From Thermodesulfobacterium commune DSM 2178 (GTDB taxonomy: Bacteria > Desulfobacterota > Thermodesulfobacteria > Thermodesulfobacteriales > Thermodesulfobacteriaceae), in NCBI RefSeq assembly GCF_000734015.1, contig NZ_CP008796.1, positions 1,050,001 to 1,082,000 of the forward strand: a stretch of DNA of 32,000 bases. Direction: 5' to 3'. The stretch's first letter is position 1. Every line of letters starts with the position of its first letter. Positions 1 to 32,000 of the stretch are shown here, in pieces. The notes under the pieces were generated by a model that ran no database searches, was not told the origin of the DNA, and saw only the letters and a list, made by a program, of their open reading frames with translations. Position numbers and translations under genes: made by a program.

Positions 1-576
1 TGTTTTAGCTGTGGTCCTGTTAAAAACCTTAACTGTATAGGAGATGGAGGAGCTGTAGTTACCAACGATGATGAATTAGCTTTTAAACTTAAGTTTCTAA
101 GGGTGCATGGACAGGTAGAAAAAAACCATTCTCATTTTTTTGGATTTAACTCAAGACTTGATGAACTTCAGGCTGTCATTCTTAATGCAAGACTTAAAAC
201 TTTAGACAAAAAAAATGAGAAAAGAAGAGAGATAGCTAAAAAATACCACGAAGGGCTTTCTGACCTTAAAAACCTTATTTTACCTCCCCTTGACCCCGAA
301 TACAAACAAAGTGTTTATCATAGGTATGTAATAAGAACTCCTTTTAGAGATGAGTTAGTCTCTTTTTTAAAAGAAAAAGGTGTAGGAACAGGGTATTATT
401 ATCCTATTCCTTTACACTTACATAAAAGTTATCAAATCACCTATCAGAAATCTTTTAGCCTTCCTGTAGCAGAAAGACTAGCCAAAGAATCACTTGCTAT
501 TCCTATGTATCCTGAGTTAACTGATGAAGAAATAGACTATGTTATAAGCTGTATAAGGGAATTTTTCCAGAAATAA
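1..576 (+). CDS. DegT/DnrJ/EryC1/StrS-family (ArnB-like) sugar aminotransferase, C-terminal part; 5' end lies outside the window
   Basis: Frame 1 is open from base 1 (CFSCGPVKNLNCIGDGGAVVTNDDELA..RVHGQ..GFNSRLDELQAVIL), matching the conserved C-terminal half of DegT-type PLP aminotransferases. Stop at 574-576. The ORF-track Met at 103 is internal. Confidence 0.85.
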   Translation, partial: CFSCGPVKNLNCIGDGGAVVTNDDELAFKLKFLRVHGQVEKNHSHFFGFNSRLDELQAVILNARLKTLDKKNEKRREIAKKYHEGLSDLKNLILPPLDPEYKQSVYHRYVIRTPFRDELVSFLKEKGVGTGYYYPIPLHLHKSYQITYQKSFSLPVAERLAKESLAIPMYPELTDEEIDYVISCIREFFQK

Positions 577-585
577 GGATAGCTT

Positions 586-1488
586 ATGAAGATTTCGCTT
601 GTTATACCTGTGCATAACGAGGAAGGAAACGTTCCTATAGTTTATCAAGAAGCTAAAACTGTTCTTGAAACCCTTAAAGCTAAAGGGTATCAATACGAAA
701 TCATCTTTGTAAACGACGGGAGCACAGACAGGACTTTAGAAATCCTTAAAGAATTAAAAAAAAAAGATCCTTTTTTAAGAATACTGAACATGGATCGCAA
801 CCGTGGAGAAGCAGCGGGTCTCACTGCAGGCTTTCAAAAAGCTACCGGAGATATTATCGTTTCTATGGACGGAGACGGACAAAACGACCCTAAGTATATC
901 GTAGATCTAATAGAGAAGATAGAAACAGGTTATAAGGTAGTCACTGGTTTCAGGTTAAAAAGAAAGGAAAATTTTTGGATAAGAGTTCTTCCGTCAAAAA
1001 TAGCCAATTGGTTAATTAGTATTTTTACAGGGTTAAAAGTACGGGATAATGGATGCTCGTTAAAGGCCTATCTTTCACCTATACCCAAAAAATATCAAAT
1101 ACCCCATGGTTTTCACAGGTTTTTACCAGCTCTCTTTGGGATTAAAAACGAAGAAGTATGTGAGATACCTATAATTGACCGTCCAAGGATATATGGAAAA
1201 TCCCATTATAACTTAAAACGAACCTTTGAGGTAGTAAGAGAACTTCTTACCATCCCCTTTGTGCTTAGAAATGCATGTTTTTATGAAAAATTTTTTAAAA
1301 TTAACTTTTGGGTCTCGATAGGTGTAGGGATAATACTATTGTTTTTAGCTATAAAGGTTTCTCCTAAATTTTGGGTCTTAGAATTTTTTAACTTAGGCTA
1401 TACCTCTATTTCTTATTTAATCTGGAAAAACTTAGCTCGATTTAACCAGGCTCAAAAAGAAGGTGTTTTTCAGGTAGAAGAAATTTAA
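586..1488 (+). CDS. Family-2 glycosyltransferase, ArnC / polyprenyl-phosphate sugar transferase-like
   Basis: 300 aa with GT-A motifs (VIPVHNEE, VNDGSTD, DGDGQND) and C-terminal hydrophobic helices. It starts 9 nt after the aminotransferase gene, the same order as arnB-arnC. Confidence 0.8.
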   Translation: MKISLVIPVHNEEGNVPIVYQEAKTVLETLKAKGYQYEIIFVNDGSTDRTLEILKELKKKDPFLRILNMDRNRGEAAGLTAGFQKATGDIIVSMDGDGQNDPKYIVDLIEKIETGYKVVTGFRLKRKENFWIRVLPSKIANWLISIFTGLKVRDNGCSLKAYLSPIPKKYQIPHGFHRFLPALFGIKNEEVCEIPIIDRPRIYGKSHYNLKRTFEVVRELLTIPFVLRNACFYEKFFKINFWVSIGVGIILLFLAIKVSPKFWVLEFFNLGYTSISYLIWKNLARFNQAQKEGVFQVEEI

Positions 1489-1542
1489 AAACCTGGTAAA
1501 ATTGTCCTATCTAAATAGATTTTTAAGGGAGGGGTAAAAACA

Positions 1543-2781
1543 ATGTCATTTTTAAAAACAGTGGACCCTGATATCTGGGAACTAATACAAAAAGAAAGAG
1601 ACAGACAAGAATATCAGCTTGAGATGATAGCTTCTGAAAACTTAGCCCATGAAGCTATCATGGAGGCAGAAGGTTCTTATTTGATGAACAAATATGCTGA
1701 GGGATATCCAGAGGCTCGTTATTACGGAGGGTGTACTTATGTAGATGAGGTGGAAAAACTTGCCATAGAGAGAGTAAAGATGCTTTTTGGGGCTGAGCAT
1801 GCTAACGTACAACCCCATTCTGGTACTCAGGCTAACATGGCTGTATATTTTGCTGTATTAAACCCTGGAGATACCATACTTTCGATGAACCTCTCACATG
1901 GAGGCCATCTTTCTCACGGAGCTGCTGTTAATTTTTCTGGGAAACTTTACAAAATCGTTCATTATGGTGTATCAAGGGAAACTGAAACCATCGACTACGA
2001 AGAGGTAAGAAGGTTAGCCCTTGAACATAGGCCTAAACTCATAGTGGCAGGAGCTAGTGCTTATCCCAGAACCATAGACTTTGAAGCTTTCTATCAGATA
2101 GCCCAGGAAGTAGGGGCTTTCTTGATGGTAGACATGGCGCATATCGCGGGTTTAGTAGCCGCAGGTATCCACCCTTCGCCCCTTCCTTATGCTGATTTTG
2201 TGACCTCAACCACCCATAAAACCTTAAGAGGACCAAGAGGTGGATTTATTCTTTGTAAAGAAAAGTTTGCAAAAATCATAGATAAAACGGTTTTTCCAGG
2301 TATACAAGGTGGTCCTCACATGAACGTAATAGCTGCTAAAGCTGTTTGTTTTAAACAGGCCTTAGAGCCTGAGTTTAAATCCTACCAACAACAAGTGGTT
2401 AAAAACGCTAAAACTATAGCGGAAGTGTTTAAAGCTGAAGGTTTTAGGATTGTTACTGGTGGTACAGATAATCATTTGATTTTGGTAGATGTTTCGGTAA
2501 ACGGCCTTACCGGTGCAGAGGCTGAAAAACTTTTAGAAGAGGCAGGTATTACGGTCAACAAAAATGCTATACCTTTTGACCCACGTCCTCCAAGGATTAC
2601 CAGCGGGATCAGGATAGGAACCCCAGCGATTACTACCAGAGGATTAAAGGAAAAAGAAGTAGAAGAGGTGGCTCACTACATGTGTGCTGTTTTGAAAAAT
2701 CCAGATAAAAAAGGATTGCGTAAAGAGATAAGGCAAAAAATAAGAGAGATTTGCGAAAGGTTCCCTTTTTACAAGAGGTAA
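1543..2781 (+). CDS. glyA: Serine hydroxymethyltransferase
   Basis: 412 aa, SHMT-like along its whole length, including the PLP-lysine motif [12 protein letters not shown]. Strong SD (AAGGGAGGGG) upstream. Confidence 0.97.
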
Positions 2782-2787
2782 GATCTT

Positions 2788-3339
2788 ATGGAACGTCCAA
2801 GCTGGCATGAATATTTTATGCTTATAGCAAAGATGGTTGCACTAAGGTCCGGATGTAATTCCAGACCTACAGGCGCGGTGATAGTAAAAGACAAAAGAAT
2901 TTTAGCTACCGGATACAACGGCCCCATGCCTGGGGCTTGGCATTGTACAGATAAAGGACCTACCTATTGTTTTAGAAGAGAAAAGGGGATTCCAGACATA
3001 GATAAATATAATTTCTGTAGGGCTACTCATGCTGAGGCTAACGCGATCGCTCAGGCCGCAAGATTTGGAATTCCAGTAGAAGGAGCCAGTCTTTACTGTA
3101 CGCTTGCTCCTTGTTATGTTTGTCTAAAATTAATCGCCTCTGCTGGAATCAAAGAAGTCTACTATGAATATGACTACGAAAGCAGAGATTTTGAAAGGGA
3201 CCTTTTTTGGAAAGAGGCTATAAAGGAAGCAGGGATCAAAGTTTTTAAACAAATTGTGGTATCCGAAGAAACTATGAAAGCTCTTTCAACCATCCTACCC
3301 TACCCTACCTCTCAAAGAAGACTCCCTCCTACAGAATAA
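2788..3339 (+). CDS. Deoxycytidylate (dCMP)/cytidine deaminase family protein
   Basis: 183 aa with the zinc-deaminase motifs HAEANAI and PCYVCLKLI. SD GAGGT upstream. Confidence 0.85.
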   Translation: MERPSWHEYFMLIAKMVALRSGCNSRPTGAVIVKDKRILATGYNGPMPGAWHCTDKGPTYCFRREKGIPDIDKYNFCRATHAEANAIAQAARFGIPVEGASLYCTLAPCYVCLKLIASAGIKEVYYEYDYESRDFERDLFWKEAIKEAGIKVFKQIVVSEETMKALSTILPYPTSQRRLPPTE

Positions 3340-3443
3340 AGCTTTACTTTTTCAACTCTTTCTGTTGATTTTTGCCTTAAAAAGTCTTATTTTTTTGTAT
3401 AAAAAGAACTTTTTGTATAAAAAGGAAACCGGAGGGTAAGTTT

Positions 3444-4361
3444 ATGTCTAAGGATTATTATGAGATCCTTGGAGTTCCAAGAAATGCTACGCAAGAAGAG
3501 ATTAAAAAGGCCTATCGTAAACTGGCCATGAAATATCATCCTGACAGAAACAAAGGCAACAAAGAAGCAGAGGAAAAGTTTAAAGAAATAAACGAAGCCT
3601 ATGCAGTTTTGTCAGACCCTGAAAAAAGAAAGCTTTATGACCTTTATGGGTCAACAGAATTCCAGAGAAGATATACGCAAGAAGACATCTTTAGAGATTT
3701 CGATTTCGAGACCATCTTTAGAGATATAGGAATTGACTTAGGCGGATTTTTTAAGAAAAACAAGAGGGGAGGTAGAACATTTATTTTTGACTTAGGGGAC
3801 ATTTTTAGCAACCTCTTTGGAACCCACTTTGGAGGAGAAGAAGACTTTAGCCCATTTGGCGAGGTTTATGAAACCATACAATTAGACCTTCCTCTTACTA
3901 CCGATGAGATTATAAAAGGTGGGGAAAAAGAAGTTATTCTTCCAGGAACTTATGAAACCATAAAGATCAAAATACCTCAAAATGTAAAAGATGGACAAAT
4001 CCTTAGGGTAAAAAAGAAATCAGGGAAAACCACAAAGGAATATCTTTTTAGAGTAAAAATAATACCTTCTTCAGGCTATAAGGTTGAAGACAGTAACCTT
4101 ATCATAGAAAAAGAACTTCCTGTGAGCAGTTTTTTCTTGGGCGATGAGGTAGAAATCCAAACCCCTGAAGGAAGAAAGGTTAAAGCCAAAGTTCCACCTT
4201 TAACCAAACCTGGAGCTAAACTAAGACTCAAAGGGTTAGGCCTCCCCATCACTGGAGAAAAACGAGGGGATCTTTATGTGGTTTTAGTTCCTAAAATACC
4301 AAAAGCTCTTACTGAAGAGCAAAAAAAATTAATAGAAAAACTAAAAACCTTAGGGCTTTAA
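3444..4361 (+). CDS. J-domain co-chaperone without zinc finger (CbpA/DnaJ class II-like)
   Basis: 305 aa. It has an N-terminal J domain with HPD ([10 protein letters not shown]), a G/F-rich linker and a DnaJ C-terminal substrate-binding region. No CxxCxGxG repeats. SD GGAGGG upstream. Confidence 0.85.
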
Positions 4362-4368
4362 TTCTTTG

Positions 4369-4396
4369 TTGACAAACCTTTTAAAAGTTTTAAAAT
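4369..4396 (+). promoter_or_regulatory. Candidate sigma70-type promoter for the spermidine-synthase-like gene
   Basis: TTGACA (4369-4374), 16-nt spacer, TAAAAT (4391-4396), about 50 nt upstream of the ATG at 4445. Confidence 0.4.
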
Positions 4397-4444
4397 TTGG
4401 ATTAGCCATTAACTTCTCTAAAACATCCTTAAAAGGGGTTTCCT

Positions 4445-5353
4445 ATGGTCAAAGATATTATGAGTAAAGCCCTTCCCACTGAAACCAAAGGCGTAAGGGT
4501 ACTTTTTGGAGAATTTGTAAACATAGATTATCTTTATTCTTATTTAGGAACTATTATTTATGCTGAATCAGGGATGCAAAATATTTTTATTTTAGAAAAC
4601 AAGTTTTGGGGTAGGATGCTTTTTATTAACAACAACCTTCAGTTTACTTCAAGAGACGAGTTTATCTACCATGAATCTTTGGTACATATCCCTGTTCAAT
4701 CCACCCCTGAAGGTAGTATTAAGAAAGTTTTAATTTGTGGTGGAGGAGACTACGGGGCAGCAAGAGAACTTTTGAAATATCCAGAGATAGAAGAAGTGGT
4801 TATCGTAGACATAGACCCTAAAATACCTAAGTTAGTAGAAGAATACTTCCCTGAGCTTTTACCTGAAGATCCAAAGGACCCAAGGCTTAAACTGATAGTA
4901 GAAGATGCTTTTGTTATGGTGCAAAAATATTTAGATGAGGGGAAGGCCTTTGATTTGGTAATCATAGATTCTACAGACCCTGATATAAGTGACACAGGTA
5001 TTACGCAGGAGCTTTCTCATGCCCTGTTTGGAGTAAAATTTCATCAGATGCTTTATGAGCTTTGTCCTAAAGGAGTTGTTGTACAACAATGTGGGACTCC
5101 GTTTACGATGAAAAACATTTTTACAGAAACTTATAAAACCTTCATAAACGTTTATCCTGCAAAAGAGGTGTTTTGCTATAGAAGCAATGTACCATCCTTT
5201 GGTAGTGATAATGCTTTTATCATGAGATGCCCTTATCCTAACCCAGAAATTCCAAAATGGAAAGAATTACCAAATGTATACTTTTATTCTCATGAAATAC
5301 ATCGTTCAGCCTTTGGTCTTCCTAAATTTTGGAGGGAGGCCTTAGCGGTATGA
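4445..5353 (+). CDS. Spermidine synthase-like class I methyltransferase-fold protein
   Basis: 302 aa with aminopropyltransferase core motifs (VLICGGGDYGAARELLKY, VVIVDID, IIDSTDP). Confidence 0.7.
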   Translation: MVKDIMSKALPTETKGVRVLFGEFVNIDYLYSYLGTIIYAESGMQNIFILENKFWGRMLFINNNLQFTSRDEFIYHESLVHIPVQSTPEGSIKKVLICGGGDYGAARELLKYPEIEEVVIVDIDPKIPKLVEEYFPELLPEDPKDPRLKLIVEDAFVMVQKYLDEGKAFDLVIIDSTDPDISDTGITQELSHALFGVKFHQMLYELCPKGVVVQQCGTPFTMKNIFTETYKTFINVYPAKEVFCYRSNVPSFGSDNAFIMRCPYPNPEIPKWKELPNVYFYSHEIHRSAFGLPKFWREALAV

Positions 5354-6063
5354 AGGTCTTAGGGGTGTTAGGTTCGCCTCACAAAAACGGTGGGTCTGCT
5401 CAGCTTTTACTTGCTGCCTTAAAAGGGGCAGAAAGAGAAGGAGCTAAAACTGAGCTGGTCAGTGTTTACGACGGAGAAATAAAACCTTGTATAGGATGTA
5501 TCCATGACGAAGAGCCTAACTGTAAGTTTCCTTGCATATTTGAAGACTATGGAAAAATCATTTTAGAAAAAATCTATGAAGCAGACGGTATTATCTTTTC
5601 TACCCCGATTTATTGGTTTGCACCTTCTGGGCAGTTAAAAAACCTGATAGACCGCATGACTTGTCTTGAAAACATGGTCTCCTACGGAGAACCAAGTTAT
5701 CTCGAAGGAAAAGTAGTAGGTGCTATAGCTGTAGGGGCAGACGAAGGGGGAGCCTGGACAGGAGGTTATATCATTACTACCATGACCTCAATGGGGGCTA
5801 TCATTCCCCCCTGGGGTATTGCTTACTCACATAAGGCAGACAGAGCTATTTATGATGATAAAGCCTTGATGGATGCGATAAACATCGGTATCTTAACCAC
5901 AAGAACTATAGCAAGACTTAAAGGGATCCCTACAGATTTAACCTTTGTTTATAACAAAGATCTTCTTGAAAACATCAGAAAGGAAGTTATCGTAAGTTTA
6001 AATTTTATAAACACAGGAAAGGAAGGCTATGGAAAAAGACAAGCTAAAAGAAGCAGTATTTAA
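5350..6063 (+). CDS. Flavodoxin-like FMN reductase / iron-sulfur flavoprotein family
   Basis: The ATG at 5350 overlaps the upstream stop (ATGA) and follows GGAGGGAGG. MKVLGVLGSPHKNGG.. is the FMN-reductase fold, and there is a Cys cluster CIGC..C..PC. The ORF-track TTG at 5329 is less likely. Confidence 0.75.
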   Translation: MKVLGVLGSPHKNGGSAQLLLAALKGAEREGAKTELVSVYDGEIKPCIGCIHDEEPNCKFPCIFEDYGKIILEKIYEADGIIFSTPIYWFAPSGQLKNLIDRMTCLENMVSYGEPSYLEGKVVGAIAVGADEGGAWTGGYIITTMTSMGAIIPPWGIAYSHKADRAIYDDKALMDAINIGILTTRTIARLKGIPTDLTFVYNKDLLENIRKEVIVSLNFINTGKEGYGKRQAKRSSI

Positions 6064-6556
6064 GGCTATTTTTGATAGAAGAAGTATAAGAAAGTATTTA
6101 GACCAAAAACCTGACAAGAAATTAATTTATAAGCTGTTAGAAGCAGGTATATGGGCTCCTTCTGGGTTAAATAACCAACCTTGGAGGTTTGTAATAGTCT
6201 GGTCTGAAGAAATTAAACAAAAGCTGGCAGCCTTAACCAGATATCATGAAATCATCAAAAAGGCTCCGGTTTTAATTGGCGTGTTTTTAGATAAAGACAG
6301 GATGTACCACCAGATAAAAGACCATCAATCTGCAGGGGCTTGTATCCAAAACATCCTGCTTGCAGCTCATGCCTCTGGTCTTGGGGCCTGTTGGTTAGGT
6401 GAAATCTTAAAAAACGAAGAAAAAGTAAAAGAGGTCCTCTCCTTACCTAAGGAGAAATACGAACTTGCAGCTTTTATCGCTTTAGGATATCCAGATGATC
6501 AAAGTAAAAGGACCTCCAGACAACCTTTAGAAAACTTTATCATCAAAGAGATTTAA
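6029..6556 (+). CDS. Nitroreductase family protein (copy 1)
   Basis: 175 aa with RRSIRKY.., PSGLNNQPWRF, and a conserved C-terminal GYP. SD AGGAAAGGAAGG upstream. It overlaps the flavoprotein gene by 35 nt. Confidence 0.85.
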   Translation: MEKDKLKEAVFKAIFDRRSIRKYLDQKPDKKLIYKLLEAGIWAPSGLNNQPWRFVIVWSEEIKQKLAALTRYHEIIKKAPVLIGVFLDKDRMYHQIKDHQSAGACIQNILLAAHASGLGACWLGEILKNEEKVKEVLSLPKEKYELAAFIALGYPDDQSKRTSRQPLENFIIKEI

Positions 6557-6577
6557 AAGACTAAGCAGGGGGTTCTC

Positions 6578-7339
6578 ATGACCAAAAAATTCGTTCCCTT
6601 GATGTTAAGCTTGAGTTTTATTTTAGTAGGATGTAGTAAAGGATTAGGAGGTTCAGGCGGTTGTCCTACAGTAAAAGAATTCCAAAAAAAATTAGATAAC
6701 CTTCAGCCTGGAATTCAAATAGAAAAAATCGAAAAATCACCGATTCCAGGGTTATGTAAAGTAGTGATTAAAATATCGGAGTTTAATAAAGCTCTGTTTT
6801 ATACTGACGCAAAAGGAAATTACATCATAAGTGGGAACATCATTGACATAGCACAAAAAAAAGATATCATCAGAGAAGAGATGGAAAAATTAAACAAAAA
6901 AGTGCTTGATAAAAACACATTAGCAGAGGTAGAAAAGCTTGTTGACCTTACCTATGGCAACTCTCCTAACGTAGTATACTTTATTACTGACCCTGACTGT
7001 CCTGTCTGTAAACGTGCTGAACCTGTGTTAGAAAACCTGGCTAAAGAGGGGAAGATAACGGTCAAAACCATACTTTTACCCTTAGAGTCTTTACATCCCG
7101 AGGCCAAAAATAAATCTATATCTCTTATCTGTGATAAAAAAGGTTTTCAAGACCTTATCCAAGGATATAAAGGGGCTAACCTTTGTGCTTCAGGAAAAGA
7201 AAAAATAGAAAAAAACATAGATTTTATGTTTAACAAAATAGGAGTAACCGGGACCCCTGCTTTTATCTTCCCAGACGGAGAAGTTGTAATAGGTTGGGTA
7301 GGTCCGGAGTTTATTCTCAACAAGTTTAACTTGCGATAA
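6578..7339 (+). CDS. DsbC/DsbG-like thioredoxin-fold lipoprotein (copy 1)
   Basis: 253 aa with a lipoprotein signal ending in the lipobox LVGC and a CPVC redox motif in a thioredoxin-like C-terminal domain. Confidence 0.75.
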   Translation: MTKKFVPLMLSLSFILVGCSKGLGGSGGCPTVKEFQKKLDNLQPGIQIEKIEKSPIPGLCKVVIKISEFNKALFYTDAKGNYIISGNIIDIAQKKDIIREEMEKLNKKVLDKNTLAEVEKLVDLTYGNSPNVVYFITDPDCPVCKRAEPVLENLAKEGKITVKTILLPLESLHPEAKNKSISLICDKKGFQDLIQGYKGANLCASGKEKIEKNIDFMFNKIGVTGTPAFIFPDGEVVIGWVGPEFILNKFNLR

Positions 7340-7343
7340 AAAT

Positions 7344-7901
7344 ATGTTAACCGTTCAAGAAAAACTTTTTTGCTTAAAACTGGCAAGAAAAACCTTAGAA
7401 GACTATTTTAAAGGAACTTATGAACTAATTAACCCTCCAGACAAATACCCCTCTCTTAAACAAAAGAGAGGGGCTTTTGTGACCTTGCTTAAGGAAGGCA
7501 ATCTGAGAGGGTGTATCGGGATTATCGAACCTTTATACCCTCTCTATCAAGTAATCCAAGAAATGGCTATCTCTGCAGCCTTTAAAGACCCAAGGTTTCC
7601 ACCCCTTACAAAGGAGGAGCTTTCTCTTACAGAAATAGAAATTTCAGTTCTATCTCCTCTTAAAAAAGGAACTATAGAAGAGATAGAGGTAGGGAAACAC
7701 GGGGTATATTTAATCAAAGGCTTTTATCGAGGCGTACTCCTTCCTCAAGTACCTGTAGAGTATGGTTGGGACAAAAAGACCTTTTTAGAACACCTCTGTC
7801 TTAAAGCTGGCCTTCACCCTAACTGTTATAAGGAAAAAGACGTAGAAATCTATCTTTTTACGGCAGAGGTTTTTAAAGAAAGCGAATTTTTTAAAAACTA
7901 A
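7344..7901 (+). CDS. AMMECR1 domain protein (copy 1)
   Basis: 185 aa with the typical AMMECR1 signature (RGAFVTL..G.LRGCIG, DPRFPPL, LLPQV). Confidence 0.85.
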   Translation: MLTVQEKLFCLKLARKTLEDYFKGTYELINPPDKYPSLKQKRGAFVTLLKEGNLRGCIGIIEPLYPLYQVIQEMAISAAFKDPRFPPLTKEELSLTEIEISVLSPLKKGTIEEIEVGKHGVYLIKGFYRGVLLPQVPVEYGWDKKTFLEHLCLKAGLHPNCYKEKDVEIYLFTAEVFKESEFFKN

Positions 7902-8115
7902 TCAAGCCTTTTTGTCTATTCTAAATAGGCTTATCAACTGGTCCCTAATTTGCCGATAGAGAATAAAATCAAAAATCTTTCTTTAATCTTTAAACTTAAA
8001 AATCATAATCCTTAGTTACTTTCTATAGTTCTTCCCCAACTCTCATATAAAATCTATTCCATTCTCTACCTGTAACTACTCCTCTCAATCTTTTTCCCCT
8101 GATTCTAAACATATT

Positions 8116-8181
8116 TTTATAACAAAAGTCTTCTTGAAACCATCAGAAAAGAGGTTATCGCAAGTTTAAATTTTATAAACA
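8116..8181 (+). pseudogene. 66-nt fragment of a second, diverged copy of the flavoprotein gene 3' end
   Basis: It aligns to 5948-6013 with 6 mismatches and would encode ..YNKSLLETIRKEVIASLNFIN. Homology stops exactly where the MDH fragment begins. Confidence 0.8.
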
Positions 8182-8735
8182 TGGTGTATGTGGCTTACAA
8201 GGTGACGGGTTTCTCAAGGGAAAGGGTTATAGGAATGGCTGGGGTCCTTGATTCTGCTCGTTATCGGTATTTCATTGCAGAAGCCTTAGGGGTAAGCCCT
8301 GCTGATGTTTCTGCGCTTGTGCTTGGCATCCATGGCGACCATATGGTGCCCCTTGTGCGGCTTGCTAATGTCGCTGGGGTGCCCATAACTCAACTTCTTT
8401 CTCAAGAAAAGGTCGAAGAAATAGTAAAAAGGACGAAGTATGGAGGGGGCGAGATCGTAAGCCTTCTTAAGACTGGTAGCGCCTTTATCACCCCAGGGTT
8501 AGCCACGATTGAGATGGCTGAATCTATACTTAAAGATGCAAAAAGGGTGTTGACTTGTTCAGTGCTTTTGAAAGGTGAATACGGCATTTCTGGCGTCTTT
8601 CTTGGCGTCCCTGTTATCCTTGGAAGGCAAGGAGTAGAAAGGATCCTTGAGTTTGACCTTCTACCAGAAGAGAGTGAAGCTTTGTTAGCCGGAGCCAAAG
8701 TCTGCGAAGCCTTAATCTCTCAGCTTGAACTGTAG
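8181..8735 (+). pseudogene. mdh: 5'-truncated LDH-like malate dehydrogenase (C-terminal ~184 codons only)
   Basis: VYVAYKVTGFSRERVIGMAGVLDSARYRYFIAEALGVS..GIHGDHMVPL.. matches the catalytic/C-terminal domain of MDH. The NAD-binding N-terminal ~125 aa are absent. The ATG sits at the junction and has no SD. A sample line (8281-8340) is about 57% GC. Confidence 0.8.
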
Positions 8736-8871
8736 AAGTTTTAGGCAGATTTAGTAGATTGGGGCTAATTTAGATGAAATGTTGCTCAATGCGCTTGGTA
8801 GATAAAATGAGCATCTAAGCATAGAATAGCAGAAGTTAAAATTTAAGATAAATATATTGTCTAATATATTA

Positions 8872-8896
8872 TTAAGGCCTTAAATTAAGGCCTTAA
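8872..8896. promoter_or_regulatory. Operator-like pair of 12-bp perfect palindromes TTAAGGCCTTAA (unit 1)
   Basis: TTAAGGCCTTAA at 8872-8883 and 8885-8896, 13-bp period, ending 22 nt upstream of the duplicated ATG at 8919. The sequence is certain. The function is inferred. Confidence 0.35.
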
Positions 8897-8918
8897 ATGA
8901 AATATCAAATTTTAATGT

Positions 8919-9008
8919 ATGAACATTGAAAATTCTAACAACAAACTGAAAGAAAAATTAAATAGCTTTCTTGATTATCATAAAACTCTTTTTATAATAT
9001 ATTATTAA
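8919..9008 (+). other. 29-codon ORF created by the tandem duplication (first 25 codons identical to the helicase gene)
   Basis: MNIENSNNKLKEKLNSFLDYHKTLF then IIYY-stop. The stop (9006-9008) lies inside the first palindrome of unit 2. Confidence 0.3.
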
Positions 9009-9029
9009 GGCCTTAAATTAAGGCCTTAA
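9005..9029. promoter_or_regulatory. Operator-like pair of 12-bp perfect palindromes TTAAGGCCTTAA (unit 2)
   Basis: Palindromes at 9005-9016 and 9018-9029, ending 22 nt upstream of the helicase ATG (9052). No SD lies between them and the ATG. Confidence 0.35.
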
Positions 9030-9051
9030 ATGAAATATCAAATTTTAATGT

Positions 9052-12000
9052 ATGAACATTGAAAATTCTAACAACAAACTGAAAGAAAAATTAAATAGCT
9101 TTCTTGATTATCATAAAACTCTTTTTAATCTTAAACGTAAGATTATAAAAAAACTTGAAGATTATGATGAAGTTATTTGGCTATATGAAATTCCTAATGA
9201 GAAGGAATGTTTTTGTATTTTAAATGCCAGTGATGATGTTGATGAAACAATTTTAGAGGTTTATTTACCTGATGAACCAGAAAAACCTATTATTCCACAT
9301 GAAATAAATAAATATGTTGTATTTGACAAAAATGAAGAACCAAAACTGAATGAAACTCTATTGCTGCAGCTACTGCAACAAAACGAAATAACCAACGAGG
9401 ATTTACTTCAAATTAAAGAAATCTTTGAAAAGTATGAAAAAAAGTATATTGAATGGCTTATAGAACACGAACGTTGGAGGAAAATTTATAAAGTTTATGA
9501 AAAACTTTATAAGATGTACTTTGAACTAAAACGAAATGAAGCAGCTTATGAACTTGTACTTGGCTGTGGTTTATTATTATGGCGTCAACCAAATTGTCAA
9601 ATCATTCAACGTCATATATTAACCGCTAGATGTGTTATAGAGTTTGAGAAGGACAAAAAAGAAATCAAGGTTCTATTTGATGAAAATAATCCAAAAGTAA
9701 ACTTAGAAGATGAAATGATTGATTTAGAGTATCGACCTTCTGGGATTATAGAAAGTAAAAAAGCACTACTCGAAGATTCTTCAGTATTTGATTTATTTTT
9801 AACGACAGAAAACAATTCTAATAATATTATTTCCTTTTTAAAAGCATTTGTAAATACATTACATCCACAAGGTAAATACGAACATATTAATCAACCGGAT
9901 CTAAAAAACATAAATGATATACCAAGAATCGAGTTTGCTCCAGCAATAATTTTGAGAAAACGGACTGAACCATACCTAAAGTGGTTAAATGACCTCTCAA
10001 AATTGGAAATTAAAGAGATTTCGCCTTTAATTTTAGAAATAGCCGAAATAAAAAAGGAAGATGAAGAATTTTATGATACAAATAAAAGCACCTTAATAGA
10101 TTATAGACTATATTTTCCCAAACCTTACAATGAGGAACAGAAAAAAATTATTGAAAGATTAAACTTTTCGAACTTAGTAGTAATACAAGGACCACCAGGA
10201 ACCGGTAAATCGCATACAATTGCTAACTTAATAGCTCATTTGTTAGCCGAAGGCAAAAGAGTGTTAGTAACTGCAAAAACAAGTAGGGCGTTGGCAGTTT
10301 TAAAAAATCTAATTCCTGAAAAACTAAGAGAGTTTTGTATTTTTCTTTTCGGTGATTCCAGTTTTGAAGAAAAAGAACATCTCGAGCATAGTGTGAAATC
10401 GTTATTATACAATTTGCGAAATTTGGATTCTGAAAGACTTGAAAATAACATTAAAGAACTAGAAGAAGAATTAGAAAAAATCAAATGTAAAAAAAGAGAA
10501 TTAACGCATCAAATTCTAATGTTAGTAAACTTAGAAAAAGAAGATTATAAGGAAATAGGAATCTATAAAGGCAGTAGAGCTGACTTAGCCCTACAATTTG
10601 AAGAAGATAAAGAAAAATTTGTTTGGTTTGAAGATAATATCCATTGTGATAAAAATTGGCCAGATGAATTAAATAACGTTAATTGGGATAAACTGATAAA
10701 TAGTTTGAACTATTTTAAATCATATAGTCAAAAAGAATTTATAGGTAAACAGTTAGAAAACTTAATAAAGGATCTAAAACAAATTTTTGTTTTGATACCT
10801 CTTACTCAGATAGAAAACTTATTAGAAAAAGAGACAAAAATTGTTGATCAACTAAACCGCTTTGAAAAAATCACTATTAAATTTATAAACAAAAACACTT
10901 CTGATTATTTCGATCTTGATTTTTTAAATGAGTCTATAACTTTTTTCAAAAATTTTAAAGAAAAACTAAATGAAATCGGAGTAGAGTTACCTTGGGTAAA
11001 AGATTTGTGCAGATCTATTTTAGAAAATGAAGAATTAATGAAAAGAAAAATAGATAAAATAAAATCAATAAAAGAAGAGGTTCTTAATTGGCAGTGTGTA
11101 TTGCCAAAACAGAAAAATGAACCTATAGATGTTGAAGAGATCATTAATGACATAGAAATCTTATTGCATTATTTACAAAGTGGCGGAAAACTAGGTTTTT
11201 GGATTTTTAGACCTAGTATAGTAAAAGAAAGAGAATATTTAATAAAAAATTGTTATATTGACGGAAAAAAATGTAGCACTATTGATGACTTAAGAAGATT
11301 GAATCTTTATTTAAAAACAATGAATGAATTGAAAAGACTTTATGGCGATTGGGAAAAATATTTTGAAGACACATCAACTACAACTCTGAAAGAAAAATAT
11401 AAAATTCTAAAAGAAAAGATCTTAGATCCAGCAGAGCAAATTATGAAAGATAAAGATCTACTTTTAAAGTGTAGACTTTATCAAAAGAAACTAGGTATTA
11501 CAGACCCCACCGTTTTCTTTGATCCTGACAAGATTGTTCAGCTTATTGATGAATTAAATTATTACAAATTACAAACTGAATTAGTGGACATTCAGCAAAA
11601 GATAAACCTATTAATAGAAGAATTAAAAAATATAAATACTAGTTGCTATGATTTGCCACGTCTACTTAAATACTTAGAAGAAAGAAGAGTTGACGAACTA
11701 TTAAATGCTATTTATAAAATAAAAGAAGAAAAAGAAAAAATATTACTAATTGAAAAAAATTTAGAAATTTTAAAAAAACATCTTCCAAATTTAATTGATA
11801 ATATTTTTTTAAATCCAAATTATGAATATTGGGCTCCTAAAATTAAAGTATTAAACAGGGCTTGGGATTTTGCGAGATTAAAATCTTTTCTTCATGAAAT
11901 TACATCTGAAAATGATTTTGAACAATTAAATAAGCAGCTTTCTCAACTTGAAAATGAGGAAAGAAAAATTATTGCAGACATAATTGCATTAAAAACATGG

Positions 12001-13482
12001 TATTTCTTATCAAAAAAAATTGATAAAGAAACTAAAAAGCATTTAGTTGCATGGGAACAGGCTATTAAAAAAATCGGTAGAGGTAAAGGAAAATATGTTA
12101 ATAAATATATGAAAGATGCACAATCACATTTAGAAGAAGTAATATACTCCTTTCCAATTTGGATAATGCCTATTTATAAAATTTATTACACATTTGAAAT
12201 CAAAAATTTCTTGTGGTTTGATGTTCTGATTATTGACGAAGCTTCACAATGCAGTATATTAGAAGGATTTCCCTTATTTCAATTAGCGGCTAAGGTTGTA
12301 ATAGTTGGAGATGATAAACAGATTTCACCAGAAGCTATCGGTATCGAAAAATCCAAGATTTTTCAATTACAAAGAGAATATTTGTATGACTTTGACTTTA
12401 AAGATACCTTTGATTTGGAAAGTAGTATTTTTGATTTGGGGAAAAGAATATCTCCTGATGATATTATCACTTTAAAAGAACATTTTAGATGTATGCCAGA
12501 AATTATAGAATTTTGTAATCGCTATTTTTATAATGGCTTTTTAGTTCCTTTAAAAGTTTTTTCACTGGATAGACTCAATCCTTTAGAAAAAATATATGTT
12601 TCTAATGCATATTGTAAAGGTAGCGGAAGCAATGTAATTAATCCAATAGAAGCGGAAGCCATTGTGGAAAAAATAATTGAAATATGTTCAGATGAAAGAT
12701 ATAAAGGTAAAACAATAGGAGTAATAAGCCTTTTAGGAGATGAGCAGGCAAAATACATAGAAACCTTAATAATGCAAAAACTTGACCACAAAGAAATTTT
12801 GGAAAGACAACTTTTATGTGGTAATCCTTACTCATTTCAAGGGGATGAAAGGGACATAATCTTCCTATCCTTGGTTATTGCTCCGATTAATGAAGATGGA
12901 ACTAAAAGACACATAGGAGTTTTAAACAAAGTTCAAGATGAAAGGAGATTTAATGTCGCTGTAAGTAGAGCAAAGGAACAAATATGGTTATTTCATTCGG
13001 TAAAAATTGAAGATTTATCCCGTGAAGATTTAAGGAGAAAGTTATTAGAGTATTTTTATACTCCACACAAATTTGAAATTGAAGGAATAGATTTAAATGA
13101 ATTAAGAAAAATCGCTATCTCAGCTAATAGATATTTTGAAAAACCTCCCTCTCCTTTTGAAAGTTGGTTTGAGGTTGATGTTGCACTGGAAATTCTTACA
13201 TTAGGGTTTGAAGTTAAACCTCAGTTTAAAGTTGGACCATATCGCATTGATTTAGTCACTTTTGATAAATTGAATACTCTTAATAGACTTGCAATAGAAT
13301 GTGATGGAGATAAATATCATGGAATAGAACATATAGAACGAGATATTAACAGACAAAAAATCTTGGAAAGATGCGGTTGGAAATTTTTCAGAATCAGAGC
13401 TTCTGAATTTTACTTTGATAAACACAAAGTATTAGAAAAACTAAAATCTACATTAGAAAGTTTGAATATTTATCCCAGATAA
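9052..13482 (+). CDS. Large SF1 (Upf1/DNA2-like, AAA_11/AAA_12-type) helicase fused to a C-terminal DUF559/Vsr-like PD-(D/E)xK nuclease fold; candidate defence protein
   Basis: Uninterrupted 1476-aa ORF. Helicase motifs: Walker A GPPGTGKS (aa 380-387), motif II DEASQ (1062-1066), GDDKQISP (1086-1093), HFRCMPEII (1144-), QGDERD (1263-), NVAVSRAK (1301-). C-terminal nuclease fold: YRIDLV..IECDGDKYH..RD..R..L..GWKFFRI. A sample line (9061-9120) is about 22% GC. Confidence 0.9.
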   Translation: MNIENSNNKLKEKLNSFLDYHKTLFNLKRKIIKKLEDYDEVIWLYEIPNEKECFCILNASDDVDETILEVYLPDEPEKPIIPHEINKYVVFDKNEEPKLNETLLLQLLQQNEITNEDLLQIKEIFEKYEKKYIEWLIEHERWRKIYKVYEKLYKMYFELKRNEAAYELVLGCGLLLWRQPNCQIIQRHILTARCVIEFEKDKKEIKVLFDENNPKVNLEDEMIDLEYRPSGIIESKKALLEDSSVFDLFLTTENNSNNIISFLKAFVNTLHPQGKYEHINQPDLKNINDIPRIEFAPAIILRKRTEPYLKWLNDLSKLEIKEISPLILEIAEIKKEDEEFYDTNKSTLIDYRLYFPKPYNEEQKKIIERLNFSNLVVIQGPPGTGKSHTIANLIAHLLAEGKRVLVTAKTSRALAVLKNLIPEKLREFCIFLFGDSSFEEKEHLEHSVKSLLYNLRNLDSERLENNIKELEEELEKIKCKKRELTHQILMLVNLEKEDYKEIGIYKGSRADLALQFEEDKEKFVWFEDNIHCDKNWPDELNNVNWDKLINSLNYFKSYSQKEFIGKQLENLIKDLKQIFVLIPLTQIENLLEKETKIVDQLNRFEKITIKFINKNTSDYFDLDFLNESITFFKNFKEKLNEIGVELPWVKDLCRSILENEELMKRKIDKIKSIKEEVLNWQCVLPKQKNEPIDVEEIINDIEILLHYLQSGGKLGFWIFRPSIVKEREYLIKNCYIDGKKCSTIDDLRRLNLYLKTMNELKRLYGDWEKYFEDTSTTTLKEKYKILKEKILDPAEQIMKDKDLLLKCRLYQKKLGITDPTVFFDPDKIVQLIDELNYYKLQTELVDIQQKINLLIEELKNINTSCYDLPRLLKYLEERRVDELLNAIYKIKEEKEKILLIEKNLEILKKHLPNLIDNIFLNPNYEYWAPKIKVLNRAWDFARLKSFLHEITSENDFEQLNKQLSQLENEERKIIADIIALKTWYFLSKKIDKETKKHLVAWEQAIKKIGRGKGKYVNKYMKDAQSHLEEVIYSFPIWIMPIYKIYYTFEIKNFLWFDVLIIDEASQCSILEGFPLFQLAAKVVIVGDDKQISPEAIGIEKSKIFQLQREYLYDFDFKDTFDLESSIFDLGKRISPDDIITLKEHFRCMPEIIEFCNRYFYNGFLVPLKVFSLDRLNPLEKIYVSNAYCKGSGSNVINPIEAEAIVEKIIEICSDERYKGKTIGVISLLGDEQAKYIETLIMQKLDHKEILERQLLCGNPYSFQGDERDIIFLSLVIAPINEDGTKRHIGVLNKVQDERRFNVAVSRAKEQIWLFHSVKIEDLSREDLRRKLLEYFYTPHKFEIEGIDLNELRKIAISANRYFEKPPSPFESWFEVDVALEILTLGFEVKPQFKVGPYRIDLVTFDKLNTLNRLAIECDGDKYHGIEHIERDINRQKILERCGWKFFRIRASEFYFDKHKVLEKLKSTLESLNIYPR

Positions 13483-13682
13483 GTTTTTTTTGTAGATTAA
13501 ATTTTTTATCAAATCTTCCGATTGTCAGCAAAATGAAAGGTAGTGTCTCATTAACTATAAAGACTTGAGAGGGCAGAGAGGCCATGGTAGCTTCCTCAAA
13601 AACGACACCAAATCACTAAAAAAGAAGGGAAGGTACCATGAAAAGAACAGACTAATTATTTCAAAAATAGACAAAGAAGGCT

Positions 13683-14210
13683 ATGGAAAAAGACAGGTTA
13701 AAAGAAGCGGTGTTTAAGGCTATTTTTGATAGAAGGAGCATAAGAAGGTATTTAGAACAAAAGCCTAACAAGGAGTTAATCTATCGATTGTTAGAAGCTG
13801 GTATATGGGCTCCTTCTGGGTTAAACAACCAACCTTGGAGGTTTGTAATAGTCTGGTCTGAAGAAATTAAACAAAAGCTGGCAGCCTTAACCAGATATCA
13901 TGAAATCATCAAAAAGGCTCCGGTTTTAATTGGCGTGTTTTTAGATAAAGACAGGATGTACCACCAGATAAAAGACCATCAATCTGCAGGGGCTTGTATC
14001 CAAAACATCCTGCTTGCAGCTCATGCCTCTGGTCTTGGGGCCTGTTGGTTAGGTGAAATCTTAAAAAACGAAGAAAAAGTAAAAGAGGTCCTCTCCTTAC
14101 CTAAGGAGAAATACGAACTTGCAGCTTTTATCGCTTTAGGATATCCAGATGATCAAAGTAAAAGGACCTCCAGACAACCTTTAGAAAACTTTATCATCAA
14201 AGAGATTTAA
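13683..14210 (+). CDS. Nitroreductase family protein (copy 2)
   Basis: 175 aa. It differs from copy 1 at 6 of the first 35 residues (K5R, K22R, D25E, D29N, K31E, K35R) and is identical afterwards. Confidence 0.85.
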   Translation: MEKDRLKEAVFKAIFDRRSIRRYLEQKPNKELIYRLLEAGIWAPSGLNNQPWRFVIVWSEEIKQKLAALTRYHEIIKKAPVLIGVFLDKDRMYHQIKDHQSAGACIQNILLAAHASGLGACWLGEILKNEEKVKEVLSLPKEKYELAAFIALGYPDDQSKRTSRQPLENFIIKEI

Positions 14211-14231
14211 AAGACTAAGCAGGGGGTTCTC

Positions 14232-14993
14232 ATGACCAAAAAATTCGTTCCCTTGATGTTAAGCTTGAGTTTTATTTTAGTAGGATGTAGTAAAGGATTA
14301 GGAGGTTCAGGCGGTTGTCCTACAGTAAAAGAATTCCAAAAAAAATTAGATAACCTTCAGCCTGGAATTCAAATAGAAAAAATCGAAAAATCACCGATTC
14401 CAGGGTTATGTAAAGTAGTGATTAAAATATCGGAGTTTAATAAAGCTCTGTTTTATACTGACGCAAAAGGAAATTACATCATAAGTGGGAACATCATTGA
14501 CATAGCACAAAAAAAAGATATCATCAGAGAAGAGATGGAAAAATTAAACAAAAAAGTGCTTGATAAAAACACATTAGCAGAGGTAGAAAAGCTTGTTGAC
14601 CTTACCTATGGCAACTCTCCTAACGTAGTATACTTTATTACTGACCCTGACTGTCCTGTCTGTAAACGTGCTGAACCTGTGTTAGAAAACCTGGCTAAAG
14701 AGGGGAAGATAACGGTCAAAACCATACTTTTACCCTTAGAGTCTTTACATCCCGAGGCCAAAAATAAATCTATATCTCTTATCTGTGATAAAAAAGGTTT
14801 TCAAGACCTTATCCAAGGATATAAAGGGGCTAACCTTTGTGCTTCAGGAAAAGAAAAAATAGAAAAAAACATAGATTTTATGTTTAACAAAATAGGAGTA
14901 ACCGGGACCCCTGCTTTTATCTTCCCAGACGGAGAAGTTGTAATAGGTTGGGTAGGTCCGGAGTTTATTCTCAACAAGTTTAACTTGCGATAA
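14232..14993 (+). CDS. DsbC/DsbG-like thioredoxin-fold lipoprotein (copy 2)
   Basis: The 253-aa translation is identical to copy 1. Confidence 0.75.
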   Translation: MTKKFVPLMLSLSFILVGCSKGLGGSGGCPTVKEFQKKLDNLQPGIQIEKIEKSPIPGLCKVVIKISEFNKALFYTDAKGNYIISGNIIDIAQKKDIIREEMEKLNKKVLDKNTLAEVEKLVDLTYGNSPNVVYFITDPDCPVCKRAEPVLENLAKEGKITVKTILLPLESLHPEAKNKSISLICDKKGFQDLIQGYKGANLCASGKEKIEKNIDFMFNKIGVTGTPAFIFPDGEVVIGWVGPEFILNKFNLR

Positions 14994-14997
14994 AAAT

Positions 14998-15555
14998 ATG
15001 TTAACCGTTCAAGAAAAACTTTTTTGCTTAAAACTGGCAAGAAAAACCTTAGAAGACTATTTTAAAGGAACTTATGAACTAATTAACCCTCCAGACAAAT
15101 ACCCCTCTCTTAAACAAAAGAGAGGGGCTTTTGTGACCTTGCTTAAGGAAGGCAATCTGAGAGGGTGTATCGGGATTATCGAACCTTTATACCCTCTCTA
15201 TCAAGTAATCCAAGAAATGGCTATCTCTGCAGCCTTTAAAGACCCAAGGTTTCCACCCCTTACAAAGGAGGAGCTTTCTCTTACAGAAATAGAAATTTCA
15301 GTTCTATCTCCTCTTAAAAAAGGAACTATAGAAGAGATAGAGGTAGGGAAACACGGGGTATATTTAATCAAAGGCTTTTATCGAGGCGTACTCCTTCCTC
15401 AAGTACCTGTAGAGTATGGTTGGGACAAAAAGACCTTTTTAGAACACCTCTGTCTTAAAGCTGGCCTTCACCCTAACTGTTATAAGGAAAAAGACGTAGA
15501 AATCTATCTTTTTACGGCAGAGGTTTTTAAAGAAAGCGAATTTTTTAAAAACTAA
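14998..15555 (+). CDS. AMMECR1 domain protein (copy 2)
   Basis: The 185-aa translation is identical to copy 1. Confidence 0.85.
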   Translation: MLTVQEKLFCLKLARKTLEDYFKGTYELINPPDKYPSLKQKRGAFVTLLKEGNLRGCIGIIEPLYPLYQVIQEMAISAAFKDPRFPPLTKEELSLTEIEISVLSPLKKGTIEEIEVGKHGVYLIKGFYRGVLLPQVPVEYGWDKKTFLEHLCLKAGLHPNCYKEKDVEIYLFTAEVFKESEFFKN

Positions 15556-15597
15556 TCAAGCCTTTCTGTCTCCTCTAAAGAGGCTTATCAACTGGCT

Positions 15598-15917
15598 CAG
15601 GTTGTTGCAAAGGTTATTTTTTCCTTTACCTATTTATTGATGGCTATAGGACAACCTCCGTTATTCAGGATTGACCGTACAGGAGCAGCTATCATAGGTG
15701 CCTCTCTTATGGTAATCTCTGGGAGTCTATCTGTATATGAAGCTTATGAAGCCATAGATTATAAAACCATTTTTAATCCTCTTTGGGATGAGGATCTTGA
15801 TCGCTAACCTGAGGTTGTCTGGATTTTTTAACCTTGTGTTATCGTGTTATCCTTTTTAGCCCAAAGAGTACAAAACCCCTCAAAACTACTTTACCTTTTG
15901 ATTTTTACTTCAGGCAT
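15598..15917 (+). pseudogene. ArsB/NhaD-YbiR-type anion permease, N-terminal fragment with at least two frameshifts
   Basis: Three consecutive frames read AQVVAKVIFSFTYLLMAIGQP..IDRTGAAIIGASLMVISG..AIDYKTIF / LILFGMRILIANLRLSGFF / LSFLAQRVQNPSKLLYLLIFTSG. Premature stops at 15805 and 15857. No in-frame start codon. Confidence 0.7.
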
Positions 15918-17257
15918 GTGGGAGTAGAATATAAATTGTGTCTTTTAATAAAATATTTTAGAGGCATAATAAAAATTTTTAATATTTTTTAAATTAATGA
16001 TAACATAAAACCTAAAAGACTAAACTAACCAGGAGGTCTGTAAAATGGAAAACTTAGACTTAGATTTAGAAAAAGTTTTAAGTGAAATCTCAAAAATTGA
16101 ATCAAAAGAGGGTATCAAAATGGCTGCTGCACTCCTCTTAAACGCTCTCATGAAAAAAGAAAGAGAAATATTCCTTAGAGATAGTATTGATAATAAAGCT
16201 AATGGTTACTATGAAAGACAACTTGCCTGTTTCTTAGGTAACCTTGGTATCTCTGTCCCAAGAGATAGAAAATCTGAATTCAGACCTGCTATTCTTCCTC
16301 CTGAATGGCAAAAAGCTGATGAATCCTTCCAGGACTTTATCCTTAACCTCGTTCTCCAAAGCTACTCCCCCAATAAAATCAAAGCCCTCTTGCAATCTAT
16401 GAAACTCCCCTACTCCCCAGAACAAATAGAAGAAATTAAAGAAGAATTGTATAACCAAGCCAAAGAATTAAAAACCAAAGAATTGCCAGAAAATTTGTTT
16501 GCTATGTTTATAGACGCTTATCATACTCAGATAAAAGATACCGAAGCCAACAGAATCAGAAAAGCAGTTATTTATAATATCATCGGGATAGATATGGAGG
16601 GAAGAAAAAATTTACTTTCTTATTACATTTATTTTGGTTCAGAGACGAAGGAGGACTGGCTCCAGATACTTAATGATTTGATAAAGAGGGGAGTTAAGAG
16701 GGTTATGGTAATAGTGAGTGATGATTTTCCTGGCCTTACTCAAGCCATAAAAGCCCTCTTTCCTGAGACAGATCATCAGCTTTGTTTTGTACACATGCAA
16801 AGGAACATCAACAGGAACATGTCTAAGCAGGATGCTAAAAAATTTTATGAGGAGTTAAGCATTATAAAGAGGATAGAGGAGTATGAGAGGGCCTTAAATA
16901 GATTTGAGGAATTATGTAAGAGTTATGAGAAGAAGTATCCAGCTTATATAAAGGGACTTTTGAAAAAGAAGGAGCATTATTTTGTTTATAAGAAATATCC
17001 TGAGGGGGTGAGGAGGTATATATACACGACGAATGTGGTTGAGAATATAAATAGCAGGATAGAGCTGATAAGGGTAAATACAGGGGGATATTTTCAATCA
17101 ATCAAGACAGCAGAGGTTGCGATATACATAACAGTAAGTCGGATTCAGAAAACGAGATGGCAAAAACCACTTCCTTTAATTAAGTCTGCTTTATACGAAT
17201 TGAGGCAAATGTTTGTAAAGAGATTTTATAAGGAGACACAATTCTCTTGACAAGTGT
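15918..17257 (+). mobile_element. IS256-family insertion sequence (ends approximate, +/-20 bp)
   Basis: About 1.34 kb around a Mutator-type transposase gene. Inverted AATTGTGTC at 15934-15942 and 17235-17243 with imperfect inward extension, at the same distance from the end as in IS256. The outermost ~15 nt do not match each other. Confidence 0.75.
16045..17250 (+). CDS. IS256/Mutator-family DDE transposase
   Basis: 401 aa with family-typical blocks (FIDAYHTQIKD, VSDDFPGL..AI..FP....Q.CFVHMQRN, TTNVVENINSRI). SD AGGAGG upstream. Confidence 0.9.
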   Translation: MENLDLDLEKVLSEISKIESKEGIKMAAALLLNALMKKEREIFLRDSIDNKANGYYERQLACFLGNLGISVPRDRKSEFRPAILPPEWQKADESFQDFILNLVLQSYSPNKIKALLQSMKLPYSPEQIEEIKEELYNQAKELKTKELPENLFAMFIDAYHTQIKDTEANRIRKAVIYNIIGIDMEGRKNLLSYYIYFGSETKEDWLQILNDLIKRGVKRVMVIVSDDFPGLTQAIKALFPETDHQLCFVHMQRNINRNMSKQDAKKFYEELSIIKRIEEYERALNRFEELCKSYEKKYPAYIKGLLKKKEHYFVYKKYPEGVRRYIYTTNVVENINSRIELIRVNTGGYFQSIKTAEVAIYITVSRIQKTRWQKPLPLIKSALYELRQMFVKRFYKETQFS

Positions 17258-17992
17258 CCAAAACATCATAATTGGGGCTGCTTCAGGCATATCTTACAAG
17301 TAAATTCTTTTTTCTTTTTTCATCTATTTCCAGTAGCTTTTATCTGTGCTGGGGTAATCCACAGGTTTTACAAAAAAGATTTAACCTCATCAGTAAAAAC
17401 CCCCGAAGAAGCCTTAAAATATAGATACAATAAGCCTTCGGTCATTAAATCTTCTTTGGTAGTCCTAATCACAGTAATTCTTTTCTTTTTAAACGTACCT
17501 ATGGAAATTGTTTCTATAGGTGTAGGGTCATTTCTGTTGATTACCAGAAGGGTTAAGCCTGAAAAGGTGTATAACCTGATAGACTTTAGACTTTTAATCC
17601 TTTTTATAGGGCTTTTTATCGTCATAAAAGGGGTTGAAAAATCTGTAGTTTTTTATAGTTTGGTAGAACATTTTCAGATGTTAGTAACGGCCCCTCTATC
17701 TTTGGTATTTTCTTCTCTCTTAGTTTCTAACGTTGTAAGCAACGTTCCTGCAGTTTTGATCTTTAAACCTCTTATAGTTAATTACTTTAATGACGAAAAA
17801 GCCTGGTTTTTCTTAGCGATGTCCTCGACTTTTGCAGGGAATTTAACCATCCTTGGGTCTATCGCTAACATCATCGTCATCGAAGGAGCCTCTCCAAAAG
17901 TAAAGATTGGCTTTTTTGAATACCTAAAAATCGGTCTTCCGGTAACCCTACTCTCCGTTTTAGTTGGACTTGTGATTTTAAGTTTATTTTAA
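17258..17992 (+). pseudogene. Same permease, C-terminal fragment (one more frameshift near 17295-17310)
   Basis: QNIIIGAASGISY (17259-17297) is the permease (G)NPQN-type motif region and runs into a stop at 17301. The next frame reads FFFFHLFPVAFICAGV.. through the ORF-track 17456-17992 product (..SNVVSNVPAVL..AGNLTILGSIANIIVIE..). Confidence 0.7.
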
Positions 17993-18038
17993 TTTTTCCC
18001 TCTTGTTTAAAATCAATTTTTTAATAATATAGTGTTAT

Positions 18039-18335
18039 ATGAGTCGAACGAAAAAATGGGAAAAAATTGAAGAGGCAAGAAGGATTTTAAACCTACCTAA
18101 AAAAACTACGAGAAAAGAAATTAAAGAAGCTTACCATCGTTTGGTCAAAAAACACCATCCCGATGTTGGGGGAGATAATTCTACGATAAAAAAAATAAAT
18201 GAAGCCTATGCCCTTCTTATGGAATATTGTGATAATTACTTGATAAATTTAGAACCTAATGATAATATACTTAATCCAGAAGATTGGTGGTTCGAGCATT
18301 TTGGAGAGGATCCTATTTGGGGTAAGGGAGGTTAG
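18039..18335 (+). CDS. Small stand-alone J-domain protein
   Basis: 98 aa. [31 protein letters not shown] is a J domain with HPD. No obvious SD. Its stop lies 2 nt before lysC. Confidence 0.65.
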
Positions 18336-18337
18336 TA

Positions 18338-19600
18338 ATGTTAATAGTTCAAAAATACGGTGGAACCTCGGTAGCTAACATAGAAAGGATTAAAAAAGTA
18401 GCAGAGAGGGTAATCAAGTATAAAAAAGAAGGGCATGACCTGGTGGTGGTAGTTTCTGCGATGGCAGGAGAAACAGACCGATTGATCAATTTAGCCAAAG
18501 AGATCACCCCAAATCCTCCTCTAAGGGAGTTAGACCTTTTAGTTTCCACTGGAGAACAGGTTACCTCAGCTTTATTAGCCATAACCCTTCAAAGCATGGG
18601 ATTTGACTCAGTGGCTTTTTTAGGTTACCAAATACCTATCTACACCACCAACCTTTTTACCAAAGCCAAAATAAAGGAGATCAAGGTAGATAAAATAAAA
18701 AAAGAACTTAACCAGGGGAAAATCGTAGTAGTAGCAGGTTTCCAGGGGGTCACTGAAGAAGGAGATATAACTACCCTTGGAAGGGGTGGTTCTGATACCA
18801 CTGCAGTAGCTTTAGCTGCTGCACTAAAGGCTGACCTTTGCGAGATTTACACAGACGTTGAGGGTGTATACACTGCTGACCCACGTGTAGTAAGTAATGC
18901 TCGTAAGCTTAAAAAGATATCCTATGAAGAGATGCTTGAAATGGCAAGCAGTGGAGCTAAAGTTTTAGAAATGCGGTCTGTAGAATTAGCCATGATATAT
19001 AAAGTAAATTTAGTAGTAAAATCAAGTTTTACAGAAGCAGAGGGAACCTTAATAACCGAGGAGGATGAAGAGATGGAAAAGGTGTTAGTATCAGGTATAA
19101 CCTACAGCAGGAATGAAGCGCGTATAAGCATATATGGGGTTCCAGATAAACCAGGCATTGCAGCTCAGATCTTTAGCCCTATAGGAGAAAAGGGTATTAT
19201 TGTGGACATGATCATTCAAACGGTGCACCCTGACAATAAAGCTGATATTACCTTTACTGTCCCGAGAACAGACTATTCTCAAGCCTTAGAAATAGTAAAA
19301 GAGGTGGCTAAAAAACTAAAGGCTGAGAGAGTAGAAGGGGATGATAAAATCGCTAAAGTTTCTATCGTCGGAGCTGGTATGCGTACCCATTCAGGAGTAG
19401 CAACCAAGATGTTTGAAACTTTGGCCAAACATGGTATTAATATTATGATGATTTCTACCTCTGAAATCAAGATCTCCTGCGTGATCGACGAAAAATATAC
19501 CGAACTTGCAGTAAGAGCTTTACATGAAGCTTTTCAATTAGACCAAGAAAATATAAAAGAGGAAAAGACTTTTATAAAAAGACCTAAAAAAACTAAATAA
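18338..19600 (+). CDS. lysC: Aspartate kinase with C-terminal ACT domains
   Basis: 420 aa with [12 protein letters not shown].., GRGGSDTTA and tandem ACT regions. SD GGGAGG upstream. Confidence 0.95.
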
Positions 19601-19605
19601 ACACC

Positions 19606-21192
19606 ATGAAAAGAGTTGAAATATACGATACTACCTTAAGAGATGGCAGTCAAGCTGAAGAGGTTAATTTTTCTTTAGAAGACAAAATAAGGATAGCCCT
19701 GAAACTTGATGAGTTTAAAATAGACTACATAGAAGGTGGATGGCCTGGTTCTAACCCCAAAGATTTTCAGTTTTTTAAAGAAATAAAAGACTACCATCTT
19801 AAACATGCCAAAATAGTTGCCTTTGGAAGTACCTATCATCCTAAAAAATCTCCAGAAACAGACGAAATTTTTAAACAGCTTTTACAGGTGAAAGTACCTG
19901 TAGTTACCATCTTTGGTAAATCCTGGACCATACACGTAAAGGAAGCTTTAAAAATTTCTTTAGAAGAGAATTTAGAGCTCATCGGCAATTCTATCAGATA
20001 CCTTAAACCTCATGTCGAAAAAGTTTTCTTTGATGCAGAGCACTTTTTTGATGGATTCAAAGCAGATCCTCAGTATGCTTTAGCCGTTCTTAAAAAAGCC
20101 AAAGAAGCAGGAGCAGATTCCTTAATTCTTTGCGATACCAATGGGGGTACCCTTCCCCATGAGATCGGAACAATTATTACCCAGGTAAAAAAAGAATTAG
20201 GCGAGGACTTAGTTTTTGGGATACATGCTCATAACGATTCTGAGTGTGCTGTAGCCAACAGTTTAGAAGCTGTAAGATTGGGAGCCACCCAAGTTCAAGG
20301 GACGATAAACGGTATAGGAGAAAGGTGTGGTAATGCCAACCTCTGTTCTATCATACCTAACCTAGTCCTTAAGATGGGATATAGCTGTAGTTGTGCCGAA
20401 ATGCTTTATAAACTTACAGAGGTTTCTAAATATGTCTTTGAGATAGCAAATCTTTCTCATCCTCCAAGGCTTCCATTTGTAGGTCGTTCTGCTTTTGCCC
20501 ATAAAGGAGGAGTACATGTTTCTGCGGTGTTGAAGTCCCCTTCAACTTATGAACATATAGACCCGGTACTTGTGGGGAACACCAGAAGAGTCTTAGTTTC
20601 AGAACTTTCTGGTAAAAGCAACATCATCTATAAAGCCAAAGAACTGGGGATTGACTTAGAATTAGATAGTCCTCTTTTAAGTAAAATAGTAGAGGAAATA
20701 AAAAAATTAGAGGCAAACGGGTTTGAGTTTGAAGCTGCAGAAGCCAGTTTGGAGCTTTTAATCTATCGTTTGATGGGAGAGCCTAAACAGTACTTTGAAC
20801 TTTTAAGTTACAAAGTGCTTGACCTAAAGTCTTATAAACACGAAGCTCAATCTGAAGCGACAGTGATCGTAAGGGTACCACCTGGTGTAGGAGAAGTAGA
20901 ACATACTGCAGCCTTAGGCAATGGACCTGTTAACGCCCTTGACAATGCCTTAAGAAAGGCTTTAGAAAGGTTTTATCCTCAAATCAAGGAGATGGAACTT
21001 GAAGACTACAAAGTTAGGGTACTCCCGGGACTTCCTGGTACCTCTTCTAAAGTGAGGGTGTTTATCCTTTCTAAAAGTAAAGACAAAAAGTGGGGGACCG
21101 TCGGGGTATCAACAGACATTTTAGAGGCAAGCTGTCAAGCCTTGATAGATTCCTACACTTATAAACTTTTTCTTGACAAAAGAAAAAAATAA
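19606..21192 (+). CDS. cimA: Citramalate synthase / 2-isopropylmalate synthase family (CimA-type)
   Basis: 528 aa with YDTTLRDGSQAE..EGGWPGSNPKD, HAHND and a C-terminal LeuA-dimer-like domain. Length and N-terminus fit the CimA subgroup. Confidence 0.85.
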   Translation: MKRVEIYDTTLRDGSQAEEVNFSLEDKIRIALKLDEFKIDYIEGGWPGSNPKDFQFFKEIKDYHLKHAKIVAFGSTYHPKKSPETDEIFKQLLQVKVPVVTIFGKSWTIHVKEALKISLEENLELIGNSIRYLKPHVEKVFFDAEHFFDGFKADPQYALAVLKKAKEAGADSLILCDTNGGTLPHEIGTIITQVKKELGEDLVFGIHAHNDSECAVANSLEAVRLGATQVQGTINGIGERCGNANLCSIIPNLVLKMGYSCSCAEMLYKLTEVSKYVFEIANLSHPPRLPFVGRSAFAHKGGVHVSAVLKSPSTYEHIDPVLVGNTRRVLVSELSGKSNIIYKAKELGIDLELDSPLLSKIVEEIKKLEANGFEFEAAEASLELLIYRLMGEPKQYFELLSYKVLDLKSYKHEAQSEATVIVRVPPGVGEVEHTAALGNGPVNALDNALRKALERFYPQIKEMELEDYKVRVLPGLPGTSSKVRVFILSKSKDKKWGTVGVSTDILEASCQALIDSYTYKLFLDKRKK

Positions 21193-21193
21193 A

Positions 21194-21952
21194 ATGTCCG
21201 TTAAAATTTCGTTAGTAGGTAAAGGAGGAACAGGGAAAACCACCGTCTGTGCTTTGCTTATTAATTACTTAATAGAAAAAAACTTTACCCCCTTTTTAGC
21301 CGTAGATGCAGACCCTAATTACAACCTAAACGAGCTTTTAGGAATTAAAGAGTTCAAAACCTTAAGTGAAATAAGAGAAGAGATTCTTGCTCATAAAGTA
21401 CCTGAGTTTATGTCTCGTTATGAATTCGTTGAGATGAAAATAAACGAAATTTTAATAGAAAATCCAGGCTTTGAGCTTTTAGTAATGGGTTATCCTGAAA
21501 AAGCGGGTTGTTATTGTCCTATACACTCTTTTCTTTCCCAAGCTTTAGCCAGGTTGTTTAAAAACTATCCATACGTGGTTATAGACAACGAAGCAGGCAT
21601 GGAGCATCTTTCTAGGTTAAACCTAACTCAAATGGACCATCTTATCATCGTTTCAGACCCAAATCCTCGAGGAATACTTACAGCCGAAAGGATTTGGAAG
21701 TTAGTACAATCCCTTAAGGTTGAAGCCAAAAAAATCTGGCTGTTAATAAACAAAGTGTCAACTGACATGGAAGAAGAGATAGAAGAATTGGTTAAAAAAA
21801 ATATAAAAGAACCTCAGATTAGTCTATTAGGATTTTTACCAGAAACAAATACTTTGGTTGAGTATGAGTTAAACTCTTATCCTGTTTTTGAATGGGATCA
21901 AAATTTTAAAACCCAAGCCTACCAAATTTTCGATAAACTCTGGGAGCAGTAA
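21194..21952 (+). CDS. CooC/MinD-type P-loop ATPase
   Basis: MSVKISLVGKGGTGKTT deviant Walker A, then AVDADPN. The ATG at 21194 follows the cimA stop. The ORF-track start at 21173 lies inside cimA. Confidence 0.75.
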   Translation: MSVKISLVGKGGTGKTTVCALLINYLIEKNFTPFLAVDADPNYNLNELLGIKEFKTLSEIREEILAHKVPEFMSRYEFVEMKINEILIENPGFELLVMGYPEKAGCYCPIHSFLSQALARLFKNYPYVVIDNEAGMEHLSRLNLTQMDHLIIVSDPNPRGILTAERIWKLVQSLKVEAKKIWLLINKVSTDMEEEIEELVKKNIKEPQISLLGFLPETNTLVEYELNSYPVFEWDQNFKTQAYQIFDKLWEQ

Positions 21953-21953
21953 G

Positions 21954-23423
21954 ATGAAAGAAAAAACCTTAAGACTTTACAACACGTTAACCAAAAAATT
22001 GGAGAAATTTTCCCCTTTAAACCCCCCAAAAGTAACGATGTATGTGTGCGGTATTACTGCATACGATTCTCCTCATTTAGGACATATACGATCTGCTGTG
22101 GTCTTTGACGTTTTAACTCGAGTACTAACCTATTTAGGATATGAAGTAGTTTATGTAAGAAATATTACAGACATTGACGATAAAATCATCAATCGATCCA
22201 ACCAGGAAGGTATTTTCTGGAAAGATTTGGTAGAAAAATATGTTAAAGAATATGAAACAGCCGTTGAAAAACTGAATTTATTAAAACCTACTTATACCCC
22301 TAAAGCCTCAGAACATATTCCAGAAATTATCAGTCTTATACAAATTTTAATAGAGCGGGGGTTAGCTTATCAAAGTAACGGAGATGTTTATTTTAGAGTA
22401 GAAAAATTTCCTTCTTATGGAAAACTCTCTGGGCGAAAAATCGAAGAGTTGCTTTCTGGGGTAAGGATTGAGGTTTCAGAAAAGAAAGAGAATCCTTTAG
22501 ACTTCGCTTTATGGAAATCTGCCAAGCCAGGAGAACCTTTCTGGGAAAGTCCTTGGGGATTAGGACGTCCAGGATGGCATATAGAATGTTCTGCCATGGC
22601 ACTAAAATACCTTGGAGAAACCTTAGACATACATGGAGGTGGACTTGATCTAATCTTTCCCCATCATGAAAACGAGATAGCCCAAAGCGAAGGGGCTACA
22701 GGAAAACCTTTTGTCAGATATTTTGTCCATCATGGTTTGATAACCATAAACGGAGAAAAAATGTCTAAAAGCCTGGGAAACTTTGTAACTATGGAATGGC
22801 TTTTTGAACGTTTCCATCCAGAGGTCATCAAAACCTTTCTTCTTTCCATGCATTACAGAAGTCCCTTAGACTATTCCGAAGAAAGCCTGAAAAACACAGA
22901 AAAAGCTGTGTATGGATTTTATGAGACTTTATACTGGGCCGAAAAAGTACAAAGCTTAAAGGAGGGACTCCTTTCAGAAAAAGCAAGACGTTTAGAAAAA
23001 ACATATCAAGAATTTAAAACTAAATTTATCTCTGCCCTTTTAGAAGACTTAAATACAGCTATGGCCTTGGGATATCTTTTTAATTTGGAAAAAGAACTTT
23101 ACAACTTTGTAAGTAAAACTCCTCAACTTACGTCTGAAGAAGAAATTCTGGTTAAAAGCATCGCTAAAGACGTAAGAAACGAAGCCTCCAAACTTTTAGG
23201 ACTTTTCCAAACTGACCCAATTTCTTTCTGGAAAACTGAAAGAGAAAAAAAACTTAAACCTTTAAGTTTAACCTTAGAAGAAGTAGAAAAATTAGTCAGA
23301 GAAAGAGAAAAAGCAAGAAAAGAAAAAAACTTTCAGCAAGCAGACCGGATAAGAGAAGAGCTACAGAAAAAAGGCATCATTCTAAAGGACACAAAAACAG
23401 AAACCTTTTGGTGGGTAGAATAA
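21954..23423 (+). CDS. cysS: Cysteine--tRNA ligase
   Basis: MKEKTLRLYNTLT.., HIGH-type PHLGHIRS, KMSKS. The ATG at 21954 comes right after the upstream stop. The ORF-track start at 21888 is an upstream extension. Confidence 0.95.
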   Translation: MKEKTLRLYNTLTKKLEKFSPLNPPKVTMYVCGITAYDSPHLGHIRSAVVFDVLTRVLTYLGYEVVYVRNITDIDDKIINRSNQEGIFWKDLVEKYVKEYETAVEKLNLLKPTYTPKASEHIPEIISLIQILIERGLAYQSNGDVYFRVEKFPSYGKLSGRKIEELLSGVRIEVSEKKENPLDFALWKSAKPGEPFWESPWGLGRPGWHIECSAMALKYLGETLDIHGGGLDLIFPHHENEIAQSEGATGKPFVRYFVHHGLITINGEKMSKSLGNFVTMEWLFERFHPEVIKTFLLSMHYRSPLDYSEESLKNTEKAVYGFYETLYWAEKVQSLKEGLLSEKARRLEKTYQEFKTKFISALLEDLNTAMALGYLFNLEKELYNFVSKTPQLTSEEEILVKSIAKDVRNEASKLLGLFQTDPISFWKTEREKKLKPLSLTLEEVEKLVREREKARKEKNFQQADRIREELQKKGIILKDTKTETFWWVE

Positions 23424-23424
23424 A

Positions 23425-23931
23425 ATGATATGGTTTGACTATGTAGCCTTAGCTATTTTAAGTTATTTTACAATAAGAGGTTTTTTGTCAGGTTTTGTAA
23501 AAACCATAGCCTCTCTTTTAGGGATGGTGATAGCCTTTCTTTACTCAGGATGGCTTTCTATAAAAATAGCACCCTTTGTAGGGAGTATCACCACCTCAAA
23601 CCCCAAAGTTCTTCCCATCCTAAGTTTTATCTTATCCTTTGCTATGATCTATCTAAGCTTTGTGTTAGCAGGGTTTCTTCTATCAGTCTTTTTGGGTAAA
23701 TTAAACCTTACGCTGGCAGATAGAATTTTAGGAAGTATATTAGGCCTTATTAAAGCCTCTCTTTTTATTACCTTTATCTATCTTCTCTTAGTAATTCCCT
23801 ATCCACCCTCTAAAAATAACTTAAAGACTGCTTTAACCTACCCTATCGTAGAAAAAACCCTAAAAATTTCTTCACCCTTTATTCCTGAGAGCTGGAAAAC
23901 TTTTCTTAAAAAAAGAGAAGTGTTAACTTAA
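23425..23931 (+). CDS. cvpA: CvpA-family membrane protein
   Basis: 168 aa with four hydrophobic helices and the N-terminus MIWFDYVALAILSYFTIRGFLSGF typical of CvpA. Confidence 0.75.
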   Translation: MIWFDYVALAILSYFTIRGFLSGFVKTIASLLGMVIAFLYSGWLSIKIAPFVGSITTSNPKVLPILSFILSFAMIYLSFVLAGFLLSVFLGKLNLTLADRILGSILGLIKASLFITFIYLLLVIPYPPSKNNLKTALTYPIVEKTLKISSPFIPESWKTFLKKREVLT

Positions 23932-24512
23932 AGGGTACCTTTAGTCGAAAAGACCTCTTGAGAAAGAGGGGTTAAAGCCTTTCTAAAAGCATGAGCTAAA
24001 GCTTTAAATATACTTTCGGCTATGTGATGAGAATTTTTGCCATAAAAATTTCTCACATGAAGAGTGAACCTACCGTTTACAACTAAAGCCCTTAGAAACT
24101 CTTCTATAAGCTCTACATCGAAACTTCCTATCTTTTCGGTGGGGAAGTTAACCAAAAAAACAAAATAAGGTCTCTTAGCAAGATCTATTACCACCTGAGT
24201 TAAAGCCTCTTCCATAGGGATGGTTGCTTCTCCATAACGGGCCATACCTCGTCTGTCTTCCAAGGCTTCGTCTAAAGCCTCTCCTAAGGTAATTCCTATG
24301 TCTTCTACGGTATGATGGTAGTCTACCTCAAGATCTCCTCTTGCTTCTACTTGAAGTTTGATCCCTGAGTGAAAGGCAAAAAGCTCAAGCATATGGTCTA
24401 AAAACCCTATCCCTGTGTTGATCACATTTTCCTCTAACCACTCTCCGGTTAAATCTAACCTTATTTCTACTTCAGTCTCCAAGGTATATCGCTTCTTTTC
24501 AACAGTTTTCAT
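23928..24512 (-). CDS. hisB: Imidazoleglycerol-phosphate dehydratase
   Basis: MKTVEKKRYTLETEVEI..GIGFLDHML..HH..ED. Start at 24512 preceded by AAGGAG. The longer ORF-track start (24548) would overlap truA. Confidence 0.93.
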   Translation of the reverse strand: MKTVEKKRYTLETEVEIRLDLTGEWLEENVINTGIGFLDHMLELFAFHSGIKLQVEARGDLEVDYHHTVEDIGITLGEALDEALEDRRGMARYGEATIPMEEALTQVVIDLAKRPYFVFLVNFPTEKIGSFDVELIEEFLRALVVNGRFTLHVRNFYGKNSHHIAESIFKALAHAFRKALTPLSQEVFSTKGTL

Positions 24513-24531
24513 GTTTAACTCCTTACACAGA

Positions 24532-25338
24532 TTAGATTTTAACCTCAAAAGGAGGATAACTCTCTAACACCTTAACGTCAAGATATTCAACCTTTTTCAG
24601 GATCAAACCTTGAGGAGGAGCAGGAGGTGGTGCTACTTTTCTATCTTTTGCGTTAAGGATGTTTTCGAAATCCTCTACCGTAAGACGCCCCTTTCCTACT
24701 TCAACCAAAGCTCCTACAAGGTTTCTCACCATATAACGCATAAAACCCCTACCCTCTATCGTAAAAACGATCATGTTAGAATTTTCTAATGACCTTTCTA
24801 AGGTTGCCTGATAAATCGTTCTAACCGTAGTTTTAACCTCTGTTCCAGCCTTTCTAAAACTGGCAAAATCTTTTTCTCCGATAATTAAAGGCAAACAACT
24901 TTTCATGGCTTCTAAATCAAGCGGCTCGGGCACCCACCAAGAATAAAGTCTCAAAAGAGGGTTTTTTATGGGATAATTATAAATCTGATAGACATAAGTT
25001 TTTTTATATGCATGCTTTTGTGCATGAAACTTAAAATCAACCTCCTCTACCTTCCAAACGGAAATGTCCTTAGGCAAGAGGCTGTTTAAAGCTTTAAAGA
25101 TTATCTCTAAAGGCCTATCTGAAGTAGTCAAAAAATGAGCGACTTGATGAAGGGCATGAACCCCGGCATCTGTTCTCCCTGAAGCCTTCAACGTTACTTT
25201 ATGTCCGAGGATCTTAGATAAAACCTCTTGGATGACTCCTTGGACCGTTGGCCCCTTAGGTTGTATCTGCCAACCTAAATAATTAGTTCCATCATAAGCT
25301 ATAAACAATCGAATATTTCTTATGTTGACCTCAGCCAT
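24532..25338 (-). CDS. truA: tRNA pseudouridine(38-40) synthase
   Basis: 268 aa with YDGTNYLGWQ and the catalytic motif GRTDAGVHA. Confidence 0.93.
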   Translation of the reverse strand: MAEVNIRNIRLFIAYDGTNYLGWQIQPKGPTVQGVIQEVLSKILGHKVTLKASGRTDAGVHALHQVAHFLTTSDRPLEIIFKALNSLLPKDISVWKVEEVDFKFHAQKHAYKKTYVYQIYNYPIKNPLLRLYSWWVPEPLDLEAMKSCLPLIIGEKDFASFRKAGTEVKTTVRTIYQATLERSLENSNMIVFTIEGRGFMRYMVRNLVGALVEVGKGRLTVEDFENILNAKDRKVAPPPAPPQGLILKKVEYLDVKVLESYPPFEVKI

Positions 25339-25340
25339 TT

Positions 25341-26375
25341 TTAAACAAACACAGGAGAAAAAGGAAGTCCTGTTTCTTCGGGAAAACCAAACATTAGGTT
25401 AAAATTTTGTAAAGCCTGACCACTTGCACCTTTAATCAAGTTATCAATCACAGAAGTGATAACCACAAAACCTCTTTTTTTGTCTTCAAAAAGGCCTATT
25501 TTGCAAAGGTTGGTGCCTTTAACTTCTTTAATCGTGGGGACTGTGCCTTCAGGAGCTAAACGTACAAAAGGTCTATTTTGATAAAAAGTTTGTAAACAAT
25601 CTCTTAAAACTTTTACTGGATATTTAGCCCTCACATAGATCGTAGAAAAAATCCCACGGTTTATAGGTAAAAGATGGGGGGTAAAAACCACCTTTACCTC
25701 TTTTCTGGCAAACAAAGAAAGTTTTTCTTCTATTTCTGGATTGTGTCTGTGAGAAGCTATTTTATAAGCCTTAAAATCTTCGTTTACTTCACAAAAACTG
25801 TAATAAAGGTCTGCCTTTCTTCCAGCCCCTGAGGTTCCACTCTTTGAGTCGGCTATGATAAAATCAGTCTCTACAAGGTCTTCCTTAACCAAAGGAATTA
25901 AAGGTAAAAGTATAGAGGTTGGATAGCATCCTGGGTTTGCCACCAAATCTGCCTTTTTAATCTCCTCTGTAAAAACTTCGCATAACCCATAAACTGCTTT
26001 GTCATTAAGCTCTGGATAAACATAAGGCAGTTGATATGTTTCTTCAAACACCGAAATAGACTTAAACCTAAAATCTGCAGAAAAATCGATGACCTTTACT
26101 TTATGTGTTAAAAACTGATAAGCTAATTCTTGAGCCTTTCCAGCAGGGACACATAAAAAAGCCACATCTACCTTAGGGGCTATGTTTTCTACCACAGGAG
26201 CTTCAAAAACAAGATCTTTATATTTTCCACTCCAACGACAAACTTCTTCTAAAGACCTACCCTGATTTTCTCGAGAGGTGATAACTTCGATTTGAAGTCC
26301 AGGATGTTTTTCTACTAACCTTAAAAGTTCAAGCCCTGTATATCCTGTAGCCCCTATAATAGCTGCTTTTATCAT
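25341..26375 (-). CDS. argC: N-acetyl-gamma-glutamyl-phosphate reductase
   Basis: 344 aa with IIGATGYTGLELLRL and the active-site region NPGCYPT. Confidence 0.95.
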   Translation of the reverse strand: MIKAAIIGATGYTGLELLRLVEKHPGLQIEVITSRENQGRSLEEVCRWSGKYKDLVFEAPVVENIAPKVDVAFLCVPAGKAQELAYQFLTHKVKVIDFSADFRFKSISVFEETYQLPYVYPELNDKAVYGLCEVFTEEIKKADLVANPGCYPTSILLPLIPLVKEDLVETDFIIADSKSGTSGAGRKADLYYSFCEVNEDFKAYKIASHRHNPEIEEKLSLFARKEVKVVFTPHLLPINRGIFSTIYVRAKYPVKVLRDCLQTFYQNRPFVRLAPEGTVPTIKEVKGTNLCKIGLFEDKKRGFVVITSVIDNLIKGASGQALQNFNLMFGFPEETGLPFSPVFV

Positions 26376-26401
26376 AAAAGATAACTTGGATTTAAAAATT
26401 T

Positions 26402-26426
26402 AAAAGGGGCTACCTGAAGTAGCCCC
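26402..26426 (-). terminator. Intrinsic terminator after rpsI
   Basis: On the - strand: GGGGCTAC-TTCAG-GTAGCCCC (8-bp perfect stem) followed by TTTTAAATTTTT, 10 nt after the rpsI stop. Confidence 0.65.
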
Positions 26427-26435
26427 AAATAGCCA

Positions 26436-26825
26436 TTAACGTTTGGAGTACTGTTGACCTCTTCTGGCTCCTCTCAATCCATATTTCTTTCTTTCTTTTT
26501 CACGTGGATCGCGAGTGATAAAACCGGCTTTCTTAAGAACTACTTTTAAATCAGGAGAATATAAGACTAAAGCACGAGCTATTCCATGTCTTATGGCTTC
26601 AGCCTGAGCGGCCTTACCTCCACCTTTTACCGTACATTTTACATCAAACTTACCTAAGAGATTGGTAATTTTAAATGGGGCAAACAAAACATCTTCTGCT
26701 ACGATATGGTCATAAAAGTATTCGTTATAAGGCTTATCATTTACAATAATTTGTCCTGTACCAGGATAAATCCATACCCTGGCCACAGCGGTTTTTCTTT
26801 TGCCGGTGGCGTAAATTCTTTCCAT
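26436..26825 (-). CDS. rpsI: 30S ribosomal protein S9
   Basis: 129 aa with the canonical C-terminus ..KYGLRGARRGQQYSKR. Confidence 0.97.
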   Translation of the reverse strand: MERIYATGKRKTAVARVWIYPGTGQIIVNDKPYNEYFYDHIVAEDVLFAPFKITNLLGKFDVKCTVKGGGKAAQAEAIRHGIARALVLYSPDLKVVLKKAGFITRDPREKERKKYGLRGARRGQQYSKR

Positions 26826-26839
26826 GTTCTACTACCTCC

Positions 26840-27286
26840 TTAAAGGTCCAAAGGTTTAGGGTTTTGAGCTATATGAGGATGAGTGGAACCAGCATATATT
26901 TTAAGTTTTTTAAGCAACTTTTTTCTCATCCTGTTACGAGGAAGCATCCTTTTTACAGCAAGAAGAATAACCTTTGCTGGATCCTTAGCTAAAAGCTGCT
27001 TAGCTGTCTCCAACTTTAAACCACCCATATAGCCAGTATGACGCCAATAAACCTTCTGCTCAAGTTTTTTACCCGTAAGTTTAACTTTTTCTGCATTGAT
27101 AACAACTATAAAATCAGCTTGATCTACATGGGGAGTATAATCCGGACGGTTTTTTCCCTGTAAAAGAGTAGCTATTTTACTAGCTAATCTACCAAGCACT
27201 TTGTCTTTAGCATCCACTAAATACCATTCTCTTTTTACCTCTTCCTTTTTTACCCAAGGAGTTTGGGGGGTTAATACTGAAGACAT
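26840..27286 (-). CDS. rplM: 50S ribosomal protein L13
   Basis: 148 aa with [32 protein letters not shown] upstream. Confidence 0.97.
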
Positions 27287-27330
27287 ACTTCCTGCCTCCT
27301 GCTTTTAAAAATTAAAAACGTAGTTTTATA

Positions 27331-27358
27331 ACTTTATGCCAAAAATTCATTTTGTCAA
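27331..27358 (-). promoter_or_regulatory. Candidate promoter for rplM-rpsI
   Basis: On the - strand: TTGACA (27358-27353), 16-nt spacer, TAAAGT (27336-27331), about 45 nt upstream of the rplM ATG. Confidence 0.3.
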
Positions 27359-27676
27359 GCAAAGCTTAGGGGTGTTCAATAAAATTTTTCTTTTTAGCAA
27401 TATGTATCTTTTTTTTGTGATAAAGTTTTTTTTTATTCTTCTTTTAGGTTGGTCACTTCCTTAATTACTTCTTTCTTCTTTTTTTCTACCAATGATTTTT
27501 AAACTTTTGAAATAAAGTTTTTTGGGCAAATCTTTACCCTTGACCTTTTAATATTTTTATTAATAATTTTAAAATATATATGGCTAAAATTTGGCACCTC
27601 AAATTTACTTATTTTCTATCCGAGGTCTTTTATCTCAACCTTTATAAATTCCTTAAACCTTTTATCTGTTTAAAAA

Positions 27677-27702
27677 AACATAAAAATTGCAGAAGGATGT
27701 TA
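27677..27702. repeat. Left copy of a 26-bp imperfect direct repeat bracketing the IS110 relic
   Basis: AACATAAAAATTGCAGAAGGATGTTA, versus AACATAAAAATTGCAGGAGGGTGTTA at 28439-28464 (2 mismatches). Confidence 0.85.
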
Positions 27703-28211
27703 AGGAAGGAGAGGGTAAAGATGTTGAAATGTTTTTCAGCTTCGGGGAAGAGGACGGAGAGGGCATATTTGATTTGTGTTTTGGCAAAAGATCATTCTTT
27801 TTTGAGTTTTTGGATGAGACGAGAGAGGTTTCTCAGGTGATGATCTGGTGGGAGAGGATTAAGGAATTGGGGGTTAGAGTGAGCAAAAAGTGCAAGGATT
27901 TTAGCGTCTTTGGTATCAGACTTAGAGGGGTTGTTTGCGGAGAGGAACTGGAAGAACCTGTGAAGGATTTTTGGGTTGATAACAAAAGCTTGAATATCAT
28001 TAGCAAGGAGAAAGTGATAAAGTGGGAGGAAGAATCTTCCAGTAGATTCCATGACTACGATAGGTTTAGGGTATTGTTTAAGGATGGAGAGAAGCTGAGA
28101 GAAACCTTCTTGAGACATAGGGAGGTGTTTGGAGAGGATAAAGGATTGTTGATGGAGGACAGCGATATTAAAAGTGTCTTTAGAGACATCAATACCGACG
28201 AAGTAATTCAT
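27703..28211 (-). pseudogene. IS110-family DEDD recombinase/transposase, truncated with an in-frame TGA
   Basis: MNYFVGIDVSKDTF.., MESTGRF, VINP, KSDTKDA. A TGA at 27791-27789 is followed in the same frame by SFAKTQIKYALSVLFPEAEKHFNIFTLSFLNIL.., the FPE.. block typical of the family. Confidence 0.8.
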
Positions 28212-28438
28212 GGGAGCACCTCCTTGTGTGGTGTTGTTGGTATAGTAAAAGTCCCTCGCTCCATCCTCCCATGTGGCAGAGGCTTAGGAAGCCTAACCAA
28301 CTTATTGGGAGTTGAGGGACAGGGGGACAGACTCCTCTCGAGGCTTTTAAGCCTAAGAGTTATGGAGTCCTTGTCCCTCTTTATTTTGTTGTTGTCCATA
28401 TTATTACTATACAACGCAACATATGTTAAGCAAAAACT
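28212..28438 (-). ncRNA. Structured 5' non-coding leader of the IS110 relic; possible bridge-RNA remnant
   Basis: Nested helices visible by eye. GAGGGACA (28314-28321) pairs with TGTCCCTC (28372-28379), GACTCC (28330-28335) with GGAGTC (28364-28369), and CTCT (28335-28338) with AGAG (28356-28359). Two hairpins have AGGCTT/AAGCCT arms (28280-28294 and 28341-28354); the second allows only 5 bp around a 4-nt loop. GC is higher than in the flanks. Confidence 0.35.
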
Positions 28439-28464
28439 AACATAAAAATTGCAGGAGGGTGTTA
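28439..28464. repeat. Right copy of the 26-bp imperfect direct repeat
   Basis: It contains the SD (GGAGGG) of the SPFH gene and ends on the A of its ATG. Confidence 0.85.
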
Positions 28465-29210
28465 TGAGTTTTACGTTAATTTTCATTGTTATTTTGATCT
28501 TACTGTTTTTACAAACCTCAGTAAAGGTAATTAATGAATATGAAAGGGCGGTAGTTCTTAGGTTAGGTAAATTTTTAGCGGTTAAAGGCCCAGGGCTGAT
28601 TATACTCCTTCCAATCATAGATAAAATGGTAAAAATAGACCTAAGAACAGTTACTTTAGACGTTCCTCCTCAAGAGGTTATTACTAAGGATAATGTTTCT
28701 ATTAGGGTAAGTGCCGTAGTATATTATAGGGTATTAGACCCAGAAAAATCTTTTCTTCAAGTAGAAGATTATCATTATGCTACCAGTCAATTAGCCCAAA
28801 CCACCTTAAGAAGCATCTGTGGTCAAGCAGAGCTTGATGAAGTGTTAGCCGAAAGAGAAAAACTTAATCTAAAAATCCAAGAAATCCTTGATGCAGAAAC
28901 AGAACCTTGGGGTGTCAAGGTTTCGAAGGTAGAAATTAAAGAAATAGACCTTCCAGAAGAAATGAAAAGGGCTATGGCTAAACAAGCTGAAGCTGAGAGA
29001 GAAAGAAGGGCCAAAATAATCAGCGCTGATGGTGAGTACCAAGCCTCTAAGACCTTACTTGAAGCTGCCCAAATTATGGCACAAAATCCAATAACCCTTC
29101 AACTAAGGTATTTACAAACTCTTACAGAGATTGCAAGTGAAAAAAATTCCACAATACTCTTTCCTTTACCTATTGAACTGTTAAAAGCATTAACAAATAA
29201 CCCTAAATAA
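28464..29210 (+). CDS. SPFH/band-7 (stomatin/slipin-like) membrane protein
   Basis: N-terminal TM helix, then [17 protein letters not shown].. and an AEAERE-rich coiled region. ATG at 28464 with SD GGAGGG. The ORF-track TTG at 28449 is less likely. Confidence 0.9.
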
Positions 29211-29310
29211 ACCAAAACAATGAGTGGTAATTTCTTATTTTAAAGAATTTTTTCACATGATATATTTTTAAAAAATATGCATATTATCCTTTAAAAGGAG
29301 GGAGGTAAAA

Positions 29311-29535
29311 ATGGACAAAGAGCTGGTTAAAAAATTTGCCGACAAATATCCAGAAATCAATGAGCTTCTTGAGAAACATCAGGAGATGGAAAACCAAGTA
29401 GCTGAACTTTCTCAAAAACCTTATCTTACCCCAGAAGAAGAGGTTAAACTTAAGGAACTTAAAAAGGAAAAACTTTATATTAAAGAAAAAATATATAAAA
29501 TAATAAAAACAAAAGAAGGGATAGAGATAGACTAA
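29311..29535 (+). CDS. Small coiled-coil protein, DUF465/YdcH-like
   Basis: 74 aa. The pattern ..LLEKHQEMENQV..L..KPYLTPEEE..LKELKKEKLYIKEKI is typical of DUF465. Strong SD AGGAGGGAGG. Confidence 0.6.
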   Translation: MDKELVKKFADKYPEINELLEKHQEMENQVAELSQKPYLTPEEEVKLKELKKEKLYIKEKIYKIIKTKEGIEID

Positions 29536-29592
29536 AAATCTATATCATTTAAAAAAGTTTTTAAAGTTATATACTCTTTAGGAGGGATTGCT

Positions 29593-31296
29593 TTGGGTGC
29601 GATTATGACTGGTGCAAAAATGGTGATAGAAGCTTTAAAGCGAGAGGGAGTGGAGGTTCTTTTTGGATATCCTGGTGGGGCAATCTTAGATATTTATGAT
29701 GAGCTTTACAAAACACCAGATCTAAAACATGTACTAGTAAGACATGAACAAGGAGCTACACATGCTGCTGACGGGTATGCAAGGTCTACAGGTAAGGTAG
29801 GGGTAGTTTTGGTTACTTCAGGACCTGGTGCTACCAACACGGTTACAGGAATTGCTACTGCTTATATGGATTCTATTCCGATAGTAGTACTAACTGGTCA
29901 AGTTCCTACCAGGTTAATCGGAAATGATGCCTTTCAGGAGGTAGATATTACTGGAATAACCAGGCCTATTACCAAGCATAATTTTTTGGTAAAACGTATA
30001 GAAGACCTTCCTACCATCATAAAAGCAGCCTTTTATATAGCAAAAACAGGAAGACCTGGACCGGTTCTAGTGGACATACCTAAAGATATTCAACAAGCTA
30101 AAGGTGAGTTTAATTACCCTGAAGAAATAAAACTAAGAAGTTACAATCCTGTTTACGAACCTCATATAAAGCAGATAGAAAGGGCTTATCAACTTTTAGA
30201 AAACGCAGAAAGACCTGTCTTGATGTTAGGAGGAGGGATAATTTCTGCTAATGCTTCTGAAGAAGCGAGGAAATTAGCTGAAAAATTAAAATTACCGGTG
30301 GTTATGACCCTGATGGGGTTAAGTGCTTTTCCTGGCGACCACGAACAGAGTTTGGGAATGTTAGGGATGCATGGTACCTACTATGCAAACATGGCAGTAG
30401 CCAACTGTGACGTACTCTTAGCCGTAGGGGTACGTTTTGATGACCGAGTAACTGGCAAAGTAGATGCTTTTGCACCTGGAGCAAAAATCATTCATATAGA
30501 TATAGACCCAAGTTCTATTCAAAAAAACGTAAAAGTTGACGTTCCTATAGTAGCAGATTGTAAAAGGGCTTTAAAACGGTTATTAGAGTTTGTAAAACAA
30601 GGAGGAAAAGATAAAAAATACTGGGAAGAACGATTTACCGATTGGTGGGAACAGATTAACATCTGGAAAAGAAGGTATCCCTTGACCTACAAACAAGAAG
30701 GAGATTACATAAAACCTCAGTTTGTGATAGAAAAACTATGGGAACTTACTAAAGGGGAGGCTATCATCGCCACCGAAGTAGGACAAAATCAGATGTGGAC
30801 TGCGCTTTTTTATAAGTTTAAACATCCTCGGTCGCTTATTACCTCAGGTGGATTAGGCACGATGGGATTTGGTTTCCCAGCAGCAATTGGAGCCCAAATA
30901 GGTAACCCTGATAAATTGGTAATAGATATAGCAGGAGATGGATCTATTCAGATGAATATTCAAGAATTAGCCACCGCTGTAGAGCAAAGACTTCCTATTA
31001 AAATCATCATTTTAAACAACGGGTTTTTAGGGATGGTCCGTCAATGGCAAGAACTTTTTTACGGAAAAAGATATTCTGCAGTTAAATTTCAGGTGATCCC
31101 TGACTTTGTTAAGTTAGCCGAAGCCTATGGAGCTGTAGGAATGAGAATAACCCGACCAGAAGAAGTTGAACCAGCGTTAAAAAAGGTTTTGCAAACGAAT
31201 TCTTTGGTAATCCTTGACATCCATATTGCTCCAGAAGAAGGGGTCTTTCCGATGGTACCTGCAGGAAAGGCCACCACAGAAATGATACTTTTATAA
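29593..31296 (+). CDS. ilvB: Acetolactate synthase large subunit (ThDP-dependent)
   Basis: [26 protein letters not shown].., [28 protein letters not shown]. The TTG at 29593 lies 7 nt after GGAGGG. The alternative ATG at 29605 gives the conventional N-terminus. Confidence 0.93.
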
Positions 31297-31315
31297 TATG
31301 GAAAAGGGGGAATTT

Positions 31316-31813
31316 ATGGAAACCAAAAGATATACCCTTTCAGTCCTTGTAGAAAATACACCCGGAGCTCTTGCCAGAATAGCAGGACTTTTTAGCGGAA
31401 GAGGATTTAACATAGACAGCCTTTGTGTGGCCGAAACTTTAGACCCTACTCTTTCACATCTTACCTTGGTAACCCATGGGGACGAGCAAATATTAGAGCA
31501 AATCTTAAAGCAATTGAGAAGGCTTATAGATGTTTATAAAGTGGTTAACGTAACCGAAGAAGGAGATCACGTTGAAAGAGAAATGGCTCTTATCAAAGTA
31601 AAGGCTGAAAAGGAAAACAGAGATGAAATCTTTAGAATTTGTGAAATTTTTCGCTGTAAAATAGTAGACGTAAGTCCCAAAACCTATGTAATAGAAGTTA
31701 CAGGTGATAGAGATAAGTTGGAAGCAGTGATAGAATTACTTAAACCTATGGGGATCAAAGAAATCGTAAGAACAGGAGTTATAGCTATCAGAAGAGAAAA
31801 AAAATCCGGTTAA
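31316..31813 (+). CDS. ilvN: Acetolactate synthase small (regulatory) subunit
   Basis: METKRYTLSVLVENTPGALARIAGLFSGRGFNIDSL is the ACT domain. The ATG at 31316 has an AAGGGGG SD. The ORF-track ATG at 31298 lacks one. Confidence 0.9.
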   Translation: METKRYTLSVLVENTPGALARIAGLFSGRGFNIDSLCVAETLDPTLSHLTLVTHGDEQILEQILKQLRRLIDVYKVVNVTEEGDHVEREMALIKVKAEKENRDEIFRICEIFRCKIVDVSPKTYVIEVTGDRDKLEAVIELLKPMGIKEIVRTGVIAIRREKKSG

Positions 31814-31830
31814 AAATTAAGTCTTTCCTC

Positions 31831-31859
31831 TTGATTTTTCTATATCTCAAGTTATAAAT
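31831..31859 (+). promoter_or_regulatory. Candidate promoter for the downstream ORF
   Basis: TTGATT (31831-31836), 16-17 nt spacer, TATAAAT (31853-31859). Confidence 0.3.
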
Positions 31860-31890
31860 GTTAATCAATTTTTACGGTTGAGGTGTCAAA

Positions 31891-32000
31891 ATGCTTAAAA
31901 TAGACATAAAACAGGGAAGTCTTACTGAAGAACAGATAAAATGGTTTGAAAAAGCTTTTAGAAGATGTGCTAGAAGGATTATTCTTTCTACTACTTTAGC
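31891..32000 (+). CDS. Partial ORF (3' end outside the window), possibly a transketolase N-terminal subunit
   Basis: SD GAGGTG upstream. MLKIDIKQGSLTEEQIKWFEKAFRRCARRIILSTTLA resembles the region before the SGH(P/L)GG motif of split transketolases. Only 36 codons are visible. Confidence 0.35.
   Translation, partial: MLKIDIKQGSLTEEQIKWFEKAFRRCARRIILSTTL

Follow-up and report, generated by a model that had tools for sequence, protein, structure and literature searches.

Thermodesulfobacterium commune DSM 2178 appears to have taken up a composite foreign segment of 5.9 kb (7912-13826) at a chromosomal locus, here called X, that comprises flavoprotein, nitroreductase, dsbC and AMMECR1 genes. We put the probability of this reading at roughly 60%, with the proposed route included: insertion-duplication by homologous recombination (Campbell-type, or ends-in) together with gap repair or gene conversion of a core that both copies of the duplicated block share. 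Coordinates refer to the window, the whole 32,000-nt stretch of DNA that was analyzed (Table 1).

Table 1. Coordinates of the duplicated block, the foreign segments and the adjoining features.
Feature	Position	Strand	Remarks
FMN-reductase-type flavoprotein gene	5350-6063	+	native 3' end 5949-6013; T. hveragerdense-type copy at 8117-8181
A-left (copy 1 left edge, nitroreductase start)	6014-6172	+	T. commune-type
Copy 1 identical core	6173-7911	+	T. commune-type
Copy 1 nitroreductase	6029-6556		
Copy 1 DsbC-like lipoprotein	6578-7339		
Copy 1 AMMECR1	7344-7901		
Copy 1 right edge	7912-7941	+	T. hveragerdense alleles at 4/4 diagnostic sites
Flank 1	7942-8116	+	175 nt, end of IS1380-family element
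Flavoprotein 3' fragment, T. hveragerdense-type	8117-8181	+	0 differences from T. hveragerdense DSM 12571 (L030)
Caldimicrobium-type chromosomal fragment	8180-13666	+	5,354 nt plus one additional 133-nt unit
mdh' gene fragment	8181-8735	+	C-terminal 184 aa of 307-aa malate dehydrogenase, Ldh_1_C domain only
133-nt perfect tandem duplication	8862-9127	+	8862-8994 = 8995-9127
Helicase-nuclease gene	9052-13482	+	1,476 aa, SF1 helicase and C-terminal nuclease
B-left (copy 2 left edge, nitroreductase start)	13667-13826	+	100% T. hveragerdense-type
Copy 2 identical core	13827-15565	+	
Copy 2 nitroreductase	13683-14210		
Copy 2 DsbC-like	14232-14993		
Copy 2 AMMECR1	14998-15555		
Flank 2, native T. 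commune right flank	15566-15919	+	colinear with single-copy relatives
IS256-family insertion sequence	15920-17257	+	transposase 16045-17250
Truncated CitMHS gene fragment	17456-17992		

The duplication and its diverged, identical and diverged mosaic are confirmed as real. An ungapped comparison at offset 7,654 reproduces the two copies of the three-gene block at the spacing first reported, and a repeat search of the window, run separately, recovered spacings of 7,654 and 2,168. The counts given in the original prediction hold at base level. Of the 66 positions in the flavoprotein piece (5948-6013 and 8116-8181), 6 are different between the copies, as are 19 within the opening 144 nt of the nitroreductase ORF (the last being 6172/13826). 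The core has no mismatch along its 1,739 nt (6173-7911 = 13827-15565), the stretch 7912-7941 has 4 in 30 nt (7912, 7918, 7919 and 7926), and homology between the copies is absent beyond 7941/15595. The flavoprotein homology, present as described, begins at 8117 (= 5949) and not at 8116; positions 8108-8116 are part of the preceding IS-derived flank. A-left shows no differences from native single-copy contigs, whereas 22 of the 158 nt ahead of the core (6015-6172) differ between the copies. The differences are clustered outside the core and not evenly spread: the probability that 26 random differences over 1,927 nt would all miss some 1,739-nt block is ~2e-25. Pfam matches back the gene calls (FMN_red flavoprotein, nitroreductase, DsbC_N/thioredoxin lipoprotein and AMMECR1).

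Within the same species, this locus stands in single copy and without the insert in over 20 metagenome- and MAG-derived contigs that are 99-100% identical to the window. Their gene order is speE-flavoprotein-nitroreductase-dsbC-AMMECR1-flank 2-CitMHS, and on this comparison the single-copy state is the ancestral one. As first proposed, the native left context is found beside copy 1 and the native right context beside copy 2; 15596-15919 is colinear with the single-copy relatives. The permease placed to the right of copy 2 is indeed a CitMHS gene, but a truncated one, set apart from copy 2 by an IS256-family element that stands in place of 154 nt of native sequence beside it. This element lies outside the duplication; the same IS has also hit the unit in other strains. 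Among the contigs compared, the integrated single-unit arrangement occurs in the window only, and none found outside it joins A-left and core to flank 1, or B-left and core to flank 2.

The homeologous copy postulated earlier can now be named. At all 33-34 sites that distinguish the copies, and throughout 7942-8116, the alleles are those of T. hveragerdense; these sites, flank 1 and the fragment at 8117-8181 show no mismatches to strain DSM 12571, whose genome is colinear with window positions 1-8116 at 92.8% identity. The segments 7912-8181 and 13667-13826, including the 175-nt IS1380-family end, are 100% identical to that strain. Such exact agreement with an Icelandic type strain, over ~430 nt, is striking, and one reference genome stands behind the T. 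hveragerdense assignment. Of the 1,739 core sites, 110 differ from T. hveragerdense, against 2-7 in comparison with native T. commune-type contigs. Judged by these alignments, both copies have a core of T. commune type, and everything that distinguishes the copies is foreign.

Flank 1 is the sequence found 3' of AMMECR1 in T. hveragerdense DSM 12571 (100% identity), where the C-terminus of an IS1380-family transposase, encoded on the minus strand, comes next (transpos_IS1380, E=6.4e-5); flank 1 and the native flank of T. commune share no homology. Movement of adjoining DNA is a known property of IS1380/ISEcp1 elements, and the duplicated T. hveragerdense-type block exactly adjoins what is the transposase-distal end of such an element. 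It is therefore conceivable that an ISEcp1-like element moved nitroreductase-dsbC-AMMECR1 as a transposition unit, with the joint at 8116/8117 (J1) as the transposition joint. We consider this very improbable: the IS is represented by only 175 nt and lacks its transposase, J1 is internal to the IS and not at its terminus, and no target-site duplication is identifiable. Terminal-repeat-like sequence at 5949/8117, 8181 and 13667 is not above chance (best match 10/16, with ~0.1-0.5 such matches expected), which weakly refutes the idea.

The DNA between the copies is foreign; its mdh 3' fragment, 133-nt tandem duplication and 1,476-aa helicase-nuclease gene had gone undescribed. Over 5,354 nt, region 8180-13666 matches ileS-lspA-pabB-leuB-mdh-helicase-TPR loci (L063-66) at 100.000% identity, and the proteins of these loci group with those of Caldimicrobium MAGs; the native leuB-mdh-helicase-TPR locus is matched at 100.000% in L063-L069. 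The fragment begins mid-mdh and stops 184 nt past the helicase stop codon. The flanks of the donor loci are 70-77% identical to the syntenic T. commune locus, leuB-uvrC, which lacks both mdh and helicase, and mdh-helicase adjacency is kept in diverged relatives. Native loci have one 133-nt unit; its duplication spans the helicase upstream region and the first 76 nt of the gene, and the duplication junction forms TTGATT-16-TATAAT at 8971-8998.

The helicase-nuclease gene (GC 0.25-0.31, against ~0.37 locally) encodes an SF1 helicase (AAA_11/AAA_12) joined at its C-terminus to an MTES_1575/DUF559 (Vsr-like) nuclease, and by its domains the product resembles a defence protein. The single-protein helicase-nuclease antiphage candidates PDC-S37, ProA and Hhe (PADLOC, NCBIfam) align with its C-terminal 420 aa (E-values 6.6e-71, 1.1e-71 and 4.7e-45, respectively). 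The scores fall far short of what these families require (242 bits against a cut-off of 1500, and 154 against 2000), and the N-terminal 350 aa of the protein have no match at all. In Caldimicrobium-type contigs, the native helicase locus adjoins a defence island with ApeA/HEPN, PDDEXK and DUF2357.

The three novel joints have microhomologies of 0-3 nt: TTT at J1, CA common to both sides at J2 (8179-8182), and J3 at 13666/13667. Copy 1 switches from T. commune to T. hveragerdense alleles on its right between 7793 and 7912, and copy 2 from T. hveragerdense to T. commune on its left between 13826 and 13850 (= 6172/6196). Since foreign parts that are 100% identical to genomes of other organisms, in a duplication seen in no other contig compared, might also arise from contaminant T. 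hveragerdense-like or Caldimicrobium reads stitched in via shared sequence, an assembly chimera has to be weighed; it is barely credible. At just 23 nt (6173-6195), the left switch interval is below any usual assembly k-mer and too short for chimeric joining in an assembly graph with k>=31, and a contaminant core would differ at the 110 sites noted above where the actual core is T. commune-type. The same joints and mosaic recur base for base in a second assembly, the isolate draft GCA_000746435.1 (contig L011), in which the unit is 100% identical; the three joints also occur in contigs of three other metagenome samples (L070, L071 and L075), with other boundaries and an additional IS256. The T. 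commune genome was Sanger-finished from 2-10 kb clone libraries, with repeats verified.

These other assemblies also bear on whether the unit exists, mainly or additionally, as a free circle of 7.5 kb or in a tandem arrangement of at least two units, made up only of captured chromosomal fragments and without a replicase. The window would then be one integrated state, or reflect a finishing decision that placed a circle in the chromosome, and homology to both hosts would allow integration by homologous recombination into X of Thermodesulfobacterium or the mdh-helicase locus of Caldimicrobium. L011, of 7,578 nt, is an exact circular permutation of the unit whose ends overlap by 57 nt, and it crosses B-left, core and flank 1 unbroken; L070, a JGI metagenome contig, crosses helicase, J3, core, flank 1, J1, J2 and mdh'. 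The adjacency of B-left/J3, core and flank 1, present in both and absent from the window, is what would be expected of a circle, of at least two tandem units or of a mis-resolved repeat. A joint of J1 and J2 also occurs in Caldimicrobium-type context, fused to the native right flank without J3 (L067-69, L072-74 and L090), which would require an additional transfer step.

We nevertheless regard a free circle or array as unlikely. The L011 break falls inside the 133-nt tandem repeat, and a graph cycle from the window arrangement would give the same; an identical helicase protein is on record from a 1,764,045-bp (1.76-Mb) contig of an assembly finished with 4-10 kb mate pairs; and Campbell integration into Caldimicrobium predicts an intact mdh beside J2, whereas L067 is unbranched there. 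An ORF and Pfam scan of the unit found no replication, partition, integrase or transposase genes, and no tRNA or RNA family was found in it. The 7.65-kb circular DNA of the original prediction thus does not hold up as a plasmid-like element: it encodes no gene for replication, integration or transposition and consists of chromosomal fragments of two other hot-spring bacteria. Direct repeats of 1.74 kb are good substrates for pop-out and amplification, and should here permit tandem amplification as well as RecA-dependent release of a circle of 7,654 nt. Each of these would account for the circular-looking contigs elsewhere. Given the circular or tandem adjacency in two other assemblies, the unit may at times be excised or amplified.

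Campbell-type integration of a homeologous circle and gene conversion had been offered as alternatives, but they are not mutually exclusive. The integration model accounts for the topology and not for the identical core: a single Campbell crossover would yield two hybrids, unlike each other to the left and to the right of the crossover point, without 1,739 nt of identity, so the resident copy must in addition have been the source for gap repair or gene conversion. We infer the following order of events, with a circular or ends-in intermediate and an uptake route that we assume to be natural transformation. First, a random 5.35-kb Caldimicrobium-like fragment, from mid-mdh through the helicase-nuclease gene, would have entered locus X of a T. 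hveragerdense-type strain at 6013/6014 (precise to +/-1 nt) by illegitimate end joining (J2 and J3, with microhomology of 0-2 nt). Segment 5949-8116, of T. hveragerdense type and bearing the insert, would then have been closed head-to-tail at J1 (8116/5949), through tandem duplication in that strain or circularization of an imported fragment. The next step would be recombination between this construct and locus X of T. commune (93% identity); with donor homology ends facing each other, RecA-type recombination would insert the whole segment and duplicate nitroreductase-dsbC-AMMECR1. Finally, the interior of the homology would have been filled or converted from the resident chromosome, leaving both copies T. 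commune-type and identical over the core, and confining T. hveragerdense alleles to the outermost 160 nt and 30 nt, which adjoin heterologous DNA.

The whole structure could instead stem from a single accident of replication, in place, in an ancestor of T. hveragerdense type. By serial template switching (MMBIR/FoSTeS-like), a fork would have reached 8116, jumped to 5949 for 65 nt, moved to mdh DNA of foreign or ectopic origin to copy 5.35 kb, and come back at 6014; ordinary recombination would later have overwritten the outer parts with T. commune-type DNA. The 65-nt flavoprotein piece stops at 6013 and copy 2 restarts at 6013/6014, so the three joints can be read as one continuous copying path, and short-tract replacement by alleles of the other species is frequent at this locus. 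This account is improbable in our view: the 5.35-kb template comes from a different genus and would have to be free DNA in the cell, T. hveragerdense DSM 12571 has neither duplication nor insert, and native flanks on both sides demand more later recombination events than under integration.

The allele boundaries vary from one carrier of the unit to another. The switches lie at 6021/6042 and 7926/7942 in L070 and at 7919/7926 in L075, L071 retains T. hveragerdense patches at 6871 and 7436-7437, and ordinary T. commune-type contigs carry many short T. hveragerdense tracts. This variation between carriers, with the scattered tracts, indicates that homeologous exchange and conversion are active at the locus.

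The structure is best seen as a well-documented instance of processes already known. Campbell, or ends-in, insertion-duplication is familiar from single crossovers of suicide vectors and from double-strand gap repair of linearized plasmids; as there, heterologous DNA is bracketed by a direct duplication, the left and right copies retain their native contexts, and the interior of the homology has recipient alleles in both copies. Here, in contrast, the vector would be a natural patchwork from two other taxa, the homology is homeologous (~93%), and the circular or gapped intermediate is one that we infer. Merodiploids in Streptococcus pneumoniae transformation arise as tandem duplications when a donor fragment bridges two sister chromosomes, and likewise derive a duplication, with foreign DNA at the novel joint, from one recombination with a hybrid fragment; the present duplication is small (2 kb), its joint holds 5.9 kb of foreign DNA, and competence in Thermodesulfobacterium is assumed. 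Homology-facilitated illegitimate recombination, known from Acinetobacter and pneumococcus, combines a homologous anchor on one side with a microhomology joint on the other, which fits J1-J3 and the J1-J2 joint in the Caldimicrobium-type chromosome. Gene conversion between direct repeats or paralogues underlies concerted evolution, as seen in tuf or rRNA genes present in duplicate, and resembles the abrupt fall from ~13% to 0% divergence over 1.7 kb, with strain-variable tracts and patchy donor alleles left behind; the tuf and rRNA type maintains old paralogues, whereas here a recent interspecies difference was erased.

The nitroreductase-dsbC-AMMECR1 block that stands twice in the window as direct repeats (copies 1 and 2) was compared base by base at an offset of 7,654 nt, and the mosaic that the original prediction had read by eye was recovered at each of its steps. 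The copies differ at 6 of 66 nt between the flavoprotein pieces 5948-6013 and 8116-8181, at 19 positions within the opening 144 nt of the nitroreductase ORF (6015-6172 contains 22 in all, ending with 6172/13826), and at 4 positions in 7912-7941, after which similarity stops at 7941/15595; between these edges, 6173-7911 and 13827-15565 (the core) show 0 differences over 1,739 nt. A repeat search of the window independently gives matching spacings. Differences spread evenly along the repeat, the pattern named beforehand as contrary to a mosaic, are absent: the base-level alignment switches abruptly between diverged and identical sequence, and the probability that 26 random differences would all miss some 1,739-nt block of 1,927 nt is ~2e-25.

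Genes of the duplicated locus and its left-hand neighbors (window positions)
Feature	Copy 1 or single position	Copy 2	Basis
Spermidine synthase	4445-5353		Pfam
FMN_red flavoprotein	5350-6063		Pfam
Nitroreductase	6029-6556	13683-14210	Pfam
DsbC_N/thioredoxin lipoprotein	6578-7339	14232-14993	Pfam
AMMECR1	7344-7901	14998-15555	Pfam

Exact-protein look-ups with the copy 1 nitroreductase (nitroreductase A) and the flavoprotein recovered more than 20 hot-spring metagenome and MAG contigs, 99-100% identical to the window, that hold one copy and no insert, all in the gene order speE-flavoprotein-nitroreductase-dsbC-AMMECR1-CitMHS-dnaJ. In the comparison with relatives that had been proposed, these single-copy contigs align colinearly with window 1-7941 and then with 15596-15919; this identifies the sequence right of copy 2 (flank 2, 15566-15919) as the native right flank and 7942-13826 as extra DNA. 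Allele typing and the colinear contigs together uphold the expectation that copy 1 keeps the native left context and copy 2 the native right context. The left edge of copy 1 (6014-6172) and flank 2 are native T. commune-type, and the left edge of copy 2 (13667-13826) and the sequence following copy 1 (flank 1, 7942-8116) are T. hveragerdense-type; direct repeats of homology thus bracket the insert, copy 1 with a native left and donor right side, copy 2 with a donor left and native right side. Judged from the sequence, this layout is the one expected of insertion-duplication through homologous recombination. The right-hand context, earlier described as a permease, is indeed native but is damaged: an IS256-family element (15920-17257) lies right of copy 2, beside a truncated CitMHS gene; it has taken the place of 154 native nt, and no target duplication is seen.

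The reference for the first donor was T. hveragerdense DSM 12571 (L030), the nearest species-representative genome, which aligns colinearly with window 1-8116 (92.8% identity). At every copy-distinguishing site (about 30 in 8117-8181 and 13667-13826, and 4 in 7912-7941), the element side carries the T. hveragerdense allele. Flank 1 is 100% identical to the sequence 3' of AMMECR1 in L030, where it runs on into the C-terminus of a minus-strand IS1380-family transposase, and it therefore represents the outer 175 nt of an IS resident there in T. hveragerdense. In the window, 7942-8116 is non-coding and 8117-8181 is a 65-nt flavoprotein 3' piece. The core is T. commune-type in both copies, differing from T. 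hveragerdense at 110 sites and from native contigs at 2-7; the alleles switch once in the 23 nt that separate 6172 from 6196 and again between 7793 and 7912.

This allele pattern bears directly on mechanism. Campbell integration, as originally proposed, agrees with the duplication topology and the empty single-copy site, but a lone crossover does not explain the alleles: both copies are recipient-type across 6196-7793, so that the crossover must have been accompanied by gap repair or by conversion over 1.6 kb or more. Gene conversion had been offered as the alternative to Campbell integration; each is supported, but the two are needed in combination rather than as competing explanations. The hallmarks of gene conversion are present, namely the sharp diverged-to-identical transition and tract ends that differ among lineages, and boundary variation between strains, together with pervasive short tracts, indicates that conversion is active at the locus. 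In one possible route, the donor came in as a gapped 'ends-in' molecule and was repaired from the chromosome; in a second, integration would have come first, followed by a conversion tract of at least 1.6 kb.

Across window 1-7941, comparison with natural T. commune-type contigs (L001-L010, L019-L021) places most of their differences from DSM 2178-type sequence in clustered tracts of T. hveragerdense alleles, for example 6538-6730 (L001, L005), 1017-1746 (L002), and 6871-6925 (L019). Such clustering implies that short-tract interspecies recombination is frequent over the whole locus, beyond the element itself. The record at this locus shows homeologous exchange between lineages of T. commune and T. 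hveragerdense type to be common in hot-spring populations.

Three novel joints can be read in the unit. J1 (8116/8117) fuses the IS end to flavoprotein position 5949 with TTT microhomology; J2 (~8181) fuses 6013 to the middle of mdh, with CA common to both sides; and J3 (13666/13667) fuses DNA downstream of the helicase gene to 6013/6014 and is microhomology-free. Because T. hveragerdense sequence halts at 6013 and restarts at 6013/6014, J2 and J3 are the two ends of one clean insertion. That insertion is evidently into a T. hveragerdense-type locus, and J1 reads as the head-to-tail closure of segment 5949-8116. An IS1380/ISEcp1 transposition unit was considered as the origin of J1 and rejected. 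Such a unit would have a full IS, transposase included, on one side, an IRR-like sequence on the other, and a target duplication of 5 bp, whereas the IS end is limited to 175 nt here; the IS terminal sequence, scanned at all joints, gave a best match of 10/16, at chance level and in the wrong register.

ORF and Pfam scans of the 7,654-nt unit found no integrase/recombinase, replication, transposase, transfer, or phage structural gene, tRNA and Rfam scans gave no match, and there is no att site; its intact genes are only the helicase-nuclease and the three duplicated housekeeping genes. A plasmid, integrative element, or prophage was rejected on these grounds. Promoter/terminator, tRNA, and Rfam scans added nothing on mechanism, except for promoter-like hexamers arising from a 133-nt duplication.

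The second donor is of Caldimicrobium type. Window 8180-13666 is 100.000% identical over 5,354 nt to ileS-lspA-TPR-pabB-leuB-mdh-helicase-TPR loci on contigs L063-L066, the sole difference being a single 133-nt unit there. Within this fragment, 8181-8735 codes solely for a malate dehydrogenase C-terminal domain (Ldh_1_C), and the 184-aa product matches, at 100% identity, the C-terminal portion of P0001, an MDH of 307 aa whose gene is located in those loci. The flanks of the L063-L066 loci share only 70-77% identity with the syntenic T. commune-type locus, leuB-uvrC, which has neither mdh nor helicase; proteins of these loci cluster with MAG proteins named Caldimicrobium, and the mdh-helicase adjacency is kept in diverged relatives (helicase identity 86-98%). 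By this comparison, the Caldimicrobium-type mdh-helicase locus is the helicase gene's home. Two other sources for the cargo were excluded: a second copy of a T. commune mdh-helicase locus, by the leuB-uvrC arrangement, which lacks both genes, and T. hveragerdense, by the divergence of the donor flanks from T. commune and the Caldimicrobium clustering. The fragment begins mid-gene and stops in non-coding DNA, as a random piece would. A word-index search for a reciprocal mdh 5' fragment, with the MDH N-terminal 123 aa as query, returned 2 irrelevant matches.

The gene at 9052-13482 encodes a 1,476-aa SF1 helicase (AAA_11/AAA_12) with a C-terminal MTES_1575/DUF559 nuclease, and its GC content is 0.25-0.31 against ~0.37 around it. 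Its C-terminal 420 aa resembles the antiphage candidates PDC-S37, ProA, and Hhe, far under the family cut-offs: the alignments are confined to the C-terminal helicase-nuclease part, at 241.9 bits for ProA (cut-off 1500) and 153.6 bits for Hhe (cut-off 2000), and a full-length match above a curated cut-off is not reached. The helicase-nuclease is a candidate antiphage gene. Upstream, 8862-9127 is a perfect 133-nt tandem duplication (junction 8994/8995), absent from all native Caldimicrobium-type loci. Its junction yields a near-consensus TTGATT-16-TATAAT (8971-8998) ~54 nt 5' of the helicase ATG (9052), and a decoy ORF of 29 codons, beginning at 8919, is left behind as well; by creating a promoter, the duplication may have adapted the imported gene to its new host. 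Just 5' of the helicase start, the palindrome-containing motif TTAAGGCCTTAAAT occurs in two adjacent copies (8874-8901 and 9007-9034) and is doubled again through the 133-nt duplication; it looks operator-like.

The joints and mosaic are independently reproduced in other assemblies, and the two-copy integrated arrangement is seen in the window only. The copy 2 nitroreductase (nitroreductase B) occurs on just one other contig, L011 (7,578 nt) of draft GCA_000746435.1, which we take to be a second sequencing of DSM 2178. This contig runs helicase, copy 2 left edge, core, flank 1, J1, J2, and the mdh 3' fragment (mdh'), with 0 mismatches to the window on that path, and both its ends fall within the 133-nt repeat; the draft's chromosomal contig for the flavoprotein-nitroreductase-dsbC-AMMECR1 locus was not among the matches listed for exact look-ups with nitroreductase A and the flavoprotein. 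J1 and J2 also occur in L070 and L071 (JGI metagenome) and L075 (oil-facility metagenome), and J3 in L070, which extends that far; in these three, T. hveragerdense tracts are reduced to 6014-6021 and 7942 onward, or to patches at 6871 and 7436-7437. An exact J1 scan of JGI metagenome contigs gave 0 matches, in a collection evidently without L070 and L071. Six Logan contigs (L067-69, L072-74) and L090 start exactly 30 nt 5' of J1 and continue through J2, mdh', and helicase to reach the native right flank of Caldimicrobium type and a defence island, and they lack J3; their common start marks the point at which a k=31 graph branches off from intact IS copies.

An assembly chimera is very unlikely as the origin of the joints and mosaic: these recur in other assemblies, a left switch interval of 23 nt is shorter than a chimeric graph join would allow, and a contaminant would bring its own core, yet the core is T. 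commune-type. The DSM 2178 genome was Sanger-finished from 2-3, 4-5, and 8-10 kb clone libraries with repeats verified, which favors the integrated arrangement. L011 and L070 cross from the copy 2 left edge and J3 through the core into flank 1, an adjacency absent from the window. It could reflect excised circles or tandem amplification via the 1.74-kb repeats; a graph cycle of the integrated form, output as a contig, could be identical in appearance. We consider it improbable, though worth stating, that the 7.5-kb unit is a 'shuttle' circle without recombinase or replicase, composed solely of captured chromosomal fragments of two genera, that enters by host RecA, leaves again via the repeats its entry creates, and so ferries a defence-type helicase-nuclease between genera. 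Because the unit has homology to both genera (~2 kb Thermodesulfobacterium and 5.35 kb Caldimicrobium), such a circle could enter either chromosome by host RecA alone; the J1-J2 joint in both chromosomal contexts and the circular adjacency in two assemblies are compatible with it.

For insertion-duplication with conversion, we infer from parsimony a transfer order in which the helicase fragment would have passed from Caldimicrobium to a T. hveragerdense-type strain and from there to T. commune, and the J1-J2 joint would have been handed back to Caldimicrobium. The processes (illegitimate joining, homeologous recombination, merodiploid formation, and gene conversion) are all known, and the locus is a new, well-resolved instance of them, not a novel type of system. 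As a natural record of cross-genus gene transfer without mobile-element machinery it is unusually complete: both donors can be identified from public sequences with 100% identity, each of the three illegitimate joints can be read, the unoccupied site is documented, and sister strains display conversion tracts at differing stages. A candidate antiphage gene can, by this path, become fixed in a new host via a merodiploid intermediate. The T. commune reference genome carries a 1.74-kb perfect repeat pair that short-read assemblies will collapse or from which they will extract a false 'plasmid'.

Several further observations concern the surroundings. The 1,338-nt IS256-family element recurs identically at 8833/8834, in the mdh'/helicase gap, in L070, L071, and L075, inside the helicase at 9809 in L072 (L072 1591-1618), and in several unrelated contexts (locations include L075 1036-1160, the L070/L071 ends, and L022-L029); it is very active in these populations. 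The CitMHS gene (17456-17992) is a C-terminal remnant of 163-178 aa in the window and most T. commune-type contigs, so its truncation is older than the IS256 insertion; in the divergent contig L007 (8706-9674) it encodes 322 aa. In many independent assemblies, contigs of ~15-16 kb that all start near rpsL (L009, L010, L019-L021, and L030) end at or just past AMMECR1. The DNA 3' of AMMECR1 is a recurrent assembly breakpoint, consistent with IS and element polymorphism in natural populations. In the Caldimicrobium-type contigs with the J1-J2 joint, the DNA 3' of the helicase (6706-15263 on L090, Logan SRR23823827) encodes an SSO2105_N protein, ApeA_NTD1/HEPN_Apea, PDDEXK_1, and DUF2357/PDDEXK_7; this defence-island-like run is missing from the intact-mdh contigs L087-L089, which go on to beta-lactamase, HSP33, and pyrD. 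At 27580-29210 of the window, adjoining ORFs of 252 aa (27687-28445) and 253 aa (28449-29210) have in common a 31-nt repeat (27672-27702 and 28434-28464, 87%, spacing 762), which suggests a tandem paralogue pair; overlapping antisense ORFs are also present there.

Follow-up and report, generated by a model that had tools for sequence, protein, structure and literature searches.

The window analyzed here, 32,000 nucleotides of Thermodesulfobacterium commune DSM 2178 (NZ_CP008796.1:1050001-1082000), carries a gene for a 1476-aa protein in which a helicase is followed by a nuclease (Table 1). The open reading frame begins at an ATG, the first start codon listed downstream of a stop. An earlier note on this DNA had described the gene as a candidate single-gene defense system, and the reading frame and all motif positions that it gave are real, as read from the translation.

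Table 1. Features of the helicase-nuclease gene and its surroundings, in window coordinates
Feature	Position	Strand	Details
1923-bp direct repeat, left copy	6019..7941	+	Nitroreductase, DsbC-like, and AMMECR1 genes
Malate/lactate dehydrogenase, truncated C-terminal half (184 aa)	8181..8735	+	Ldh_1_C only; GC 47.7%
Exact 133-bp tandem duplication	8862..9127	+	Copies 8862-8994 and 8995-9127; upstream region and first 25 codons
Whole gene, 1476-aa helicase-nuclease	9052..13482	+	Identical to WP_038062878.1 ("AAA domain-containing protein," Thermodesulfobacterium commune)
N-terminal domain (aa 1-345)	9052..10086	+	Family marker; no Pfam model
Helicase domain 1A, first part (aa 355-440)	10114..10371	+	Q-like motif, Walker A, motif Ia
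Insert of ~590 aa within domain 1A (aa 441-1030)	10372..12141	+	Nearly all helix, elongated
Helicase domain 1A, second part, and domain 2A (aa 1031-1330)	12142..13041	+	DEASQ, GDDKQ, HFRC, QGDER, NVAVSRAK
Vsr-like restriction-endonuclease-fold nuclease (aa 1373-1468; MTES_1575/DUF559)	13168..13455	+	D1400, E1416-x-D1418, H1423, D1431, R1434, Q1435
1923-bp direct repeat, right copy	13673..15595	+	Start coincides with end of identity to other genomes (13674)
IS256-family (Mutator) transposase	16045..17250	+	Multicopy in genome
Truncated CitMHS transporter gene	17456-17992		Adjoins IS256 transposase

The 5.5-kb segment and its flanks

The gene has a GC content of 27.9%, compared to about 37% in its flanks, and lies in a 5.5-kb segment (approximately 8180 to 13674) that is 99.9 to 100% identical across genomes whose GC contents are 37% and 44%; its flanks occur in three different arrangements. 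This composition, together with the near-identical segment in a 44%-GC genome, strongly supports the foreign origin suggested in the earlier note, and the sequence comparison shows a recent transfer between species. The segment consists of the helicase-nuclease gene, which the note had called the sole intact cargo, and a malate dehydrogenase remnant only. The remnant marks the left end of the segment; locus L001 has the gene intact, at 307 aa, and the remnant is the same sequence as its 3' half. At the start of the gene, the duplicated 133-bp unit is present as a single copy in other copies of the gene (L001 and L004). A decoy ORF of 29 codons starts in its upstream copy, and the duplication junction creates a TTGATT-16-TATAAT site at 8971-8998. 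The segment sits between the two direct repeats, which are 98.75% identical, with all 24 mismatches confined to their ends (154 bp at the start and 30 bp at the finish). The locus records a very recent interspecies gene transfer, with breakpoints that are still readable.

Recently acquired DNA could also be a functionless passenger that has not yet decayed. In favor of this, the gene came in together with a broken malate dehydrogenase gene, its surroundings include duplicated DNA, an IS element, and a truncated transporter gene, and the other copies are too similar for selection to be visible within the T. commune lineage. We consider this explanation highly improbable, given a full-length ORF with every motif intact and an identical protein sequence on 11 to 15 contigs from several independent assemblies. 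Measured against an 83%-identical ortholog (L007), dN/dS is 0.21, with a range of 0.12 to 0.24 among the modules (0.22 for the insert), and all modules are under purifying selection.

Modules of the helicase-nuclease

The helicase is split and of the Upf1-type SF1 class that the earlier note had named, based on Pfam matches to AAA_11 (aa 359-499 and a second stretch) and AAA_12 (aa 1123-1314). The first part of domain 1A also matches AAA_30 and AAA_19 and is invariant in 120 homologs. The full motif set of the Upf1/DNA2 clade (I, Ia, II, III, IV, V, and VI) is present, including Walker A GPPGTGKS (aa 380-387, with K386; nt 10189-10212), motif II DEAS(Q) (aa 1062-1066; nt 12235-12249), QGDER (aa 1263-1267), and NVAVSRAK (aa 1301-1308), and the motif residues are invariant or nearly so among the 120 homologs. 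The region from aa 1031 to 1330 matches Upf1, Nam7, Sen1, IGHMBP2, and DNA2 in PDB sequence searches, and the whole protein scores 111 bits on NCBIfam TIGR00376 (IGHMBP2). The SF1B motor family is common to the T. commune protein and the eukaryotic Upf1, Sen1, IGHMBP2, and DNA2, but the latter have no Vsr-like nuclease, no N-terminal domain of this type, and no ~590-aa helical insert.

The insert was confidently modeled by AlphaFold2 (aa 436-1034) as nearly all helix, with a pLDDT of 88.8 and a pTM of 0.57. At its end is a conserved loop, basic and rich in Gly (GRGKGK, aa 1009-1014). Foldseek returned only generic coiled-coil matches for the insert (MukB, Rad50, and dynein; E ≥ 3e-3, TM ≤ 0.16).

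At the C terminus, the nuclease fold is recognized by Pfam MTES_1575 (aa 1373-1468; E = 8e-29, 100 bits versus a cutoff of 38.2) and more weakly by DUF559 (E = 8e-7). D1400, E1416, H1423, D1431, and R1434 are conserved in all 120 homologs, D1418 in 116, and Q1435 in 118. Among the residues of the Vsr-like pattern proposed in the earlier note, D1400, E1416, and D1418 are therefore conserved, but K1421 is not a family feature, as this position varies among N, E, H, and Y.

The N-terminal domain had no motif that the earlier note could name, and a search of aa 1-360 against Pfam likewise returned no match, even at E ≤ 10. Its invariant positions include Y149, E167, G173, W177, E219, P229, P297, R302, and R304, and short motifs lie at aa 165-177 (AYELVLGCGLLLW), 187-192 (RHILTA), and 196-201 (IEFEKD). 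The AlphaFold2 model is confident (pLDDT 86.9, pTM 0.77) and has no counterpart in the PDB by Foldseek (best E = 0.27) or by profile. The suggested likeness of this region to DUF4011 was not confirmed: none of the 120 homologs and none of five plasmid relatives carries PF13195 (DUF4011) by HMM search, and profile-profile comparison gave E values of 0.02 to 0.07 with a probability below 3%, a weak hint at the motif level. A short motif does align (YELVLGxGLLxW with LYLALGFLEW), and the plasmid-borne relatives match on it over 34 columns with an E value of 4.6e-4 and a probability of 33%.

Relation to named defense systems

Hhe, to which the protein had been likened, is a validated single-gene anti-phage system whose candidate T7 triggers are DNA-metabolism genes (bioRxiv 10.1101/2024.10.10.617714). 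We used NCBIfam NF042953 and PADLOC PDLC02194 as the Hhe reference and the Klebsiella plasmid protein WP_021314612.1 as its exemplar and control. The architectural likeness is real: in both proteins a single polypeptide carries an Upf1-type SF1 helicase and then a Vsr-like MTES_1575/DUF559 nuclease, with Walker A and DEAxQ hundreds of residues apart. Membership in Hhe fails. The T. commune protein scores 153.6 bits on NF042953, versus a cutoff of 2000 and 2735 for genuine Hhe, and 138.6 bits on PDLC02194, versus 4299 over the full length of genuine Hhe; the scoring stretches are aa ~1054-1472 and the surroundings of Walker A. It aligns to Hhe only at aa 364-445 and 1033-1471 (aa 355-440 correspond to Hhe 432-512), with 41% identity around Walker A and 28% over aa 1035-1471, the same figure as for the nuclease region. 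Hhe is longer (1911 versus 1476 aa), and neither the N-terminal domain nor the insert has significant similarity to it. Unlike Hhe, the T. commune protein has no DUF4011 by HMM and no DUF3320 tail, as it stops 8 aa past the nuclease domain.

Hhe-type models are nevertheless the best matches in the defense libraries (PDC-S37 and Hhe in PADLOC, ProA and Hhe in NCBIfam), at 139 to 242 bits over the helicase core and nuclease only. ProA (NF058533, "anti-phage protein ProA") and PDC-S37, a PADLOC candidate with a 1550-position profile, are the top-scoring models of their libraries. On ProA, the T. commune protein reaches 241.9 bits and its relatives 195 to 219, versus a cutoff of 1500; on PDC-S37, it reaches 237.6 bits and matches best over positions 934 to 1341 of the profile. 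Genuine Hhe scores 1131 and 1267 on these two models, five times the T. commune family. The relatives align collinearly with ProA and PDC-S37 from Walker A through the nuclease, leaving the N-terminal domain uncovered; we found no paper on either system.

Mokosh helicases resemble the protein in the helicase core and the C-terminal half of the insert, at 130 bits for MkoC (aa 768-1337) and 116 bits for MkoA. The Mokosh effector is a PLD-family nuclease, whereas that of the T. commune protein is Vsr-like; Pfam finds no PLD domain in the protein, and its N-terminal domain has no Mokosh counterpart. With similarity in the helicase core alone, Mokosh membership was rejected. The resemblance to Nhi claimed earlier was not recovered: the ten PADLOC families that gave hits at E ≤ 1, from a library that may not include Nhi, contain no model for it. 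Nhi is alike in concept only, joining a nuclease to an SF1 helicase within one defense protein, and its domains come in the opposite order, nuclease first.

No PADLOC or NCBIfam defense model spans the T. commune protein at full length. By sequence, it is a member of a separate, widespread, unnamed family, distinct from Hhe, ProA, and PDC-S37. Plasmid-borne "AAA domain-containing proteins" form a sister family, likewise unnamed and uncharacterized. In one of these, Acinetobacter WP_000653919.1 (1576 aa), the N-terminal domain is homologous (hhalign probability 99.9%, E = 2e-33) and the same helicase and nuclease follow, with 36% identity across the final 540 aa; in these plasmid proteins, the insert does not align in its first half. 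PADLOC v2 and the NCBIfam defense models are blind to the family, which is therefore missed in defense censuses of environmental and thermophilic bacteria.

Family distribution, gene neighborhoods, and possible function

The N-terminal domain profile retrieved 2250 cluster representatives (50% identity clusters) from many phyla, and a GTDB scan gave 212 tblastn-confirmed relatives, also over many phyla, with gene GC a median of 4.4 points below the flanks. We found no paper on this family. Relatives occur on conjugative and mobilizable plasmids and beside integrases, resolvases, and transposases; they are almost absent from phage records (four weak matches to the core only). Terminal modules vary. 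Among 197 relatives with a complete C terminus, a Gre C-terminal domain is present in 30 (~15%), sigma-70 regions 2-4 in one, and region 1.1 in another; all of these are RNA-polymerase-binding modules. Others carry Mrr_N, a DUF3320-like tail (25 to 26 other family members), or an unnamed ~140-aa domain, which are probably DNA binding, judging from Pfam names and sequence pattern. The T. commune protein has no terminal module of these kinds.

Across 34 loci from different species, no neighbor gene is conserved (the top neighbor family occurs in 3 of 34), and PADLOC families matched two to four of the 135 immediate neighbors each, none more. Homologs are not found in conserved housekeeping operons, a setting that, for the earlier note, would have counted against a defense role. 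In raw counts, defense genes are neighbors in 4 of the 12 strict-family contexts annotated with Pfam and in four of five plasmid relatives; 7 of the 12 have no defense gene within 8 kb. One relative lies by a type III CRISPR-Cas system with cas1/cas2 and toxin-antitoxin genes, another by Ssp-like genes with AAA_15/DUF4276, and another by GmrSD and IS3. In another strain, the copy of the T. commune gene has ApeA-HEPN and PD-(D/E)xK genes alongside, and the sigma-fused member follows genes for a PLD-SNF2 helicase and an Eco57I-type methyltransferase. Plasmid relatives adjoin BREX, Wadjet, and type I R-M, with the WP_000653919.1 gene directly downstream of BREX pglZ-brxL. Ordinary contexts include tig/clpP/dnaA, scpAB, and 2-oxoacid dehydrogenase genes.

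A defense role is plausible for the T. commune protein, as its build is Hhe-like although it belongs to a separate unnamed family. We lean toward a self-contained, horizontally mobile helicase-nuclease that would act as a single-protein defense against invading phage or plasmid DNA, as proposed for Hhe-type proteins. The nearest library matches, the anti-phage helicase-nucleases PDC-S37, Hhe, MkoA/C, and ProA, suggest such a role, and the intact domains and motifs, the purifying selection on all modules, the lack of a partner gene, the recent transfer, the spread over many phyla, the low gene GC, and the defense neighbors of some relatives are consistent with it. Against it stand the ordinary contexts, the lack of a full-length library model, and a related DUF4011 helicase that all P. 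aeruginosa isolates carry as a core gene, showing that such proteins are not always accessory. The Gre and sigma modules could just as well point to a function in transcription or genome maintenance. On that view, the protein would be a bacterial counterpart of Sen1 or Dna2 with no part in immunity, ridding the cell's own DNA of R-loops, stalled RNA polymerases, or aberrant replication intermediates; the nearest helicase relatives, the many ordinary contexts, and the core P. aeruginosa gene also speak for it. We judge this unlikely: synteny and a conserved operon are lacking, the gene has foreign GC and recently crossed species, plasmid copies adjoin BREX and Wadjet, the sigma-fused member sits among restriction-type genes, and the T. 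commune protein has no polymerase-binding module.

Rather improbable, in our view, is that mobile elements themselves use the protein as a weapon or maintenance factor, in competition between elements, plasmid exclusion, or addiction, to the benefit of the carrier rather than the host. The plasmids and recombinase genes around relatives, as well as the direct repeats and nearby IS256 copy in the window, are in keeping with it, but the T. commune gene travels with a gene fragment only, with no replication, transfer, or integration genes, and phages almost lack relatives. This explanation also overlaps with defense, from which sequence alone does not separate it.

If the protein acts in defense, the motor may load where the replication or transcription of foreign DNA leaves single-stranded nucleic acid exposed. 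It would then translocate 5' to 3', the established polarity of Upf1-like SF1B helicases, and deliver or license the nuclease for cutting that DNA. The N-terminal domain and long helical arm might serve as a sensor, autoinhibitor, or oligomerization element. In relatives, the Gre and sigma modules could target the enzyme to RNA polymerase, and the Mrr_N, DUF3320-like, and ~140-aa modules could target it to DNA; the T. commune protein would be a minimal form. A bolder proposal, which we offer tentatively and regard as doubtful, is that the family is a distinct, widespread class of single-protein immune helicase-nucleases that find targets via interchangeable terminal adaptors, some of them docking on RNA polymerase, with the T. 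commune protein as an adaptor-less core that senses through its N-terminal fold and helical arm. Polymerase-docking adaptors would couple invader recognition to transcription. The family combines an N-terminal fold that has no Pfam model or solved relative with variable adaptors, some of them textbook RNA-polymerase binders. It retains the Hhe-type motor and nuclease with all else replaced, offering natural domain swaps for probing what the noncatalytic parts of Hhe-like proteins do.

Motor, nuclease, and relation to known systems

The ORF is present as an earlier note on this DNA gave it (9052..13482, + strand, 1476 aa) and encodes WP_038062878.1, whose sole annotation is "AAA domain-containing protein." That note had read it as an SF1 Upf1/DNA2-type helicase with a Vsr-like C-terminal nuclease, and Pfam bore out both assignments (see the table). 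The landmarks cited for this reading were all at the correct positions: K386, DEAS at 1062-1065, NVAVSRAK at 1301-1308, and AYELVLGCGLLLW, RHILTA, and IEFEKD within 165-201. The helicase motifs are invariant in an alignment of the protein with 120 full-length homologues, and the motor is nearest by sequence to Upf1/Nam7, Sen1, IGHMBP2, and DNA2. The nuclease region also matches DUF559 and DUF2726, more weakly. MTES_1575 was originally described as a new member of the Vsr family, a domain with a restriction-endonuclease fold that is joined to SF1 helicases (PMC3710099). Three of the four nuclease residues originally proposed, D1400, E1416, and D1418, stood up in the alignment, whereas K1421 is variable (N/E/H/Y). 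The invariant nuclease residues are D1400, E1416, H1423, D1431, and R1434, with D1418 retained in 116/120 and Q1435 in 118/120 homologues. Against an 83%-identical orthologue, dN/dS was 0.24 for the N-domain (residues 1-345), 0.22 for the insert within helicase domain 1A, 0.12 for the C-terminal part of the helicase, and 0.17 for the nuclease; judged from these ratios, purifying selection acts on every module.

Features of the T. commune protein (residues) and of its locus (window nucleotides)
Feature	Position	Content or source
AAA_11	aa 359-499, with a second stretch ahead of motif II	Pfam
AAA_12	aa 1123-1314	Pfam
MTES_1575	aa 1373-1468	Pfam, E 8e-29
Direct repeat, 1923 bp, copies bracketing the imported segment	6019-7941 and 13673-15595	nitroreductase, DsbC-like, and AMMECR1 genes
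Exact 133-bp tandem duplication	8862-9127	upstream region and first 25 codons of the helicase-nuclease gene
IS256-family transposase and truncated CitMHS transporter gene, 3' of the repeats	16045-17992	

The protein had been likened to Hhe, a single-gene anti-phage helicase-nuclease. Its best matches were to PDC-S37 (237.6 bits) and Hhe (138.6 bits) in PADLOC and to ProA (241.9 bits; cutoff, 1500) and Hhe (153.6 bits; cutoff, 2000) in NCBIfam, and these matches span only the Walker A stretch and residues ~1054-1472. As a positive control, an authentic Hhe encoded on a Klebsiella plasmid (WP_021314612.1, 1911 aa) scored 4299 bits with the PADLOC Hhe model, 2735 with the NCBIfam Hhe model, 1267 with PDC-S37, and 1131 with ProA. 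Four further members of the N-domain family scored like the T. commune protein, at 190-230 bits. Alignment with Hhe by BLASTP and profile comparison was likewise confined to residues 364-445 and 1033-1471. Calibrated against the real Hhe, the low scores and core-only alignments rule out membership in Hhe, ProA, or PDC-S37, although the protein has its motor, nuclease, and split-1A layout in common with all three. Thus, the likeness to Hhe held for the architecture but not for membership: by sequence comparison, the protein is Hhe-like in plan, yet belongs to a separate, large, unnamed family. In PADLOC, Mokosh helicases align with the core and with the latter half of the insert, but the T. commune protein has no PLD domain. 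The suggested resemblance to Nhi was not upheld, as no Nhi model was among its PADLOC matches. We found no description of ProA, PDC-S37, or the N-domain family in the literature. That family combines an N-terminal fold lacking a Pfam model with interchangeable adaptors.

N-domain, insert, and terminal adaptors

As the earlier note had it, the N-terminal region holds no nameable motif: Pfam is empty for the first 345 residues even at E<=10. The N-domain has a confidently predicted fold (pLDDT 86.9, pTM 0.77), with a helix at its N terminus, a small sheet, a 47-residue helix, and long beta-hairpins. Foldseek returned no counterpart in the PDB (best E 0.27), and the N-domain profile had no PDB match; a BFVD search with the predicted fold gave one weak match, a 440-aa "AAA domain protein" (E 2.5e-3, TM 0.27). 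A distance of 676 residues separates Walker A from motif II, and the insert of ~590 residues (441-1030) between them is predicted at high confidence (pLDDT 88.8) to be nearly all helix and elongated (pTM 0.57). Fold searches with the insert matched nothing beyond generic coiled coils, such as those of MukB, Rad50, and dynein stalks.

A likeness to DUF4011-type N-domains had been suggested. We rejected membership, as the Pfam HMM had no match in the T. commune protein, the 120 homologues, or 5 plasmid relatives. A DUF4011 profile built from 120 homologues of the Hhe N terminus aligned with the N-domain profile at E 0.07 (probability below 1%), or E 0.02 with the plasmid relatives added. The plasmid relatives alone reached E 4.6e-4 and a probability of 33% over 34 columns. 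The aligned segment was the same every time, YELVLGxGLLxW...RH against LYLALGFLEW...APL, and is the very stretch that the earlier note had singled out. At best, then, there is a weak motif-level link, and very distant kinship between these profiles is a lead, not demonstrated.

Full-length homologues (33-39% identity, 1450-1670 aa) occur in Nitrospirota, Desulfobacterota, Planctomycetota, Verrucomicrobiota, Chlorobiota, Acidobacteriota, Hydrogenedentota, Chloroflexota, and other phyla. An N-domain-only profile retrieved 2250 cluster representatives at E<=1e-3, of which 622 also passed E<=1e-30; among the proteins listed, the N-domain lies at or near the N terminus, and most of the long ones have 1450-2000 residues. 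A plasmid sister group, from Acinetobacter, Streptomyces, Variovorax, Fusobacteria, and Tsukamurella, shares the C-terminal half, and its N-domain is homologous (hhalign probability 99.9%, E 2e-33). Neither family nor sister proteins carry names beyond "AAA domain-containing protein" or "very-short-patch-repair endonuclease."

We sorted 197 family proteins with a complete C terminus by the tail that follows the nuclease. Essentially no tail is present in 44, the T. commune protein included. The largest class (79/197) has a ~140-aa tail made of an acidic linker and a ~75-aa conserved domain without a Pfam match, a candidate winged-helix-like domain as read from its consensus. Other tails carry a GreA/GreB C-terminal domain (PF01272; 30/197), are related to the tail of a DUF3320-bearing member (25/197), or carry Mrr_N (2/197) or sigma-70 regions 2, 3, and 4 (1/197). 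Homologues P0007, P0009, and P0053 are among those that illustrate the Gre and ~75-aa C-terminal domains; the T. commune protein has neither. The sigma-fused homologue (P0125; L105 4001-9964, 1987 aa) has complete sigma-70 regions 2-4 at its C terminus, and its gene lies downstream of genes for a PLD-SNF2 helicase and an Eco57I-type methyltransferase. The identical 1987-aa ORF is found on seven contigs from independent assemblies, so the fusion is no assembly artefact. Another homologue, P0158, has sigma-70 region 1.1 at its N terminus, together with DUF3320. Gre C-terminal domains and sigma regions 2-4 are established binders of RNA polymerase, so some family members are probably brought to transcription complexes.

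Genomic contexts and proposed function

Across 34 loci from different species, no neighbor family recurred in more than 3, and we found no conserved partner gene. Thus, the gene is a stand-alone unit, and its homologues do not lie mainly in conserved housekeeping operons. The family was not found in phage genomes. In Thermodesulfovibrio aggregans (L010 1-14862), the homologue sits inside a CRISPR locus: on one side is a type III-A Csm module accompanied by HicB/YafQ toxin-antitoxin genes, and on the other are two cas1-cas2 pairs. Ssp-like genes plus AAA_15/DUF4276 accompany one relative and GmrSD plus IS3 another, and plasmid relatives adjoin BREX, Wadjet (twice), and type I R-M. Such genes are absent from 7 of 12 annotated chromosomal contexts. 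Among 135 immediate neighbors, the top PADLOC families (mad8, AriA, mad3, HEC-01/02, AbiLi, NsnB, and Old) match 2-4 proteins each; the others are miscellaneous by Pfam. Enrichment of the family in defence islands is suggested, not demonstrated.

We lean, by a modest degree, toward a single-gene defence function. The protein would load onto single-stranded nucleic acid of replicating or transcribed foreign DNA and translocate 5' to 3', and its nuclease would then be applied to that DNA; the N-domain and the helical arm would control activation. This reading draws on an SF1B-type motor and a Vsr-like nuclease that are both complete, two more constrained modules, the lack of a partner gene, and high mobility. 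It agrees with what little is known of Hhe, whose candidate triggers in T7 form a block of DNA-metabolism genes (bioRxiv 10.1101/2024.10.10.617714), which suggests that a process, not a protein, is recognized. The main rival, a role in transcription or genome maintenance, has in its favor the likeness of the motor to Sen1 and the adaptors of relatives that bind polymerase; we consider it unlikely. Competition between mobile elements seems a little less probable still. The family would gain significance if its polymerase-docking adaptors turned out to link defence with transcription. The earlier note's observations held, with one residue corrected, and its interpretation is supported in part.

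Transfer history of the T. commune locus

The gene has a GC content of 27.9%, compared to about 37% on either side, consistent with the foreign composition noted previously. Other assemblies, too, code for the identical protein. Window positions 8180-13674 are 99.9-100% identical over 5.5 kb to a copy in a 44%-GC genome (L001 9262-14623) and to a Logan contig (L004 94-5455); outside this segment, the window shares nothing with those copies. The segment thus occurs in genomes of 37% and 44% GC in three different flank arrangements. On a 253-kb contig (GCA_041641195.1; flanks, 44% GC), an intact 307-aa malate dehydrogenase gene precedes the helicase-nuclease gene and a TPR gene follows. In Logan contigs, the gene comes after the truncated dehydrogenase fragment known from the window and is followed by the TPR gene and then by ApeA-HEPN, PDDEXK_1, and DUF2357/PDDEXK_7 genes. 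On L004 (5534-15263), from another strain, the genes after the identical gene are TPR, SSO2105_N, ApeA-HEPN, PDDEXK_1, and DUF2357/PDDEXK_7; they resemble a small defence island, which the T. commune window lacks.

The 184-codon dehydrogenase fragment (47.7% GC) fits the 44%-GC genome, not T. commune, and this co-transferred half gene suggests that the donor was the 44%-GC lineage. In the simplest reading, the low-GC gene would have settled beside mdh in that lineage, a piece broken within mdh would have moved into Thermodesulfobacterium, and the right side of the segment would then have been replaced in the T. commune strain. The 1923-bp repeats are identical over their central 1739 bp, with all 24 mismatches in the first 154 bp or last 30 bp, like the edges of recombination or gene conversion; they could permit excision of a 7.65-kb circle. 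A 74-nt stretch from the 3' end of the FMN-reductase gene lies just left of the first copy (5940-6013) and again, at 88% identity, at 8108-8181, just left of the dehydrogenase fragment, a junction shared with L004. Neither a tRNA nor an Rfam family marks an integration site in the window.

Only the T. commune strain has the 133-bp duplication; the copies of the gene in other genomes lack it but are otherwise identical. The junction of the duplication creates a near-consensus TTGATT-16-TATAAT site (8971-8998), 54 nt upstream of the start codon, and its upstream copy opens a 29-codon decoy ORF. Promoter and terminator scans did no better than chance (31 sites versus 26.4 +/- 6.5 expected). That the gene is a silent passenger in T. 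commune appears very improbable to us. The CitMHS transporter gene, of which only the C-terminal 178 aa remain, was probably broken by the IS256 insertion; at least four identical copies of this transposase are present in the genome, by protein accession. At 27672-29210, two adjacent ORFs of 252 and 253 aa with TTG starts, each following a similar 31-nt sequence (87% identical), look like tandem paralogues.
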